Of a stretch of DNA of 64,000 nt, positions 1 through 64,000 are shown one piece after another. The notes beneath the pieces were generated by a model that saw only the letters and a program-made list of their open reading frames with translations, had not been told where the DNA came from and ran no database searches. Positions within the stretch are counted from its first letter, which is position 1. Every line of letters begins with the position of its first letter. Position numbers and translations under genes: made by a program. Origin of the DNA: Myxococcales bacterium (GTDB lineage Bacteria > Myxococcota_A > Polyangia > Polyangiales > DASUME01); NCBI GenBank assembly GCA_047601445.1, contig JASGJH010000001.1:6016001-6080000 (forward strand). The letters are read 5' to 3'.

Positions 1-333
1 GCTCTCGAGCTCCTGCTCCACGCGCCGAGCCTCCTCGCCGCTCTGCGACGAGTTGAGGAACGCTGCGTGAACGCCGGCCTCTTCGAGCGCATCGACCTGG
101 TCGTGCATCAAGGCGATCAGTGGGCTCACCACCAGCGTGACGCCCTTGCCCTCGCGATGACGCGCGATGGCGGGCACCTGATAGCAGAGGCTCTTTCCGC
201 CTCCCGTGGGCATCAACACGAGGGCATCGCCGCCGGCGGTGACGTGTTCGACGATCTCCTGCTGCGCGCCGCGAAAGGCCGGATAGCCGAAGACCTCTTG
301 GAGCACGGAAGACGGAGCCGACTGCGAAGCCAT
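1..333 (-). CDS. recQ: ATP-dependent DNA helicase RecQ (5' part; continues past the window start)
   Basis: Manual minus-strand translation from ATG at 333: MASQSAPSSVLQEVFGYPAFRGAQQEIVEHVTAGGDALVLMPTGGGKSLCYQVP...VVSPLIALMHDQV, i.e. RecQ motifs 0, I and Ia. Not in the ORF track because the stop lies outside the window. Confidence 0.95.
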   Translation of the reverse strand, partial: MASQSAPSSVLQEVFGYPAFRGAQQEIVEHVTAGGDALVLMPTGGGKSLCYQVPAIARHREGKGVTLVVSPLIALMHDQVDALEEAGVHAAFLNSSQSGEEARRVEQELES

Positions 334-402
334 GACGGGCACACCATAGCCTCTCGGGCGCGCCCGTGCGCAGCCCCCACCGGCCTGCGTAACGGTGCTA
401 GT

Positions 403-1041
403 TCAGTAGGGTCCCGAGCCGCCCCGGTAGGCGTAGTAATGCGAGAGCACGCGGTTCACGTAGCGCCGGGTCTCGCCGTACGGCGGCACGCCCTTGTAGC
501 GCTCGACGGCCCCGGAGCCGGCGTTGTAGCTAGCCACGGTCAGCACCAGGTCGCCGTTCCACTGGTTGGCCAGGATGCGCAGGAAGCGCGCCCCACCCAG
601 GATGTTCTGGCGGGGATCGAAGGGGTTGGCCACACCCATCTTCTCCGCGGTGAACGGCATGAGCTGCATGAGCCCCATGGCTCCGTCCACCGAGACCACG
701 TTGGCGTCGTAGTTGCTCTCCACGTGCATCACTGCCCGCAAGAAGGCTTCCGGCAGCTGATAGAGCCGGGCGGCTTCGACGATGTACGAGTCGTAGCGCT
801 TGAACCGGTCGGACGAGCGATCGCGCAGGGCGCGTGGAGTCTTGATGGCGCGCGAGGTGCGGGCCTGGAAGATCACGCGCTTCCAGCGCTTACCCGACTC
901 GGGCATGTTCGTGTAATGGGACACGCCTTCGGCGTCGACGAACTCGTAGATGTCGGCCTGGACCGAAGCGGGCGCGCAGATCGGGGTCGCCAGTAACGAA
1001 AGGCCCAGTACGGCCGACCTCAAGGTTCTGCTGCGCGTCAT
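403..1041 (-). CDS. Lytic transglycosylase (SLT domain) with signal peptide and DUF4124-like N-terminal domain
   Basis: AVMHVESNY (catalytic Glu), GAMGLMQLMP, ASYNAG and PYGETRRYV motifs; ADIYEFVDAEGVSHYTN N-domain. Start placed at ATG 1041 (MTRSRTLR) rather than 1164. Confidence 0.9.
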   Translation of the reverse strand: MTRSRTLRSAVLGLSLLATPICAPASVQADIYEFVDAEGVSHYTNMPESGKRWKRVIFQARTSRAIKTPRALRDRSSDRFKRYDSYIVEAARLYQLPEAFLRAVMHVESNYDANVVSVDGAMGLMQLMPFTAEKMGVANPFDPRQNILGGARFLRILANQWNGDLVLTVASYNAGSGAVERYKGVPPYGETRRYVNRVLSHYYAYRGGSGPY

Positions 1042-1251
1042 GGAGTGGAGTTTCGATCCTAAGCTGTCAGGCTTGATCCCGCCAAGAGTTCGGGCGGCGA
1101 CAGCCCCCGAGCACAGCCCGCGCGCAGGGCTCCTATCGGGGAGCTCGGCGGAGTTCCTCGTCAACTCTGCTCGAGCGCACTACATTCCCACTTCGCCCTT
1201 TTCGAGCCCGCGCGCAGCCTTCTGCGCCTCCGTGCTTGGCGTCACCTATCT

Positions 1252-2859
1252 ATGCGAATAGTCACCGATTACCTGGTTCTCGGCAGCGGTATTGCCGGCC
1301 TCACCTTCGCCCTCGAGGCGGCCAAGCGAGGTCGCGTACTCGTGCTTACCAAGCGCACTGAGCGCGACGCGGCCACGGCCTGGGCGCAGGGTGGTATCGC
1401 CGCCGTGCTCGACCCGGACGACAGCTTCGGGGAGCACACGGCGGACACCCTCACCACCGGTGGCGGCATCTCCCACCGCTCCATCGTCGACATGGTGGTC
1501 GAAGATGCGCCGAAGCGCATCGAGGCCTTGATGGAACTCGGCACTCACTTCAGCGCCGCCCACGATGGTCACCTGGATTTGGCCCGCGAGGGCGGGCACG
1601 GGAAGCGCCGCGTGGTGCACGCCGGCGACATCACCGGGGCCGAGGTGCAGCGGGCGTTGCTCGAGGCGGTGCACGCGCAGCCCAACATCGAGGTGCGCGA
1701 GGGTCACATGGCCATCGACCTCATCGACCTGGCTCGACTCGGGGGCCCGCGCCGCATCGTCGGGGCCTACGCGCTCGATACGGCGAGCCAGCAGGTCTAC
1801 GCCATCGTGGCGCGCGCCACGGTGTTGGCCACGGGCGGCGCCGGCAAGGTTTACCTCTACACCACCAACCCGGACATCGCGACCGGCGACGGCGTGGCGA
1901 TGGCCTATCGTGCGGGCGCCGAGATCGCGAACATGGAGTTCTTCCAGTTCCATCCGACCTGCCTCTATCACCCTCAGGCCAAGAACTTCTTGATCAGCGA
2001 GGCCCTGCGCGGCGAAGGCGGCATCCTGCGCTTGCCCGACGGCACCGCCTTCATGGAGCGCCACCATCCCATGAAGGACCTGGCCCCGCGCGACGTCACC
2101 GCGCGCGCCATCGACTACGAGATGAAGCGCACGGGCGCCGACTGCGTGTGGCTCGACATGACCCACAAGCCCGCGGACTTCCTGCGTGAGCGCTTCCCCA
2201 ACATCGCGGCGCGCACCCAGGCGCTCGGCATCGACCTCACCCGTGAGCCCATTCCGGTGGTGCCCGCGGCCCATTACATGTGCGGCGGTGTTCGCGTCGA
2301 CGGCCACGGCCGAACGTCGCTACCGGGGCTGTGGGCGGTGGGTGAAGTCGCCTGCACCGGCCTGCACGGAGCCAATCGCCTGGCCTCCAACTCTCTCCTC
2401 GAGGGCTTGGTGTTCGGTCACCGGGCAGCCGTGGCCCTGGCCGATCAGGATCCGGACCTGCCTCAAATCGAGCCGCCCTTCTGGGACCCCGGCAAGGCCA
2501 CCGTGAGCGACGAGGCCGTGGTGGTCGCCAACGACTGGGACGAGCTGCGCCGTTTCATGTGGAACTACGTCGGCATCGTGCGCTCCGACCGCCGCCTGGT
2601 GCGGGCCTCTCGGCGCATTGCCATGCTCAAAGAAGAGATCCGCGACTACTACTTCCGGCACGTGGTCACCATGGATCTGCTCGAGCTGCGCAACATCGCC
2701 GAGGTCGCCGAGCTCATCATTTCGAGCGCCGCCTTCCGCCGCGAGAGTCGCGGGCTCCACTACAACGTGGATCATCCCGACACCGACGATCGCCTGTACC
2801 GCTCGGACACCGTGCTGCGTTGGGGGGGCCTGCCCGAGCGGCGTGTGGTCCGCGAATAG
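1252..2859 (+). CDS. nadB: L-aspartate oxidase
   Basis: GSGIAG FAD motif, AQGGIA, REGGH, QFHPT, HYMCGG, GLHGANRLASNSLLE, ESRGLHY. Confidence 0.95.
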   Translation: MRIVTDYLVLGSGIAGLTFALEAAKRGRVLVLTKRTERDAATAWAQGGIAAVLDPDDSFGEHTADTLTTGGGISHRSIVDMVVEDAPKRIEALMELGTHFSAAHDGHLDLAREGGHGKRRVVHAGDITGAEVQRALLEAVHAQPNIEVREGHMAIDLIDLARLGGPRRIVGAYALDTASQQVYAIVARATVLATGGAGKVYLYTTNPDIATGDGVAMAYRAGAEIANMEFFQFHPTCLYHPQAKNFLISEALRGEGGILRLPDGTAFMERHHPMKDLAPRDVTARAIDYEMKRTGADCVWLDMTHKPADFLRERFPNIAARTQALGIDLTREPIPVVPAAHYMCGGVRVDGHGRTSLPGLWAVGEVACTGLHGANRLASNSLLEGLVFGHRAAVALADQDPDLPQIEPPFWDPGKATVSDEAVVVANDWDELRRFMWNYVGIVRSDRRLVRASRRIAMLKEEIRDYYFRHVVTMDLLELRNIAEVAELIISSAAFRRESRGLHYNVDHPDTDDRLYRSDTVLRWGGLPERRVVRE

Positions 2860-2995
2860 TCGACGGCTCGCTCGTCCCAACCTCTGAAAAAGGCGAAGGG
2901 CGCGCGTCTGAACGGCTCGCGGCCTGCGGTGCTCGATAAGCGCTTGCCCGGCCGATTCTTGCCCTGCTCCGTCTCGAAACGAAGCACCCTACGGC

Positions 2996-4408
2996 ATGGC
3001 CCTCGAGCATCAGCACAACCTCAGCGTCGCCAACCGCCGCGAACTCGGGCGCGCCGCCCGTGAGCACGCACCGCGCTCGTCGCACGCCGACTGGGAGCCC
3101 TCGCCCAAGCGCGCCGATCCCGTGTCCATCGTGTGCGACGCGGATGCCGACCGCGTCGAGCTCCTCGTGCCCATCCGCCATGACCGCATGAGCGTGTCGA
3201 CCCTGGCGTTCTATCGAGGCACCGCCGCCATCATGGCGGCCGACCTTGCCCGCACCCCCAACAGCGGCCTCGAGGCCCAGTTGTGCGGTGACGCCCACCT
3301 GTCCAACTTCGGTCTGTACGCATCCCCCGAGCGCAGCTTGCTGTTCGACGTGAACGACTTCGACGAGACGCATCCGGGGCCCTGGGAGTGGGACCTCAAA
3401 CGCCTGGCAGCGAGCCTGGTGATCGCCGCGCGACACAACTCTTTCTCCGCAGCCGCCGCACGCGAGGCCAGCCTCACCGCGGTGCGCTCGTATCGTGAGT
3501 CCATGCGCGACTACGCCGGCATGGCCTGGCTCGACATCTGGTATCAGCGCATCGACGCCGAACAGATCCTCTCGCTGGCAGCCGACCACGATCAACTCGG
3601 GCGCATCGACAAGGCCATCGAGAAGGCGCGCAGGCGCACCAGCCATCAGGTGCTGATGAAGTTGACCGAGGAGGTCGACGGCGAGCGCCGCATCATCAGC
3701 AAGCCGCCGCTCATCGTGCCCCTCCGCGACGCCCCCGAGTTCAGCGAGGAAGGCGCGCTAGAAGAGCGTGTGCAGGAACTGCTCGAACGCTACCGCGGCA
3801 CGCTCACCAGCGATCGCAGGCACCTGCTCGAGCGCTACGAGGTCGTGGACATCGCGCACAAGATCGTGGGCGTGGGCAGCGTGGGCCGGCGCTGCTTCAT
3901 CGTGTTCCTCAAGGGCCGCGACTGGGGCGATCCGTTGATCTTGCAGCTCAAGGAGGCCGCGAAACACTCGGTCCTCACCACTCACGGTGGCCTGCGACCC
4001 TGCAAAGTCAGTCACGGCGGCCGGCGCGTGGTGCAGGGTCAGCGTTTGATGCAGGCCGCCAGCGACGTCTTCCTCGGCTGGAACGAGACCCATGAGGGGC
4101 GGGACTTCTACTGGCGTCAGCTGCGCGACATGAAGGGCTCCCTCGAGGTGGAAACCTGGCGTCCCACGGACCTCGTGTCCTATGCCCAGGTCTGCGGCTG
4201 GGCCCTCGCGCGAGCCCACGCGCGCTCGGGGGATCCCGTCGCCATCGCGGGTTACCTGGGCAAGTCCGACACCTTCGACCGTGCCCTTGCGGTGTTCGCC
4301 GAACGCTATGCCGACCAGGCGGACAAGGACTACGTTGCGTACCGAGAGGCGATCCAGGAACAGCGTGTGAGCACCGAGCCTGCCCTTCACGCCACCGTCC
4401 GTTTGTGA
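2996..4408 (+). CDS. DUF2252 family protein (kinase-like fold)
   Basis: FYRGTAAIMA, CGDAHLSNFG, FDVNDFDE, GPWEWDLKRL, VGVGSVG, LARAHARSGD motifs. Confidence 0.88.
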   Translation: MALEHQHNLSVANRRELGRAAREHAPRSSHADWEPSPKRADPVSIVCDADADRVELLVPIRHDRMSVSTLAFYRGTAAIMAADLARTPNSGLEAQLCGDAHLSNFGLYASPERSLLFDVNDFDETHPGPWEWDLKRLAASLVIAARHNSFSAAAAREASLTAVRSYRESMRDYAGMAWLDIWYQRIDAEQILSLAADHDQLGRIDKAIEKARRRTSHQVLMKLTEEVDGERRIISKPPLIVPLRDAPEFSEEGALEERVQELLERYRGTLTSDRRHLLERYEVVDIAHKIVGVGSVGRRCFIVFLKGRDWGDPLILQLKEAAKHSVLTTHGGLRPCKVSHGGRRVVQGQRLMQAASDVFLGWNETHEGRDFYWRQLRDMKGSLEVETWRPTDLVSYAQVCGWALARAHARSGDPVAIAGYLGKSDTFDRALAVFAERYADQADKDYVAYREAIQEQRVSTEPALHATVRL

Positions 4409-4468
4409 CATCTCCCAGGCACGAGACGCCCGGTTCGGGGGAGCGCGGCGCGGCCGGTGATGTCTCGT

Positions 4469-4497
4469 TTGACGTTATGCCTTCATGCGTCTAAAAG
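4469..4497 (+). promoter_or_regulatory. Possible sigma70-type promoter of metK
   Basis: TTGACG-17 nt-TAAAAG immediately upstream of the metK ATG; the -10 element is imperfect. Confidence 0.3.
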
Positions 4498-4508
4498 CAT
4501 GAACAACT

Positions 4509-5741
<1,233 letters not shown>

Positions 5742-5749
5742 ACCCGAAC

Positions 5750-5783
5750 GGGCACCGGACCCTACGAGCAGGGTCCGTTGCCC
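5750..5783 (+). terminator. Stem-loop after metK
   Basis: GGGCACCGGACCCT-ACGAGC-AGGGTCCGTTGCCC just after the stop codon; no U-tract. Confidence 0.4.
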
Positions 5784-5906
5784 ATTCCCCAGGCGCATGC
5801 CGGGCCATGGCCGTTGGCTGTGGCTGTGGCCGCTACGGTGACTGCAGCGGCGAGGCCCACCGTCTTGCAGCTGATTCCATGTTTGGGGTATAGCCTATCC
5901 GCTTCG

Positions 5907-7862
5907 ATGACCGATTCGGACCAGGCTGAAGCCGTGCGTGCCCTCGAGGAGCGAATCAGGCACCTCGAGGCGCGACTGTCGGCCAGCGAGGCTGCCGCGG
6001 CCTTCCTGGACTCGGTGCTTCGGGCGGTGCCCGCCTTCGTGGTCAATCTCGATCCCGAGCTCCGCATCCGCTACCTGAACCGCTATCAACACGGATTCAC
6101 TGCGGACGGCACGGTGGGACGCCACATGTGCGATTTCATCGCGCCCGAGCAACGTGAAGAGGTGCTGCAAAAGGTCGAGAGCGCGCGCCGGACCGGCCAG
6201 ATTACCACCTTCGTGAGCGCCAATGCTGCGGGTCCCCACGGCGGCACCACCAACTACATGACCTATGTGGCGCCGGTGCAGGAGCCCGACGGATCGGTGG
6301 GCGTGTGTTTGGCGGCGGTGGACCTGGTCGAGCAGGAAGCCCGCGAGCGGGCGCTCAGGGAGAGCGAGGAGAAGCTGCGGCTGGCGGCCGACGTCACGGG
6401 GCTCGGCGTGTTCACCTGGGACATCGCGACCCGGGAGGTGCGCTGGGACGAGAACATGAAGCGGCTCCATGGCGTGTCGCAGCCGCCCAGCGCGCTCGAG
6501 TACATCGATACCTTGGTGCATCCGGAGGAGCGCGAGCAGCTACGCGCGGACACCCTGATCGCCTACGAGACCGGGCGCATCTCGCCGCAGGTCACCTATC
6601 GCATCGTGTGCCCGGATGGCACCGTGCGCCGAATCCTCACGCTGAGCCGCATGCAGTTCGCTCCCGATGGCAGGCCGGCGAAAATGGTCGGCTGTGCCCT
6701 GGACGTGACGCGCACCTATGAGCTCGAGGAGCAGCTCCGGCAGTCCCACAAGATGGAAGCCGTGGGCAGTCTCACCGCCGGCATCGCCCATAACTTCAAC
6801 AACATGCTGGCCGTGATCTTGCCGACCCTCGAGATCGCCGCCGACCTCGTGCCACCCGCGCGCGCCGACCTGATGCGCCAGGCATCGCAAGCGGCGGGGC
6901 GCGCCTCCGAGTTAGTGCGCCAGCTGATGACCTACGCCGGGCAGAGCCGCAGTCTGCGTCAAAAGGTCTGCCACCTCGCGGGCATCGCGGAGTCTGCGGT
7001 GGAGATCTGCCGACGCACCTTCGATCCTCACATCGTGATCGCCCTCGAGATTGCGCCCGACGCACGCAGCCTCAACGTGGCGGGCAGCGCGGTGCAGCTC
7101 GAGCAGGTCGTGGTGAACCTGCTGCTCAACGCGCGCGACGCCATCGTGGAGGCCGGGCGGACGCGGGGGCTGGTGCAGGTCACGGTGCGTCGCTCTTCCG
7201 ACCCCCTACGCGGCAAGCGCGGGGTGGTTTGTGACGCTGTGTGCATCGACGTGCGCGACAACGGCACCGGGATCCCGGAGGCGGTGCGCAGCCGCATGTA
7301 CGAACCCTTTTTCACCACCAAGCCCGCGGGCAAAGGGACCGGACTCGGGCTCGCGACCAGCTTCGGCACCATCCGCGACCACGAAGGGACCCTCGTCTGC
7401 CATCCGGGTCTCCAGGACGGGGCCGAGTTCACCCTGACCTTGCCGCTGTCCACTGAGCAGGTCCACGCCTCCACCATGCCGCCCACCACCGAAGATGTGC
7501 CGCTGGGCACCCGTGTGCTCCTGGTGGACGACGACGAAGCCGTGCGCGGGGCACTGGGACATGTGTTGGCCAGCGCGGGCCTCACCGTGCACCTGGCGGG
7601 CTGCGGCCACAGCGCCCTGGAGGAGCTCGCAGCCTGTCCTGCCATGGACGTGGTCTTGCTCGACCGCGCCATGCCGGGTGGTGCGGGGGAGGAGTTCGTC
7701 CCGCGCATGCGTGAGCTCGCGCCCCGGGCGAGGCTCGTCTTCCTCTCTGGTCAGTCCATCGAGCCGCCGCTCGCGCGTCTGGTCGACGCGGTGATCCCCA
7801 AGCCCGTCAGCAGCCCGAATCTGCTCACCACGATCCGCCAAGTCCTCGAGCGAGAACACTGA
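5907..7862 (+). CDS. PAS-PAS hybrid sensor histidine kinase / response regulator
   Basis: Two PAS-like segments, H-box GIAHNFNN, N-box NLLLNARDA, FFTTKPAGKGTGLGL, C-terminal REC (LLVDDD...LLDRAMP). Start placed at ATG 5907 (MTDSDQ). Confidence 0.9.
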   Translation: MTDSDQAEAVRALEERIRHLEARLSASEAAAAFLDSVLRAVPAFVVNLDPELRIRYLNRYQHGFTADGTVGRHMCDFIAPEQREEVLQKVESARRTGQITTFVSANAAGPHGGTTNYMTYVAPVQEPDGSVGVCLAAVDLVEQEARERALRESEEKLRLAADVTGLGVFTWDIATREVRWDENMKRLHGVSQPPSALEYIDTLVHPEEREQLRADTLIAYETGRISPQVTYRIVCPDGTVRRILTLSRMQFAPDGRPAKMVGCALDVTRTYELEEQLRQSHKMEAVGSLTAGIAHNFNNMLAVILPTLEIAADLVPPARADLMRQASQAAGRASELVRQLMTYAGQSRSLRQKVCHLAGIAESAVEICRRTFDPHIVIALEIAPDARSLNVAGSAVQLEQVVVNLLLNARDAIVEAGRTRGLVQVTVRRSSDPLRGKRGVVCDAVCIDVRDNGTGIPEAVRSRMYEPFFTTKPAGKGTGLGLATSFGTIRDHEGTLVCHPGLQDGAEFTLTLPLSTEQVHASTMPPTTEDVPLGTRVLLVDDDEAVRGALGHVLASAGLTVHLAGCGHSALEELAACPAMDVVLLDRAMPGGAGEEFVPRMRELAPRARLVFLSGQSIEPPLARLVDAVIPKPVSSPNLLTTIRQVLEREH

Positions 7863-7994
7863 CACTGCTGCTTTGCAGCCTACATGTGGCCGTTTTCGCC
7901 TTCTGTTGGATGTCTCACGCAGACCGGTGTTTTCAGCGCGCCGAGAGATCGATATGCTCGAAGGCTCAAGTTTTCTGCTCCCTCGCAGGAGGCT

Positions 7995-8576
7995 GTGACG
8001 GTGGAGATTCGCGTCAACGTGGTGCTGATGGTGCTGGTCGGGCTGACTTGGCTCGGCCTGCGCGCCCATGCGCCGACGCCTATCGAGTCCGGCAAACAGT
8101 GGGCCTCGCAGCTCGCGGCGCTCGAAGACGCCTTCGGCGCGGACCCCAGCGACAAGGGCGCGCTCGTCTCTCTAATCGACGCTTACTTGGAGGAGGGCTA
8201 CCCGCTGCTCGCGGTGGCCGCCCTGCGTAGCGCTGAGCCCACGCTGCTCGAGGAGCCCGTGGTCTCCCATCAGCTGGCGCGTGCCTACGAGGCCAGCGGC
8301 CGCCTGCTGGACGCCCTCGCCACCGCGGACCTCGCCCTAGCGCGCTGCAGCCGCGCCATCGGGGCACGTCCGCTCGAGACAGCTGTGCCGCACTTCTCGT
8401 GCAGCGAGCGTACCTTCGCCATGCTCGACACGCATAAGAGCGCGCTCGAGCGCATGGTGCGGTGGGGCATCGTCGACCCGCGCGTGGACCCCCGGGCCCA
8501 GCGTGCTTACGACCTCGCTCTGCGCCGTGCGCGCATCGCGGTGGGCGAGCTGCCCGCTGGACCGGGCGTTCCGTAA
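7995..8576 (+). CDS. Hypothetical membrane-anchored or secreted TPR-like protein
   Basis: GGAGG before GTG 7995/8001; N-terminal hydrophobic helix; helical repeat SHQLARAYEASGRLLDALA. Confidence 0.6.
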   Translation: MTVEIRVNVVLMVLVGLTWLGLRAHAPTPIESGKQWASQLAALEDAFGADPSDKGALVSLIDAYLEEGYPLLAVAALRSAEPTLLEEPVVSHQLARAYEASGRLLDALATADLALARCSRAIGARPLETAVPHFSCSERTFAMLDTHKSALERMVRWGIVDPRVDPRAQRAYDLALRRARIAVGELPAGPGVP

Positions 8577-8581
8577 GTCCG

Positions 8582-8631
8582 CCCACAGCCATCGGCCAGC
8601 AGCCAACCGCCAGCAGCCAACCGCTAGCAGC
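8582..8631. repeat. Degenerate heptamer tandem repeat between convergent genes
   Basis: cccacag ccatcgg ccagcag ccaaccg ccagcag ccaaccg ctagcag. Confidence 0.65.
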
Positions 8632-8685
8632 CGTTCGGGCGCTATTGGATGGCCGCTATCGGATGCCTGGCGGCCGCTTGCATCC

Positions 8686-9042
8686 TCACGCCGCCTTGGC
8701 CTCGACCCGACGCGCAGAGCTATCCGTTGGATCAAGGCTGAGGATCCAGCGGGCCACGGTGCGGGCACGTCCGCGGGTCGACTCGTGCCGAAATGCGTAC
8801 AGCGCCTGACGCAGCGCGTGCAACGCGTCGTCCCGCTTGCCGGACCGCAGCATGGCTTCGGCGAGCCAACAGTAGCTCGGGCCGCTGGGCTCCCTCGCTG
8901 CGCTCTCACGCAGCAGCTGGAGGGCCTTGCGCTCCTCACCCCGCCGCAGCAGGCGACGGGCACGGCGCTGTTGGAGGCGCGTACCTGAAGCGAGCCACTG
9001 AGACTGACCTGACACGGACTGGGAGCGACCGGGCTTGGACAT
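8686..9042 (-). CDS. Small basic TPR-like hypothetical protein
   Basis: Likely start ATG 9042 (MSKPGRSQ); YCWLAEAMLRSGKRDDALHALRQAL resembles a TPR; ends ...EAKAA. Confidence 0.55.
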   Translation of the reverse strand: MSKPGRSQSVSGQSQWLASGTRLQQRRARRLLRRGEERKALQLLRESAAREPSGPSYCWLAEAMLRSGKRDDALHALRQALYAFRHESTRGRARTVARWILSLDPTDSSARRVEAKAA

Positions 9043-9700
9043 GCCAGGGCAAGTGAGCAAGCGGCGCGCCAAGCGCTGCGGCGGAGTCAGTTTCGGCAAC
9101 TTGAGTTGCCTCGGCGTCCGACTTTGTGGCGCTGCGCACGCTGCCCGAATTGCCGACCGTGGCAATTCGATCCGGGGTGGCGAGGTGGGTATGCGGCGTG
9201 TGCGCACACCACACCGCTGACGCAACGTCCATGTGGGTTCAATGAGATAGCCGACGCACGACGCGCGTTCGGCACTGTTCGTCGTGCGCCACCAGTGTCT
9301 TCACTTGGGAGGTCCTGAACATGGATTCTCGTTCTCTCTTTGGACGCCGATCGCGAATGCCATATAGTTGCAGCAGGCTGCCGGCAGATGGGCAGACGCC
9401 CCGGAATGGTCCGAAACCCGACGGGATCTTGCCGCGCAGAACCGAGGAAGCATCCGCTTCCTCGCTCGTGGAACGCTCCGTGTACGCGGTCGCTCTGACC
9501 TCATCAAAATGACCGGAGCGCCGGCTGACGCCGGGGGAGGAATGGCACAACATGCACAATCCGAAGAATCCCAGCCCCTCACCGGAGGTCAGCCTCAGCT
9601 GATCCACGACGTGCACCTTGGTGAGGCGTAAAGTCTCACTGTGCCGGTTCACTCCGTTCAACCGCGCGTAACATTCCGCGCGGCGGAGACCGGCGACGAG

Positions 9701-9740
9701 AAGGGCGGCAGACCGCGAGGTCAGCCGCCCTTTGTTTTTG
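9701..9740 (+). terminator. Rho-independent terminator oriented for a + strand transcript
   Basis: AAGGGCGGCAGACC-GCGA-GGTCAGCCGCCCTT followed by TGTTTTTG; GNRA tetraloop. Confidence 0.75.
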
Positions 9741-9871
9741 TCGCGCTCGTATGTCGCACACACGCTGCTCTCTCAGTGGCCTTCATCACGCGCGCTGGCG
9801 ACCAGTCTTGCCGCCGTGGCCACGGCCCTGGTCGGTGCGCAAGGACGGGTAGAGCGGCTCCTCGGCGCCTT

Positions 9872-10255
9872 TCACTCCACCTTGATTACACCGCCGATCA
9901 TCTTCTGCATCGCGCAGCCGTACTTGAGCATGCCGCTCTTCTTGGGCGTGAAGCTCAGCGTGACCGCGGTATTTAGCGGCAGCTTGGTGTTCACACCGTA
10001 CTCGTCGATCACGATCTCCGTGGCACAGGTGGAGTCCGTTTTGCGCGTGATCACCAGCGTGACCGGCTCGCCGCTCTTTACCCGCACATTCTGAGGCTCG
10101 AAGCCGTGCTCCGTGACCGTCATCTCCACACGGTTCTGCACGGGTCCATCGAAGCTAGGTGCCTTCTCGGGTTTGTCCGCCGCGCCCGCCGAGCAGGCGA
10201 GCGACCCCAGCGTTACACCAATCATCACGAGATGCCGAAATCGTGTTCGCAACAT
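9872..10255 (-). CDS. Cupredoxin-domain lipoprotein (CupA-like)
   Basis: VTEHGFEPQNVRVKSGEPVTL, TCATEIVI, YGCAMQKMIGGVIKVE; N-terminal signal with LACS. Start ATG 10255. Confidence 0.85.
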   Translation of the reverse strand: MLRTRFRHLVMIGVTLGSLACSAGAADKPEKAPSFDGPVQNRVEMTVTEHGFEPQNVRVKSGEPVTLVITRKTDSTCATEIVIDEYGVNTKLPLNTAVTLSFTPKKSGMLKYGCAMQKMIGGVIKVE

Positions 10256-10415
10256 GCGGACAAGACTAGCCGAACTCCTCTCTGCGCGCGACGCCACGCC
10301 TTTTCCCGCACAGCCCCAAGCCTCGAATGGCAAGTCGTCTTGCCGCCTCACACGCGCGCCGCGAGCCTGGTTTTTGAGGCGCAGAACTCGCGGCGAACCA
10401 TGTTAGGAAGCTCCC

Positions 10416-11717
10416 ATGCATCCTTACGGTACGAGCTCGTACGAGCCGACGGAGCTCCACACGGAGTCGGTCGACGCACGCAGTTCGGTGCTGGAGCCGA
10501 CTTCCGTCGAAGGCAAGGGAGAGCGCGCCGCGCGCGTGCTCATCGAAACCATTCGAGCGCTCTCGGGGACGCGCAGCGCCGCCGCCATCGCCGACGTGGT
10601 GCGCAAGGCTGCGGCCAAGCTGGTCGGGGCCGATGGCACCTCGTTCCTGCTGCGAGAAGGCGACGCCGTGGTGTGCGTGGACGAGGAATGCATCGAGCCG
10701 AGCTGGCGCGGCAAACTCTTTCCGCTCAGCGAGTGCGTCGCGGCCACGGTGCTCGAGCACGGCGAGCAAATCGCCATCCCGGACCTGTACGCCGATCCTC
10801 GCATCAACCAGGACAACTTCCGGGGAACCAACGTGCGTGGGCTGGTGTTGACCCCTGTGCGCGGGAATCCCTGTGTTGCCCTCATCGCCGCTTTCTGGTC
10901 GCACACCCATGGGCCCAGCGAGGGTGAGCTCCTCCTGCTCCAGGACCTCGCGGACGCCACCGCGGTGGCCACCGAGAACGCGGGGCTCCACGCCGAGCTC
11001 GAACGCAGAGTCGAGCGCCGCACGCTCGAGCTGCGGGACGCCAATCGGGACCTCGAGGCCTTCTCGTACAGCGTCGCCCACGACCTGCGCGCGCCGCTGT
11101 CGGCCATGTTGGTCACGCGCTCCATCCTGGAGCGCAGCTACGGGTCGGCGCTGGACAGCCACGGGGTCAAGCTTCTGCGCGACATCGAGCGCACCGGCAA
11201 GCGCATGGGCGAGCTCATCGGTGGTCTCCTGCAGTTCGCGCGTTGCGCGCGCGTGGAGCTGTCACGGGAGGCGGTCGACCTCTCCGCGCTCGCCGCCGGC
11301 GTGGTGATGGCGCTGCGTCAACAGAACCTATCTCGGCAGGTGCACGTGCGCATCGAGCCCGGTCTCCGCGCCAACGCCGACTCCACGCTGATGGAGGTGG
11401 TCATCGCGAACCTGCTCAACAACGCATTCAAGTACACCAGGGAGCGCCCGCTGGCCGAGATTCACGTGGGCCAAATGCGAGAGCTCGGCGGCCATGCTTT
11501 CTACGTGCGCGACAACGGCGCGGGCTTCGACATGGCGTCCTCCGCGGAGCTGTTCTTGCCCTTCAAGCGCCTGCACCCGTCCCATCTCTTCGATGGGCAC
11601 GGCGTGGGGCTCGCCACCGTGTCGCGCATCATCGGCAAGCACGGCGGACGTGTGTGGGCGGAGTCGCAGCCCGGCGTCGGAGCGACCTTCTACTTCACGC
11701 TGCCGAGTCTCGACTGA
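10416..11717 (+). CDS. GAF-domain sensor histidine kinase
   Basis: GAF (IPDLYADPR), H-box FSYSVAHDLRAPL, NLLNNAFKY, DNGAGFDM, GHGVGL. Confidence 0.92.
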   Translation: MHPYGTSSYEPTELHTESVDARSSVLEPTSVEGKGERAARVLIETIRALSGTRSAAAIADVVRKAAAKLVGADGTSFLLREGDAVVCVDEECIEPSWRGKLFPLSECVAATVLEHGEQIAIPDLYADPRINQDNFRGTNVRGLVLTPVRGNPCVALIAAFWSHTHGPSEGELLLLQDLADATAVATENAGLHAELERRVERRTLELRDANRDLEAFSYSVAHDLRAPLSAMLVTRSILERSYGSALDSHGVKLLRDIERTGKRMGELIGGLLQFARCARVELSREAVDLSALAAGVVMALRQQNLSRQVHVRIEPGLRANADSTLMEVVIANLLNNAFKYTRERPLAEIHVGQMRELGGHAFYVRDNGAGFDMASSAELFLPFKRLHPSHLFDGHGVGLATVSRIIGKHGGRVWAESQPGVGATFYFTLPSLD

Positions 11718-11718
11718 A

Positions 11719-12396
11719 TCAGCTCACTTCCAGGGGCTCGGGGGTCTCTTCGCGCTTCTCCAGGCTGCGCTCCTTGGGGCGCACTTCCGCAGGCGGCGCA
11801 GGCTCGCTGACGGGTGGCGGGGCATCGACCTTTGTCGGCTCGGTGGCCTTCGCTGGCGGGCTCGAAGGCTTCCTACGCGGCCCGAAGGCTTCCACCAGGC
11901 TGCGCGGGATGACGCGGTTCTTGGCGACGACCACGGTACAGCCATCGGGCACGCTCTGCGACACCACGCAGTTGGCTCCCACCTTGACGCCGTTTCCCAG
12001 ACGAATCTCGCCGATCACACGGGCGCCCGCGTAGATGTCCACGTCGTCTCCCAGCTCGGGGAAGACCAGGGAATTGGCGTCCATCCCCAGCGTGACCTCC
12101 TGGAAGATCAGACAGTTCTTGCCGATCTTACAGCCGCCGATCAGGACGTTGCGTGGGTGAATCAAGGTCAGACCGGGGCCGATCTCCGCATGCGGGGAGA
12201 TGTCCAACTGGTAGACGATGTGGAAGTACTGGTTGAACAGCTTCTGCGGCGCGAGCACCAGGAGACGCCCGGGGCCCTTGAGCGTTCGGCCCCAGCGCCC
12301 CCAGCGATAGGTGACGGTCGCCCAGAAGCCGGGCTCGAAGTACCACGGGTTCGTGTAACGTGCGGTGTCTGCGCGTAGATCGCTGAGGATAGTCAT
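11719..12396 (-). CDS. Serine O-acetyltransferase-like hexapeptide-repeat acyltransferase
   Basis: ISPHAEIGPGL, IGKNCLIFQEVTLG, LGDDVDIYAGARVIG, VGANCVV. ATG 12396 overlaps the fabG stop (ATGA); Pro-rich C-tail. Confidence 0.85.
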   Translation of the reverse strand: MTILSDLRADTARYTNPWYFEPGFWATVTYRWGRWGRTLKGPGRLLVLAPQKLFNQYFHIVYQLDISPHAEIGPGLTLIHPRNVLIGGCKIGKNCLIFQEVTLGMDANSLVFPELGDDVDIYAGARVIGEIRLGNGVKVGANCVVSQSVPDGCTVVVAKNRVIPRSLVEAFGPRRKPSSPPAKATEPTKVDAPPPVSEPAPPAEVRPKERSLEKREETPEPLEVS

Positions 12397-13178
12397 CCGC
12401 TGAAGCCTCCGTCGACGACGATGGTTTGGCCGGTCATGTAGAGAGGCGCCTCGTGCGCGAGAAACCCTACCAGCGTGGCGACCTCCTCGGAGGTTCCGAG
12501 CCGCCGCATGGGAATGCGTGTGAGGGTCTGCGCGCGTTGCTCCTCGCTCTGATACTTGAGCATGTCCGTATCGGTGAAGCCGGGCGCCACTGCGTTCACG
12601 GGGATGCCCCAGGCGGCGAGCTCCTTGGAGAGCGAGCGCGTGAAGCCGATGATGCCGGCCTTGGCGGTCGAATAGTTCGTCTGGCCCGGGATGCCAATCA
12701 GGCCCGAGACCGAGGTAATGTTGACGATGCGTCCGGTGCGCTGGCGAATCATCTGTTTGGTGCTCGGTCGCGTGGTGCCGAACAGACCGTACAGACTCGT
12801 TTCGAGCACGCTGGACCAATCGGACTCGCTCATCATCGGCAAGAGCTTGTCCTGAGTGATGGCCGCGTTGTTCACCAGCACGTCGAGGCGTCCCGTGTCT
12901 TTGACGGTGTCCTCCACGAAGGCCGTGCAGGCCCGCGCGTCCCGCGAGTCCACGCGGGTGGCCCTGGCGCGACCGCCGCGCGCCATCACTTCTTGCGCGA
13001 CCTCGGCCGCTTTTTCCTCGCTGTTGACATAGGTGAAATGGACGCTGAAGCCGAGCTCCGACAGCCGCATCACGACGGCGCGTCCAATGCCACGTGAGCC
13101 GCCGGTGACGATGGCGACGCGTGGCCTTTCGAGTTCAACTTCCGTTCCGAGCGACGACTCGACCACATGATCAGTCAT
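12393..13178 (-). CDS. fabG: 3-oxoacyl-ACP reductase (FabG-type SDR)
   Basis: TGGSRGIG, NNAAITQD, GQTNYSTAKAG (YxxxK), NAVAPGFTDTDM, VDGG. Confidence 0.85.
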   Translation of the reverse strand: MTDHVVESSLGTEVELERPRVAIVTGGSRGIGRAVVMRLSELGFSVHFTYVNSEEKAAEVAQEVMARGGRARATRVDSRDARACTAFVEDTVKDTGRLDVLVNNAAITQDKLLPMMSESDWSSVLETSLYGLFGTTRPSTKQMIRQRTGRIVNITSVSGLIGIPGQTNYSTAKAGIIGFTRSLSKELAAWGIPVNAVAPGFTDTDMLKYQSEEQRAQTLTRIPMRRLGTSEEVATLVGFLAHEAPLYMTGQTIVVDGGFSG

Positions 13179-13468
13179 GTCTGAACCGCTTCTCCTGCGA
13201 AGGGGGAACAGCCACGGCGAACGAACACTGTCTGCACATCTTTGCGCATTGCTGCGCAGGCTGCACGAAACGTCATGGTAGTCACTTTTCGATGGACCAT
13301 GTCAAACTCGCCAGTCGAAAACTCGTGCAAAAATGCCAGGGATTCGCAATTTTCATACGCAAGCTTCGCGCCTCATCCCCGACCGGTGACGCCGCGCGCA
13401 GCGAGCGCGCGAGACTCAGCAGAAGCAGAGCAGACTCGATTGAGGACAGCTAAGTCAGGAGAATCTCC

Positions 13469-14476
13469 ATGAGTGATTTGGTGAATCGTCAGTGGCTGCT
13501 TGCGCAACGCCCCAAGGGGGTTCCCAGCAGCGACGACTTTCGGTGGCACGAGGGAACGGTCGCGCGTCCCCAGGAGGGAGAGGTACTGGTGAAGAACCTG
13601 TATCTCGCGTGTGAACCGACGCAGCTCGGCTGGGCGGCCGGTGAAACCTACTTGCCCGCGGTGGGGCTCGGCGAAGTGATGCGCTCGTTGGGAGCAGGAG
13701 AAATCCTCGAGTCTCGTGATCCCGCATTCAAGGTCGGCCAGCGCGTGCAGGGACTATTGGGCTGGCAAGACTTCGCCACGGTGTCGGCGTCCGGTCACTA
13801 CCCAATGCTCCCCCTGTTGTCGGACGCACCGCTCGAGGCCTCGCTGTCGATTCTGGGCAACACCGGCATGACCGCCTACTTCGGGATGCTCGACATCGGG
13901 AAACCCAAGCCCGGTGAGACCGTGGTGGTCTCGGCTGCGGCAGGCGCCACGGGATCGGTGGCGGGGCAAATCGCCAAAATCCAGGGCTGCCGGGTGGTGG
14001 GCATCGCGGGAGGCGAGGACAAGTGTCGCTACCTGGTGGAGCAGCTGGGGTTCGACGCGGCCATCGACTACAAGCGGGAGAACCTGCTCTCGCGTTTGAG
14101 GCAGACCTGTCCGCAAGGCATCGACATCTACTTCGACAACGTGGGGGGCAAGACGCTGGACGCCGCCTTCCTCTACCTGGCATTGCGCGGGCGCGTCGTG
14201 CTCTGCGGCGCCATCTCTGGCTACGCCGACCCAGGCGCGATGACCGGACCGCGCAACTACCTGAGGCTGCTGCGACAGCGCGGCCGTATGGAGGGCTTCA
14301 TCGTGCTCGACTACCTGCACCGCGCCGAAGAGGCCATGTTGGCCCTAAGAGACTGGCACGAGCGCGGGCTGCTCAAGGACCGCGTGGACGTGCTGTCCGG
14401 GCTGGAGCAGGCGCCGGTCGCACTGAGGCGGCTGTTCACCGGGGAGAATCAGGGCAAGCAGCTGGTGCGGTTGTAG
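13469..14476 (+). CDS. NADP-dependent oxidoreductase (MDR; prostaglandin reductase/CurA-like alkenal reductase)
   Basis: NRQWLLAQRP, GMTAYFG, SAAAGATGS, YFDNVGG, LCGAIS, GENQGKQLV; AGGAG RBS. Confidence 0.92.
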   Translation: MSDLVNRQWLLAQRPKGVPSSDDFRWHEGTVARPQEGEVLVKNLYLACEPTQLGWAAGETYLPAVGLGEVMRSLGAGEILESRDPAFKVGQRVQGLLGWQDFATVSASGHYPMLPLLSDAPLEASLSILGNTGMTAYFGMLDIGKPKPGETVVVSAAAGATGSVAGQIAKIQGCRVVGIAGGEDKCRYLVEQLGFDAAIDYKRENLLSRLRQTCPQGIDIYFDNVGGKTLDAAFLYLALRGRVVLCGAISGYADPGAMTGPRNYLRLLRQRGRMEGFIVLDYLHRAEEAMLALRDWHERGLLKDRVDVLSGLEQAPVALRRLFTGENQGKQLVRL

Positions 14477-14542
14477 ACGCGGGCACTCGCCCTTGGGCAG
14501 GAAAGAGTGAGGTCCGCACTTTGGCTTGCGGACCTGAAAGCG

Positions 14543-15667
14543 TCAGGTCTGGTCAGCGAGGGGAACGTAGACGGAGAAGCGGGTGCCCTTGCCCATCTCG
14601 CTGGTCATGTGAATGACGCCGCCGACCTCCTCCACAATACGCCTGGAAATCGCGAGGCCAAGCCCCGTGCCGCCGTCGGCCTTGGTGGTGAAGAACGGAT
14701 CGAAGACCTTCTCCAGGTCGGACTCGGCGATGCCGCAACCGTTGTCCTGGACATCGAGTCGGGCCTGCCTGCCCTCCTTGCGCAGCGAGATGTCCACGTT
14801 GTTTTCCACGCGCGGGCGCTCGGGCAGGGATTGAAGCGCGTTCACCAACAGGTTCAACACTACCTGGCCCAGCTTGGTGCGTGAGCCGCGCACGGGCGGC
14901 AGCGGGTCGAGCTCGCACCTCACTTCGGCTCGCATCCGCAGCTCGCCGCGCAGGCTAGCGAGTGTCAGCCGAATGACATCGTTGAAATCCGCGTGGTTCT
15001 CGGTGTCGCGGCGGCGCTGGCTGAGCTCGACTCCGCGCGTGATATCGGTGATGCGCTGGACGCCTTCCCGTGCGTCGGCCAACAATAGCGTTAGCTGGCG
15101 CAGGGCTTCCGAGAGCGGGGACGCCGAGGGTAGGCCTTGGAGCAAGCCCGCTACCTCTTCGCGCATCAGCGATAGATTGGTCGCCACGGCCGTGATGGGG
15201 TTGCGGAGCTCGTGGGCGATTCCGGCCGCAACCACGCCGAGCGCGTAGACACGCTCGGTCTCACGCAGGCGCAGCTCGAGGGCCTTGATGCGTTGGCTCG
15301 TTCGGTACACGGAGAGCGCTTCGGCGACGTTCGCGCGCAGCTCTTCGATGACCCACGGCTTGCGCAGAAAGCGCTGCACCTGACCGCGGTTGATGGCGGC
15401 CGTGGCGTCGTGAAAGTCGGAGTACGCCGTGATTAGAATGCGCACGACGTCGGGCCACTCGGTCCGGGTCCGCTCCAGGAGCTCGACGCCCGTCATGCCG
15501 GGCATCCGCTGGTCCGCGATGACGAGCGCGAACTGCTGCTTGCGCATCAGCTCGAGAGCCTGGGCACCGCTGCTGGCGGTGACGATCTTGAAGTCGCGCC
15601 CGCAGGCCGCTTGAAAGACCACCAGGTTCGACTCGTCGTCGTCTACGTACAGAATGGTCTCAGTCAT
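14543..15667 (-). CDS. REC-histidine kinase hybrid, PhcR-like architecture
   Basis: N-terminal REC ([20 protein letters not shown]), H-box [26 protein letters not shown]. Confidence 0.88.
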
Positions 15668-16517
15668 TGGTTGGCCTCAGGTGCAAGCCCGATTGCACCC
15701 CTGGGTGGCAGGGGAGAATACCCAGAGCACGGCACTTCATTCCCGGATTCTTTGCTCGCTTCGCCCATCGGCTGTCATCCACTCATTCTACCTACGTCCA
15801 CGTCGTTCACCGCTGGGAATGATTGCACAAAGTTGATCATCCGTGCGGCTCAGGGTGACAGAACCTGAATCCCGTCCAAGGACACCATAGGCGCGTTTCG
15901 CTTTCGTTTCCCTCACGTCACGCGCTCCTCGTTTGGTCGTCCATTCGGGCCGTCAGGTTCCCTTCGTCCGTTTCGGCTCGTCAGGTCGCCGTCCATCGGA
16001 CCAGCGCTGCGCGCGCCGACGCGTGTGCGGCGAGCGAGCAAGTGTCTCCGACTCAGTTCGAAAGGTACCGCGGAGCGCACTGCGCGCGGATCGAAGATCA
16101 ACACGAACGCGTCGCTGCATCACGCGCGAATGATGACCGCTGGTCGATAGACTCATATGGGCCTGTCGTGCAGCGATGCAGACTAAAAATCACCACATTG
16201 CGCGCGAAATACAGCCTGGATTTTCAGCTCCTACGCGAACGTCACTGCAAAGCGTTAGTCTGATCTCCACTCTGTTGATCCAAAACTAATCGCCAACGTT
16301 GACTTCCACTAATCAGCAAGCCACCGTTGTTCGGCACCAGCGAGTCTGCGACCGCAGCAAGCGTTCGCGAGAAGTCGCGCCAACCCTGAGCTGTTCACGT
16401 CTGCGCTGAAGGCATGCGCAGCGCTCGGTTGAGCAATGGATGGCATTCGTCGGGCTTTGTCGAAGCTGCGACGCAATGTCGGTGGCGCTTCCACGCTCGC
16501 AAGAAGGACCTCTACAG

Positions 16518-18107
16518 ATGAACAATTCGCCGGCTTCCATGGACGTTCAGCAGGCGCCGAGGGCAACCGCGCCCGCCGAACGCATCTCCGGCATCGCGCC
16601 GGTGCCCCCCGTTGTCCGCAACTATCAGGATCTCGAGGGAGGCGTCGGCCGGGAGGTCAACTTCCGGCCCCCTCGCTACCAGTCGGCGGAGTTCGGACCG
16701 GTTGGCGCAGTGGTCAACGCGGTGGTGGACGGCAAGAGCTACACCTGCGTGCTGCACGACGTATCGCAGAACGGCGTCGCCTTCGAATGGCACGAGGTGG
16801 GGCGTCTGGAGGTCGGTGCGACCATCTCCGTGCTTACCGTGAGCTTCGATCGGCACGAAGCCTATCGTGGGGCCGCGCGCGTGGGGTCCGTGCGCGACGC
16901 CGACGGCTATCAGCTGGTTGGGGCTTCATTCCTCGACACGCTGATGAATATCGACGACGTGCTCCAGTTGCGCGACGTCAAGGCCTGGAGCGGCGCCGGA
17001 CCGGGTCTCGCGCTCAAGGAGCGCCCCTGGCGGTTTGCCGGGCATGAACGCTTCAAGTCGCTGGTGGCGGAGATGCGTCTGCTGCTGCTGGACGCCGAGC
17101 AGCAGCTCGGTGAGCTCGAGGCCTCGCTGCCCTGGCACGTCGTCCACGGTGGCGACCAGGACCTGCCCGCGAGAGACGCTCTCATCCACCGCCTGCGCAC
17201 CGAGGTCGTGGACGAGATCATGACGGTCTACAACGAGATCGGGTCCATGCGGGATCCGGTGAGTCCGGCCGAGCATCGGGCCATGAAGGAGTACTCGATT
17301 CGTCAGCTCAACGATTTGCTCATGCAGGCATCGTGGCTGCGACGGGCACGTGACAAGCCGCTTGGTTATCCTGGCGACTTCGAGCTGATGAACGGCATTT
17401 ATGGCATCGGCGCGTTCGGCAGCTTTGCGGGCAATACCTTGTTCGCCAAGACCTTGAACTTGTTCCTGGTCAACACGCCAGCTGCGCGCGCGGTGGCCGA
17501 GCGCAAGAACGTCGTGGCTGCACGACTCTCCAAGCTGCTCGACGAGTGCAAGCCGAGCGGCCGACCCATCCGCGTGCTGTCGCTGGCGGCGGGACCGGCC
17601 CAGGAGACCTATGAACTGCTCTCGACCCGCGAACACTTCCCGACGCCGGTCGAAATCGTACTTTTCGACCAGGACAAGCGCGCCCTCTCCTTCGCCTACG
17701 GGCGCTTCAAGCAGCTCCCGGCGGTCAAGTACGGTCAGGTCCGCATCGTCTACCTCCACGACACCATCAAGCGCTTGCTGAGAGATCCCCGTCTATTCGC
17801 GTCGTTCGGCGAGTTCGACATGATCTTCTCGTGCGGCTTGTTCGACTACCTGCCGCAGGCCACGGCCACCACATTGACTACGAACCTCTACGCGAACCTG
17901 GCGTCCGGGGGCTCCCTCTACGTCGGCAACCAGACGATCAAGACCACCAGCCGCTGGCTGATCGAGTTCCTGGCCGACTGGTACCTCATCTACCGCGAGC
18001 ATTCCGAGATGCTGGCCTTCGCCAGTGCAGGCGTACCCACGGCCGACATCTCGATCCTCGAGGAGCCGACCGGCATCAACCCGTTCGTCGTCCTGCGCCG
18101 TCCCTGA
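16518..18107 (+). CDS. PilZ-like domain fused to a class I SAM methyltransferase, PhcB-like (3-hydroxy fatty acid methyl ester synthase family)
   Basis: N-terminal NFRPPRY and LHDVSQNGVAF (PilZ RxxxR-like and DxSxxG); C-terminal RARDKPLGYPGDFELMN, VLSLAAGPAQE, FDQD, GLFDYL, LYVGN, WYLIYR, recognised as PhcB-family motifs. Start 16518 preferred; 16440 possible. Confidence 0.78.
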   Translation: MNNSPASMDVQQAPRATAPAERISGIAPVPPVVRNYQDLEGGVGREVNFRPPRYQSAEFGPVGAVVNAVVDGKSYTCVLHDVSQNGVAFEWHEVGRLEVGATISVLTVSFDRHEAYRGAARVGSVRDADGYQLVGASFLDTLMNIDDVLQLRDVKAWSGAGPGLALKERPWRFAGHERFKSLVAEMRLLLLDAEQQLGELEASLPWHVVHGGDQDLPARDALIHRLRTEVVDEIMTVYNEIGSMRDPVSPAEHRAMKEYSIRQLNDLLMQASWLRRARDKPLGYPGDFELMNGIYGIGAFGSFAGNTLFAKTLNLFLVNTPAARAVAERKNVVAARLSKLLDECKPSGRPIRVLSLAAGPAQETYELLSTREHFPTPVEIVLFDQDKRALSFAYGRFKQLPAVKYGQVRIVYLHDTIKRLLRDPRLFASFGEFDMIFSCGLFDYLPQATATTLTTNLYANLASGGSLYVGNQTIKTTSRWLIEFLADWYLIYREHSEMLAFASAGVPTADISILEEPTGINPFVVLRRP

Positions 18108-18152
18108 GGGCGGGCGCGCCCGCGCAGCGAGCCGATCACAGGAGCAGAGACC

Positions 18153-19133
18153 ATGCCGACGAAGCAACTCGTCCAGGTCGCCTCACGCCTGGTCAGCAGA
18201 CTGGCCGGCTCCAACGGGCGTCGTGTAGACCGTCCGTCCGAGCAACTGCCCGGCCGAGGGGCGAGCACCCCAGAAGGCGTCCGGGTCACCTATCGCAAGA
18301 TGGAGTTCGAGTTCGAGAGCCGGGGCTTCGAGCGCCGCTGGCACAGCGACAGCACCTTCATCAGCGGCTTCTGGAACGCGCTCTCGAGCGCGTTTCCGGC
18401 CGGGGAGAGGTTCTTCATCGACGCGGCGAACTCGGTGCGCGACCGCATCGACGACCCCGTCCTGCGCGAGGAGCTGAGCGAGTTCCTGCGCCAGGAGAGC
18501 CACCATATCGTCCAGCACAAGAAGTTCAATCGCATGGTCGCGGAGCAGGGCTTCGACATGAAGACCTACGAGGCGCGCTATGCGATTCCGCTCCAGGCGG
18601 CCGCCGCCCAGTTGAAGCCGATGCAGAAGATGGCGGTGACCGTCGCGCTGGAGCACTTCACGGCCGTCTTTGCCCACCAGGTGCTGACCAATCCTGCAGT
18701 GATCGGCGGCGCCGACCCCTGCGTGTTGGCGCTCTGGTCGTGGCATTTCATGGAAGAGCTCGAGCACAAGGCCACCTGCTTCGAGGCCTATGAGCGTCTC
18801 GGGGGCAGCTACGTCACTCGGGTCAAGGCCGCGGGTCCGGCTTGGCAGCTCTACCTTCTGCTCGCTGTCCGCAGCGCGCTCAGCATGCTGCGCGAAGACG
18901 GGCGCAGCCTGGACCCGCGGGAGTACGCCCGAGGGCTCTGGTACCTGTTCGGTCCGAGCGGCTTCGTGACGAGTATGATTCCGGGCCTACTTGACTACTT
19001 CCGCCCAGATTTCCACCCATGGCAGTTCGACGACAGCAACTTGATCGCCAACTGGCAGCTGCGTAACAATCCCCACGTCAGGAGCATGCAGGTGTTCAGC
19101 CGACAGCCGGAGGTCCAGACGGCCTCCGCTTGA
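18153..19133 (+). CDS. 'Metal-dependent hydrolase' family protein (ferritin-like diiron motifs)
   Basis: FPAGERFFI, QESHH, ALEHFTA, WHFMEELEHKA, YFRPDFHPW; AGGAG RBS. Confidence 0.88.
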   Translation: MPTKQLVQVASRLVSRLAGSNGRRVDRPSEQLPGRGASTPEGVRVTYRKMEFEFESRGFERRWHSDSTFISGFWNALSSAFPAGERFFIDAANSVRDRIDDPVLREELSEFLRQESHHIVQHKKFNRMVAEQGFDMKTYEARYAIPLQAAAAQLKPMQKMAVTVALEHFTAVFAHQVLTNPAVIGGADPCVLALWSWHFMEELEHKATCFEAYERLGGSYVTRVKAAGPAWQLYLLLAVRSALSMLREDGRSLDPREYARGLWYLFGPSGFVTSMIPGLLDYFRPDFHPWQFDDSNLIANWQLRNNPHVRSMQVFSRQPEVQTASA

Positions 19134-19208
19134 GCAGGCGTCGCAGGCGGTGCTCGGCGGGCGTGTTGCCCGTGTCGACTGGCTTGGCCCGCTTCGACGG
19201 AGACGTAA

Positions 19209-21911
19209 ATGGCTGAAGTATCCCCGGTCCTCAAAGCCGCTGAGGATAGTCCCGAGCTGGAAGCTCGCTGGTCCGTGTGGCTGCTCACACGAAACCGCCG
19301 CGCGACCATCATGTGCCTCTGGCTCAACGCGGTGCTCTACCCGCTGTTCGGCGTGCTCGACTACTTCGTGGCGCCGCGCGAGTGGCTGTCGCTGCTGTGG
19401 GGCACCCGGTTCCTGGTCGCCATCGTCACGCTGACGATGTTTCGGATCGTGCGCGGACCGCTGTTCGACCGCCACTCCAACGTGCTCTCCGCGGCCTATC
19501 AGGTGCTGATCTCCTGCGGCATCAGCTTGATGACCGTGATCTTCGGTGGACTCGCGTCGTCTTATTACGCGGGTCTGAACCTGGTGATGCTGGGTGCCGG
19601 CCTGTTGTTCGTGTGGCCGCGCTCCATCGTGCTCACCACTCACGCAGCGATCGTCGCGTCGTTCATCCTGCCCAACTGGATCCTCGGCCGCACCGGCGAT
19701 GCCTTCAACTCGATCACCAACCTGTTCTTCCTGATCTCCACGGCCTGCATCGCCATGGCCGGACAGCTGGTCGCCTATCGCGTCAACCGCGAGCAGCTCT
19801 CCGCCATGCTGTTGATCGAGTCCACCACGGCCAACCTCGAGCGCGCGCACGTGAAGTTGCAGCAGCTCGACAAGTTCAAGTCCGAGTTCTTCGCCAACAT
19901 CACCCACGAGCTGAAGACGCCGCTCACGATGATCCTGGCCCCGCTCGAGCTGATGCTGCAGGGCGAATTCGGCAAGATCACGGAGACCCAGCGGGCCTCC
20001 CTCGACTCCATGCTGCGCAGCGGGATCAAGCTGCTCAAGCTGATCGGCAACCTGCTCGACCTGTCGAGGATGGATGAGTCGCGACTGCGTCTGCAGGTGG
20101 CCGAGCACGACCTCGCGGTGTACCTGCGGGACCTGGTTGCGCAGGTGCATTCGCTGGCCGGCCGCAAGGGCATCGAGCTCAGCTTCGAGACCAGCTGCGA
20201 GAGGACCATGGTCCACTGCGACCTGGAGCGGCTCGAGCGCGTGTTCGTGAACCTGCTGTCCAATGCGGCCAAGTTCACACCGGCTGGCGGCAAGATTCGG
20301 GTCTCGCTGGTGGACGCCGGCGACCGCGCGCGCGTCTCGGTGAGCGACACGGGCATCGGCTTCCCGCAGGACATGGCCGAGCGCATCTTCGAGCGCTTCG
20401 TGCAGGTGGATATGGCCGGTACGCGTAAGTTCGGCGGCACCGGCATCGGCCTGGCCCTGGCCAAGGAGCTGATCGGGCTGCACGGCGGCACCATCAGCGC
20501 CCGCAGCGAAGTGGGCGCCGGAGCGACCTTCACGGTGGAGCTCTTGAAGGACCGCGAGCACTTCGACCCCGAGCGCGTCGACCGGCGCGCGCGGCGCGCT
20601 GACCTGCTGGACGGCAATCGCGAGACCGACCGCGGCATCGGCGAGTGGGAAGTGGAGACCAAGGCGCGCTTCCGCTTCATCGACATCGACGAGGCCACCG
20701 ATCAGCGCATCGTTCAACGCGACCCCGACGAGCACGAGCGCTCGCAGAGCGTGCTGGTGGTGGACGACACCCCGGACGTCATCCGCGTGATCTACCTGGC
20801 CCTGCGCAACCAGTTCCGCGTGCTGGCCGCGCCCGATGGCGAGAAGGGCTTCGACCTGGCGGTGAGGCACCTGCCGAGCCTGATCATCACCGACCTGATG
20901 ATGCCCGAAGTGGACGGCATGGAGTTGAGCCGACGGCTGCGCCAGGACCCCCGCACCAAGCACATCCCCATCGTGATGCTCACGGCCCGTGACCACGTGG
21001 ACGAGCGCACCGCGGGCATGGACTCGGGCATCAACGCCTACCTGACCAAGCCGTTCGCGGCCAAGGAGTTGCTCTCGACGGTGCGCGGGTTGGTGCGCAT
21101 CCAGGAGACCAACGCGGACCTGGTGCTGACCCACAGCATGGACTCGCTGCAGACCATCGCCGGCGGCCTGGCCCACGAGATCAACAACCCCCTGAACTAC
21201 ATCCGGAGTGCACTCGCCATGATCCAGAGCGACGGCGAGCACATGCTCTCGATCGCCAAGGAAGGTGGCTTGAGCGGCGACTCCCCGGCGATGGAGCCGC
21301 TCTCGAGCCGCATGATGAAGATGTTCCAGGTGGCCGACACGGGGCTGCGCAAGATCGGCTCGACCGTGGAGTTGATGCAGCGCTACTCCCGCGAGGGTTA
21401 CTCGCGCACCATGCAGGCCATCGACGCCTTCGCGCTGACCCGCGACGTGGTGTCCATGCTGGAGGGGGTCGCCCAGCGCACCATCGAGCTGAGCTTCGAG
21501 GGCGAGGGCAGCGTGGAGTGCGTGCCGGACGAGCTGAGCCAGGTGCTCACGAACCTGGTGCAGAACGCCATCGATGCCACTCCCGCGGACGGGACCGGCA
21601 ACGTGCAGGTACGCGGTAGCTACGAGGGCGGCACCTTCGTCTTCTCGGTGCGCGACAATGGCCACGGCATTAGCCCGGAGGACCGAGCCAAGATCTTCAC
21701 GCCCTTCTACACCACCAAGGACGTGGGCAAGGGCATGGGTCTCGGCCTAACCATCGTGCGGCGCGTGGTCACGGCCCTGGGGGGCACCGTCACGCTGACG
21801 AGTCAGGTGGGGAAGGGCACCGAGTTCATGCTGCGCATCCCCTGCAAGCGGGCGCTGCTGATGACCACCAACGAGGCGGGCCAGACGACCTTCGAGGACG
21901 TCACGGCATAG
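19209..21911 (+). CDS. Membrane hybrid sensor kinase (TM-HK-REC-HK), PhcS-like
   Basis: About 6 TM helices with LDYFVAP, SYYAGLNLV, NLFFL; first kinase ANITHELKTP/NLLSNAAKF/GGTGIGL; REC (VVDDTPD, DLMMP); second kinase GLAHEINNP/FYTTKDVGKGMGLGL. Confidence 0.88.
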   Translation: MAEVSPVLKAAEDSPELEARWSVWLLTRNRRATIMCLWLNAVLYPLFGVLDYFVAPREWLSLLWGTRFLVAIVTLTMFRIVRGPLFDRHSNVLSAAYQVLISCGISLMTVIFGGLASSYYAGLNLVMLGAGLLFVWPRSIVLTTHAAIVASFILPNWILGRTGDAFNSITNLFFLISTACIAMAGQLVAYRVNREQLSAMLLIESTTANLERAHVKLQQLDKFKSEFFANITHELKTPLTMILAPLELMLQGEFGKITETQRASLDSMLRSGIKLLKLIGNLLDLSRMDESRLRLQVAEHDLAVYLRDLVAQVHSLAGRKGIELSFETSCERTMVHCDLERLERVFVNLLSNAAKFTPAGGKIRVSLVDAGDRARVSVSDTGIGFPQDMAERIFERFVQVDMAGTRKFGGTGIGLALAKELIGLHGGTISARSEVGAGATFTVELLKDREHFDPERVDRRARRADLLDGNRETDRGIGEWEVETKARFRFIDIDEATDQRIVQRDPDEHERSQSVLVVDDTPDVIRVIYLALRNQFRVLAAPDGEKGFDLAVRHLPSLIITDLMMPEVDGMELSRRLRQDPRTKHIPIVMLTARDHVDERTAGMDSGINAYLTKPFAAKELLSTVRGLVRIQETNADLVLTHSMDSLQTIAGGLAHEINNPLNYIRSALAMIQSDGEHMLSIAKEGGLSGDSPAMEPLSSRMMKMFQVADTGLRKIGSTVELMQRYSREGYSRTMQAIDAFALTRDVVSMLEGVAQRTIELSFEGEGSVECVPDELSQVLTNLVQNAIDATPADGTGNVQVRGSYEGGTFVFSVRDNGHGISPEDRAKIFTPFYTTKDVGKGMGLGLTIVRRVVTALGGTVTLTSQVGKGTEFMLRIPCKRALLMTTNEAGQTTFEDVTA

Positions 21912-22001
21912 CGGGGCGCGGACAAGTCGGCGCCCTGCTCCCGTGCCAGCCTTGCGCCAGCAAGGCGAGCCCGCGCCGGACTACGCCGGCTACGCCTAGA
22001 A

Positions 22002-22697
22002 TCAAAGCCCTGCGTAGACTGCGCGCACGTCGTCGTCGTCGTCGATGGCCTGCAGGAAGGCCTCGACTTCAGCTCGCTTCTCGTCGTCCAGGCTGACGGG
22101 GTTCTTGGCGACCCAGATCAAGTCCTGCGAGGAAAGCGTCCAGCCACGGGCCGTCAGCGCGCGTCCGACGGCGTCGAGGTCGGCGGGTTCGGTGAGAAAG
22201 CGTGAGTCGCCGTCTTCGCCCGGCTCCACTTCCTGGGCTCCGGCTTCGATGGCGGCCTCCTCGGGGTCTTCGCCGCTGGCGGGCGGGCTGGCCTCGATGG
22301 CGCCCCGGCGGAGGAAGTCCCAGGACACCGAGCCCGAGGCGCCCAGCTGGCCCTTGCGGAACAGGATGCGCATGTTGGGGGCGGTGCGGTTCTTGTTGTC
22401 GGTGAGGCACTCCACGATCACCGGCACCTGATGCGGCGCGAAGCCCTCGTAGACGACCGTCTCGAAGGTCGCGGCGTCATCCAGCAGGCCGGCGCCCTTT
22501 TTGATGGCGCGCTCCAGGGTGTCGCGGGTCATCGACGCCTTCTTGGCCGCTTCCACGGCCAGACGCAGACGCGGGTTCATCGTCGGGTCGGGGCCGCCCT
22601 TGGCGGCGATCATGATTTCCTTGGCAAGCTTGGTGAAGAGACGCCCCTTGGCGTCTGCTGCTTGCGCGCGGCCCTTGGCTTTCCACTGTGCACCCAT
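22002..22697 (-). CDS. yebC: YebC/PmpR family regulator
   Basis: [46 protein letters not shown]. Confidence 0.93.
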
Positions 22698-22907
22698 AGG
22701 GCGCTGGATTTAGCGCATGGTGCCGAGGGAGGTCGAGCGACAACTCGGGGGCCCGTACCCAACTGTGGCGACGCCTACATGGCGGGCCACCTGCAATACA
22801 CTGAAGCCCGGCCCTCCGTGGGTGTAGCGAACCTCGCGGAGGGGTGGTCCCAGCGCGGCTTTGCCGCGATGGGCGGGGAGGGCGTGCGCCCTTCCCGTGA
22901 AAAGAGC

Positions 22908-23006
22908 TTACTTGCCGGCCGCCTTTTCCTTCTTCTTGGCCTTCTTCTCCTTCACGGAGAGCTTGGGCTTGTTGTTGTTCTTGGGCCGCTCTTGTCCTTT
23001 GGCCAT
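22908..23006 (-). CDS. Small lysine-rich protein (32 aa)
   Basis: MAKGQERPKNNNKPKLSVKEKKAKKKEKAAGK; strong GAGGAGG RBS; codons mostly AAG/AAC/GCC. Confidence 0.75.
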   Translation of the reverse strand: MAKGQERPKNNNKPKLSVKEKKAKKKEKAAGK

Positions 23007-23190
23007 GTCGTCCTCCTCGGTGTCTGGAAGCTGGGAATTAATCTGCTTGTAACACACCCGATCGAGGGGCCCCTGTCCAAAAAGCGCGCTGCCTTTGAGC
23101 CGTGCGAGCTCACGGAGTACGTTGTGCGTGCGTTGTCCCGGGACATCGCGGCGGGTCTCCGGCCCGCGAGTCTTCTGCGAAAGGCCGAGC

Positions 23191-23856
23191 GTGCGAGGCG
23201 CATCAGGGATCCAGGCAAAGCGTTGGGCGGGTGTGTTGTCGGTGTGCCTCCTGGCCGTGGGCTGCGCGCGCAACATGAAGGTTCCAGAGAAGGTCGCGGG
23301 CAACCCGGTGATGAACGCGCAGCGCGAGGGCGGGCTCAAGGAGAACGAGCTGAGGCTCGGCGGTGCGGTGGCGAGTCAGATCGAGCGCAATTGGAGTCGC
23401 CCGCTGGGGCGTGGCCTGGTCTCGTTCGAGAAGGCGCCCGAGGAAACCACGCTGAAATTCGCCTTCAAGGAGGGGCAGGTGGCGCTCTCGGGGGGCTGTG
23501 TCGAGCAACTGCGGACCAACCTGATGGGGCTCAAGGATCCCAAGGTGTCGCTCGAGTGCAGCTGCAAGGACGGCGAGACGCTCAAGGGGCAGCTCAAGCT
23601 CGAGCAGTACCAGGGCAAGGCGGAGCTCGGTGGCGCGAACAGCTACCAGGTGTACGGCGTGCACACCACGACCAGCGGCAAGAAGCGGAACGAGGTGCTG
23701 GGCTACTGGTTCTTGAGCAAGGCGGGCGAGGGCGCCATCGAGCTCAAGAACGACGGGCGCGCTTGGTTGCCGCCGACCTTGAGCGCCGAAGAGCGTCCGA
23801 CCCTGTTGTGCCTGTACTCGGCGCTCCTGCTGTATCGGCCGAGCGAGGCGAGATAG
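23191..23856 (+). CDS. Hypothetical lipoprotein
   Basis: Lipobox LLAVGC after a basic/hydrophobic signal; high third-position GC. Start uncertain (GTG 23191 chosen). Confidence 0.7.
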   Translation: MRGASGIQAKRWAGVLSVCLLAVGCARNMKVPEKVAGNPVMNAQREGGLKENELRLGGAVASQIERNWSRPLGRGLVSFEKAPEETTLKFAFKEGQVALSGGCVEQLRTNLMGLKDPKVSLECSCKDGETLKGQLKLEQYQGKAELGGANSYQVYGVHTTTSGKKRNEVLGYWFLSKAGEGAIELKNDGRAWLPPTLSAEERPTLLCLYSALLLYRPSEAR

Positions 23857-23880
23857 AGCGGCTGCACCGAATCGCCGGCT

Positions 23881-25677
23881 TCACAGCGGCCAGACGCCGT
23901 GGCTCTGGAGTGGGGTCCACTCCGGCTCCACCGGGATGGCCACGCTGAACGTGGTGCCCTTGCCGGACTCGCTCTCGAACCACACGTCGCCGCCGTGGGC
24001 CTTCACGAGCTCGCGGGCCAGGGAGAGACCCAGGCCGAGGCCGCCGATGCGCTTGCCCGAGGGCTCCTGGATCTCGCGGAAAGCCTGGAAGAGTGCCTCC
24101 TGATCGGCCTCGCGGATGCCAGCGCCGCGGTCCACCACGTCGACGCGCAGGTGGCGCACCTGGGGGCCGGGTGGGCCGTTGGCCACGCGGGCCACGAGAC
24201 GGATGGTGCCGCGCTCCATGGCGTCGATGGCGTGGCTGAACAGGCCCACCACGGCCTGCACCACGCGATCGGCGTCCACATAGACCGCAGGCAAGCCGGG
24301 CTGGATGTCGGCTTCGATCTCGAGCGGGCGATCTTCGATCATGCGGCGGCCGTCGCTGACCGCCTGGTTGAGGATATCGGCGGCCGGGGTCAGGCGTCGA
24401 CGCAGGGCGAGGCGGCCGGCTTCGAGGCGCGCCGAGTCGAGGATGTTGGTCACCAGGCGCAGCAGGTCGCGGGCGCTGCGCGTGATCATTTGAATGCTCT
24501 CGCGTTGTTCGGGTGTGACCGGGCCCTCCGTACCGCTCGAGATCAGCACCGCGAAGCCCAGGATGGAGTTGAGTGGACTGCGCAGGTCGTGGCTCATGGA
24601 CGCCAGGAATTGTGTGCGCAGGCGCTGGACCTGCTCCATGGCGAGGCGACCCTCGCGCTCTTTCTGACGCATCTCGTCGAAGCGCTGCGCGAGCTCGGAG
24701 AGCGAGGCTGCCAGGCGCTGCCCCGCTTGCGTGTGGGCGATGCGCGCAAAGGCGGTGACCTCTTGCTGGATCGGCGCGTCGCTGGTGTGCATGCGCTGGA
24801 TCTGGGCGGTCAGCGCGCGCAGGTCGCGCGCGAGCTGTTCGCCCAGGCGGCGCGCGATGATCCAGGCCACCACCACGCCCGCCACGATGAGCAGCAGGGC
24901 GAAGATGCCCGCCACGAGATCGAGCGCGAGGGAGAGGTCTCCAACCTGGAGGTTCGGGGCCACGCGCGTACGCAGCGCCACCAGGTGCGAAGCCAGGACC
25001 ACCACCGCCGAGATGCCGACCACGGCCACCGGCAGGGTCAAGGTGATGGCGAGGCGATAGCTCAGGTGCTGACGGACCTCGAGCGTGATGTCGTTGGGGT
25101 GCAGGCGGCCCAGCCAGCGCCACACGATGCTGCGATACAGCACGATACAGGGCATCAAGCCGGCGGTGGCCACGGCGATGGAGAGCAGGTCGGCGGACCA
25201 GCGCGACCAGCCGTCGAGGCCGGAGATGGAGACCACGCCCAGGGCATCGAGCACCGGCACCAGCTGCGTGCAGGCGGTGTTGAGCAACACGCCGCGCTCG
25301 GGCCAGTGGAAGGCCTTGGCGATCACGCGTGGATCGGGCCGCGGCCCTTCTGGCAAGTCGCGCGGTCCCCGCAGGAGCATGAGGTAGAGCGGGCGCATGC
25401 CGCGGACCCCGCGCAGGATCACCAGCGAGAGCACCACGCCGCCGACCAAGCCCTGCACCAGCGACAGCCGCAGCATGGCCTGCGCCTCCACGCCCGGCAG
25501 CGCCAACACGAAGGCCGCGCCGAGCAGCGTGAACAGACCGAGCGTCGCGCCCACGGCGCAGGTGGCCAGGCCGAGCAGCAGGATCATGCGGCCCGGGGAG
25601 GTGGGCAGCGTCTCGAGCGACGGCACGATACTCAGGCCTCTACGTTGCGAGGCGCGTTGCGACGGAAGGCCGTCCAT
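23881..25677 (-). CDS. Membrane histidine kinase with degenerate N-box
   Basis: Several TM helices, H-box MSHDLRSPLN, N-box position reads GLFSHAIDA, DRGAGI, GLGLGL; ATG overlaps the upstream TGA (TGATG). Confidence 0.85.
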   Translation of the reverse strand: MDGLPSQRASQRRGLSIVPSLETLPTSPGRMILLLGLATCAVGATLGLFTLLGAAFVLALPGVEAQAMLRLSLVQGLVGGVVLSLVILRGVRGMRPLYLMLLRGPRDLPEGPRPDPRVIAKAFHWPERGVLLNTACTQLVPVLDALGVVSISGLDGWSRWSADLLSIAVATAGLMPCIVLYRSIVWRWLGRLHPNDITLEVRQHLSYRLAITLTLPVAVVGISAVVVLASHLVALRTRVAPNLQVGDLSLALDLVAGIFALLLIVAGVVVAWIIARRLGEQLARDLRALTAQIQRMHTSDAPIQQEVTAFARIAHTQAGQRLAASLSELAQRFDEMRQKEREGRLAMEQVQRLRTQFLASMSHDLRSPLNSILGFAVLISSGTEGPVTPEQRESIQMITRSARDLLRLVTNILDSARLEAGRLALRRRLTPAADILNQAVSDGRRMIEDRPLEIEADIQPGLPAVYVDADRVVQAVVGLFSHAIDAMERGTIRLVARVANGPPGPQVRHLRVDVVDRGAGIREADQEALFQAFREIQEPSGKRIGGLGLGLSLARELVKAHGGDVWFESESGKGTTFSVAIPVEPEWTPLQSHGVWPL

Positions 25678-26834
25678 CAGAGCGCCCCCTGACCGTGGGC
25701 CGGGGTTGGCTCCATGCGCACGGTGGGCACCGGCAGCATCACGTTGAACGTCGAACCGCGCTCGAGTTCGCTCTCCACCTCGACCCGGCCCCCGTGCAGG
25801 TTCACCAGCTCGCGCACGATACTCAGACCGAGTCCGGAGCCCCGCCGCGAGAGCTCGGAGGTGCCCACCTGCGTGAACTCCTCGAACAACAGCGGCAGGT
25901 CCTCCGCCGCGATGCCCACACCCGTGTCGCGCACGCCGATGTTCACCTCGCGTCCGTTGAAGCGGGCGAACAGGCGAACCTCGCCGCGCGCCGTGAATTT
26001 CAGGGCATTGGTGCCTAGATTCATCACGATCTGCCGCAGGCGCACGGGGTCGGCTTCGAGCTCGGGCATGAAGTCGGGACAATCCACCACGATGGCCACC
26101 GGCTTGCCCTGACGCTGTCCCTCGAGGATCGACGCGACTTCGTCGAGCACCTGGCGCACCTCCACCGTCTCGACATTGAGCTGGATGCGACCCGAGGCCA
26201 GCGCGGACATGTCGAGCACGTTGTTGAACAAGGCGAGCAGATGCTCACCCGAGGCGCGGATCATGCGCAGATCCTCGCGCTGGCCCTCGGTCAACGGCCC
26301 CTCGATCTCGGCCAGCAACACCTCCGTGAAGCCGAGCAGCGCGTTGAGCGGGGTGCGCAATTCGTGGCTCACGGTGGTGAGGAACTCGCCCTTGTAGCGG
26401 TCGGCCTCCTGGGCCTGACGGTGGGCAGCGCGCTCGCGCATGAGCTGCTCCACGTAGCCTCGTCGCAGTTGCTCGAAGGCTCGCGTCAGCGCGCCCACTT
26501 CGTCGAGGCTGCGGATAGCCACCGGTTCACCGAGGTCGCCTTGCTCGGCCACCGCGCGTACGCGGCGACTCACGAAGTGCGCGTCGCCCGAGACGTCGCG
26601 CGCGCTCAACCAGGCGGCGAGCACCGAGAGCGCCAGGAAGACGGCGCCGATGAGGGCCAGCGATGCCAGGAATGCACTGCGGGCCTCGTCGACGCGCCCG
26701 ATCTGCGCCAGCGCCTCCGGGATCGCTGCGAAGCGCAGGACTCCGAGCAGGGCGGTGGCGAGCAGCATCAACAGGCCGGCCCCGAGCACCACCATCACAC
26801 TGACGAACGAGAGGTGGGGTGTGCGCTCTTTCAT
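25677..26834 (-). CDS. HAMP-domain sensor histidine kinase
   Basis: Two TM helices, HAMP (SLDEVGALTRAF), VSHELRTPLN, NLGTNALKF, GSGLGL. Confidence 0.92.
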   Translation of the reverse strand: MKERTPHLSFVSVMVVLGAGLLMLLATALLGVLRFAAIPEALAQIGRVDEARSAFLASLALIGAVFLALSVLAAWLSARDVSGDAHFVSRRVRAVAEQGDLGEPVAIRSLDEVGALTRAFEQLRRGYVEQLMRERAAHRQAQEADRYKGEFLTTVSHELRTPLNALLGFTEVLLAEIEGPLTEGQREDLRMIRASGEHLLALFNNVLDMSALASGRIQLNVETVEVRQVLDEVASILEGQRQGKPVAIVVDCPDFMPELEADPVRLRQIVMNLGTNALKFTARGEVRLFARFNGREVNIGVRDTGVGIAAEDLPLLFEEFTQVGTSELSRRGSGLGLSIVRELVNLHGGRVEVESELERGSTFNVMLPVPTVRMEPTPAHGQGAL

Positions 26835-26837
26835 GGA

Positions 26838-29800
26838 CTACGGAGCACACTCACCGAGCACCACGAAGCGCCCGGCGCCTCGCTCGTGATCGGGCTCGAG
26901 GACGGCAAGATCGAGGTGACCATCGCCGTCGACATCGCCGATCCACTGGCCCTGTCGGCGGTAGGGTGCCTCGGCGGGAGCGTCACTCGTCGGCAGGTTG
27001 TCGTCACCCAGGGCGATGGCGCGCGACGAACGCGGACGGCTGCCCGAGTAGGGCGCGAGCTGTTGGAACAGATCCACGCTGCCATGGGGGCCCGCCTCGC
27101 CCTGGGCCGACACGAGCAGATCGGCTCGGCCGTCTGCGTCGAGGTCGCCGAGCTGGCCGAGCTCGGGATGGGCGCCGCTCGCCACGTCGTAGCCGAAGCC
27201 GTCGGCGCTGCCGCCGGCCAGGTCGTTGAGTACGCTGAACGCCGTTACCAGGCCTTCGCCGCTGCGCCGATACAGCTGGACCGAGCCTGCGCCCGCGCCA
27301 TGGCCCCAGGCGAGCTCCGCTTGGCCGTCGCCGTCGAGGTCGCCCACCAGCGCAAGGTTCCCTGGGGTGACCGGCGCGCCGGGTTGCTGAAGCAAGCTGA
27401 GCTCGCTGCTCGCGACGCTGACCAGCTGGTCCTCGCGCGCATAGGCGCGTCCCGCGGAGAGCCAGAGCGCGGGTGCACCCTGAGAGCCCGCGTGCGCCAG
27501 GAACAGGGCACCGGGCCAGGCGCCCGCGATGAGGTCTACCGAGCGTTCGGTTTGCACTCGAAAGCCGCGCGCCGCGCTGCTGGAACCGCTGCCACAAGCG
27601 TCGGGGGCAGGGCCGCCCAGGCGCGCGTCCAAACACGAGCCCGCGCCGCTCGCGCCCAACTCGGGAATCGGCTCGAAGCCCCCGTCTCCCAGCAACACCA
27701 GAGCCCCCGCGGCATCGGCGGCGGCCAAATCCGGCAGCGCGTCGAGATCGTAGCGCGCGCTCGCCAGTGCCGCGCCGAGGCCCACGGAGCCGACGACGCA
27801 CAGGTCGGCACTGCACCCGCCCGCGTCGAGCGCGCGGTTCCCGGCAGGAAACTCTCGGCGTCCGAGCACCACGAACAAGCGTCCGCTCAGGGGCGCCGAA
27901 ATCGCGAAGTCGTTGAGGCCGAAGGCGTCACCGTCGAAATTGCCGAGCGCCACCACAGCCGTTCCGAGCTCGTAGCTGTCCGTGGTCTCGAATACGCTGT
28001 GGGCGTTCGCCGCGAGTCCGTGTGCGCTGCCGAGGTAGAGCGCTGCCGCCCCCAAGTTGCGCGGCGCCGCGCGCGACACCACCACGTCGTCGAAGCCGTC
28101 CCCATTCACGTCGCCGACCGCGGTCATGGTCAGCCCTGCGGGCTCTTCGTGTGCGCTGTCGTCGAGCTCACTCGGGAGCGGCACGCCGCGCGCCGTCAGG
28201 GCTGGTTGCTCGAACAGGTGGCTCGTACCGAGTGGCGTGTAGGCACCGACCCGGTCGTAGCCGCGCACACTGCAGTAGTGGCGCGCCCCCGGCAGCCAGG
28301 CGGGCAACGTCCACGTGAGCGCTCCGGGGGCCGAGTTGGTTCCACTTGCTCCACTAGCTGTGGAGGCCTCGTGCAGCGCACCGGGGACTGGCTGAGCTGC
28401 TTTCCAGGCAGCTTCGGAGTCGATACTGGTGCTGCTGCAGCGCAGCTCGAAACTCAAAGGGTCGTCTTCGCTCGCGCTCACCCCAAAGTTCAAGCTACTC
28501 GGCTCCCGGCAGCTGGTCGCGAGCGCGCTCGACACGAGGGCGCTCGTGGGCGCCAGGGTGTCCACCCCGAAGCGGCGCTCCGCCGCTCCGTACAGACCGT
28601 TGGTCGCAGCGCTGGCTGCATCGACCTCGATCCTCAGGCGCAGTGCCCCCTCTTGCGTGCGCACGCAGGCCACGACACGGCCCTGCCCGTTGACGCTGGT
28701 GGGCACCTCGTCCACCAGCGCTCCTGCGACGTCGTACACACGCACGCGCGCGGCGCGACCCACCGCCGCGTTGGTCACCCCGGCGATGACGGGAACCTGC
28801 AGGCCGGCCACACCACTGCAGTCGACGTCGCTCGGTGCGGTCCCGTGATAGGCCACGCCCGCCGCGCTGTGATCGACGCTGTAGACCACCTGGTCATCCG
28901 CCGGCGTCAGGATCGTCACCGCGGGCACGTCGCCCACCAGCAAGTCGCAGGGCGCGCTGCAGGCTGCGTTACCGCTCTCGTCACTGGCGCAGGCTTGGGC
29001 CTCGATCAATCCCGTCGGCAAGGTCAGCCCGGCGAACACGGTCTCAGGGCCGTCGTGCGTCTCGCTGTTGAAGGGCGAACCCGCGAGCGGACCCGCGCTG
29101 GTGCTCAGGCTCAAGCTGACCGCGGGCTTGGGGTTCGGCATGTTGCTCACGCGAAGCGTCTTCTGCAGACCGGCCTTGCCCGCGTCCTCGTCCATGTCGG
29201 AGGTGACGGCCGATAGCCCGCAGCTGAAGTTCGAGAAGCTCAGGTGCGGCGGCTCGCAATCCGCCCAGACCTCGAGCGGCGTGGACTTTCCGATCAGGCC
29301 CTTGTCGCTCGTGGTGCGGGCCGCCACCTGGTAGCTGGTGCCGTCGTTCTGCGACGGGAAGGGCACGCTCGCGAAGCTCGCGCGATGCCCGACGCAGGTG
29401 GTCTCGGCGAGCACCACGTTGTCCGGCATCCGTACCAAGCTCACCGTCTTCCCATCGAGCGCGCAAGTCACAGCGACCGCCTGATCGCAGGCCGGGGTGC
29501 TCGGGTCGGCGTCCGCCACGTGCGTCGCGTCGCCCGCTCGATTGAGCATCAAAGGTCCGTTGGGACTCTGGATACTCAGGCTCGGCCCCTTGTTCTCGAA
29601 GGTCACGGGCACCGATACCACGCTCTGGTTGTCGCTGGAGTCCTTGGTGCCCACGCACAGGAATCGTGGGCCGTTCTTGCTCAGCGTGAGCGTGGAGGAG
29701 AAGGTGGTCTGCCCGAGCGTGACCGCTTGATAGGGCGCGGCCGAGAGCTGCGCGCAGTCCGGCGTGTCCGAGTCCGCGAAGCGAGCGCTGGCGCAATCGC

Positions 29801-30950
29801 TGCCGAGGGCCGCCGTGATGGGGATCGTGAGCGACTGGCCGTCCTCCGCCGCCACGAACGTGGTGCCCGAGGCAGGACTCGTCAGGCTCACGCTGCAGCC
29901 GCTAGTGTCCACGGTGATCACCCGCTGGCTTCGGGTGGTGGCACCGGCTTCGTCGCGGCAAATCGCCATCACGCGCGCCGATCCGTCGGGCAAGGCCACG
30001 CCCTCGAAGCGAGCCACCGTGCTGCCGGGCGCGATCATGGCGGTGACCACGTTCTGCTCATCACCGTTGATCAAGAGCTGCACCGGATGGCTCGCGCCGT
30101 CGGCGTCGGTCTGCACCTCGATGTCGAGGTTGAGCCCTGGAATCTCGCCGTCATCGATGTCGTCGGCGGAGGTGTACGTGCGTTCCTCGAAGGGATTCAG
30201 CGCACACGAAGGTCCATTGCAGTCGAGCATCACGTCGGCCGGGAAGGGCACCGCGGCGCAGTGATTGTCTTCCACCAACAGCGCCAGTTTGAACGCCTCG
30301 TTGCGCAGCTCGATGGGCACGTCGGCGATCTGCAGTGTGCCCCCGCGCGTCACGCCGCTGGCCACGCGGCCGCCCTTCACCAACACCGAGACACGCGTGC
30401 CGTCGCGCAGACCCGTGGCCGCGAGCAACGGGATCGTGTAGCTCTCCCCGCAGCTCTCGCCCGCGCGAGGACCCAGCAGCAAGGGCTCACCGAGGGCCGG
30501 CGGCGCCGGATCCAGGAACGTGATGGAGCCGCAGGGGTCCTCGAAATAGAGCGTGATCACCGGCGACATGCGGCCGCTGCGCGCGTCCCGTGCGGCCAGC
30601 CGGTTGGCTCCGGGAAACAAGGTGACCGAGGGGAAGGTGGCTGCGCTGCCGCTCGTGGGCATGCGCGTGATCACCTCCGGGGCGCCACCCGAGAGTCGCA
30701 GCAGCTCGATGGGCACGCCGTCGTCCACCGTCTCCACGCGCACCTGGATCTGCATCCCGGCGGTGTAGGTGTCGACGTCGTCGGCGTCGCTGAAGGTCTG
30801 GTCGCTCGCTGGCGACACGATGCGCAGAGCGTACGGGTCTTCCTCGGCGAGATCGCAAGCGGGGACGCAGCTCACCAGGGCCAAGAGGCAGGCCCAGCGC
30901 GCTCCGTGTCTGGCTTCCGGGCCCACCAGCGCCCGTCGACTTCGCCCCAT
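26838..30950 (-). CDS. Large Cys-rich surface lipoprotein with Ig-like repeats and a C-terminal FG-GAP/integrin-alpha-like propeller
   Basis: Signal ending VPAC; repeated beta-rich modules; GDVNGDGFDD, GNFDGD, GDLDGDG, GDLDADG, GDVDGDG loops. Confidence 0.82.
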   Translation of the reverse strand: MGRSRRALVGPEARHGARWACLLALVSCVPACDLAEEDPYALRIVSPASDQTFSDADDVDTYTAGMQIQVRVETVDDGVPIELLRLSGGAPEVITRMPTSGSAATFPSVTLFPGANRLAARDARSGRMSPVITLYFEDPCGSITFLDPAPPALGEPLLLGPRAGESCGESYTIPLLAATGLRDGTRVSVLVKGGRVASGVTRGGTLQIADVPIELRNEAFKLALLVEDNHCAAVPFPADVMLDCNGPSCALNPFEERTYTSADDIDDGEIPGLNLDIEVQTDADGASHPVQLLINGDEQNVVTAMIAPGSTVARFEGVALPDGSARVMAICRDEAGATTRSQRVITVDTSGCSVSLTSPASGTTFVAAEDGQSLTIPITAALGSDCASARFADSDTPDCAQLSAAPYQAVTLGQTTFSSTLTLSKNGPRFLCVGTKDSSDNQSVVSVPVTFENKGPSLSIQSPNGPLMLNRAGDATHVADADPSTPACDQAVAVTCALDGKTVSLVRMPDNVVLAETTCVGHRASFASVPFPSQNDGTSYQVAARTTSDKGLIGKSTPLEVWADCEPPHLSFSNFSCGLSAVTSDMDEDAGKAGLQKTLRVSNMPNPKPAVSLSLSTSAGPLAGSPFNSETHDGPETVFAGLTLPTGLIEAQACASDESGNAACSAPCDLLVGDVPAVTILTPADDQVVYSVDHSAAGVAYHGTAPSDVDCSGVAGLQVPVIAGVTNAAVGRAARVRVYDVAGALVDEVPTSVNGQGRVVACVRTQEGALRLRIEVDAASAATNGLYGAAERRFGVDTLAPTSALVSSALATSCREPSSLNFGVSASEDDPLSFELRCSSTSIDSEAAWKAAQPVPGALHEASTASGASGTNSAPGALTWTLPAWLPGARHYCSVRGYDRVGAYTPLGTSHLFEQPALTARGVPLPSELDDSAHEEPAGLTMTAVGDVNGDGFDDVVVSRAAPRNLGAAALYLGSAHGLAANAHSVFETTDSYELGTAVVALGNFDGDAFGLNDFAISAPLSGRLFVVLGRREFPAGNRALDAGGCSADLCVVGSVGLGAALASARYDLDALPDLAAADAAGALVLLGDGGFEPIPELGASGAGSCLDARLGGPAPDACGSGSSSAARGFRVQTERSVDLIAGAWPGALFLAHAGSQGAPALWLSAGRAYAREDQLVSVASSELSLLQQPGAPVTPGNLALVGDLDGDGQAELAWGHGAGAGSVQLYRRSGEGLVTAFSVLNDLAGGSADGFGYDVASGAHPELGQLGDLDADGRADLLVSAQGEAGPHGSVDLFQQLAPYSGSRPRSSRAIALGDDNLPTSDAPAEAPYRRQGQWIGDVDGDGHLDLAVLEPDHERGAGRFVVLGECAP

Positions 30951-30969
30951 CAGCTCACTCGATTCTCGC

Positions 30970-32280
30970 TCACACCAGGATTTCGGCGTCGGCCGCCAGC
31001 GACTCTTCGGCGGAGACCGCCCGGATCTCGTCGTCGCGTCGCGTGGCCAGCTCGTACAGCTCGACCAGCAGGCCAGGGTAGGTGCGCATCAACGTCTTGA
31101 GGCTCTCGCGCGTCAGTTCGTAGGCCACCGTCGGGTACATCGCGAGCACGTCCGCCGTGGCGTCGCGCCGTAAAATCAGCGAGATCTCGCCCACCACGTC
31201 GCCCGCGCCCAGCGTGGCTAGCACCAGCCGGTCTTGCCCCTCCGGCACGGACACGGCCACGGCGCCGCTGGCGATGAGGTAGATGCTCTCGGCCTCCTGC
31301 TCGCGCACGATCAGGGCCTCGTTCGGCTCGAAGAAGCGCATCTCGAGCTTGCCAAGGAGCTCCGCCCGCTGGCTCATGGGCAGGCCGGAGAGCACTCGCG
31401 CGTGGCGCATCAAGTTCGCCTGCATGCGACCGCGGCAGAACAACGAGAGCTCCTTGCTCAGCTCGGGCGCTCCCTCTGCCGCACGCTCCAGCTCGGCGCG
31501 TCCGAGCACGAGCAGCTGCGTCGGCTCCAGGGCGACCACGCTGGCGCTGCGCGGCGCCGCGCTCAAGAGGGCCATCTCGCCGAACATGGCGCCCGGCCCC
31601 AGCTGGGCGAGCAGCGTCTCGTCGCCGCCCGTGCTGCGCACCACTTTGAGCACGCCGCGCGCGACCACGAAGGCTTCCTGACCCTGGTCGTCCTGGCGCA
31701 CCACGGCCTGTCCGCCCGAGATCTCCTCCACGCGAATCGCATTCAACAGGCGGCCGAGCTCCTTGGGGGGTAGGGCGGCGAACAGCGGCAGCGCCGGCAA
31801 CGGGCTGTCGGCCGGCACCGGGTCCTCGAGCTTCAGGTAGCCCTGCATCACCTCGTCGGCCTCGGCGTACAGGGCGTCGCCGGAGAGCTTGTTCAGGTCG
31901 GGCTGGACATCGATCTTGGGGAAGGGTGGCGGGCGCTGCGTGTTGTCGCCGATGCGCGGGGAGCCCTTGGCGAAGGCCTTGGCGATCTGGGCGATCAGGG
32001 GGGCCTGGTCTTCGCCGGCGTCGAGGGCCAGCGTGCTCGCCACCAGGGCACCCGGGAGGTCGCCGCGGCGAATGAAGGCGTCCACCAGGCGTGCCGCGAT
32101 TTCGGCCCCGAGCAGGGTACGATCTTGGTCGATCAGCACGCGCGCCACCAACGCCACCGGACCGGGTGCTTCGCGGCTCGCGCGAGCGCAGGCGAGGGCC
32201 AGACGCAGGGCGGCTTCTTCGTCCCCGTCGAGGCGATGGGCGTGGGCTTGATCCAGAGGCGAGAGCACGTGATCGGTCAT
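30970..32280 (-). CDS. Protein with two cyclic nucleotide-binding domains
   Basis: LGPGAMFGEMALLSAAPRSASV and LGAGDVVGEISLILRRDATADV; helical N-terminus. Start ATG 32280. Confidence 0.88.
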   Translation of the reverse strand: MTDHVLSPLDQAHAHRLDGDEEAALRLALACARASREAPGPVALVARVLIDQDRTLLGAEIAARLVDAFIRRGDLPGALVASTLALDAGEDQAPLIAQIAKAFAKGSPRIGDNTQRPPPFPKIDVQPDLNKLSGDALYAEADEVMQGYLKLEDPVPADSPLPALPLFAALPPKELGRLLNAIRVEEISGGQAVVRQDDQGQEAFVVARGVLKVVRSTGGDETLLAQLGPGAMFGEMALLSAAPRSASVVALEPTQLLVLGRAELERAAEGAPELSKELSLFCRGRMQANLMRHARVLSGLPMSQRAELLGKLEMRFFEPNEALIVREQEAESIYLIASGAVAVSVPEGQDRLVLATLGAGDVVGEISLILRRDATADVLAMYPTVAYELTRESLKTLMRTYPGLLVELYELATRRDDEIRAVSAEESLAADAEILV

Positions 32281-32418
32281 GGTTCCTGGGTCTCGAGGTG
32301 CCCGCGTCTGCGGGCGAGCGACGCTACGATAACAGCTTTTTTCCAGCCTCCAGAAAGTCCGCGGGTGCATCGCCCCTAGCGGCTCCGGAGCTTTTCGCGA
32401 GGGCCCGAGCCGAGCGAC

Positions 32419-32531
32419 TTATCCACAGCTCTGTGGGTAAGTCGTGCGTAGAGAATAAACAAGTAATTACGGTAACTAAGAAGCGTTATCGACAATCCGA
32501 GGGATGTTTCTTCACAGCCACCTGTGGATGT
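32419..32531. promoter_or_regulatory. DnaA-box cluster around an AT-rich tract (oriC-, DARS- or datA-like)
   Basis: TTATCCACA 32419-32427 (perfect), TGTGGGTAA 32432-32440, TTATCGACA 32486-32494, TTCTTCACA 32508-32516, TGTGGATGT 32523-32531; AT-rich 32449-32483. Confidence 0.65.
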
Positions 32532-32556
32532 CTTGCGAGACCCGCGAGCGCGCCCG

Positions 32557-32633
32557 GAGCGAAGCGAACCTCGCGGCGGGGTGGGCCCGGCGCGGCTTTG
32601 CCGCGACGGCGGGGAGGGTGCGTGCCCTCCCCG
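32557..32633 (-). repeat. REP-like palindromic element (inverted copy of the 63.8-kb repeat)
   Basis: Reverse complement GGGGAGGGCACGCACCCTCCCCGCCGTCGCGGCAAAGCCGCGCCGGGCCCACCCCGCCGCGAGGTTCGCTTCGCTC aligns with 63808-63886. Confidence 0.85.
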
Positions 32634-32636
32634 TGT

Positions 32637-33845
32637 TCAAGACGCGAAGAAGAAGTGCTCGAGCTCGTCACGCTTTTGGGCTGCATCGCGGCGCCCTAGC
32701 TCCACCAGCTCACGCACGTAGTTGGCGTCGAACAGCAGGAAGCTCGCCAAATCGGCCTCCGCGGCCTCGCCCACGTCGATGGCGCGGATCAGGGCATGGA
32801 CCAGGGCCGTATCGGTGCGCACCCGGCGCGAGCGCTGGGTGAGGTAGCCATGGGCGATGTACCCGAGGTCCACGCTCGGTCGCACTGCGCACACCGTCAC
32901 GGGATTGCGCGCGGGCTTCTGGCGGGCGCGGGCCTCGCGGTTGATCTTCTCGATGAAGTCCGGGCCGAACACCGCCTCGCCCATGGACATGTACTCGTTG
33001 ATGCGGCCGATCTCGTGGATGTCGGCCTCGAGGTGGTCGAGGAAGAACGCGTCGAGCACCTTACCGAACAGGAACGGGGCACCCGGAGCGCGGTCGGGGG
33101 CGATGGACAGCGTGCCGCTATCGAACTTGTTGTGGGAAAGGCCCACCACGAACAGCTTGCGCGCGCCCAGGTGGATCGCGGGGGCCGTGGGGGTGTTCAC
33201 ACGCAGGCCACCGTCGCAGTAGAGCTCGCCGTCGATGTCCACCATTGGGAACACGATCGGAATGGCCGCCGAGGCGAGCACGTGCTTGGCGCGCACCGGG
33301 CCCTGACGCATCACGCACTGCCTGCCCACATTGGGCGGCCGTGTGGCCCGGGCGCTCATGTCCACGAAGACGTGGGGGCGGCCGCTCGCCACATGCGTAG
33401 TGCACAGGGTCAGGGCGCGCAGCACGCCGCGGCGCAGGTTGCGCCCGAGGTTGAGCCAGGAGACGTTGCGCTCGATCAAGCGCGCCAACGGCTCCGCGTC
33501 GAACAGGCCCTGCGGCTTGGCTCCTCCGAGCCAGACCCGGTGCAAAAAGGCCAGCTCGCGCACGCCGAAGCCCAGCACCTGCGAGAAATCGATCTCATCC
33601 CAGAGCTCGAGCAGCTTCTCCATGCCGCTGACGGGTTGGTGCGCCACCGAGGCCAGAAAGGTGCCGTTCACGGCGCCCACGCTGCAGCCCGAGATGATGT
33701 CCATGCGGGGCACTTTGCCCGTGACCCGGACCAGCTCGCCGAACACGTAGCTCAGCACGCCGACCTCGTAGGCTCCGCGTGCTCCGCCGCCCGAAAGGAT
33801 GACTGCCAAGGGTTGAGACTGGGGCGCTTCGACGGCTTGAGACAC
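32637..33845 (-). CDS. Patatin-like phospholipase
   Basis: LSGGGARGAY, GCSVG (GxSxG), ASAAIP, DGG. Confidence 0.92.
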   Translation of the reverse strand: MSQAVEAPQSQPLAVILSGGGARGAYEVGVLSYVFGELVRVTGKVPRMDIISGCSVGAVNGTFLASVAHQPVSGMEKLLELWDEIDFSQVLGFGVRELAFLHRVWLGGAKPQGLFDAEPLARLIERNVSWLNLGRNLRRGVLRALTLCTTHVASGRPHVFVDMSARATRPPNVGRQCVMRQGPVRAKHVLASAAIPIVFPMVDIDGELYCDGGLRVNTPTAPAIHLGARKLFVVGLSHNKFDSGTLSIAPDRAPGAPFLFGKVLDAFFLDHLEADIHEIGRINEYMSMGEAVFGPDFIEKINREARARQKPARNPVTVCAVRPSVDLGYIAHGYLTQRSRRVRTDTALVHALIRAIDVGEAAEADLASFLLFDANYVRELVELGRRDAAQKRDELEHFFFAS

Positions 33846-33983
33846 GGGAATGTGAGCCTAGCCGACGATGGCGCACCGGTGCCACCAGGTTGTGCGCTCG
33901 TGTTTGCGTCACGGGGACGGCATGCGCCCGCGGCTTGATTCGAGTGTCGCGCGAGTGCGCGCAAGATCCGACCGATTCGCGTT

Positions 33984-35093
33984 ATGATCGGCGCGATGAT
34001 TCCGTTGACGATCCCCGCGCTCGGGGCCGAGGAGATAGCCGCCTGCGAGCGCGTTCTGCGTTCGGGCATGTTGGTGCAAGGCAAGGAAGTGCTCGCCTTC
34101 GAGGCCGAACTCGCGCGGGTCGGCCGGCGCGCGTATGCGGTGGCCGTGGTCAACGGCACGGCGGCACTCGAGCTCGCGCTCGAGGCGCTCGCGATTGGCC
34201 CCGGTGACGAAGTGCTGTGCCCAGCGCTCACTTGGCCGAGCCCCGCGCACGCCGTGCGCCGCGTGGGCGCCACGCCGGTGCTCGTCGACGTGGATCCGCG
34301 CGAGTGGAACGCCACCGAGCAACACTTCGCCGAGGCGCGCTCACCCCGCACACGGGCCGCCATCGTGATCGAGCAGTTCGGCAATCCGGCGCGCCACGAT
34401 CGCATCGCGCAGGCGCTGCCCGGGCTACCCCTCATCGTGGACGCGGCTTGCTCGCTCGGTTCGAGCTATCGCGACGCGCCTTGCGGGAGCCACGGCATCA
34501 TCGCCTGCACTTCATTTCACCCGCGCAAGGTGCTCACCACGGGCGAAGGCGGAGCCTGCCTCACCGACGACGGCGCGCTCGCCCAACGTCTGCGCGTGCT
34601 GCGCAACCACGGGCAGCTCGAGCCGGGGAACTTCGTGACCGCAGCGGGCAACGAGCGCATGACCGAGCTGGCTGCCGCCATCGGCCAGGTGCAGCTGGCC
34701 AAGCTCAATCGTTTGTGTGACGAGCGGCGCAGGTTGGTGGCCGAGCTGCGCGCGCAGTTGCCTACGCTGGTGCTGCAGGAAGCACCTGAGGGCGGTCGCG
34801 AGAATCGCCAGACCCTCGGCGTGCTGGTGGGCGAGCCCTTCGCGGGCTCGGCTGCGCGCGATCGCGCGCTCCCGGAGTTCGCCGCGCGTGGGGTGCAAGC
34901 GGGCAAGCTGAGCTACGCGCTACACACCTTGCCGCAGTTCACGGCAGAGGCCGAGCGGGCCAAGCAAGACGGGCGCACGCTCGAGGTGGCTCAGGACATC
35001 GCGGCGCGCGGTCTGTGCCTACCGCTCTTTCCGGGCATGCGTGCGGAGCAGCTCGAACTCGTGATCCAGGCGATCAAGGACGTGATCGGATGA
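33984..35093 (+). CDS. DegT/DnrJ/EryC1/StrS PLP aminotransferase
   Basis: NGTAALELAL, IGPGDEV, DAACSLG, SFHPRKVLTTGEGG, LPLFP. Confidence 0.92.
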   Translation: MIGAMIPLTIPALGAEEIAACERVLRSGMLVQGKEVLAFEAELARVGRRAYAVAVVNGTAALELALEALAIGPGDEVLCPALTWPSPAHAVRRVGATPVLVDVDPREWNATEQHFAEARSPRTRAAIVIEQFGNPARHDRIAQALPGLPLIVDAACSLGSSYRDAPCGSHGIIACTSFHPRKVLTTGEGGACLTDDGALAQRLRVLRNHGQLEPGNFVTAAGNERMTELAAAIGQVQLAKLNRLCDERRRLVAELRAQLPTLVLQEAPEGGRENRQTLGVLVGEPFAGSAARDRALPEFAARGVQAGKLSYALHTLPQFTAEAERAKQDGRTLEVAQDIAARGLCLPLFPGMRAEQLELVIQAIKDVIG

Positions 35094-36037
35094 GCCCCGT
35101 ACTAGCCGTCGAGGACATACACAAGACCTTCAAGATCGGCTTCTTTCGCAAGCGCGTGGAGGCCGTGCGCGGCGTGAGCTTTCAGGTGGCACAGGGCGAG
35201 ACCTTCGGCTTGCTCGGGCCCAACGGCGCCGGCAAGACCACCACCATCAAGTCCATCTTGCGCCTCATTCAGCCAGACCGCGGCTCCATCGGCGTGTTCG
35301 GCAAGGCGCTCTCGCTCGAGAGCATGCGCCGCATCGGCTACATGCCCGAGAATCCCTACGTGTACCAGTACCTGCGCGCGCCCGAGTTCTTGGACCTGTG
35401 CGGGCGCCTGATGGGCATGCCGCGCGCTCAGCGCGAGAAGCGCAGCGCGGAGATGATCGAACTCGTGGGGCTCGCGCACGCGGTCGATCGTCCGATTGGT
35501 CGCTTTTCCAAGGGCATGACCCAGCGCATGGGGCTCGCGCAGGCGCTCTTGCACGATCCCGAGCTCCTGATCCTCGACGAGCCCATGAGCGGCCTCGATC
35601 CCATCGGCCGCAAGCAAGTGCGCGACATCATTCTGGCGCAGCGTCTGGCGGGCAAGACGCTGATCTTCACCAGCCACGTGCTGAGTGACGTGGAGATGCT
35701 GTGCGATCGCATCGCCATCATCAACAAGGGCCGCGTGGTGGCGCGCGGCACGCTCGACGAGCTCCTGAAGCGCGAGGTGCGCCGCGTGCGCATCCAGCTC
35801 GCGGGGACGCCGCAGGTGTTCAAGGAGACCCTGGTGGCGCGCGGTTTCGGGCTGCGCGAGGTGGAGGTTCGCGGCCACGAGGCGAGCGATCTCGAGGTCA
35901 CGATCGAGGGCGATCAGGGCGTGAGTCCGCTGCTCAAGGAAGCGCTCGAGGCCGGTGCCCAGGTGGTGGAAGTGGAGCAGGAGCGCGAGACGCTCGAGGA
36001 GCTCTTCGTGCGCAACGCGGTGGCCAGCGGGGACTAA
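35090..36037 (+). CDS. ABC transporter ATP-binding protein (ABC-2 / myxobacterial PilH-like)
   Basis: GPNGAGKTT, FSKGM, ILDEPMSGLD, SH switch; ATG 35090 overlaps the upstream TGA. Confidence 0.92.
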   Translation: MSPVLAVEDIHKTFKIGFFRKRVEAVRGVSFQVAQGETFGLLGPNGAGKTTTIKSILRLIQPDRGSIGVFGKALSLESMRRIGYMPENPYVYQYLRAPEFLDLCGRLMGMPRAQREKRSAEMIELVGLAHAVDRPIGRFSKGMTQRMGLAQALLHDPELLILDEPMSGLDPIGRKQVRDIILAQRLAGKTLIFTSHVLSDVEMLCDRIAIINKGRVVARGTLDELLKREVRRVRIQLAGTPQVFKETLVARGFGLREVEVRGHEASDLEVTIEGDQGVSPLLKEALEAGAQVVEVEQERETLEELFVRNAVASGD

Positions 36038-36054
36038 GCTAGCGCACCGTGGCG

Positions 36055-37101
36055 CTAAAAGTTGAATACGCCGGGTCGCGGTAGCTCACCTCGCACGAAC
36101 ATCTCGAGGCGCGAGTCGCGGAACAACAGCGGGATCACGGCGGACAGGGTACTGGTCAGGGTGGGCGCGCCGGCGATCAAGACCCAGGGCTGGTCGGTCA
36201 TGGCGGCTCCAGCGCTGACGGTGACGAGCGTCAACAAGCCCGCGATCAGCGCGACGCCGGCCTTGGCGCGCGTGCGGTGGTCGCTTTCGATCAAGAGCTC
36301 GGTGGCTGCTCGCGGGCGCGCTGCCACTGGGCGCCCGAAGTACGTGTCGTAGACCTGCTGACCGACGCCGCGATCGAGGAACGCGAGGGGGATGGTCCAC
36401 AAGAACTGGCTCGCCAGGGCGGCGCCGAAGAACACGCTGGCCACACGCTCGTCGTGGGTGCCGTGGTTGCCATCGCGGTCTGACCAATCGAAGCAGAAGC
36501 TGGTGGAGAGCGTGGCGGCGCCCAGTGCGAAGCCGGTATACGCCCACGGCGTCGCGCGCTCGGGCGGCAACAGCAGGCCCAGGGCGACGGCCGCGCTGAA
36601 GGGCACGATGGAGGAGCCCATCATCCAGCGTGGTGTCTTGGCCTCGACCTCATCGAGAGAAAGCAGCAAGCCGGCCGTGGCGATCATCGCGCCCGACATG
36701 ATCACGGACATCCAGCGACCGCCGGTGCGGCGCTCGTGTTCCTTGCGAGCCATCTCCTGGATCCAGGCATCCGCGCGCTCCGCATCCGCGACCAACGTGG
36801 CATCGAGCTGAGGCTCGGGAAGGGGCCCAGGTGCTGGCAACACCGCGGGTGGGGTCACGACGAGGGGCAGCGGCTCGGTGCTGGGAGGCGGCGTCGGCGT
36901 GCGATCGGAGCTCGGAGGTGTGAGCAGCGGGTCGCCGGGCACGGGGGGAGTGTCGGTGACCGGGGCAGGGCCCAAGTCCGCTGCAGGGGCGAGGACTTGG
37001 TCAGGTGCGACTTCAGCCGGCACGACGTCTTGGGCCGACACCGGCTGCACGCACCAGAGCAAGACGAGGAAGAACGTAAGGAAGTGCATTGGAGGCGGCA
37101 C
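36055..37101 (-). CDS. Hypothetical membrane protein with signal peptide and Pro-rich linker
   Basis: Signal ending VSA-QD, Pro-rich stretch, several hydrophobic helices; start may be ATG 37089. Confidence 0.65.
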   Translation of the reverse strand: MPPPMHFLTFFLVLLWCVQPVSAQDVVPAEVAPDQVLAPAADLGPAPVTDTPPVPGDPLLTPPSSDRTPTPPPSTEPLPLVVTPPAVLPAPGPLPEPQLDATLVADAERADAWIQEMARKEHERRTGGRWMSVIMSGAMIATAGLLLSLDEVEAKTPRWMMGSSIVPFSAAVALGLLLPPERATPWAYTGFALGAATLSTSFCFDWSDRDGNHGTHDERVASVFFGAALASQFLWTIPLAFLDRGVGQQVYDTYFGRPVAARPRAATELLIESDHRTRAKAGVALIAGLLTLVTVSAGAAMTDQPWVLIAGAPTLTSTLSAVIPLLFRDSRLEMFVRGELPRPGVFNF

Positions 37102-37186
37102 GATAGAAGTTGAGGGAGGGAGCTGTCCACCGGGGGATTTCGAGGGCTGTGGGCGGGGGGCAATTCACCTTTAAATTGATTGGTTT

Positions 37187-37409
37187 CGTCGCCGTCGCCG
37201 TCGCCGTCAACCGCTGCGCTGACCACGTCAACGTCAACCGCTGGCGCTGACCACGTCAACGGGAGCCAATCCCAGTCGGCTTACCAGGTTCCGAATACGG
37301 GATCGGATCGGAAGCCGAGAGCAGCGCGAGCCTGCCCACGTTGACGTTGTCAGCGCCAGCGGTTGACGTCGACGTGGTCAGCGCAGGCGGTTGCGGGCGA
37401 CGGCGACGC
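37187..37409. repeat. Long intergenic inverted repeat with internal tandem units
   Basis: Arms of about 70 bp (37187-37261 and 37339-37409) are near-perfect reverse complements built from GTCAACCGCT(G)GCGCTGACCAC and CGTCGC units. Confidence 0.85.
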
Positions 37410-37436
37410 TCTCTCTCTGGTCCGCCCGCCCCCAAC

Positions 37437-37850
37437 TTAATCCCCATCCCCCAACACCCGAAAGATCTGCATCCCTCCCAACATCGCCACCACGAATACG
37501 ATGGAGGGCACGGCCAGGCTTCCCGCCGAGACCACCGCCGGACCCGGGCAAAGGCCAGACAGCCCCCAGCCTACGCCGAACAGTCCCGCGCCCAACAGCA
37601 GCCGGCCGTCGATATTGCGCCGCGTGGGCAGCTGAAAGGTGGCCGCGAATTTGGGGCGGTCGTTGCGGTTGGTGAGCTTGTAGAGCGGTGCGAACACGCC
37701 GACGGCGCCCAGGATCACGAACGCCAAGCTGGGATCCCAGTGCCCCGCGAAGTCCAGGAAATCCAGGATGCGGGCGGGCTCGGTCATGCCCGAGAGCACC
37801 AGACCGACGGCGAATACGAGGCCCGAAAAGAAGGCGATGAAGAGCGTCAT
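37437..37850 (-). CDS. YeeE/YedE-type sulfur-compound transporter subunit
   Basis: GLVLSGM, FLDFAGHWDPSL, FGVGWGLSGLCPGP; ATG 37850 overlaps the upstream stop. Confidence 0.88.
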   Translation of the reverse strand: MTLFIAFFSGLVFAVGLVLSGMTEPARILDFLDFAGHWDPSLAFVILGAVGVFAPLYKLTNRNDRPKFAATFQLPTRRNIDGRLLLGAGLFGVGWGLSGLCPGPAVVSAGSLAVPSIVFVVAMLGGMQIFRVLGDGD

Positions 37851-38260
37851 AGGACATGCCTCGTGACGAAGACCGTGAATGCCGCCGTGCCCATGAACAC
37901 CAGGGTGGCCACCATGGAGCGCGGTGAGCCGCGTCCGATCCCGCACACGCCGTGCCCGCTCGTGCAGCCCTCTCCGAGACGCGTGCCGATACCGACCAGG
38001 AGCCCCGCGCCGAGCAGCACCGGCAAGCTCGGCAGCGCGCCCAGGTCGAAGCGCTGCGGTACCGCGAAGTGCAAGAGTCCCCCGAGCAAAAGGCCCGCCA
38101 CGAACAGCACGCGGGCCCTGCGCTCGTCTGCGTTGCGGTCGAGGATGCCCGCGAGAATGCCGCTCACGCCCGCGATGCGCCCGTTAGCCCACCACATCAA
38201 GGCAGCAGCCAGCCCAATCAGCGTTCCACCCAACAGCGCAGACCACCACTCCGGCTTCAT
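37847..38260 (-). CDS. YeeE/YedE-type sulfur-compound transporter subunit
   Basis: GGTLIGLAA, GRIAGVSGI, GCTSGHGVCG. Confidence 0.9.
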   Translation of the reverse strand: MKPEWWSALLGGTLIGLAAALMWWANGRIAGVSGILAGILDRNADERRARVLFVAGLLLGGLLHFAVPQRFDLGALPSLPVLLGAGLLVGIGTRLGEGCTSGHGVCGIGRGSPRSMVATLVFMGTAAFTVFVTRHVL

Positions 38261-38352
38261 GGCGGTCAGCCTAGTGCCGGTCGGTGGAGTGTGCGAATGC
38301 AGCCGCGTGAGTCGTGCTCCCGCTGCGCGCGCCTCGCCTGCTTCGTGCGCGC

Positions 38353-40833
38353 TTACTTGCCCAGGCGCTTGGGGGCGTCGCGATCTGCCGGGTCGACCTC
38401 GAGGGCCTTCTCCCAGGCGGCGCGCGCTTCTTCGTTCTTGCCCTGGGCCTTCAGTGCGTCGCCTAGCTGTACCCGGTATCGCGAGCGCTTGGGACGCAGC
38501 TTGATGGCGGTCTCGAACGAAGCCTGCGCCAGCGCCGGCTCGCCGAGCTCGAGCAACGCCTGGCCGAGGCCGGCCTGGGCGTGGGGATTCTTGGAGTCGC
38601 GGGCCAAGGCAGCTTCGAACAGGGGCTTGGCCATGCTCGGGTTCTTCTCCGCCAGGAGGCGGGTGCCGTCCTTGATGAGCGCTTCGAGCGCTTCCGGATT
38701 GGCGGCGCCTTCGTCGGCTGGAGCCGCAGCTGCCGGCGCCGCGCTCGGTGCAGGCGCGCTGGGAGCCACGGTTGGTGCTGCGGGTTCGGCTGCGGCTGCT
38801 GCGGTCGGTGCAGATGCAGCGGGTGCGGCTGCCGGCGCGGGCGCCTGGGCTTCCGCACTGGGAGCTGCCGGGGCCGTCGGCGCGGGTGGCTGCGCTGTAG
38901 GTGCAGCGGCGGCGGGCGCGCTGGGGAGTGCCTCGGCCTTGGCAGGGGTCGCCGGCGCTGCCGGCGCAGATGCGACGGGAGGCGCGGCTTGCTTGGTGCG
39001 CGACCAGACCACGTAGCCGATCTCACCCGCAGCAAGCAGGAGCAACACAGCGAGCGCGATGGTGCGACCGTTGCGCTTGACGCTCTCGGGTCGCTCCATC
39101 GTGATGGTCTCTTCCTGAGACTCATCGCGCGAGAAGTTCATGGGGCCGGTGCCCGTCGAGACGCGCGTCGTAGGCTCTGCCGAGCGCGCCAGGGAGCTCG
39201 CATCGAAGGGCACGGTCGCAGCAGGGGCACGCACGTCGTTGCCGAAGCCCGCGAAGTCGTCGCCGAGGGTGGAGCCGGAGTCGGACAGCAAATCGGCTTG
39301 CCGCATCTTGGCGACCTCTGCTCGGATCTCGTCGATCTTGCCGCTCTGCGTGACCGCCGTGTCTTCCTCGCCCTCGAGCTCCATCGGATCCCCGGGCTGC
39401 GACACGCGCGGCGGGGCGGGATCGGTGGGAGTGTCACCGAGGCTGACGCGCTCGATGCGTTCGACGCGGCTACCACCGAGCTCGTTGAAGTGGAGGTCTG
39501 CCTCGCTGGGGGCCGGGGCCGGCAGCGTGGGCATCAGCTCGCGTTGGTTGTTGGCGGGTTCGAAGTCCAGATTGTGCAGCAGATCCGAGTCCGCCTCAGG
39601 CACCGCGCTCTGGGCAGGGGGCACCGGCTTCGCTTCCACGCCGGAGGTCATGCTGCGCCCTGGGGCCGCCACATGCGTGGGCGTGGGCTGGAGTTCCATG
39701 GGCGCCGGAGCCGGCGGCTCGGGTGCCTCGGGCTTGGCCGGCGAGCGCACGCCGAACGCGCCCAGGGCAGGCAAACTGCCGGGCGCAATGCCCATCATGG
39801 TGCGTCCGGGCTTGCCGAGCTCTGCGCCGCCCGCGGGACGCGCTCCGCTCTGGGGCACGCTCGCGACCGGGGCCATTGGCTTGGCGGCGGCAACATTGGC
39901 CGTGGGAGCGGGCGGCGGGGCCGCGACCTTGGGTGCAGGCGGAGCTGGCACCGGCGGCGCGGGGCGCGCGATGGCGGGTGCCAGTCCCATGATGGTGCGC
40001 CCGGGTTGCACGCGCATGTCCTTGGCCGCACTCACGGACGAGCCGAGGCTCGCGGGGCTGGCAGGCTTGAACGGCTCGGCTGCCGGCTTGGCTTCCGCCT
40101 TCTTGTTCGCCGCGTCTTCATTGGCGATCTCGGCCGCCGCCGCGTGGCGCTCCTGGGCCGCGGTCGCCAGCGCCTGATCGAGCGGCTCCATGATGTTCAT
40201 GGCCGACGGATGCTGCAGGCGCGCCACCGTCACGCTCGCGTCACTCAAGCCGAGCACGCGCGCCAGGGCCTTCCAGGCCTCGAAGCGCGTCCCCGCGCGT
40301 TCCATGAAGCAGCTCACCAAGAGCTCGTTGGAGAGCGTGAGCGAAGCCTTGCCCTCGCTGCCGACCGCGAACTCCACCTGCAGCGTGGTCCCCGCCATGC
40401 CCAGTGCGCGCAAGATGCGCGTGGGTCCGAGCGGCAAGAGATCCGTGGTGAACGACGGCTCTTTGCGCGCGCGATCCGTGAGCGCGCGGTCTGCCGCCGT
40501 CACCGGGGCGAGCGCGTTCTCGAGCAGCGCGAACTGCAGCTCTCCGCCGTCGGGCAGCACCTTGGCGAAGTCCAGGTTTACCACCGACGCCCAGCGTGCT
40601 CGCACATCGGCGCGCATCTCGCCCACGCGTGTTTGCGTGTTCTGGGCGCTGCGCGTGTCGATGACCAACACGTCGGCTCCTCGTAGCGCGATGGGATCAC
40701 GCGACGAGCTCTTGAGATCCCCCACATTGGCCCTGCGTTCACGCAGCGCCTTGCCGAGGGCTTGAGTACGCTGCTCGTCTTCGCTGACGAGCAGGACATG
40801 GAGACCTTCGAGGATGTTGGTGTTTGCCGGCAC
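38353..40833 (-). CDS. Bitopic protein: receiver-like N-terminus, Pro/Ala-rich linkers, TM helix, C-terminal TPRs
   Basis: HVLLVSED...DVLVID N-terminus; low-complexity P/A; TM IALAVLLLLAAGEIGYVVW; TPRs (AQAGLGQALLELG, LGDALKAQGKNEEARAAWEKAL). Confidence 0.78.
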   Translation of the reverse strand: MPANTNILEGLHVLLVSEDEQRTQALGKALRERRANVGDLKSSSRDPIALRGADVLVIDTRSAQNTQTRVGEMRADVRARWASVVNLDFAKVLPDGGELQFALLENALAPVTAADRALTDRARKEPSFTTDLLPLGPTRILRALGMAGTTLQVEFAVGSEGKASLTLSNELLVSCFMERAGTRFEAWKALARVLGLSDASVTVARLQHPSAMNIMEPLDQALATAAQERHAAAAEIANEDAANKKAEAKPAAEPFKPASPASLGSSVSAAKDMRVQPGRTIMGLAPAIARPAPPVPAPPAPKVAAPPPAPTANVAAAKPMAPVASVPQSGARPAGGAELGKPGRTMMGIAPGSLPALGAFGVRSPAKPEAPEPPAPAPMELQPTPTHVAAPGRSMTSGVEAKPVPPAQSAVPEADSDLLHNLDFEPANNQRELMPTLPAPAPSEADLHFNELGGSRVERIERVSLGDTPTDPAPPRVSQPGDPMELEGEEDTAVTQSGKIDEIRAEVAKMRQADLLSDSGSTLGDDFAGFGNDVRAPAATVPFDASSLARSAEPTTRVSTGTGPMNFSRDESQEETITMERPESVKRNGRTIALAVLLLLAAGEIGYVVWSRTKQAAPPVASAPAAPATPAKAEALPSAPAAAAPTAQPPAPTAPAAPSAEAQAPAPAAAPAASAPTAAAAAEPAAPTVAPSAPAPSAAPAAAAPADEGAANPEALEALIKDGTRLLAEKNPSMAKPLFEAALARDSKNPHAQAGLGQALLELGEPALAQASFETAIKLRPKRSRYRVQLGDALKAQGKNEEARAAWEKALEVDPADRDAPKRLGK

Positions 40834-40997
40834 GCTTTAAGTGGGTTGAGTCTATCACCACCCGTTCTCGATCCGTGCTTTTAGAATCCTTGTTTTCATC
40901 GGTCGCACGGTGTAGGAGCCTTTCGCCCATAAGGCGTCCTGAACGGGAGTGACCTTTGATTGAACCTGGTAAACCCAGCGCGCGCGTCGACCCCAGC

Positions 40998-42230
40998 ATG
41001 GCGGCGTCCCCACCGACGCGGCTCGACTCCTACCAGCGCAAGTTGTTCGTCTTTCTCGGGGTCGCCACGTTTTTCGAGGGCTTCGACTACGTGGCGCTCT
41101 CGCAGCTGGTGCCCGCACTGCGCGCCGAATACCAGCTCTCGGTCAGCGAGGGCGGTCTCTTGCTCGCGGTCACCGGGTTTGGTGCGCCGCTGTCGTACGT
41201 GCTCATACGTCGGGCAGACGTCGTCGGCCGGCGTCGCATGCTCAGCTACACCATCGCGGGCTACACGCTGTTCTCCCTGCTCTCCGGCTTCGCCCCGTCG
41301 GCGTGGCTATTCGGCGCGGCCCAGCTGTTCGCGCGGGCCTTCCTGCTGGCCGAGTACGCCCTCAGCATGGTCTATGTGACGGAGGAGTTTCCCGCCGACC
41401 GACGTGGCTTCGCCGTGGGCATCATCCAGGGCATGAACAGCCTCGGCTCCATCGTATGCGCCGGCCTCGTGCCCATGCTGCTGAAGACCCCCGCCGGCTT
41501 CCGCAGCGTGTACTTCGTGGGCGCCATCCCGCTGTGCATCCTCATCTGGCTACGCCGCAACGTGCGCGAGACGGGCCGCTTCACACGCCTCAAGGAGAGC
41601 GGACAGCTACCTCGCCCGGACCTGCTGCGAATTTTCCGCACGCCGCACCGTCGCCGGTTGCCGTTGCTCGCCACCATCTGGTCGCTCACCTACATGTGTT
41701 GCTACGTCTCGATCCTTTATTGGAAGGAGTTCGCAGTGCAGGAGCGCGGTCTGGTCGACAAGCAGACCTCCCTGGCCCTGATGATCGCCGCCCTCGTCTC
41801 CCTGCCCCTGGTGTTCGGCTCGGGAAAGCTCCTCGACGCCATCGGCCGCAAGCGCGGCGCCGTGATTATCTTCGGCGTCGCCAGCGCCTCGGCCATCCTG
41901 GCCTTCGTCCCGCACAACTTCTGGCTACTCACGGCGGGGCTCACGGGCGTGATCTTCGCGTCCAGCGCCTCGCTCCCGCTGCTCACCGCCTTCACGCTGG
42001 AGTTGTTCCCCACGGAGCTTCGGGCGGATGGCTTCGGCTGGGCCAACAACCTCCTGGGACGCATCGGCTACGTCGGAGGCCCCTTCCTGGTGAGCCAAAT
42101 CGCGCAGCACCACGGCTACAGCCATACCATCGCCGCCACGGCCATCTTTCCGATGATCGCGCTCGTCCTCATCCTCACGCGCCTCCCCGAGACCGGCAAC
42201 CGCGAGCTCGAGGACACCAGCGCGCTCTAG
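40998..42230 (+). CDS. MFS transporter
   Basis: FFEGFD, ADVVGRR (motif A), EEFPADRRG, DAIGRK, ELFPTELR, LPET. Start ATG 40998. Confidence 0.92.
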   Translation: MAASPPTRLDSYQRKLFVFLGVATFFEGFDYVALSQLVPALRAEYQLSVSEGGLLLAVTGFGAPLSYVLIRRADVVGRRRMLSYTIAGYTLFSLLSGFAPSAWLFGAAQLFARAFLLAEYALSMVYVTEEFPADRRGFAVGIIQGMNSLGSIVCAGLVPMLLKTPAGFRSVYFVGAIPLCILIWLRRNVRETGRFTRLKESGQLPRPDLLRIFRTPHRRRLPLLATIWSLTYMCCYVSILYWKEFAVQERGLVDKQTSLALMIAALVSLPLVFGSGKLLDAIGRKRGAVIIFGVASASAILAFVPHNFWLLTAGLTGVIFASSASLPLLTAFTLELFPTELRADGFGWANNLLGRIGYVGGPFLVSQIAQHHGYSHTIAATAIFPMIALVLILTRLPETGNRELEDTSAL

Positions 42231-42244
42231 CGGGAGCTGCTTGC

Positions 42245-42398
42245 CGTGAGCGTGGTGGTGGACGTGAACTTTGATCGGCGACGCGGACGGTGTGCGTGGA
42301 CCCCCCGATCGTCGACGACCGGAGCGCTCGCGCAGGCGGTCGCCGTCGCTGAGCAAGTCCACGGCCCGACCAAGTCGAGGTCAACGTGGTTCACGACG
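42245..42398. repeat. Imperfect intergenic palindrome rich in GTGGAC/GTGAAC/CGTCGC hexamers
   Basis: gtggacgtgaactttgatcggcgacg ... cgccgtcgctgagcaagtccacg ... gtcaacgtggttcacgacg between convergent genes. Confidence 0.5.
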
Positions 42399-42519
42399 AA
42401 CTGTCGAGACTGCCCCTTAAAACGCCGAAGGCCCCGGCAAGCGGGCGCTTTCGCCCTGCACGCCGAGGCCCGTTCGGGACTCCAAGAAAGTTCGATTTAA
42501 GCCTGGAAAACTGGGTGAA

Positions 42520-44004
42520 TCAGGGCGTGCCGACGCTGCCGCCCACGTTGACGCCGCCGCTGGGCGCCACGGTGGTGCCGGTGGTGCCGTTGATGGCGCC
42601 GCCCGTGCTGCCCTCGACGGGCGCGGGAGGTGGAGGCGGTGCGTACTCGGGAGTGGCCGCGGGTTCCACGGGCTCGGAGGGCACGGGCTCGGTGGGCTGC
42701 GGCTCGGCCGGAGCGACCTCGACCTGGCTGGTGCCGCTCGAGAACACGTCGCCGAACTTGTAGGTGAGCGTGGCCATCGCGAGGAAGCCGTTGGCGTTGC
42801 CGCCGATGAAGTTCGGTCCGCCCGTCACGAAGCCGTTCTGGACCACGCCGTCGAAGGCGAAGTTGTTCTTGGCCAGACCGAGACCCGCCGTCCAGATGAA
42901 GTTGCCCGTGCTGGCGCGCTCCTTGGTGGGGTTGTCGGTGGTGTCGCGCACGCGGTCGATGCTCCAGCTGTACTGGGTGCCGGTGCGCACGTAGAGCCAA
43001 TCGAGCAGCTGCACTTCGGCGGCCATGTTCACCATGGGCACGAAGAAGTTGAGGCTCTTGGTGGCGTCGTTGTCGGTCTTCGTGTCCGGATCGCTCTTGC
43101 CGATCGCACCCAAGAAGCCGCCGTAGGCCGCGATCTTCGCGATGGCGAGGTTGATCACCGGACCGATGCCGCCCATCAAGCCCACGTCGAACGTGTTGGC
43201 CTTGAGATCGGGGTCCTGGGTCTTGTCCTTGAAGTGCTCGTTGGTGAACGACGCGTTGCCGAGCAAGCCGATGTCCACGACGTCGTTGACCGGGATGTAG
43301 CCGCGGGCGAGGAAGCCGGCGCGCACGCGTGTGCCGCTGTTGATGTCTTGCTGGTCGCCGGCGGCGTCCAGGCCGGTGGAGTTCGCGAAGGCGACCACCA
43401 CGTTACCCGACAAATCCAGGCGCAAGCCCTGCTTGGGCAGGATGCTGTAGCCGGCCTGAAGGGCCGCGAAGGTCTGCTGCGCCTTCTCGGTTTCACCGTC
43501 CACGTTGCGGGCCTGAATGCCGCGCCCGAAGCCCAAGCGCAGACCGAAGGCGTTATCGCCAATGGCCTTGCCGTACATCACGTCGAACACGGTGGCCGGT
43601 GCGATGGGCCCGGCGTTGGAGCCCGCCGCGGCCGGGGCGGCGAAGACGCCAGTGGTGGGGGCGGTGAAGGGGTTCTGCACGCCCGACAACCACTCGAGCT
43701 CGGTGTTGAAGCCGACGATGTCGGGGCTCAGCAAGTCACCGCGGTGCAGCGCGATACCGAAGGCGTGGTTCTCGTTGCCGAGCGTCAACACGCCGTTGCC
43801 GGAGCCAGAGTTTCCGCCGTAATCCAGGCGGATCATGTTGCGGTGCAACACCGTGGTCTGCGGGAAAGGGAAGACGTCGTCCGGATCCTTGATCAGCAAG
43901 TTTCCGCCGAGCGAAGTACGTCGATCTGCTTGGGCCGTCTCCACCAGCCAGGTCGCATTGGCCGTTAGGCACAACAAGCCCACCAAGAGCTTCCGATTTT
44001 GCAT
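42520..44004 (-). CDS. Putative outer-membrane beta-barrel protein with Pro/Glu/Gly-rich C-tail
   Basis: Signal ending AQA; alternating-hydrophobic strands (WLYVRTG, FIWTAGLGL, MATLTYKF); biased codon use; GAGGTGGAG RBS before ATG 44004. Confidence 0.72.
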   Translation of the reverse strand: MQNRKLLVGLLCLTANATWLVETAQADRRTSLGGNLLIKDPDDVFPFPQTTVLHRNMIRLDYGGNSGSGNGVLTLGNENHAFGIALHRGDLLSPDIVGFNTELEWLSGVQNPFTAPTTGVFAAPAAAGSNAGPIAPATVFDVMYGKAIGDNAFGLRLGFGRGIQARNVDGETEKAQQTFAALQAGYSILPKQGLRLDLSGNVVVAFANSTGLDAAGDQQDINSGTRVRAGFLARGYIPVNDVVDIGLLGNASFTNEHFKDKTQDPDLKANTFDVGLMGGIGPVINLAIAKIAAYGGFLGAIGKSDPDTKTDNDATKSLNFFVPMVNMAAEVQLLDWLYVRTGTQYSWSIDRVRDTTDNPTKERASTGNFIWTAGLGLAKNNFAFDGVVQNGFVTGGPNFIGGNANGFLAMATLTYKFGDVFSSGTSQVEVAPAEPQPTEPVPSEPVEPAATPEYAPPPPPAPVEGSTGGAINGTTGTTVAPSGGVNVGGSVGTP

Positions 44005-44233
44005 TTGCTCCACCTCGTCGGGCGCAGGGCCCCCCTGGTCGATGCGCAACGGCACCGACACGTCCCACACGGACGCGGTCGAACGCTATCAATGCTCACT
44101 CGGAAACCAAAGAAACCGACACGTCTTCGGTAACGAAGACCGGCAAAACACCCAGAAGTCCTAACAAACCGCTAGTTTCGCGTCCCCAGGCAGGGGCGCA
44201 CTGAAGTCTGATCAGCGATCCTGAGGGTCTGAA

Positions 44234-45076
44234 CTAGACCGGTTCCAGACGCGCCATCACGTCTGCAAGATTCTCGCGCCAGTCGGTCATGGGGCCGACC
44301 AGGGCTTCGGTGGGAGCGAGGTCGAGCACGCTGTAAGCGGGGCGCTTGGCGGGGCGCGCAAAGTCTGCTGAAGTCGTCGGCAAGACGCGCGCCTTGTGGC
44401 CCGCGATGCGCACGATGGCGCTGGCGAACTCGAACCAGGTGCACTCGCCGCCGTCGGTGACGTGCAGCGTGCCACGCGCACCCTTGTCGAGCAGCGCGAG
44501 GGTCACGCGCGCCAGGTGCTCGGCGCTGGTGGGCCGGCCGCGCTGATCGTTCACCACTTTGAGCTCGTCACGCTCACGCGACGCCTTGTAGATGGTGCGC
44601 ACGAAGTTGTTGGCCCACGGCGCGTAGAGCCAGCTCGTGCGTAAAATCAGGTGCGGTCCTTTGGCATCCCAGATGGCCTGCTCGCCCACGGCCTTGGAGC
44701 GCCCGTAAGCGTTGACCGGCGCGTGCGGCTCATCCACGCGATAGGGATGACTCGACTCGCCCGGGAACACGTAGTCGGTGCTGTAGTGGACCAAGGGAAT
44801 GTTCCGCTTGGCGCAGGCCTCTGCCACGATGCGTACGCCCTCACCGTTGGCGCGGGTCGCCGCGGCTTCGTCGGCCTCGGCGCCGTCGACGTTGGTGTAG
44901 GCCGCGCAGTTGAGCACTGCGGAGAAGGGCTGCGCGAGCACGCTCTCGACGTGCGCCGGATTGGTCAGGTCGAACTCGGGCAAGTCGACGCCCACGAAGG
45001 ACTCGCCGCGCGCCGTGAGGAGCTCGCGCAGAGCGCGCCCGAGCATGCCTCGTGCTCCCAGGATCAATGTGCTCAT
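44234..45076 (-). CDS. rmlD: dTDP-4-dehydrorhamnose reductase
   Basis: GARGMLG, NCAAYTNVD, STDYVF, YGRSK, DQRGRPT, AKRPAYS; own ATG at 45076. Confidence 0.93.
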   Translation of the reverse strand: MSTLILGARGMLGRALRELLTARGESFVGVDLPEFDLTNPAHVESVLAQPFSAVLNCAAYTNVDGAEADEAAATRANGEGVRIVAEACAKRNIPLVHYSTDYVFPGESSHPYRVDEPHAPVNAYGRSKAVGEQAIWDAKGPHLILRTSWLYAPWANNFVRTIYKASRERDELKVVNDQRGRPTSAEHLARVTLALLDKGARGTLHVTDGGECTWFEFASAIVRIAGHKARVLPTTSADFARPAKRPAYSVLDLAPTEALVGPMTDWRENLADVMARLEPV

Positions 45077-45637
45077 CGGAAGTCCTCGTAGCGCGGCAGC
45101 TTGTTGGGATCGATCTGCGAGAGCTTGGGGTTCTTGAGAATCCTTGGCGCCCAGCGTCGGGTTCTTGATGGGCCAGGCGATGGCCACGTCCGGATCGTCC
45201 CAGGCGATGCCCACCTCGCACTCCGGGTGGTAGAGGTCCGTGCACTTGTAGGCGAACTGCGCGAACTCGCTGACCACGCAGAAGCCGTGCGCGAAGCCCG
45301 GTGGCACCCAGAGCTGATGATGGTTCTGGGCCGACAAGGCCACGCCGGTCCACTTGCCGAAGGTTGGCGAGCCCACGCGGACATCGATGGCCACGTCGAA
45401 GACTTCGCCTTCCACCACGCTCACGAGCTTGCCCTGGGCGTGCGGCAGCTGCATGTGCATGCCGCGCAGGATGCCGTGGGAAGAACGCGACAGGTTGTCC
45501 TGCACGAAGGGCAGCCGAATGCCCACCTCGGAATAGCGCTTGGCCTGAAAGGTCTCGATGAAGAAGCCGCGCTCGTCGCCGAACACCTGCGGTTCGATCA
45601 AGAGCACCTCGGGCAGTGATTGTGGAGTGACCTTCAC
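45073..45637 (-). CDS. rmlC: dTDP-4-dehydrorhamnose 3,5-epimerase (apparent one-base insertion near 45139 fuses it to rmlD)
   Basis: FGDERGFF, VQDNLSRS, LRGMH, QGKLV, GFAHGF, YKCT; the natural-looking C-terminus KNPKLSQIDPNKLPRYEDFR* is in another frame. Confidence 0.9.
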
Positions 45638-45641
45638 GTGA

Positions 45642-46520
45642 CTACCTACCCCGCTGAATCAGTTCGATCAGATATTGGCCGTAGCCCGTCTTCTTGAGCG
45701 GCTCTGCCAGCGCGAGCACCTGCTCCTGCGACAGCCAACCCTTGTTGAACGCGATCTCTTCCGGACACGCGACCTTGAGGCCCTGGCGCTGCTCGATGGT
45801 CTGGATGAAGGTGGAGGCCTGCATCAGCGAATCGTGCGTGCCGGTGTCGAGCCAGGCCACGCCGCGTCCGAAGATCTCCATGTTGAGCTTGCCCTGCTCG
45901 AGGTAGAGCCGATTGAGGTCGGTGATCTCCAGTTCCCCGCGCTTGCTGGGCTTGAGACTGGCCGCCAGGTCCACCACCTGATTGTCGTAGAAGTAGAGCC
46001 CGGTCACGGCGTAGTTGCTCTTGGGCTGCGCGGGCTTCTCTTCGAGGCCGACCACCTTGCCCTGGGCGTTGAACTCGGCGACGCCGTAGGCCGTGGGATT
46101 CGAGACCCAGTAGCCGAACACGGTGGCACCCTCGCTGCGCTTGCTGGCGTCGCTGAGCATGCCCTGGATGCCGTGGCCGTAGAAGATGTTGTCACCCAGC
46201 ACCAGCGCGCAGGGGTCCTTGCCCACGAACTCGCGTCCGATGATGAAGGCCTGCGCGAGTCCGTCGGGGCTCGGCTGCACGGCGTAGGAGATGTTCATGC
46301 CCCACTGCTTGCCGTCGCCCAGAAGCCGCTGAAAGCCGGCCTGATCGTGAGGCGTGGTGATGACCAGTACCTCGCGGATACCTCCCAGCATCAGGGTGCT
46401 GAGCGGGTAGTAGATCATGGGTTTGTCGTAGACCGGCATGAGCTGTTTGCTCACGGCGATGGTCAACGGATGAAGGCGTGTGCCCGAGCCGCCCGCCAGA
46501 ATGATGCCCTTTTTGATCAT
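45642..46520 (-). CDS. rmlA: Glucose-1-phosphate thymidylyltransferase
   Basis: [45 protein letters not shown]. Confidence 0.97.
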
Positions 46521-46563
46521 CGTTTCTCCGCTCGCGTCGCCCGAGGGCGCGCTTCGACTTCCT

Positions 46564-47613
46564 TCAGCGTGTTCCGTAATTCTGGTCGATCCATTTGCGG
46601 TAGTCGCCCGAGCGCACTTCCTCCACCCAGGCCTTGTTCTCGAGGTACCAGCGCACGGTCTTACGGAAGCCGGTCTCGAAGGTTTCCTTGGGTTTCCAGC
46701 CGAGCTCGCGTTCCAGCTTGGTGGCGTCGATGGCGTAGCGCAGGTCGTGGCCCGGACGGTCGGTCACGTAGGTGATGAGCTTGAGCAGCTCCTGCTCGTC
46801 GGCCCCGGTCTCCTCGGCCACCACGCGGATCAGCTTGTGCACCACGTCGATGTTCTTGAGCTCGTTGAAGCCGCCGATGTTGTAGGTGTCGTCCACCTTA
46901 CCCTTCTGGATCACCGTCCAGATGGCCTCGCAGTGGTCGGTCACGTAGAGCCAGTCGCGGACGTTCTCACCCTTGCCGTAGACGGGCAGGGGCTTGCGCT
47001 CCACGATGTTGCTGATCATCAGCGGGATGAGCTTCTCGGGGAACTGCAGCGGGCCGTAGTTGTTGGAGCAGTTGGTGACCTTGGTGGCGAGCTTGAAGGT
47101 GCGCGCGTAGGCCCGCACCAGGTGGTCGCTGGCAGCCTTCGACGCCGAGTAGGGGCTCGAGGGGTCGTAGCGAGTCTCTTCGGTGAAGAGGCCGCTGTCG
47201 CCCAGGGAGCCGTAGACCTCGTCGGTGCTGACGTGGTGGAACAGACCATAGCCGGGCTTCCAGTTGGCGCGACACGCTTCCAGCAGGTTGAAGGTGCCCT
47301 CGATGTTGGCACGCACGAAGGCTCGCGGGCCCTTGATGCTGCGGTCCACGTGGCTCTCGGCCGCGAAGTGCACCACCAGTTCGGGGTTGTACTTCTTGAA
47401 GAGGGCGTCCACGGCGTCGAAGTCCGCGATGTCCACGCGCTCGAAGACGTAGTTCGGCAGCTTGTCGGTGCCGCTGAGGCTCAGGTTCTTGAGGTTCGCG
47501 GCGTAGGTGAGGACGTCGACGTTGATGAAGGTATGTTCGGGGTGCCGGGGCACCAGGAGATTCAGGAAGTTGGAACCGATAAAGCCGGCGCCGCCGGTGA
47601 CCACGATCTTCAT
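46564..47613 (-). CDS. rmlB: dTDP-glucose 4,6-dehydratase
   Basis: [42 protein letters not shown]. Start is ATG 47613, not 48459. Confidence 0.97.
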
Positions 47614-47902
47614 CTCGCAAGGGTAGCTGAAGGCTTGCGGAGGTCGAAGCGGGTCGCGTGTCGCATGAGATGGGGTCGGAGCGCGCGGAACTGCTCGCAG
47701 TTTCAGCCCGAGTCGACGCGGCACGAGGGGGCGAAGCTGTCGAGGGAACACCGCCCAAATCGCGATTTTGCTACGCTGAAATCTCAACCGTGCCCCGAAG
47801 GCCGTCGAGTCGGGGTCGCATCCTGGTTTTGCTCGCTGGCGGGTCCGCCCGCCTCGAGGGGCCAAAAGCGCGGCTTTGCCCGCGATTTCCGAGGGTGACC
47901 GA

Positions 47903-48217
47903 ATGACGAGACCGACCATCAGTTTGGACAGCGTGGTCCAGGCGACGCCGCGCCAGGTTTCCACCGAGCTGGGCGAGGAGACGGTGATCCTGGGCGTCGA
48001 ACGCGGGCAGTACTTCGGGTTGAGCGAGGTGGGGACGCGGCTCTGGGCGCTGGTGCAGGAGCCCACCTCGGTGGATGCCCTGTGTTGCGGCCTGTTCGCT
48101 GAGTACGAGGTGAGCCGACCGACCCTGGAGTCCGACGTGCTCGAGCTGCTGGCTGCGCTGCATGACCAGGGCCTGATCGACGTCCTGCCACGACCGCAGC
48201 CACAGCCGGTCCCGTGA
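47903..48217 (+). CDS. PqqD-family RiPP recognition element (lasso B1)
   Basis: QVSTELGEETVIL, YFGLSEVGTRLWAL, EYEVS, DVLELLAALHDQGLI; stop overlaps the cyclase GTG. Confidence 0.9.
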   Translation: MTRPTISLDSVVQATPRQVSTELGEETVILGVERGQYFGLSEVGTRLWALVQEPTSVDALCCGLFAEYEVSRPTLESDVLELLAALHDQGLIDVLPRPQPQPVP

Positions 48218-50085
48218 CGGCCCTGTTCGGTGCCTATAGCCCGGTCGGGATGGCACTCCCGGAGGGGCTCGGTGCGGCCATGGCGCGGGCCCTGCCGCGA
48301 CCCGTCGACGCGGAGGGCTTCATGCAGCAGGGCCCGCTCTTGCTGGGCGCCCGCGCGCGCTGGTGGACGGAGTCCGAGCTCGGGCTCGTGCCGCCGTGGT
48401 GCGATCCCCACAGCGGTGTGACGGGCGTCTTCGATGGGCGCCTCGACCACCACGAGCAACTAGCGCTGGACCTGGGGGTATCCGCCACGCTCTCGGACTC
48501 GGCCTTGATGGTGGCCGCGTACCTGCGTTGGGACGACGGATTCCTGCGGCGATTGCGCGGCGACTTCGCGCTCGCGCTGTGGGATCCGCGCGCGCGCAAG
48601 CTGCTCATCGCGCGCGATGGGTTCGGTGTCAGACCTCTGTACTGGGCCCAGCTGGCCTCGGGGACGCTCTTGTTTGCGTCGCGCGCGAGCGCGCTCTTCG
48701 CCCACCCCGAGCTCACGCAGGAGCTGGACTCCCTGCGTATCGCCCAGTACCTGGCCAGTAGCTTCACGGACCTCGAGCGCACGTTCTTTGCGCGCGTGAA
48801 GCGCTTGCCGCCCGGACATTTGATGGTGCTCCACGAGGGAGAGCGCCAAGCGCAGCCGCACCGCTATTTCGCCTTCGATCGCGAGCGGGTGTTGCCCTCG
48901 CGCGACAATGGCGCCTACGCGGAGCAGTTTCGGGCGCTGTTCTTCGATGCGGTGCGTACGCGCACCCGCACGCGGGAGCCGCTCGCGTGCTTGTTGAGTG
49001 GTGGGCTCGACTCGTCTGGGCTGCTGGGGACCCTGCGTGCGGTCTTGCCAGAGCAGGCCATCCCTTGCTTCTCGGCGCGCTTCGTGGACTTTCCCGAGGT
49101 GGACGAGGGGGGCTGGCTGGCCTTGTTCGACGCCGACGGCACGCGACGCGGCGAGCTGCGCGCGGATCGCATCGGGCCACTCGACTCCATCGACGAGCTG
49201 CATCGTGACCTCGACGAGCCCTTCCACGCGCCCAATCTCTTCGTCTACGAAGCCCTGGCACGCCTGGCCCACGCGCAGGGCGCGCGCGTGTTGCTCGATG
49301 GCCTCGACGGCGACACCGTGGTGGACCACGGCTACTTCGCGCTGCGCGAGCTGCTGTTTCAGGTGCGCCCCCGGCGCCTCGTGGCGGGCATCCGCGCGCT
49401 GCATCACCGGATGGGCTTCGGCTACGCTGAGATTCTCCGGGGCTTCGTGCTCGAGCCGGAGCTGCGAGCGGTGCAGCACGCGCTGTCGCGGGTGGGTTGG
49501 TTGCCGAGCGGCTACCTGACGCGTGAGTTGGCGCGCCAAAGTGGACTTGCCTCGGAGCTGGCCCGGCATGCGGAGGAGCGCCTGAGCGACCGTAGCTTGC
49601 GCGCGCTCCATCATCGCGCGGTGACGGCACCCATGCTGCCCTTCTATCTGGAGGTCTACGACAAGCTAGCCGCCGTGCTCGGTGTGGAGCACCGGCATCC
49701 GTACTTCGATACGGCGCTGGTGGAGTTCTGTCTGGCGTTGCCGCCGGAGCAGCGCCTGTTCGAGGGGTGGGATCGCGTGATTCAGCGGCGCGCCTTCCAG
49801 GGGTTGATCCCGGAGCCGATCCGGGCGCGACAGACCAAGTCCGTGTGGAGCGCCAACTTCGAGCGCCAGTTGTTCTGGGGACGGCCCGAGCGTGTCCGCG
49901 GGCTGCTGGAGAGCCACGAAAGTCCGCTTGCAGCCTACTGCGATCTCAATCGCATGCGGCGTGACTTGCCGCGGCTGGTAGCAGGTCGCGCGCCCGAGCG
50001 CGTGATGGATTTCTGGTGCGCGCTGAGCTTGGGCCTTTGGCTCGAGGGCCGGCACGCAGACGCACCGCAGGCGCCGGAGGCGTGA
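48214..50085 (+). CDS. Lasso peptide cyclase (asparagine synthetase-like isopeptide synthetase)
   Basis: GDFALALWD, RDGFGVRPLY, LSGGLDSS, LDGLDGD, HPYFD; lacks the N-terminal Cys of glutamine-dependent AsnB; flanked by RRE and precursor. Confidence 0.87.
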   Translation: MTALFGAYSPVGMALPEGLGAAMARALPRPVDAEGFMQQGPLLLGARARWWTESELGLVPPWCDPHSGVTGVFDGRLDHHEQLALDLGVSATLSDSALMVAAYLRWDDGFLRRLRGDFALALWDPRARKLLIARDGFGVRPLYWAQLASGTLLFASRASALFAHPELTQELDSLRIAQYLASSFTDLERTFFARVKRLPPGHLMVLHEGERQAQPHRYFAFDRERVLPSRDNGAYAEQFRALFFDAVRTRTRTREPLACLLSGGLDSSGLLGTLRAVLPEQAIPCFSARFVDFPEVDEGGWLALFDADGTRRGELRADRIGPLDSIDELHRDLDEPFHAPNLFVYEALARLAHAQGARVLLDGLDGDTVVDHGYFALRELLFQVRPRRLVAGIRALHHRMGFGYAEILRGFVLEPELRAVQHALSRVGWLPSGYLTRELARQSGLASELARHAEERLSDRSLRALHHRAVTAPMLPFYLEVYDKLAAVLGVEHRHPYFDTALVEFCLALPPEQRLFEGWDRVIQRRAFQGLIPEPIRARQTKSVWSANFERQLFWGRPERVRGLLESHESPLAAYCDLNRMRRDLPRLVAGRAPERVMDFWCALSLGLWLEGRHADAPQAPEA

Positions 50086-50226
50086 CAGAGATGGTCGCCA
50101 CAGTGGGCGAAACGGCGCCTCGGTTAGCCGCAGGAGGCGTTGCGGTGGCGGTCAAAAGCACCGCTAACGCGAGGCACGTGCGTGAGCGGACGTGTTCGGA
50201 CCCACCGAATCACGAGCGCGTGAGCG

Positions 50227-50242
50227 CGGCACGCAGATTGCT
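50227..50242 (+). promoter_or_regulatory. Sigma54 -24/-12 promoter upstream of the lasso precursor
   Basis: CGGCACGCAGATTGCT versus consensus TGGCACGNNNNTTGCW, with exact GG-N10-GC spacing. Confidence 0.7.
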
Positions 50243-50325
50243 CCACTTCCACCCAGGCAAGCGCGCGTCGGGCGCCGCGCCAGACGACCCGTGGATGATG
50301 GATGAACCCTCGGGGGAGGGAAGCA

Positions 50326-50508
50326 ATGGAAAAGGGAACAGGCAAACGAGCGTATGTGAAGCCCCAATTGCGGAACCACGGCAGCGTGGAGCAGGTCACC
50401 GGTTGGTGCGGCTCTTCGTCGGCCGAGTTCTTTGGTGGACCGCAGGGGGCCTCGCACGGGACCAACAAGATCGGCTTTCATCAGAGCGGGCCGGGCATCA
50501 GCCACTGA
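50326..50508 (+). CDS. Lasso peptide precursor (60 aa)
   Basis: MEKGTGKRAYVKPQLRNHGSVEQVTG-WCGSSSAEFFGGPQGASHGTNKIGFHQSGPGISH: YxxPxL, GxxxxxT with Thr at -2, Glu at core position 8; GGAGG RBS. Confidence 0.88.
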   Translation: MEKGTGKRAYVKPQLRNHGSVEQVTGWCGSSSAEFFGGPQGASHGTNKIGFHQSGPGISH

Positions 50509-50580
50509 GCCTGACGCGCGGCAGGGTAGAGCAGGACGAAGGTCGTGGTCGTCTGGGTTCCCTGGTAACCTGGGGAGCAC

Positions 50581-51495
50581 ATGCATCGCTATCGGGTCTA
50601 CGGCCTGACCATCGAAGCGGACTCCGAGTTGACGGAGCTGCTACCGCTCGCGTCGCCCGGCGAAGGTGACGTCTCGGCGGAGCCGCCCGAGATCGACGTG
50701 CGGATCCGCGTCGCGCCGGCGCAGAGCGCGAGCCAGGCGGCGAACGAGCCGGGCAGCTGGGCGCAGCGACTCGGGCCCAACACCATCGTGAGCCAGTTCG
50801 AGAACACCGCGCGCTTCGTGGTGCTGAGCGGACGCGACGTGCTGGTGGAGCCGTGCGCGGGGGCCGATCCCGACCTGGTGCGTCACCTCTTGCTGGGCCC
50901 GGTGTTCGCGCAGGTCCTGTGGCAGCGCTCGAAGTTCGTGCTGCATGGGTGCGTGTTGCGCGTGGGCTCGCGCCAGCTCGGGTTCATCGGCATGTCGGGG
51001 GCCGGCAAGTCCACCCTCGCGATCGCGCTGCACGAGGCCGGGCACACTCTGGTGTGTGACGACGTGGCGGCGCTGGAGTGGAGCGCGAGTCCGGTGCTGG
51101 TGCACCCGGCGTTGCCGCGCATGCGGGCCTTTGCGGACACCCTCGAGCAGCTCGGCGTGCCGAGTGCGGGCCTCGCGCGGGCTCATCGCGACTTGCCCAA
51201 GTGGTTGCTGCCAGCGCAGCGCTTTGCGGACACGGCGCTGCCGCTCGACCGTGTTTACGTTCTGAGCGCGGGCGAGCGCTGCGAGGTCGCGCCGCTGAGC
51301 CGAGCGGAGGCCATGCTCGAGCTACTGCGCAACACCTACTACGCGGAGCAGTACGTCGGCCTGTTCGGGCCGCAAACGCACATGGAGTTGGCGGGTGCCC
51401 TGGCGAACGGGCTTTCGGTGCAGCGCCTCGCGCGTCCACGCGAGTGGGCTCGGCTGCCGGAGCTGGTGCGCTTCATCGAACGCGAGTGCGCCTGA
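50581..51495 (+). CDS. HPr kinase-like protein (lasso peptide kinase type)
   Basis: YRVYGLTI N-terminus, VLHGCVL, GMSGAGKST (P-loop), VCDDVA. Confidence 0.85.
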   Translation: MHRYRVYGLTIEADSELTELLPLASPGEGDVSAEPPEIDVRIRVAPAQSASQAANEPGSWAQRLGPNTIVSQFENTARFVVLSGRDVLVEPCAGADPDLVRHLLLGPVFAQVLWQRSKFVLHGCVLRVGSRQLGFIGMSGAGKSTLAIALHEAGHTLVCDDVAALEWSASPVLVHPALPRMRAFADTLEQLGVPSAGLARAHRDLPKWLLPAQRFADTALPLDRVYVLSAGERCEVAPLSRAEAMLELLRNTYYAEQYVGLFGPQTHMELAGALANGLSVQRLARPREWARLPELVRFIERECA

Positions 51496-51508
51496 CGCTC
51501 GAGCCGAG

Positions 51509-52114
51509 TCAGACCCACTCGGCGCGCAGCTGCAGCCGCGTGCCTGGCGACGGCGACTCGAACTCCCGCACCGTGACCTGACGTCCGCCACAGACCTTGA
51601 TGCCGGCCATGAAGACGCCGCGCACGGCCGAGCGGAAGTAAGCTGTCCGCGCCAACGTCATCTCGCGCAGCTCGATCAACGCGTCCGTGGGGCCGCGCTT
51701 GGTCACGCCGATACCGCCTCCCTGGAACACGCGGTCCCACAGCCGAGGCAGCTGGCCGATGGGGGTCCAGGGCGTCAGTCCGATCGAGCGCGCCCCGCGC
51801 AGCAAGGTCCCCATGAAGGTGCCCTGCACGCGCTCACCGACCTCTTCGCCGAGACCCGCCACTTCGTTCTCGCTCAGCCCCAGCTCGTCGCAAGCCTCGT
51901 AGTGAGCGAGCGCCACGTTCACTGGCAGCCATTCCGGGGCCAACGAGCCCACGATGCGTTCACGGTGCTCGGGACTGAGGTCATTGAGCCTGGCGAGGTA
52001 GCGCTCCTGGTGACCGTGGTTGCGCAGCGCAGTGATGGAAGACTGAATGAGAGTGCTGCGAACGGAACGCAGAGGGGTCACGCTGCGTGGGAGCTCGACG
52101 ACGCAGATCTCCAT
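51509..52114 (-). CDS. Conserved myxobacterial-type hypothetical protein
   Basis: RSTLIQSS, EWLPV, AHYEACDELGL, RLWDRVFQGG; start ATG 52114. The N-terminal extension in the ORF track is a repeat artefact. Confidence 0.7.
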   Translation of the reverse strand: MEICVVELPRSVTPLRSVRSTLIQSSITALRNHGHQERYLARLNDLSPEHRERIVGSLAPEWLPVNVALAHYEACDELGLSENEVAGLGEEVGERVQGTFMGTLLRGARSIGLTPWTPIGQLPRLWDRVFQGGGIGVTKRGPTDALIELREMTLARTAYFRSAVRGVFMAGIKVCGGRQVTVREFESPSPGTRLQLRAEWV

Positions 52115-52157
52115 GAATTTGTGTAGCACGGGAAATTGGAAGAAAGGCCGTGCAAGA

Positions 52158-52247
52158 AGACGGAAGACGAGAACGTGCACGAAGACGAGGGCGCGCAGGC
52201 GCACACGGACGCAAACGTGAACGTTGGCGATGACATGAACGTAAACA
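52158..52247. repeat. Degenerate hexamer tandem repeat (GAACGT/GACGAA-type)
   Basis: gacggaagacgagaacgtgcacgaagacgag...aacgtgaacgtt...gaacgtaaacac. Confidence 0.5.
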
Positions 52248-52295
52248 CTGCCCACGCAAGCATCGCTCTGTCATCGCCTCCGTTCGCGGTTCTTC

Positions 52296-52712
52296 CTAGA
52301 GGGCGCTTAGTGCGAAGCGAATCCACAGCACGCTCAGGACAACGTTGCTGCTGGCGAACGCGGCCAGGCGGTGGATGACGTTGTTGTAGCTCAGGTGAAT
52401 GGTCGAGTGCGTGAAGCGCAGGGCCACGTAGACCCACGCGATGGTCACAGCCGCGGCGTCGACCTTGTTGGTTACGTACATGCTCAAGCACACCACGTAG
52501 AACAGCACGGGCAGCTCCAGCAGGTTCATGTAGTTGCGGTTGGGCAGGCGGGTCTCTGGCGGGACTCGTTCGCTTTCGCCGAGGCGAAAGTCGCCCACGT
52601 TGACCTTGCCGGCGGAAGCGGCGCGGAAGCGAGCGATGGGGATCATCAAGAGGACCGAGAAGGTAAGGGCCACCAGGGCGAACATCGGCAGTAGAATTTG
52701 CGCGGCAGGCAT
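52296..52712 (-). CDS. MAPEG family membrane protein
   Basis: NYMNLLELPVLFY, AWVYVALRFTHS, N..HR. Confidence 0.88.
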   Translation of the reverse strand: MPAAQILLPMFALVALTFSVLLMIPIARFRAASAGKVNVGDFRLGESERVPPETRLPNRNYMNLLELPVLFYVVCLSMYVTNKVDAAAVTIAWVYVALRFTHSTIHLSYNNVIHRLAAFASSNVVLSVLWIRFALSAL

Positions 52713-52860
52713 GGTCCCCCTGTGTACGCGAGTCGCCGGCCTGCTGGCAATGGCTCTCGCGCAACGCTCAAGGACGACTCAGGCCCGAGTGGCCAGGGGT
52801 CTCAGAGCGGTTGCGCGCCAGTTCGGAGGCATCGATCTTGTCTCCTGAGGACGTGCTCAC

Positions 52861-54792
52861 GTGCTAGGAAGTGGGAGCTTGAGTCCAACGCGCTTTCAAG
52901 ATTGCGATTCGTGCATCGAGGCCATCCTCGAAAAGCTCGGGAAGCGCATCGTGCTGGGGACGCCGCTCGGCATCGGGAAGCCCAACGCCCTGCTCAACGC
53001 CCTTTACCAGCGGGCCAAGCGCGACGCTTCCATCGAGCTCTCCATCATCACGGCGCTCTCCTTGAACCCGCCGCGCGGCAAGTCCGAGCTCGAAGAGCGC
53101 TTCTACGCGCCCATCCGGGCCCGCGTGTGGGGTTCCTACCCGCGCCTGGACTACCTCGACGACCTGGAAGCTCAGGCGCTGCCGCCCAACGTTCGGGTGC
53201 ATGAGTTTTACCTACGCGCGGGTGCCGGACTTGGAAACCCCGTTGCCCAACGTGACTACATTTCCAGCAACTACACCCACGTGGCGCGAGACATGATGCT
53301 GCGCGGGGTCAACCTGGTCATGCAGGCGGTGGCCGTGCGACCCGGCGAGCACGGGCCCCGCTACAGCCTCTCCAGTAACCCCGACGTTACGCTCGAGCTG
53401 CTGCCATTGCTGCAGGCCAGTTCACGCAAGTGGTTGGGCGTGGCCCAGGTGAATCGGGGGCTGCCCTGGTTGGGCAATTCGGCCGAGTTCTCGGGCGACC
53501 TCCTGCACATGTTGGTCGACAGTCCGGCCCTCGATCACCCGCCGTTCGCCGTACCGCAGGAGCCGGTAGACACGGCGGCCTGGGCGGTCGGCTTGCACGC
53601 GAGCACGCTGGTTCAAGATGGCGGCACCTTGCAAGTGGGCATCGGCGCGCTCGGCGATGCCGTGTGCCATGCGCTGCGCCTCCGCGAGCGGGAGAACTCC
53701 ACCTATCTCGACGCGCTGTCGGCGCTCGGCGGGCGCCGCGCGCGGCCAGAGCTGGGCGGGGTAGGGCGCTTCGAACTCGGCCTGTACGTCGCGAGCGAGC
53801 TGGTGTCGAACGCGCTGTTTACGCTGTTCGAAGAGGGCCTCGTGCGCCGCCAGGTCTACGAAGACCTGACGCTCCAGGAGCGCGCCCTCCACAGCCCGCA
53901 CGAGCTGCCCGCAGGTGGCACCGCGGTGCAGGGGGCGTTCTTCGTGGGTCCGAACGACTTCTATCAGCGCCTGCACGCGCTGCCGGAGGCCTCGCGCGAG
54001 CTCATTGACATGACCAGCGTGGCCGAGGTCAACCGCATCTACACGGATTATCGGCTCGAGCACGCCCAGCGCCAACACGCACGCTTCCTGAACATGACCA
54101 TGATGGTCACGCTGCTGGGCAGCGCCGTGTCGGACCAGCTCGCGGACGGCCAGGTGGTCTCGGGCGTGGGCGGACAGCAGGACTTCGTCTCCATGGCCCA
54201 CCAGCTTCCTGACGGCCGCTCCGCGTTGCTGCTCAAGGCCACCGGACAGCGCAAGGGCGAGCTCCACTCGAACATCGTCTGGCAGTACCCGCACAGCACC
54301 ATCCCACGCCACATGCGCGATCTGTTCGTCACCGAATACGGTGTGGCCGATTTGCGCGGCAAGAGCGACAGCGAGTGCGTCGAGGCCTTGCTCTCCATCA
54401 CCGACAGCCGCTTCCAGGACGAGCTACTCGCGCAGGCTGCGCGCCACGGCAAGCTCTCCCCCGACTACCGCATTCCCGAAGCACAGCGGCACAATCTGCC
54501 CGAGCGCATCACCGAGGCCCTCGCACCCTTCCAGCGCGGCGAGACGCTCCCCCTGTTGCCCTTCGGCAGCGATCTCACGCGCGCCGAGTGGTCCCTCGGT
54601 GGCCGCCTCAAGAAGCTCGACGCCGCCACCAAGACCCAGCGCGGACGCATGGAGCTCGCCAAGGCCCTGTGGTCACCCGGCGTCACCACGCCCGAAATCG
54701 ACGCGGCGCTGCGGCACCTCGGCTTGGGCCGGCCCAGCGGTCCCAAAGAGCACCTGCTCGCACGCCTGGTACGGGCGGCGTTTTCGCTCTGA
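52861..54792 (+). CDS. Acetyl-CoA hydrolase/transferase family protein
   Basis: PLGIGKPN, SNYTH, DGGTLQVGIG, VSGVGGQQDF, VTEYGVADLRG; start uncertain. Confidence 0.88.
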   Translation: MLGSGSLSPTRFQDCDSCIEAILEKLGKRIVLGTPLGIGKPNALLNALYQRAKRDASIELSIITALSLNPPRGKSELEERFYAPIRARVWGSYPRLDYLDDLEAQALPPNVRVHEFYLRAGAGLGNPVAQRDYISSNYTHVARDMMLRGVNLVMQAVAVRPGEHGPRYSLSSNPDVTLELLPLLQASSRKWLGVAQVNRGLPWLGNSAEFSGDLLHMLVDSPALDHPPFAVPQEPVDTAAWAVGLHASTLVQDGGTLQVGIGALGDAVCHALRLRERENSTYLDALSALGGRRARPELGGVGRFELGLYVASELVSNALFTLFEEGLVRRQVYEDLTLQERALHSPHELPAGGTAVQGAFFVGPNDFYQRLHALPEASRELIDMTSVAEVNRIYTDYRLEHAQRQHARFLNMTMMVTLLGSAVSDQLADGQVVSGVGGQQDFVSMAHQLPDGRSALLLKATGQRKGELHSNIVWQYPHSTIPRHMRDLFVTEYGVADLRGKSDSECVEALLSITDSRFQDELLAQAARHGKLSPDYRIPEAQRHNLPERITEALAPFQRGETLPLLPFGSDLTRAEWSLGGRLKKLDAATKTQRGRMELAKALWSPGVTTPEIDAALRHLGLGRPSGPKEHLLARLVRAAFSL

Positions 54793-54831
54793 GTTACGAC
54801 TTCGCTGCGACGATGTGGAGGGTGAGTAAAA

Positions 54832-55335
54832 TCAGTCTGCGATCTCGGGTAGCGCTTCGCCCTCCACGATGCGCATGAAGATGGCGGTCTGGTCGCCGGT
54901 GTACACGAGCTTGCCCGCCTGACTGAAGCGGAAGTCGTAACGGCCCAGCACGCGCTTGGGGCCCTGGCGCAGGCGCGAGGCCTTGCACTCGATGATCACA
55001 GGCTCGTCCGGCACCGCCAGCGCGTGGAAGCGCGCCGCGTGGATGCGGGCACCGAAGCCGATCCAACCCTGAGCGTGGCGCAGATCGCTCACGTAGTAAG
55101 CGTGGGCAAAGCCGACGATGCCCGTGACGTGGACCATCAGGCCGCCGGCCAGGTGACGCGGGTGGAACACCGGGTGCACGCGCTGATCGCGCGTCAGGGG
55201 CAGCTCCGCGTGGCATGGCATGCGCGCCACGATGCGCTTGTCGGCGCGGTCGACTTCCAGGATCTTGTCGATGATCATGCCCGTGGGCGCGTAGGGACAA
55301 TCGGCGACGAAGTCAGGCTCGAGTTCCGTGGACAT
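54832..55335 (-). CDS. FabA/FabZ-like hotdog-fold protein
   Basis: CPY...IIDKILEV, helix followed by ARFHALAVPDEPVII; typical hotdog layout with divergent catalytic residues. Confidence 0.6.
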   Translation of the reverse strand: MSTELEPDFVADCPYAPTGMIIDKILEVDRADKRIVARMPCHAELPLTRDQRVHPVFHPRHLAGGLMVHVTGIVGFAHAYYVSDLRHAQGWIGFGARIHAARFHALAVPDEPVIIECKASRLRQGPKRVLGRYDFRFSQAGKLVYTGDQTAIFMRIVEGEALPEIAD

Positions 55336-55423
55336 CGCGCTAGCTAGTGCACCGCAGGCGCAAGCGCGTCAAGCCAGGCAGGCTCGAGGCAGGTCAAGGC
55401 AGCGTGCAGCGGGGCAGTGCTGC

Positions 55424-56236
55424 TCAGCGACGCTCGAGCTCGGCCACGAGTCCAAAATGATCACTCGGGAACACCTCGCCCGCGCTGTCGAGGGCGTCCG
55501 TGCCGAGCAGGCGGATCTCGCGGGGCACGAAGCAGTCGCTCTTCACGAAGATGCGATCGATGCGCTGATGCCGGTCGTCCTTGATGCGAGCGAGCATGGT
55601 GTTGCGGGTGGTGTCTCGCGTGTAGCCCGGCGAGCTCTCGAGGTCGGCCCACGAGTCGGCGAAGTGCGCCCGAATGCGTGCGTCCTCTTCGGTCTCCGGG
55701 GCCGCGTTGAAGTCGCCCACCCAGATGGCGCTGCGTGCCTGGTTGAGCACGGGCAGGCACTCCTCGATCTGCGTGAGGCGCGCGGGCGTCTGGTCGCGCA
55801 TGCTCTCGAGGTGGACTCCAGCCACGGCCAGGGAGCCCTCGGTGGTGTCGAACTCCAGCGTGTGCATGCGACGCCCCATGATGGAGGTGAGCCCATGTGC
55901 GAGGAAGCGCCCCGGCATGCGGCTCAGCATCACCACGTCGTAACGCTGCGCGGGTTCCACGCGGTCGCGCGAGACGCGATATTGTTCCCGCACCCAGGGC
56001 GTCTTGAGCAGCAGCTCGAGGAACGGTTGGGTGACCTCCTCCAGGGCGATCACATCGGCGTCTTCTTCGGCCAGAATCGAGAGCACCGCCGCGCAGCGGC
56101 GCTTGAGCTCGAAGGGGTCGAACCAGACGTTGTAGGTGGCCACGCGTAGGCGGTCGATGGAGAGGGGACCGTTCGTGTGGTGTTGCGCGGGCAACCAGCG
56201 GTCAGCGCTTTCGGAGAAAGCGAACATTGGGTGCAT
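55424..56236 (-). CDS. Endonuclease/exonuclease/phosphatase (TDP2-like)
   Basis: ATYNVWF, DVIALEEV, VHLES, GDFN, RIDRIF, PSDHFG. Confidence 0.9.
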   Translation of the reverse strand: MHPMFAFSESADRWLPAQHHTNGPLSIDRLRVATYNVWFDPFELKRRCAAVLSILAEEDADVIALEEVTQPFLELLLKTPWVREQYRVSRDRVEPAQRYDVVMLSRMPGRFLAHGLTSIMGRRMHTLEFDTTEGSLAVAGVHLESMRDQTPARLTQIEECLPVLNQARSAIWVGDFNAAPETEEDARIRAHFADSWADLESSPGYTRDTTRNTMLARIKDDRHQRIDRIFVKSDCFVPREIRLLGTDALDSAGEVFPSDHFGLVAELERR

Positions 56237-56350
56237 GATGGATCCGTTCGGGCGCGCTTTCCAAGATCTCTGGCATCTGGGCGCGTTCTCGGCGGTGTCC
56301 GGCGTCGGGCAGGTTTCGAAGCCGCAACTTCTGGCGCCCAGGGACGCCCT

Positions 56351-56797
56351 CTAGTGCTGATGACCAGGCTGGGCGTGATCGTGATCATGGGCCGCCTGCG
56401 TCAGGCGCGCGCTCAGGTACGAGGCCCCGGCGAGCACCAGCGCACCCGCAATGGAGAAGCCGAGCCCCAGGTTGCTGCCCTCGTACACGTGCCCGAATAG
56501 GTACAGTGCGAGCCCCACACCCATGCCCGCGAGCACCCGCAGATCACGGTGGCGCGAGAAGCCCAGGGCACCGCTGGCTGCCACGCTTCCCACCACGGCG
56601 AAGGTCAGTAGCGTGTCGACTCCGCTGCCCGCCGTGACGACGTGGCTCGCGCTGAGGGCAGGCAAGAGGCCTCCGATCAGCGGGAACACCAGGCAGTGCA
56701 CGGCGCAGGCCAGACTCAGCCACGTGGCCGCGCGCTCGAGGCGGCGTGGCTCGAGTTCCTGCTGAGTCGGGGAATGGGCGTGAAGGGGTTCAGACAC
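56351..56797 (-). CDS. MerC-domain membrane protein with His-rich C-tail
   Basis: LSLACAVHCL motif, four TM helices, tail AHDHDHAQPGHQH. Confidence 0.8.
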   Translation of the reverse strand: MSEPLHAHSPTQQELEPRRLERAATWLSLACAVHCLVFPLIGGLLPALSASHVVTAGSGVDTLLTFAVVGSVAASGALGFSRHRDLRVLAGMGVGLALYLFGHVYEGSNLGLGFSIAGALVLAGASYLSARLTQAAHDHDHAQPGHQH

Positions 56798-56830
56798 GGA
56801 AGGCTTAGAATGGGGGTTGGTCGGTGTAGA

Positions 56831-56845
56831 TGCAACCTGGTTACA
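56831..56845. promoter_or_regulatory. Candidate Fur/Zur-family operator 1
   Basis: TGCAA-CCTGG-TTACA just upstream of the MerC-like gene. Confidence 0.5.
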
Positions 56846-56944
56846 AGAAGCGTCGTTTCATCAATATGTGAAGTGTTCCTTCGAAAAACACAGGGCTTTT
56901 CGACCGTGAGCACGGGGAACGCCCGTGCTACGTCAGCCGCACAG

Positions 56945-59596
56945 ATGCAATCGTGTTGCAAGAAGCCAGCGCTCGCGTGGTCCCTGGCGCTGCTGCTGTC
57001 CGGACTCGCGCCACGCGTGGGGTTGGCGCAGCCAGTCGGTGAAACGCCCGCAGGCGAAGGCGCGCCGAGCAACCCGCCACCAAGCCCCACCGATGCGCCC
57101 GCGGCTCCAGCGCCGAGCTCCCCCGCTCCCGGCGCACCGGCCGCGCCCGCGCTGACCCCGCCGCGTGTCGTGCGCAGCGTGCCTCCCGTGTATCCGGTTT
57201 CCCATCTCACACACGGCGAGCATCCCACGGTGGTCCTCAAAGCAACCATCCTGGCCGACGCCAGCGTGGCCGACGTGACGGTGGAGCACTCGGCCGGGGA
57301 GGACTTCGATCAGGCTGCCATCGAGGCAGTCCGGCAGTGGACCTTCGAGCCCGCCAGCCGCGAGGGCGTGGCCATCGCCAGCCGGGTCGGCGTGGCCGTG
57401 CATTTCGAGCTGCCCGAGCTGGGCACCTTCGACGTGGTCTCGGTGACCGCGGCCGAGCCCGTCATTCCGCATCCGCACGAAGAGTCTGCGCCCCACGCAT
57501 CCGAGCCCGAACCCGAACCCGAGTTCGGCGCCCACGCCAAGGTGGATCCGATCTTGCGCGACCAGGACCGCGGCAATAGCGACTACCAGCTCGACCGGGC
57601 GGTGCTGAGCGCTGCACCCCACGTGGACGGCGCGGACCTGCTCAAGACGGCCCCGGGCATGGTCGTCACGCGCGTGGAGGGCGATGCCGTGGGCCATCGT
57701 TTGATGCTGCGCGGCTTCGACGCCGATCACGGCCAGGACATCGAGCTCACCCTGGACGGTGTGCCGCTGAACCAGCCCTCCCACATCCACGGGCAGGGCT
57801 ACACCGACCTGGGCTTCGTGATCCCGGAGGTGGTGAAGGAGCTGCGCGTCACGGAGGGCGTCTACGATCCCTGGCAGGGCGATTTCGCGGTGGCCGGTAG
57901 CGCCACCTTCAACCTCGGGGTCGAGCAACGTGGCACGCAGCTCTCCACCAGCTACGGCTCCTTCAACACGTTCCGTGAGCTTGCCGTCTGGGCTCCCAAG
58001 GGGCAGCCCGACGACACCTTTGCGGCCGTGAACTTCCGCAAGACGCACGGCTTCGGCCAGAACCGCGAAGGCGAGAACGGCGGTGCGATCGCGCAGGGCA
58101 GCTTCGGACACGGACCCTTGAAGTTGATCCTGCATGGCTCGGCCTACGCCTCGCGGGCCCGCACGGCCAACGTGTTGCGCCGCGACGACATCGAGTCGGG
58201 CCGAGTGGGCTTCTACGACGTCTATCCCTACGCCACTGCCCAGAGCCAGAACGGCACCGCCTCGCGCGTGCAGCTCTCCGCCAAGCTGCGCTACCTGGGT
58301 CACGCCGGCGAGAACGCGGAGCTCTTGCTCTTCTACGTGTTGAACGACTTTCGCCTGCTCGCCAACTACACGGGCTTCGAAGAGGTCTCGCATTTCAACC
58401 CGCAATGGGCCGGCCGGGGCGACCTGATCGAACAGAACAACACCGACAGCACCGTGGGCACCCGGGCGCGCTACCGCAGCGTGACCTACGCGCCGCATCC
58501 CCAGGCCAAGGGCACGCTGGAGCTCGGTTTCAGCGCACGAGTGGACCAGATCGACCAGAGTCAGAACCTGGTGCAGGCGCCGCAGAACGCCATCTGGGAC
58601 AAGCGCGTGGATGCCAACATCGTCGGGGTCGACATCGGGGGCTACTTCGATCTCGACACGGCGTTCACCAAGTACGTGCGCTTGAAGGGTGGTGTGCGCG
58701 CCGATCTGCTCTCGTATCGCATCGACGACGCGCTGCAGAACTTCATCCCCGCCGACCGACCCGCGAACTTCATCATGGGCTATCGGCGCACGGCCGCGGG
58801 CATCGTGGTGAACCCGCGCGTGGTGCTCGAGGTGGAGCCCATCCAGTCGCTCGTGCTCAGTGCCGCCTACGGTGAGGGCTTTCGCTCTCCACAAATGCTC
58901 CTTCTGGACGAGGGCGAGCCCGCTCCCTTTGCCAAGGTGCACTCCAGTGATCTCGGCGCGCGCGTGGCGCTCGGTCCACGCGAACAGGTGCACCTGCGCG
59001 GCACGGGCTACTACACCGCGCTCAGCCAGGACATCGTATTCGACGTGCGCGAGGGGCGCGCGCAGCCCGTGGGGCCGAGTCAGCGCATGGGCATGGTGCT
59101 GTACGCCGATGCGCGTCCTTGGTCGTGGTTGTTGGCGACGGCCAGCGTCACCTACGTGCACGCGACCTTGTCTGGGCCACCGCCACGCACCGCCTTCGAC
59201 CCGAATCCACCGCTGCGTAAGGGCGATCTCTTGCCCTACGTACCACCCTGGGTGCTGCGCCTCGACAGCCACGCAGAGCACGCGCTCACCGACATCAAGG
59301 GGGCGCCTCTCGTGGGCCGCGCCAGCCTGGGCTTCACTTATTGGGCGCGTCGGCCGCTGCCTTACAGCGAGCGCGCAGCCCCCGTGTCGCTGCTCGACTT
59401 CGCGCTGCGGGCCACCTATCGCCTGGTCTACGTCGATGCTTCCGTGTTCAACCTGATCGGTACCGAGTACGCCGCCATGGAGTTCAGCTACACCTCGAAC
59501 TGGGATCCAAGCGCCATCCCCTCAAGGTTGCCTGCCCGCACCATCCAGGCGGGGGCGCCGCGCACCTTTCTGTTCACGCTGGGGGTCACGCTATGA
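56945..59596 (+). CDS. TonB-dependent receptor with N-terminal TonB C-terminal domain
   Basis: Signal, Pro-rich linker, FDQAAIEAVRQWTFEPA (TonB_C), plug LRGFDADHG...SHIHGQGYTD, C-terminal GAPRTFLFTLGVTL; start uncertain. Confidence 0.9.
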   Translation: MQSCCKKPALAWSLALLLSGLAPRVGLAQPVGETPAGEGAPSNPPPSPTDAPAAPAPSSPAPGAPAAPALTPPRVVRSVPPVYPVSHLTHGEHPTVVLKATILADASVADVTVEHSAGEDFDQAAIEAVRQWTFEPASREGVAIASRVGVAVHFELPELGTFDVVSVTAAEPVIPHPHEESAPHASEPEPEPEFGAHAKVDPILRDQDRGNSDYQLDRAVLSAAPHVDGADLLKTAPGMVVTRVEGDAVGHRLMLRGFDADHGQDIELTLDGVPLNQPSHIHGQGYTDLGFVIPEVVKELRVTEGVYDPWQGDFAVAGSATFNLGVEQRGTQLSTSYGSFNTFRELAVWAPKGQPDDTFAAVNFRKTHGFGQNREGENGGAIAQGSFGHGPLKLILHGSAYASRARTANVLRRDDIESGRVGFYDVYPYATAQSQNGTASRVQLSAKLRYLGHAGENAELLLFYVLNDFRLLANYTGFEEVSHFNPQWAGRGDLIEQNNTDSTVGTRARYRSVTYAPHPQAKGTLELGFSARVDQIDQSQNLVQAPQNAIWDKRVDANIVGVDIGGYFDLDTAFTKYVRLKGGVRADLLSYRIDDALQNFIPADRPANFIMGYRRTAAGIVVNPRVVLEVEPIQSLVLSAAYGEGFRSPQMLLLDEGEPAPFAKVHSSDLGARVALGPREQVHLRGTGYYTALSQDIVFDVREGRAQPVGPSQRMGMVLYADARPWSWLLATASVTYVHATLSGPPPRTAFDPNPPLRKGDLLPYVPPWVLRLDSHAEHALTDIKGAPLVGRASLGFTYWARRPLPYSERAAPVSLLDFALRATYRLVYVDASVFNLIGTEYAAMEFSYTSNWDPSAIPSRLPARTIQAGAPRTFLFTLGVTL
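56946..56960. promoter_or_regulatory. Candidate Fur/Zur-family operator 2
   Basis: Palindrome TGCAA-TCGTG-TTGCA overlapping the putative receptor start. Confidence 0.55.
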
Positions 59597-60300
59597 GCCG
59601 CCTGCTTGCGATCTGCGCGTTGGCTTGTGGCTTGAGCAGCGCGTGCGGGGAAACCGGGCAAGAGCGCATCGAGCTCGATCTCGCCGTGCGCGGTACGAGT
59701 GCCACCTCCCTCGAGAGCGACGGCGCGGTGTTCGTGCTGGAGCGCGCCGACGTGGCGGTGGGGCCGCTCTATTTTTGCGCCTCGGAAGGAGCCGACGTGG
59801 AGCTCTGCGAGACTGCACTGGCCCAACTCACCCAGGTGATCAGCATCAACGGCCTCGCACCCCAAGTGGAGCTTCCCGCCAAGCTCCAGGGCACTACAGG
59901 CGAGGTGCGCTCGGCCCTCTACGACTACGGCATCAGCTGGTTCCTCACGGAGACGGCGCCTGCTCCCGCCGGGGACCCGCAGCACAGCGCGGTGCTCGAG
60001 GGCAGGGTCGCGCGGGACGGGCGGGAACTGAGGTTTTCGGCCCTCGTCGACGTGGTGCCGCTCACCGTAGGGGGCTCGGCGGTGCACGGGCAGCACACGC
60101 GTCACGAGCTCTCCAACGGCGATCTACTCACCATCGCAGTGGACCCCTACGCGTGGTTGCGCCCGGTGGACGTCGACGCGCTGTTCGCGCTCGACTCCGA
60201 GGGCACGGGCAGCGTGATCATCGAACCCGGTAGCCAGGCCTACGAGGCGATCCTGCAGAGCATGCAGAATCGCGCGCCGATCCAGTTCGCGTGGGAGTAG
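59593..60300 (+). CDS. Lipoprotein coupled to the TonB-dependent receptor
   Basis: ATG 59593 overlaps the receptor stop; lipobox LSSACG; GPLYFC...LC and HSA motifs. Confidence 0.78.
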   Translation: MSRLLAICALACGLSSACGETGQERIELDLAVRGTSATSLESDGAVFVLERADVAVGPLYFCASEGADVELCETALAQLTQVISINGLAPQVELPAKLQGTTGEVRSALYDYGISWFLTETAPAPAGDPQHSAVLEGRVARDGRELRFSALVDVVPLTVGGSAVHGQHTRHELSNGDLLTIAVDPYAWLRPVDVDALFALDSEGTGSVIIEPGSQAYEAILQSMQNRAPIQFAWE

Positions 60301-60388
60301 GGCCTAGCAGTTCCCACACCATGTCGTACGCGATCTTTCGGAGAGTCGGGCACGGGCACGTGGAGGTCAGGGGTGGGACTGGATACGG

Positions 60389-60835
60389 TTAGGCACAGGC
60401 GTCGCACTGCCCTCGGATCTGAATCTCCAAATCCCCGCCCTTGCGCAGCGCGCTGGGGGCTCCGCGCAGGGCCTTGATGGCGATGCTGCCCGAGGGGAGA
60501 CACGAGACCTTGCCGCAGTCGGTGCACACGAAGTGCGGGTGTTGCTCGCTGTCGTGGGCGTTGCTCGAGCCGCCAGCCAGCTCGAAGCGCCAAATGTGGC
60601 CCACGTCACTGCGACGCAGGATGCCCGCCTCGGCCAGGTCGACCAAATTGCGGTAGACCGTGGTGCGATCGAGGCCCTGCTGCTCCAGCCGCGCCGCCAC
60701 GTCGGCGTGGCTGAGTGGGGTATCGGCGCCGCGCAGCACATTGATGACGGCGGTGCGAGACGAAGTCACGCGCAGTCCTGCGGTCTTGAGGAGCTCGCGG
60801 GTCTGCTCGCGGTCGTCCTTCTTCGCGCCTTTCAT
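60389..60835 (-). CDS. Fur-family metalloregulator (Zur-like)
   Basis: GLRVTSSR, TVYRNL, HPHFVCTDCG, C-terminal CDAC. Confidence 0.92.
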   Translation of the reverse strand: MKGAKKDDREQTRELLKTAGLRVTSSRTAVINVLRGADTPLSHADVAARLEQQGLDRTTVYRNLVDLAEAGILRRSDVGHIWRFELAGGSSNAHDSEQHPHFVCTDCGKVSCLPSGSIAIKALRGAPSALRKGGDLEIQIRGQCDACA

Positions 60836-61025
60836 GGGGCTGACGCTACCTCAGGGTCCAGCTCCGGACAACTGCGTGTGGGCTCGCGCCAGTAGCCCTG
60901 TTTACCCAGCGCCCCGCTCGCCAGTGAGCTCACCGTGTTCCTGGGCCTTCCATCTCGAAGCACGACCGTGCGAATAGGAATCTTGGCGCGTATCATTGGT
61001 CGCCGCGAAGGAGTCGTAACGAAGT

Positions 61026-61967
61026 ATGTCCAAGGCGCAGGTGAACGGGATTGAGCTTGCCTATGAGACGTTTGGCAAGGGCGAGCCGGTGATTCTCATC
61101 ATGGGCATCGGGGGCCAGATGGTGTTCTGGGACGAGGCGTTCTGCCATGACCTCGCGGCGCGCGGCTTCCAGGTCACGCGCTTCGACAACCGGGACGTGG
61201 GGCACTCCACGCGGCTCGAGCACCTGGGCGTGCAATCCCTGAACGACGTGATCAAGCAGCGCCTGCTCGGTGGGAACGTTCGCGCCGGCTATTCGCTCGA
61301 CGACATGGCCAAGGATACCGCGGGCCTGATCGAGGCGCTCGGCCACACGTCGGCCCACGTCATCGGCATGTCCCTGGGCGGGATGGTCGCGCAGTGCCTG
61401 GCGATCAATCATCCGGAACGCGTGCGCTCGCTGAACTTGATCATGACCACGCCGGGCGAGCTCTGGGCCAACGTCCCCACCTACCGCGCCTATAGCGCGT
61501 TGACGGGCAAGCCAGGTCGCACGCGCGAGGCCGTGATCGCGCGCCAGGTCGACGTGTTCAAGAAGATCGGCGGCTCGCGCCATGGTTCGCCAGCCAGCCT
61601 GGTCAGCAAGATGGCCGGCCTGCATTTCGACCGCGGGACCTATCCCAAGGGTTTCATGCGCCAGTTCGCGGCGGTGCTCTCGGCACCCGGACGCCTGCCG
61701 CGCTTGACGCGCGTGCGCATTCCGACCCTGGTGGTGCACGGCTCCGAGGATCCGTTGGTGCGTCCGCTGGGCGGCCGCTTGCTGGCGGCCGCGATCCCCG
61801 GGGCCCAGCTGTGCATGGTGCAAGGCATGGGGCACGATTTGGGGCCCAGTATTTGGCCCTTTTTCATCGAACGCTTCGTGGAGAACAGCAAGCGCAAGGT
61901 CTCCGATCTGCCGAGCAGCCCCTCACTCAAGCCGCTGATCGCACCGCCCATCTCCGTGCCCGGCTGA
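61026..61967 (+). CDS. Alpha/beta hydrolase
   Basis: FDNRDVG, GMSLGG (GxSxG), HGSED, GMGHD; AAGGAG RBS. Confidence 0.92.
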   Translation: MSKAQVNGIELAYETFGKGEPVILIMGIGGQMVFWDEAFCHDLAARGFQVTRFDNRDVGHSTRLEHLGVQSLNDVIKQRLLGGNVRAGYSLDDMAKDTAGLIEALGHTSAHVIGMSLGGMVAQCLAINHPERVRSLNLIMTTPGELWANVPTYRAYSALTGKPGRTREAVIARQVDVFKKIGGSRHGSPASLVSKMAGLHFDRGTYPKGFMRQFAAVLSAPGRLPRLTRVRIPTLVVHGSEDPLVRPLGGRLLAAAIPGAQLCMVQGMGHDLGPSIWPFFIERFVENSKRKVSDLPSSPSLKPLIAPPISVPG

Positions 61968-62054
61968 GCAGCCCGAGGTCAGATCAGCGCTCGAGTAGAG
62001 GCCGATTCGCTCTCACGGCTTGCAAGGCAGCCTCGGGTGGGCTTCGCTCACGAC

Positions 62055-63785
62055 ATGACCTCGCTGCTCCGTGGCTCGCTCCTTCGCCTTGCGTGCGCGC
62101 TGTTTTTGCTGCTGTTCGGCCTTTCCTGGTCGCCCCTCGTAACGCACTCAGCAGACGGACCGACGTATGCCGAATACGCGGTGGCCGCCGACAACGTGCA
62201 GGCCTCCGAGGCTGGCGCCAGTATTCTGGCGGCCGGTGGCAACGCGGCCGATGCGGCGGCTGCGACGATGCTCGCGCTGGGTGTGGCCAGTCCCAGCTCG
62301 AGTGGGCTCGGCGGCGGTGGCTTCGCACTCTATTACCGCGCTTCGGACAAGTCCCTCAGCTTCCTCGATTTCCGCGAACGAGCTCCGCGCGGCGCCACGC
62401 CGGACATGTACAAGCGCGGCCCGAACGAGACCCAAGAAGCCGCCGACGAGCGTTCGCGCGTGGGAGGCCTCGCGGTGGCCGTGCCCGGGGAGCCGCTCGG
62501 GGTGGCCGAGTTGGTGGCGCGCTTCGGCAAGCTGCCCTTGAAGACCGTGGTGGAGCCCGCCCGCAAACTGGCTCAGGACGGCTTCAATCTCAGTGCCCAC
62601 ACGCTGCGCATCCTCGGCTTCGTGGGCAAAGAATTCCTGCGCGATCCGCTGGCCGCCAAGCTCTACGGTGGCTCCCCGGCCGTCGGCACCGCGCTGAAGA
62701 ACCCGGCACTCGCCAAGACGCTCGAGCTGTTGGGAAGCCAGGGCGCGCAACCCTTTTATCGCGGCGCCATCGCGCGCCAGATCGTGGCGGCCGTGCGCAG
62801 CCACGGTGGCGTGATGACGGCCCAGGACCTGCTCGACTACAAGACCGTCGATCGTAAGCCCCTGCTCGGCACACGCTTCGGCTACGACTTCGCCACCGCA
62901 CCGCCGCCGAGCGCCGGGGGGTACACGATCCTCACCAGCATGGCCCTGCTCGAGCGCTGGCTCCCCACCAAGGCCCACTGGCAGGGGCCTGAGCGCTATC
63001 ACGCGTTGATTGAGTCCTGGAAGGGCCCCTACCTCGATCGCCAGAGTTACCTGGGCGATCCGGACGCGGTGGCACTCCCGCTCGAGGCGCTCTCCGCGCC
63101 CGAACGCCTGACCGAACGCGCGAGCCGCTACCACCCCTTGCTCGCCGCGCCGGTCGATTCGTACACGCAGCCGTTACCCGCTACTCCCGCGCCCGCGCTA
63201 CAGCCCGACAACAGGGGCACGTCGCACCTGTGCGTGGTCGACGCCGAGGGCAACATCGCCGCGGTCACCACCACGGTGAACCTGCCGTTCGGAGCTCGCA
63301 TCTCGGTGGCCGGCATGTGGCTCAACGACGAGATGGACGACTTCGCCAGCGAGGTGGGCGAGCAGAACGCCTTCGGCTTGAGCGGCGGCGCGCCCAACCT
63401 GCCCGGTCCAGGCAAACGCCCGGTCTCGAGTATGACGCCCACCATTGTGTTCAAAGATGGCACGCCTATCCTGTGCGTTGGGGGCAGCGGCGGCAGCCGT
63501 ATCGTTACCGCCGTGCAGCAGGTGGCCCTGGGGATCTTGATCGACGGGCTCCATCCCGCGCGCGCCGTGGTCGCCCCACGCCTTCACCACCAGGCCGTGC
63601 CGGCCCACGTGGACGCGCGTGACCTGCCTCAGGCGACCTTCGACGAACTCGTGAAGCGCGGGCACGCGATGCGGCCGATGGGCTTCTCCGCGCACGTCCA
63701 GGCCATCGCGATCGGCGCGCCAGGACCCGAGCGTCTCAAGGCCGCCAGCGACCCGCAAAAAGGCGGCGAACCGCGCGGGAAGTAA
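62055..63785 (+). CDS. ggt: Gamma-glutamyltransferase
   Basis: GGNAADAA, SGLGGGGF, DFRERAP, GTSHLCVVD (catalytic Thr), LNDEMDDF, KRPVSSMTP, GGSGGSRI. Confidence 0.94.
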   Translation: MTSLLRGSLLRLACALFLLLFGLSWSPLVTHSADGPTYAEYAVAADNVQASEAGASILAAGGNAADAAAATMLALGVASPSSSGLGGGGFALYYRASDKSLSFLDFRERAPRGATPDMYKRGPNETQEAADERSRVGGLAVAVPGEPLGVAELVARFGKLPLKTVVEPARKLAQDGFNLSAHTLRILGFVGKEFLRDPLAAKLYGGSPAVGTALKNPALAKTLELLGSQGAQPFYRGAIARQIVAAVRSHGGVMTAQDLLDYKTVDRKPLLGTRFGYDFATAPPPSAGGYTILTSMALLERWLPTKAHWQGPERYHALIESWKGPYLDRQSYLGDPDAVALPLEALSAPERLTERASRYHPLLAAPVDSYTQPLPATPAPALQPDNRGTSHLCVVDAEGNIAAVTTTVNLPFGARISVAGMWLNDEMDDFASEVGEQNAFGLSGGAPNLPGPGKRPVSSMTPTIVFKDGTPILCVGGSGGSRIVTAVQQVALGILIDGLHPARAVVAPRLHHQAVPAHVDARDLPQATFDELVKRGHAMRPMGFSAHVQAIAIGAPGPERLKAASDPQKGGEPRGK

Positions 63786-63807
63786 GAGCTGGCATTCTGT
63801 TTTCGGG

Positions 63808-63987
63808 GAGGGCACGCGCCCTCCCCGCCCGTCGCGGCAAAGCCGCGTCGGGGCCCACCCCACGGCGAGGTTCGCTGCGCTCACGAATGCGCTCGCAAGT
63901 TCTATCAAGAGGGCACGCGCCCTCCCCGCCCGTCGCGGCAAAGCCGCGTCGGGGCCCACCCCACGGCGAGGTTCGCTGCGCTCACGA
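63808..63987 (+). repeat. Two identical 79-bp REP-like units separated by 22 bp
   Basis: GAGGGCACGCGCCCTCCCCGCCCGTCGCGGCAAAGCCGCGTCGGGGCCCACCCCACGGCGAGGTTCGCTGCGCTCACGA at 63808-63886 and 63909-63987; internal hairpins. Confidence 0.9.
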
Positions 63988-64000
63988 CGTGGCTTGATTG

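Follow-up and report, generated by a model that had tools for sequence, protein, structure and literature searches.

A distantly Phc-like enzyme-sensor pair in a Myxococcales genome and its apparent swap at one chromosomal site

Judged from their sequences, the genes described here from a Myxococcales bacterium (GTDB lineage Bacteria; Myxococcota_A; Polyangia; Polyangiales; DASUME01) are true but distant relatives of phcB, phcS and phcR; the Ralstonia Phc genes are known, and what is new is that the enzyme-receptor pair appears to have been swapped at the same chromosomal site. By homology and by analogy with Ralstonia, the locus likely produces a fatty-acid methyl ester and responds to it, as a Phc-type diffusible lipid module would; to narrow the product down to a 3-hydroxy C14/C16 methyl ester is a tentative and somewhat doubtful assignment. 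Phc signalling has been described for Ralstonia and Burkholderiales relatives. Our literature search found no paper on a Phc-type system in myxobacteria among main texts, and genome-annotation tables could list genes as phcB.

The locus and its relation to the Phc genes

The window, that is, the whole analysed stretch of 64,000 nt (GCA_047601445.1, contig JASGJH010000001.1, 6,016,001-6,080,000, forward strand), comes from a 9.5-Mb genome that was searched whole with profiles. Its module has four ORFs, all stop-free. A 374-aa REC-HK relay kinase of PhcR-like architecture by Pfam and profile search (14543..15667, minus strand) diverges, across an 850-nt intergenic region of 58.6% GC (15668..16517), from three plus-strand genes: a PhcB-type class I SAM methyltransferase (16518..18107, 529 aa), the candidate signal synthase; a PF10118 protein (18153..19133, 326 aa); and a PhcS-like six-helix membrane sensor with HK1-REC-HK2 (19209..21911, 900 aa), the candidate receptor. 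A yebC-family gene (22002..22697, minus strand) lies outside the module and marks the site on its right flank. The ORFs and strands of the original prediction, its divergent REC-HK and its motifs (KPLGYPGD, GLFDYL, WYLIYR, LDYFVAP and SYYAGLNLV) are all present. GC3 of the module genes is 0.85-0.93, similar to the flanking genes, and a search of the intergenic region for promoters, terminators and repeats gave nothing above chance.

We searched with four Burkholderiales-only profiles (PhcB, the membrane part of PhcS alone, PhcR and PhcQ; 47-80 proteins each), the reference operon being anchored by the NCBI name PhcB and by agreement at R22/L161/R154 with the residues mutated in PMC6989110. Each profile has its best genome match inside this locus. 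For PhcB the best match is the methyltransferase, and the reverse search finds phcB as sole match in three Ralstonia/Cupriavidus genomes, so that the two are reciprocal best matches, as for a full-length PhcB orthologue. Pairwise alignments to PhcB span 442-485 aa at 24-25% identity, with E between 1e-33 and 1e-35, hhalign gives 100% over 443 columns, and 28 positions reach at least 80% conservation in each of the three groups. Since PhcB of Burkholderiales is set apart on a long branch of the tree and identity is 23-25%, the substrate of the enzyme may differ. The protein consists of a PilZ-like domain (about 62-141), a helical domain and a methyltransferase domain, with KPLGYPGD at 280, GLFDYL at 440 and WYLIYR at 488. 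Its structure model has the Rossmann-like fold of class I SAM methyltransferases, with a fold match to 3ocj (Z 20.2, rmsd 3.2, 252 aligned), the top matches being small-molecule and PKS methyltransferases. G359-P360 and D384, the acidic residue after strand 2, are common to PhcB; SAM motif I reads LSLAAGP here versus LNVGCGP, with the first glycine replaced by alanine. By sequence, neither the methyltransferase nor the diiron protein has a solved-structure relative beyond one weak PKS match.

The sensor has the order 6TM-HK-REC-HK, with two HATPase_c, HisKA and REC domains by Pfam and both LDYFVAP and SYYAGLNLV. It is the single genome match of the PhcS membrane-domain profile (E 0.003; hhalign 98.3-99.6%), and D51, R67, M108, S117, Y119, Y120, G122, L125 and G131 are conserved. 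The membrane-domain model (pLDDT 96) matches the fold of adenylyl-cyclase membrane domains, with AC9 6r3q at Z 16.3 (rmsd 3.6, 207 aligned), and aligns as well to AC5 8sl3 (Z 13.8), ImcA 8wcn (Z 16.7) and Rv1625c 7yzi (Z 9.8). This six-helix domain belongs to a broad family, found in 171 of 401 genomes of the phylum, numbering 5032 representatives in a separate count, and fused also to cyclases and Ser/Thr kinases, so the domain alone does not fix the ligand. In 64 of 64 sensors it is the second kinase that is most like the kinase core of PhcS, and the sensor here does not have the PhcS architecture of a membrane domain with a single kinase (900 aa versus 442 aa).

The PhcR profile ranks the REC-HK best of 217 genome matches, at 29% identity to PhcR; in reverse, PhcR comes top in one of three genomes and second in the other two, each time as the best full-length match. 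The PhcQ profile (42 genome matches) also has its best match in the REC-HK, at positions 11-133 and over receiver domains only, and it finds no separate PhcQ, with receiver and PhcQ C-terminal domain, in the genome. Likewise no PhcA LysR orthologue is found genome-wide (best LysR 30% identity, 10 generic matches), the query being a protein that we take to be PhcA because it is 347 aa long and lies some 10 kb beyond phcQ. The absence of a PhcA-like LysR and a stand-alone PhcQ, noted for the window, extends in these searches to the whole genome. The phosphorelay residues are all intact in the module: H233 (HK1), D562 (REC) and H656 (HK2) in the sensor, and D52, K103 and H152, with the ATPase motifs, in the REC-HK.

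On the whole, the locus had been predicted to hold the same synthase, sensor and regulator set as Ralstonia. Profiles and hhalign bear out homology to PhcB, to the PhcS membrane sensor and to PhcR, with the methyltransferase matching PhcB both ways and the kinase TM domain similar to PhcS; to call it the same set goes too far. As in the Phc system, a PhcB homologue lies upstream of a six-helix sensor, with one gene between them here where there is none in the Phc operon. Unlike it, the sensor carries an extra HK-REC block, the N-terminus of the enzyme is longer, PilZ-like and retains DxSxxG, there is an accessory and labile diiron gene, and the REC-HK is divergent and not in one operon.

Two further systems bear comparison. 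In Vibrio CqsA/CqsS and Legionella LqsA/LqsS the synthases CqsA and LqsA are aminotransferase-type enzymes, whereas the synthase here is a methyltransferase; the comparison is by fold only, and a shared fold fixes no ligand. The likeness is a six-helix membrane receptor with short loops for lipophilic ligands, and PMC4821796 presents CqsS as a lipid receptor sharing the adenylyl-cyclase membrane-domain design. Leptospira LvrA/LvrB, for which PMC13269768 gives the mechanism of the receiver-controlled kinase LvrB, likewise have an HK-REC-HK feeding a REC-HK, a resemblance of architecture only. Membership of LvrA/LvrB is ruled out: the top NCBIfam match of the sensor, NF047465, scores 314 bits versus a cut-off of 1200 and a second Lvr-family match 88 versus 500, both far below, and the sensor has a membrane domain, while LvrA is cytoplasmic and without membrane helices (PMC5863495).

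The PF10118 protein belongs to its family, annotated as metal-dependent hydrolases (255 bits versus a cut-off of 33.2, E 1e-75), and has E-x-x-H motifs at 115 and 202; our motif reading gives E85, E115, H118, E167, E202 and H205 as putative ligands of a ferritin-like diiron pattern. The genome has about 12 paralogues (13 matches). Beside the methyltransferase the gene stands in 1 of 79 genome loci, also in the relative L181 and as a remnant in the metagenome relative L174; as a core tailoring step it is ruled out (1/79 and 0/19 loci), and we regard it as accessory. Literature found for PF10118 concerns lanthipeptide proteases.

Conservation and partner genes across the phylum

Methyltransferase relatives occur in 88 of 401 genomes of the phylum. 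Among 79 methyltransferase-picked loci, a six-helix sensor neighbours the enzyme in 72, directly downstream in 66, and four have no sensor despite room downstream; with the Burkholderiales-only sensor profile it is recovered in 45. The patristic distances of the two proteins correlate with a Spearman coefficient of 0.88 over 77 pairs (permutation maximum 0.24). By these sequence measures the synthase-sensor pair is conserved and co-diverging. Co-conservation, named as a check on the module, is upheld for this pair and fails for the diiron gene, and a stand-alone REC-HK is called in only 45 of 79 loci. The neighbouring fabG-like and curA-like genes are rejected as pathway parts, being absent from 59 other phylum loci and present only in congener G450.

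Seen from the sensor, one upstream slot is filled by lipid enzymes unrelated to one another: among 40 sensor-picked loci we find the PhcB-type enzyme in 6, a PilZ-LuxD-methyltransferase fusion in 18 (LuxD part to 1THT, E 3e-7), PKS in 3 and none of these recognised in 12. Several also carry an MMPL exporter, and no LuxD-methyltransferase was found in the present genome. In cyclase fusions the methyltransferase is downstream of the receptor; cNMP-binding domains replace the PilZ-like domain in some proteins, and five loci have receptor-cyclase-cNMP-methyltransferase fusions.

The PilZ-like domain, overlooked in the original prediction, matches PF07238 below the cut-off (E 6e-4), with D81-x-S83-x-x-G86 invariant. 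The c-di-GMP receptor signature of PilZ is RxxxR plus [D/N]xSxxG. DxSxxG occurs in 50 of 54 clade I methyltransferases versus 0 of 80 Burkholderiales PhcB; among clade I proteins the first motif is RxxR in 46 of 54, as it is here (R50, R53), and in clade II it is RxxxR in 19 of 30. A PhcB N-terminus profile has no match in the genome, and profile-profile comparison gave 88.8%. This domain, its cNMP-binding replacements, the fusions and a weak CheR match (Pfam, E 4e-5, below cut-off) would suit an enzyme that serves the pathway as its output or modifies it, under the control of a nucleotide messenger, and that acts on a metabolite, a membrane lipid or, CheR-like, the kinase, without making the ligand of the receptor. 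We hold this to be quite unlikely, as PhcB is described as the signal synthase in Ralstonia in PMC7694676 and PMC6989110, the top folds are small-molecule and PKS enzymes, the slot is elsewhere filled by LuxD-methyltransferase or PKS with exporter, and gating is compatible with positive feedback on synthesis.

Probable replacement of the pair at the site

In two syntenic congeners, G450 and G403, a sensor of a different clade stands at this site before the same REC-HK (88% and 78% identical, respectively), and the yebC flank is 92% and 84% identical. The G450 sensor has its own methyltransferase and the G403 sensor has none. With the congeners' other sensor clade before the same REC-HK, the pair studied here was probably swapped in, inverted, replacing in place an older pair of another clade; as its sequence indicates, the REC-HK is the genus-native gene adjoining a pair from another lineage. 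The intergenic region would be the left junction, and it is partly common to L174. No remnant of the older pair and no mobile-element ends were found at the site; in six other congeners yebC lies in unrelated contexts, and they do not polarise the swap. The strain has probably changed its signal 'dialect'.

Under a signalling reading, the methyltransferase with SAM would, as PhcB does, methylate the carboxyl of a probably hydroxylated fatty acid, and the membrane-permeant ester would bind the six-helix domain of the kinase, by analogy with PhcS, CqsS and LvrAB. Phosphate would pass from H233 to D562, switching on the second kinase (H656), and then via D52 and H152 of the REC-HK to an unlinked response regulator that is not PhcA. 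More speculatively, the PilZ-like domain would gate synthesis and the diiron protein would tailor the acyl chain. The replacement suggested by synteny would have left the native REC-HK in place; the helix that follows H656 is unlike the one in the sensors of the congeners, so coupling to this kinase is conjectural.

The circuit might instead be internal to the cell, the sensor reading a free (hydroxy) fatty acid or prey lipid that methylation removes or stores, with no density sensing. Sensors without a nearby synthase exist, in G403 and as two 6TM-Ser/Thr kinases elsewhere in this genome, and free fatty acids elicit responses from six-helix cyclase domains (PMC12414865). Orphan receptors equally fit eavesdropping, however, co-divergence with joint replacement fits a private signal, and in Ralstonia PhcB and PhcS have evolved together with the signal type (PMC7694676), which makes an internal circuit very unlikely. 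That the module of this genome is a mosaic, newly acquired, uncoupled or in decay, and has no working output is highly improbable. Its signs would be a foreign sensor beside a native REC-HK and parts lost in relatives: most of the diiron gene in L174, the sensor beside the G468 enzyme and the G403 synthase. Yet the four ORFs and motifs are intact, L174 conserves the enzyme at 90% and the sensor at 88%, and the closest relatives of the sensor come with a REC-HK of this type (45-50% identical).

Significance

The enzyme relatives stand nearly always beside a matching receptor. If they are alike in function to the Phc pair, one fifth of these social predators would possess a diffusible signal, so far unstudied, with an enzyme and a receptor open to direct assay. 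For adenylyl-cyclase membrane domains, whose ligands are in question, the fold link would contribute a ligand-receptor pair. Since one site has three states within a genus (old pair, receptor only, new pair), nature itself provides an experiment on dialect switching and on eavesdropping, and these bacteria may use lipid signals that they produce, sense and pass to one another. A wider picture, which we rate as unlikely in its entirety, is of Myxococcota-wide lipid-signal channels with one six-helix receptor and interchangeable synthases (PhcB-type, LuxD-methyltransferase, PKS) gated by c-di-GMP or cAMP. Close relatives would change channel by exchanging the synthase-receptor pair in place and retaining their relay kinase, or would lose the synthase and only listen; this genome would have switched dialect, its diiron enzyme leading to an undescribed oxidised or unsaturated ester. 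If true, social predators would have chemical means of kin discrimination and of cheating.

The genes of the locus and their Burkholderiales counterparts

All four genes named in the original prediction are present with intact reading frames, namely a methyltransferase (16518-18107, + strand), a diiron-motif enzyme (18153-19133, +), a membrane HK-REC-HK sensor (19209-21911, +) and a divergent REC-HK (14543-15667, -). Pfam assigns two kinase cores and one receiver to the sensor, a receiver and a kinase to the REC-HK, PF10118 to the diiron gene, and only weak PilZ and methyltransferase matches to the methyltransferase; NCBIfam holds no model matching this protein, nor one matching a genuine PhcB. 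The phosphorelay residues are intact (H233, D562 and H656 in the sensor, D52 and H152 in the REC-HK), and in the PilZ-like part of the methyltransferase, a possible site of c-di-GMP gating, DxSxxG is intact and the first motif reads RxxR. The nearest homologues to bear a name come from Polyangiales or Polyangiaceae, and on these labels the phylum is taken to be Myxococcota. About 40 of 120 listed homologues (hand count) carry the JGI name '3-hydroxypalmitic acid methyl ester biosynthesis protein', so annotation pipelines already see the PhcB link. Elsewhere in the window, a 1370-aa FG-GAP repeat protein (26838-30950, -), a protein with two cNMP-binding domains (30970-32370, -) and a fused dTDP-sugar epimerase/reductase (44234-45637, -) appear unrelated to the module.

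The reference set comprised the best 80 of 329 Burkholderiales phc loci. Because it included no R. solanacearum complex strain, the operon of Ralstonia chuxiongensis (L166) was taken as the anchor; its enzyme is named PhcB by NCBI, and R22 of PhcB, L161 of PhcS and R154 of PhcQ, described as mutated in PMC6989110, are present at identical numbers. A complete Phc system is described for Cupriavidus JMP134 (PMC2842291). A long PhcR match is recovered in 47 of the 80 loci, and a receiver domain alone stands at the phcR position in the Paraburkholderia operons L003 (10751-11155) and L111.

The comparison with PhcB, PhcS and PhcR proposed with the original prediction was made by searching the Burkholderiales profiles against the 9.5-Mb genome in six-frame translation, and it bears out the homology. 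The methyltransferase is the top of two PhcB matches (E 8e-35), and the sensor is the single match of the PhcS membrane-domain profile (E 0.003) and the first of 154 for whole PhcS; in reverse, the methyltransferase returns phcB as sole match in three of three Burkholderiales genomes. When profiles are aligned to each other, the enzyme scores 100% and the membrane domains 98.3-99.6%, and D51, R67, M108, the S-x-Y-Y-x-G-L-x-L stretch and G131 are common to PhcS and both myxobacterial sensor clades. The REC-HK ranks first of 217 matches to PhcR and first of 42 matches to PhcQ; the reverse search puts PhcR first in one genome and second in the other two.

The absence of a PhcA-like LysR or PhcQ-like stand-alone regulator from the window, stated with the original prediction, holds, and no PhcA orthologue was found in the whole genome. 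Unlike PhcS, this sensor has an additional middle HK-REC block. In every one of 64 sensors the PhcS kinase core matches the second kinase better than the first, so that PhcS resembles this sensor minus that block, though kinase subclass alone may account for the likeness. Of the claim that the locus has the same set as Phc, homology to PhcB, PhcS and PhcR and adjacency of the pair survive, and sensor architecture, PhcQ, PhcA and the diiron gene do not. Judged from its sequence, the locus is a real but distant Phc-type module, and falls outside phcBSRQ/phcA proper because it departs from that system in sensor architecture, PhcQ and PhcA.

Conservation and probable exchange of the enzyme-sensor pair

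The enzyme is detected at E <= 1e-10 in 88 of 401 sampled genomes of the phylum and at 1e-20 in 64 of 251 genomes of the order. From these matches 79 loci were fetched by score and spread, blind to neighbour genes. The synteny across Myxococcota looked for in the original prediction is evident, with the sensor in 72 of the 79 loci (directly downstream on the same strand in 66), a count partly circular in that the profile was built from 51 sensors of such loci; a Burkholderiales-only profile matches the sensor in 45. Of the seven loci lacking it, three end within 600 nt and four have room. A further 19 loci, selected knowing that both matches shared one contig, all carry enzyme and sensor. Distances among the enzymes track those among the sensors (Spearman 0.88 over 77 pairs; permutation maximum 0.24), which, as kin are not independent, shows joint inheritance without proving co-adaptation. 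A stand-alone REC-HK of one of two types is called in 45 of the 79. Cyclic di-GMP enzymes (GGDEF-EAL, REC-EAL, REC-HD) recur beside modules (L066, L072, L091, L213-L215, L218, L241). This genome has a second, short PhcB-like methyltransferase (G000:C1:1560034-1560702, -; a frame of 366 aa with 31% identity across its catalytic part), near which no six-helix sensor was matched.

The diiron gene was rejected as a core part, being present in one of the 79 loci and none of the 19; it has about 12 paralogues in this genome. It has a homologue ahead of the enzyme in L181 (59% identity) and fragments in L185 (49%), and in the 90% identical metagenome relative L174 an 870-nt deletion has spared a 3' piece of it, whereas the genome paralogues reach at most 40%. 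By these comparisons it does accompany the enzyme within this subclade, as a labile accessory.

In the congener G450 the site is flanked alike, by GAF kinase, fabG-like and curA-like genes, the REC-HK (88% identical) and yebC (92%). The enzyme-sensor pair enclosed by yebC and the REC-HK is co-directional there, and its members share only 31% and 32% identity with the present ones. A second congener, G403, has no synthase at the site; its sensor, of the G450 clade and 62% identical to that of G450, stands ahead of the REC-HK (78%). This receptor and REC-HK (L247, 6473-11227) mark a candidate listener-only strain. The pair of this genome shares 65-67% identity with genes of another family, among which its enzyme nests with support 97-100 in a quick, midpoint-rooted tree of 123 methyltransferase cores, made without a one-clade test. 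By parsimony, an older pair was likely replaced here in inverted orientation, which would leave the REC-HK divergent from it; the direction is likely, short of proven, because only two of nine congeners are syntenic. Both sensor clades are found with this REC-HK type, and the helix following the second histidine differs between them.

The candidate six-helix receptor, its partner enzymes and a proposed signalling model

The sensor membrane domain is modelled as six helices and a signalling helix (pLDDT 96). Its closest structural matches are ImcA (Z 16.7) and the membrane domains of adenylyl cyclases (Z 16.3 and 13.8), the next unrelated rows scoring at most 9.3. The predicted fold resembles, through the cyclase domains, the design shared with the lipid receptor CqsS (PMC4821796); fatty acids have been reviewed as modulators of such cyclase domains (PMC12414865). 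The receptor domain occurs in 171 of 401 genomes. Two membrane Ser/Thr kinases of this genome with weak six-helix matches, L205 (G000:C1:6979687-6983244) and L206 (G000:C1:6111345-6114881), are possible orphan receptors.

Forty loci were picked by sensor, mostly where no strong match to this enzyme was near. Beside the receptor they have a PhcB-type enzyme in six, a PilZ-LuxD-methyltransferase fusion in 18 (16 of which built the profile; LuxD part E 3e-7), a PKS in three, a PilZ enzyme of ambiguous type in one, and none of these recognised in 12. MMPL exporters accompany several, often those with the LuxD fusion. An example of the fusion is the PilZ-LuxD-like thioesterase-methyltransferase L240:8680-11217 (-), with 17 others among L207-L246. 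The PKS is a 2,240-aa reducing enzyme immediately upstream of the receptor (L216, L219, L230), and L200 has PKS, PhcB-type enzyme and receptor in a single run. In L207 an 819-aa enzyme (8854-11310, -), for which Pfam shows PilZ only, precedes the receptor; its C-terminal part may resemble an N-acyl amino acid synthase. As unrelated lipid enzymes occupy one slot, the arrangement argues for a lipid product. The enzyme may instead be the output of the pathway rather than the maker of the ligand, a reading fed by five loci (L245:5703-8582, -, and likewise L227, L236, L237 and L243) where a single frame of about 950-1010 aa joins the PhcS-type receptor domain to a class III cyclase, to a cNMP-binding domain and to a methyltransferase-like part resembling PhcB, which is degenerate in some. 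L227 and L236 also carry a separate cNMP-methyltransferase gene beside the fusion.

With the enzyme as ligand maker, it would esterify a fatty acid in a SAM-dependent manner, the six-helix sensor would sense the product in the membrane, and the relay may be of the LvrA-LvrB kind, whose receiver phosphorylation is described as releasing the kinase (PMC5863495, PMC13269768); the corresponding Ralstonia model is stated to be unvalidated in PMC7694676. No publication linking phcB, myxobacteria, methyl ester and quorum sensing was found, most subscription journals lying outside the coverage; the JGI name with metagenomics returned nothing in the literature covered, and the best-matching papers on phcB or quorum with myxobacterial or verrucomicrobial names (top 25 of 333) contained no phcB. 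Passages of a 2026 review assign the Phc system to the R. solanacearum complex only (PMC13220807). The module would be a variant of known Phc signalling for which no myxobacterial literature was found, and it quite probably works in the manner of Phc.

Follow-up and report, generated by a model that had tools for sequence, protein, structure and literature searches.

How could a lasso peptide be made from a set of genes that encodes no leader peptidase and no exporter? The window analyzed here, the whole stretch of 64,000 nucleotides, belongs to the genome of a Polyangiales myxobacterium (G000; a single contig with no N, 98.7% complete) whose relatives are known from metagenome assemblies. The original prediction described four co-oriented genes, and the open reading frames for an RRE, a cyclase, a precursor, and a kinase were all confirmed, on the + strand, where it had placed them. 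Neither a B2 leader peptidase nor an exporter is encoded in the cassette, and the genome's single B2 gene (PF13471; C1:6394049-6394525) lies 327 kb away, so the cassette would be unable to work alone by the standard route. Among titles and abstract openings in the literature searched, we found no characterized myxobacterial lasso peptide and nothing on a lasso B2 acting in trans.

The first gene (47903..48217, +) encodes a 104-aa B1/RRE, a PqqD-like leader-binding chaperone that scored above the cut-off for PF05402 (1.7e-18), as is expected of the RRE in a lasso cluster, and that is 52-65% identical to 7 orthologous RREs. Its best NCBIfam match, lasso_PqqD_Bac, gave 65 bits against a cut-off of 80; the RRE, cyclase, and precursor have four NCBIfam lasso scores between them, each below its curated cut-off. 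As had been claimed, the RRE gene overlaps that of an AsnB-like lasso macrolactam synthetase lacking Cys1 (623 aa; 48214..50085, +): the 4-nt overlap, GTGA, leaves no space for a B2 gene between the two, and the cyclase begins MTALFG. By alignment, SGGLDS lies at residues 262-267 and DGLDGD at 362-367, and the ATP-binding motifs are present. The protein scored 388 bits on lass_lactam_cya (NF033535; cut-off 525) and 206 on asn_synth_AEB (TIGR01536). An ordinary asparagine synthetase was ruled out because Cys1 is missing and a separate Cys1-bearing AsnB-like gene, beginning MCG, is found elsewhere in the genome (C1:8070408). Searching PDB sequences with the cyclase returned 5 matches, to an amidotransferase and asparagine synthetases, with no lasso cyclase among them. 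Outside the cassette and divergent from it are rmlB, rmlA, and a fused rmlC-rmlD for dTDP-rhamnose (44234..47613, -; Pfam and NCBIfam), and rmlB adjoins the RRE gene in 9/9 same-genus orthologous loci.

The 60-aa precursor (50326..50508, +) consists of a leader (50326-50403) and a 34-aa core (50404-50505). Both leader motifs previously read in it are there, YVKPQL as an instance of YxxPxL and GSVEQVT within GSVEQVTG, and the leader ends in Thr-2 and Gly-1. The predicted core has Trp1, Phe9, Phe25, Ser33 (50500-50502), and His34, and its ring acceptor, Glu8 (50425-50427), falls within core positions 7-9, where the lasso rule places an Asp or Glu (PMC12214591). An upstream start at 50302, giving 68 aa, was ruled out, as the orthologue starts and a purine-rich site fit 50326. 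On lasso leader models the precursor scored 26.6 and 18.1 bits, slightly below the cut-offs of 33 and 19. With a leader HMM trained on 54 leaders from other genomes, it took first place (i-E 3.6e-5) of 171,839 ORFs read from all six frames of the genome, in which only two convincing precursors were found by this model. Y10, P13, T25, G26, and E34 are invariant in 4/4 cyclase-bearing loci with the precursor on the contig; together with the top rank, this is more than chance would give. Between precursor and kinase we found no stabilizing hairpin, the folding of 50500-50590 being no stronger than that of shuffled sequences (z 0.16).

The last gene (50581..51495, +) encodes the expected HPr-like precursor kinase (304 aa). 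It matched PF07475 (Hpr_kinase_C; 7.7e-6) at 26 bits, below the cut-off of 33.3, and alignment identified H122-G137-G140-G142-K143-S144-D160-D161, comprising the catalytic His, Walker A, and Asp-Asp; these residues and their spacing match the BsfK catalytic motif as published in PMC10368454. In a quick tree, Ser occupied one of the last two positions in 21/24 precursors of the kinase clade (SH-aLRT 99), against 2/26 outside it. On this pattern we lean slightly toward the tail serine, Ser33, as the predicted phosphosite, even though the kinases of paeninodin-type clusters modify a Ser at the very end of the peptide, whereas in the window core His follows. The same pathway might instead place the phosphate on ring Ser4, in the manner of BsfK, or on another ring Ser. 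BsfK of the deltaproteobacterium Bradymonas modifies ring Ser3, according to PMC10368454, and Ser4 is invariant in the three cores that end in Ser-His, whose kinases form a clade of their own (SH-aLRT 100, quick tree). The remaining 8/11 precursors of the myxobacterial kinase clade, however, end in Ser, and the five rml-linked precursors among those 8 have no Ser4; we consider a ring site unlikely.

Ahead of the precursor is a sigma-54-type promoter motif, CGGCACG-N4-TTGCT (50227..50242, +; GG at 50228-50229, GC at 50240-50241), which matches 11/12 positions of the consensus TGGCACG-4N-TTGC(T/A) (PMC7910581). It is the sole match to GGCAC-N5-TTGC within the 64-kb window; GG.A......TTGC is invariant in 8/8 orthologous intergenic regions, which share 39% identity apart from it, and rpoN was found in the genome. 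Judged from these sequences, precursor and kinase very probably have their own transcript, driven by a sigma-54 promoter, distinct from that of RRE and cyclase, and expected to start near 50253. A search for sequencing runs listed none, RNA included. The motif was ruled out as a family-wide trait, occurring in 0/5 other cassettes of the genus and before 0/49 precursor candidates in other loci.

Where might the missing peptidase come from? The distant B2 scored 94 bits on lasso_biosyn_B2 (cut-off 33), its CLP and AHAW motifs are intact, and its operon consists of an ABC ATPase, an ABC-2 permease, an RRE, and B2. No cyclase or precursor was found in that operon, and a hidden precursor beside B2 was rejected, the leader HMM match reaching 10 bits only, with a non-lasso tail. 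With its B2 and ABC pair, the operon supplies both functions that the window is without, and the ABC pair is the best G000 match of the ABC genes trailing the kinase in orthologous clusters (7/7 queries). In a related genome, G007, the same chromosomal place, with flanking genes 80% and 82% identical, holds a complete RRE-B2-C-A-K cluster, so the simplest account is that C, A, and K disappeared from this place in G000 while B1-B2 stayed. The B2-less cyclases of G000 and G007 are sisters (99/98), with that of G004, which has B2 in cis, outside them, and the remaining B2s of G000 and G007 are likewise sisters (100/100). Synteny and trees thus point to a single loss of the local B2 and to survival of the distant B2 after the cluster it belonged to had gone. 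An assembly gap or frameshift hiding a B2 gene was ruled out by the RRE-cyclase overlap, the same B2-less junction in G007, and the single contig without N; the RRE tail as a B2 remnant was unsupported. G000 has a second B2-less cassette, and G007 has one B2 for three cassettes. It is likely, from these comparisons, that the distant B2 serves both the window cassette and the second one in trans.

We also examined whether the parts would fit. In the distant B2, positions His+12 and His+13 lack an acidic residue and His+16 is Asn, where the 9 other B2s of the genus carry Asp; Gly at His+12 is usual in this B2 subfamily (41/54), and the third triad residue is non-essential in TfuB2 (bioRxiv 2022.04.06.487251). 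RREs are able to discriminate between pathways, as stated in PMC13381572. In the window RRE, Ser41 takes the place of the leader-binding Asn33 of LppB, an equivalence set only by the motif and by the distance of 37 residues to Asp78. Fold prediction of RRE, leader, and distant B2 scored 0.50 against 0.13 for the best control, with at least 66% of contacts common to runs and partner pLDDT of at least 76. In the benchmark, the mark was reached by 116/157 solved and 2/215 mismatched pairs, passes at or below 0.60 comprising only 18 solved pairs plus both mismatches, and the alignments contained cognate pairs from relatives. A B1-B2-leader model of the same kind is already published. The prediction thus lends weak support to such a complex.

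Cassettes without B2 are not rare. The 80 related loci come from many phyla, so the family is widespread; among 45 related loci flanked on each side by 4 kb or more, 12 had no B2 in the fetched stretch. B2 genes are present in 53/151 genomes of the order. Ten other genomes lack B2 at the related locus, and 8 of these encode one elsewhere; none was found in the other 2, both draft assemblies of unknown completeness. Maturation might then be independent of B2, a general host protease stripping the leader before the cyclase closes the ring, and pseudomycoidin does form a lasso in E. coli without B1, B2, or leader (PMC6993621). The loci lacking B2, and the 2 genomes in which none was found, fit such a route, although the draft state of those two weakens their testimony. 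Against it, Thr-2 and Gly-1 are invariant in 4/4 orthologues, both B2-less ones included, the same B2 paralogue is retained by both B2-less genomes, and G000 kept B1-B2 despite the loss of their own cyclase and precursor. We consider this route unlikely and favor cleavage by the distant B2.

The ring itself could be questioned. The loop and tail of the core are very long, Gly-rich, and variable in length among orthologues (34 aa in the window, 37 aa in G007), and pandonodin, at 33 aa (PMC13352647), has a shorter core than the window's, so threading cannot be taken for granted. The cyclase is absent from 4/10 orthologous loci (G002, G003, G005, and G006), which group in a single clade, the locus bearing a cyclase otherwise; in these four Asp6 replaces Glu8 of the core, and RRE, B2, kinase, ABC pair, promoter motif, and terminal Ser are all kept. 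The product might accordingly be cyclized yet unthreaded (branched-cyclic), or the ring might be incidental to a functional cleaved phosphopeptide, and linear analogues, the linear polyphosphorylated peptides (LPPs), are known in Bacillota (PMC13381572). Yet Glu8, Phe9, and Phe25 are invariant in 4/4 orthologues wherever the cyclase is present, and loops as long as 20 residues have precedents (PMC12214591, PMC13352647). An unthreaded or incidental ring seems to us about as unlikely as maturation independent of B2.

Against G007, dN/dS was 0.30 for the RRE, 0.28 for the cyclase, 0.26 for the precursor, and 0.30 for the kinase, with all cassette genes and the distant B2 at 0.26-0.32 and neighboring control genes lower, at 0.07-0.12; these values span the full divergence from G007 and are thus silent on present-day selection on the distant B2. 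A slowly decaying relic stranded by B2 loss, to which a cassette carrying neither B2 nor exporter, a dN/dS of ~0.3 versus ~0.1 in control genes, and the Asn-to-Ser change in the RRE leader-binding motif might point, is very unlikely, because B2 loss is older than the G000/G007 split (dS ~1), yet neither genome shows damage to any of the four ORFs, the catalytic motifs, the leader, Glu8, or the promoter motif, and the cassette dN/dS equals that of RRE and B2 in the complete G007 cluster.

We therefore propose, with slightly better than even confidence, that the cassette uses the distant B2 to free the 34-residue core, with a predicted Trp1-Glu8 lasso ring and a tail Ser that is likely phosphorylated. 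After separate transcription of precursor and kinase from the putative sigma-54 promoter, the RRE would bind the YxxPxL leader and the kinase would phosphorylate the precursor prior to cleavage, both by established chemistry, with Ser33 the marginally favored target. The distant B2 (Cys91/His126) would then, quite probably, cleave after Thr-2/Gly-1, and the cyclase, with ATP, would link the Trp1 amine to Glu8. With similar probability the tail would be threaded, with Phe25 as its possible lock and the Gly-rich stretch of variable length as the loop. The calculated monoisotopic masses are 3428.54 for the linear core, 3410.53 once cyclized, and 3490.49 with one phosphate in addition. The ABC-2 pair of the distant operon might, more speculatively, export the product.

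The chemistry of the cassette is of a known kind. Its predicted resemblance to paeninodin-type clusters holds as a likeness but not as membership: like the pade and psm clusters of paeninodin and pseudomycoidin, as described in PMC6993621, it has a split B1, an AsnB-like cyclase, an HprK-like kinase with His, Walker A, and Asp-Asp, and a Ser in the end region, and it shares a neighborhood of polysaccharide genes (PMC13381572). According to that paper, paeninodins are confined to Bacillota and favor WxxP leaders; they are phosphorylated on a C-terminal Ser, and pade and psm have B2 and an ABC exporter in cis. The window differs in its Myxococcota host, YxxP leader, Trp1-Glu8 pair, 34-aa core ending in Ser-His, lack of B2 and exporter in cis, and internal sigma-54-type motif.

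A deltaproteobacterial kinase lasso cluster is already known, bsf of Bradymonas sediminis (PMC10368454), which shares with the window a deltaproteobacterial host, a YxxPxL leader, an acceptor at position 8, a discrete RRE, and the kinase motif spacing, the likeness to BsfK resting on the published motif. It differs in having B2, D, and N in cis, Ile-2, and a phosphorylated ring Ser3, whereas the window has Thr-2, Gly3, and no B2, D, or N. LPP systems (PMC13381572) share RRE, kinase, peptidase, exporter, and the absence of a cyclase with the cyclase-less orthologues, but they are from Bacillota and use a signal-peptidase-I-like enzyme, whereas the cyclase-less myxobacterial orthologues keep B2. 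The window cassette keeps its cyclase, and a scan of the genes next to the three RREs found no member of a signal-peptidase family. Fusilassin/fuscanodin has Trp at position 1, like the window core. To our knowledge, neither its cluster nor that of pandonodin includes a kinase.

The expectation of a new lasso peptide in a myxobacterium-like host thus stands insofar as a myxobacterium here carries a lasso RiPP cassette of the kinase type, a predicted phosphate-adding variant of a known peptide family, and falls short in that, with no B2 or exporter, the standard route is impossible for the cassette alone. What lasso peptides bearing kinase modifications do, and what their linear analogues do, is described as unknown in PMC13381572; our tentative guess is that the product is not an antibiotic but a regulated peptide of the cell surface or one linked to polysaccharide. 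More doubtful still is the broadest reading, of a sigma-54-controlled myxobacterial phosphopeptide system with an optional lasso ring, in which one B2 would be shared by scattered cassettes, the window would make a lasso longer than pandonodin with a penultimate phospho-Ser, and the same locus in sister species would make a ring-less version. The genus offers full, peptidase-less, and cyclase-less forms of one locus with a common promoter motif, so that ring, phosphate, and regulation are separable. If B2 does act across cassettes, this would account for the approximately one quarter of related clusters that seem incomplete, and genome miners should take the peptidase from elsewhere in the genome. 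If the optional-ring reading is true, these loci would provide a natural lasso-versus-linear pair with which to probe the role of phosphorylated lasso peptides near polysaccharide genes.

We confirmed all four open reading frames at 47903..51495 (+), and most of the original prediction held. The first gene matches PF05402, as a PqqD/RRE protein should, and shares GTGA with the cyclase gene that it was said to overlap. The 623-aa cyclase indeed lacks Cys1, in contrast to an AsnB-like gene elsewhere in the genome that begins Met-Cys; SGGLDS and DGLDGD are kept in the alignment, and its top model was lasso cyclase (388 bits, short of the model cut-off of 525, versus 206 for asparagine synthase). 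The anticipated 60-aa peptide with a YVKPQL leader divides into a leader of 26 aa (YVKPQL, Thr-2, Gly-1) and a core of 34 aa that begins with Trp1, has Glu8 and ends in Ser-His, and it ranked first in the genome in a search with a leader HMM trained on 54 leaders, all from other genomes. The HPr-like kinase carries the His, Walker A and Asp-Asp residues, spaced as in the motifs described for the Bradymonas sediminis kinase BsfK in PMC10368454. A myxobacterial host agrees with same-genus relatives being recorded as Polyangiales or Myxococcales. It is very probable that these genes form a lasso-type RiPP cassette.

Scanning the genes around the cassette, we found neither B2, the transglutaminase-like leader peptidase, nor an exporter; the neighbors are divergent dTDP-rhamnose (rml) genes and unrelated genes. 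The host genome, a single contig (98.7% complete, 5.4% contamination), holds 3 RREs, 2 lasso-type cyclases and 1 B2-family gene. This sole B2 lies ∼327 kb from the cassette, in an operon (ABC ATPase, ABC-2 permease, RRE, B2) where no cyclase or precursor was found. A second B2-less cassette, ∼96 kb away (L002:8791-15138; host contig C1:6163790-6170137), comprises RRE, cyclase, precursor, methyltransferase, kinase and ABC genes. Its methyltransferase matches PRMT5_C weakly, its kinase is divergent, the ABC genes encode an exporter, and in its core the acidic residues begin only at position 10, with two Cys placed in the tail. Methyltransferases of this type also adjoin lasso-like precursors in two relatives, at L036:5093-9298 (G009; core Asp at position 10) and L032:22-2773 (G001; core Asp9).

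Several neighboring features of the window were recorded. A 467-aa frame at 44234-45637 (-) joins rmlC and rmlD, which ORF starts suggest are separate genes in G004, G008 and G002. A 516-aa protein at 42520-44070 (-) has a signal-like N-terminus and matches no Pfam family; it resembles an outer-membrane protein, and both G007 and G004 retain it downstream of their rml genes. A MerC-like gene, a fusion of a TonB domain with a TonB-dependent receptor and a Fur-family regulator (56351-60850) make a probable metal-uptake locus. A 1416-aa frame with FG-GAP repeats (26838-31088, -), probably a surface adhesin, sits among several histidine kinases.

The orthologous locus adjoins rmlB in 9/9 other genomes of the genus and takes three forms. 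G001, G004, G008 and G009 carry B2 as well as the cyclase in cis, with the contig stopping short of the precursor in G001 and G009; B2 is missing in the host (G000) and G007. The locus lacks a cyclase in G002, G003, G005 and G006 (L056, L057, L058 and L059), where the RRE and B2 are followed directly by precursor, kinase and ABC genes and no close cyclase was found in the genomes (72-90% complete). Products of these loci are likely linear phosphopeptides resulting from one cyclase loss; their cores show Asp6, a KxK-C-K stretch and a terminal Ser. A further precursor in G007 (L031:2128-2316) has a predicted core with Glu first, Glu8, a terminal Ser and two Cys, one in the ring and one in the tail.

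In trees of cyclases and B2s (careful mode, midpoint root), the G000 and G007 cyclases grouped (support 99/98), as did their surviving B2s (100/100) and the B2s of the cyclase-less loci (99/99). A complete cluster in G007 occupies the chromosomal position of the host's distant RRE-B2, and because the two B2 matches of G007 are one gene split across overlapping contig ends, that genome too counts a single B2 against three cassettes. Most simply, the common ancestor of G000 and G007 would have lost its local B2 once; G000 would next have lost the other cluster's cyclase, precursor and kinase, retaining its RRE (B1) and B2. When the ABC pair that follows the kinase in relatives was used as query, its best host match was the pair next to the distant B2 (7/7 queries). 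Comparison with G007 gave dN/dS values, averaged over the whole divergence, of 0.26-0.32 in the cassette's four genes as well as in the distant RRE and B2; three control genes gave 0.07-0.12. The former set is constrained, though less so than the controls.

Related loci (best 80 of 239) came from many phyla. Among those with at least 4 kb either side of the cyclase, purpose-built HMMs found B2 in 33/45 and not in 12/45 (35 short loci excluded). Searching the genomes of 10 B2-less loci (7 of the 12, plus 3 with shorter flanks) located B2 elsewhere in 8/10 and none in 2/10. Separation of B2 from the cassette is thus a minority state that recurs. RRE-cyclase-precursor-kinase stretches without B2 occur in L132, L126, L141, L115 and L097 (Acidobacteriota) and L133 (a cyanobacterium), whose genomes carry B2 elsewhere. 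B2-family matches were present in 53/151 genomes of the order, some being domains of large unrelated proteins.

We propose that the RRE would bind the leader and present it to the distant B2, a handover described in PMC10885120 that would account for Thr-2. The distant B2 keeps Cys91 and His126 and lacks an acidic third residue, as does most of its subfamily; the third residue was not essential in TfuB2, according to bioRxiv 2022.04.06.487251. A fold of window RRE, leader and distant B2 scored 0.50 (best control 0.13; contact agreement at least 66%, partner pLDDT at least 76), where passes at ≤0.60 comprised 18/157 solved pairs and the two false passes recorded among 215 mismatched pairs. Alignments contained relatives' cognate pairs, and such ternary models are already published; the model hints at a complex. 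According to PMC13381572, RREs can discriminate between pathways, which speaks against free sharing, though relaxed RREs are reported outside Bacillota.

The cyclase would then close a Trp1-Glu8 ring, which fits the rule of acceptors at positions 7-9 (PMC12214591). The 34-aa core, 26 residues of which follow the ring, is longer than the 33 aa of pandonodin (PMC13352647), so threading is likely rather than assured. Because the Gly-rich stretch varies in length among orthologous cores while Phe25 is fixed, a long loop with a lock near Phe25 is suggested. Kinases modify the precursor ahead of cleavage, according to PMC10368454. In a quick tree of 50 kinases from loci with a detectable precursor (precursors chosen by pattern, kin non-independent), Ser is the final residue of 17/24 cores in the window kinase's clade and the penultimate one in another 4, versus 2/26 outside it, which favors Ser33 as the putative phosphosite. 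Phosphorylation of ring Ser4 instead is unlikely, even though Ser4 is invariant across three Ser-His cores and ring phosphorylation by BsfK occurs (PMC10368454). Maturation without a strict need for B2 is improbable, although pseudomycoidin forms in its absence (PMC6993621). We rate the full mechanism, with B2 supplied from afar, slightly better than even.

Upstream of the precursor, mean column identity is 39%, with poor conservation outside GG.A......TTGC, which is invariant in 8/8 orthologues, cyclase-less ones included. The window motif has 11/12 positions of the sigma-54 consensus in PMC7910581. A strict sigma-54 consensus pattern, with 0.0013 matches expected per 300 bp, occurred at a single site in the 64-kb window and was present in 2/8 orthologues. 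A relaxed pattern, defined only after viewing the alignment, matched 8/8 (0.0011 expected per 300 bp), and was absent from other genus cassettes (0/5) and other precursor candidates (0/49). The genome has rpoN, and the motif probably acts as a promoter.

The predicted paeninodin-type likeness stands for the mode, since the system would function as the phosphorylated lasso systems of the paeninodin and bsf types do. Its leader motif, its host, the lack of a terminal Ser and the absence of B2 from the cassette nevertheless place it outside the paeninodins. Searches of open-licence literature turned up neither a characterised lasso peptide from a myxobacterium nor a lasso B2 that works in trans. 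New here is the arrangement: a peptidase probably shared in trans, whose history can be traced; a sigma-54-type motif conserved among orthologues; a long core running from Trp1 to a Ser-His end; and ring-less orthologues that parallel linear polyphosphorylated peptides while carrying B2.
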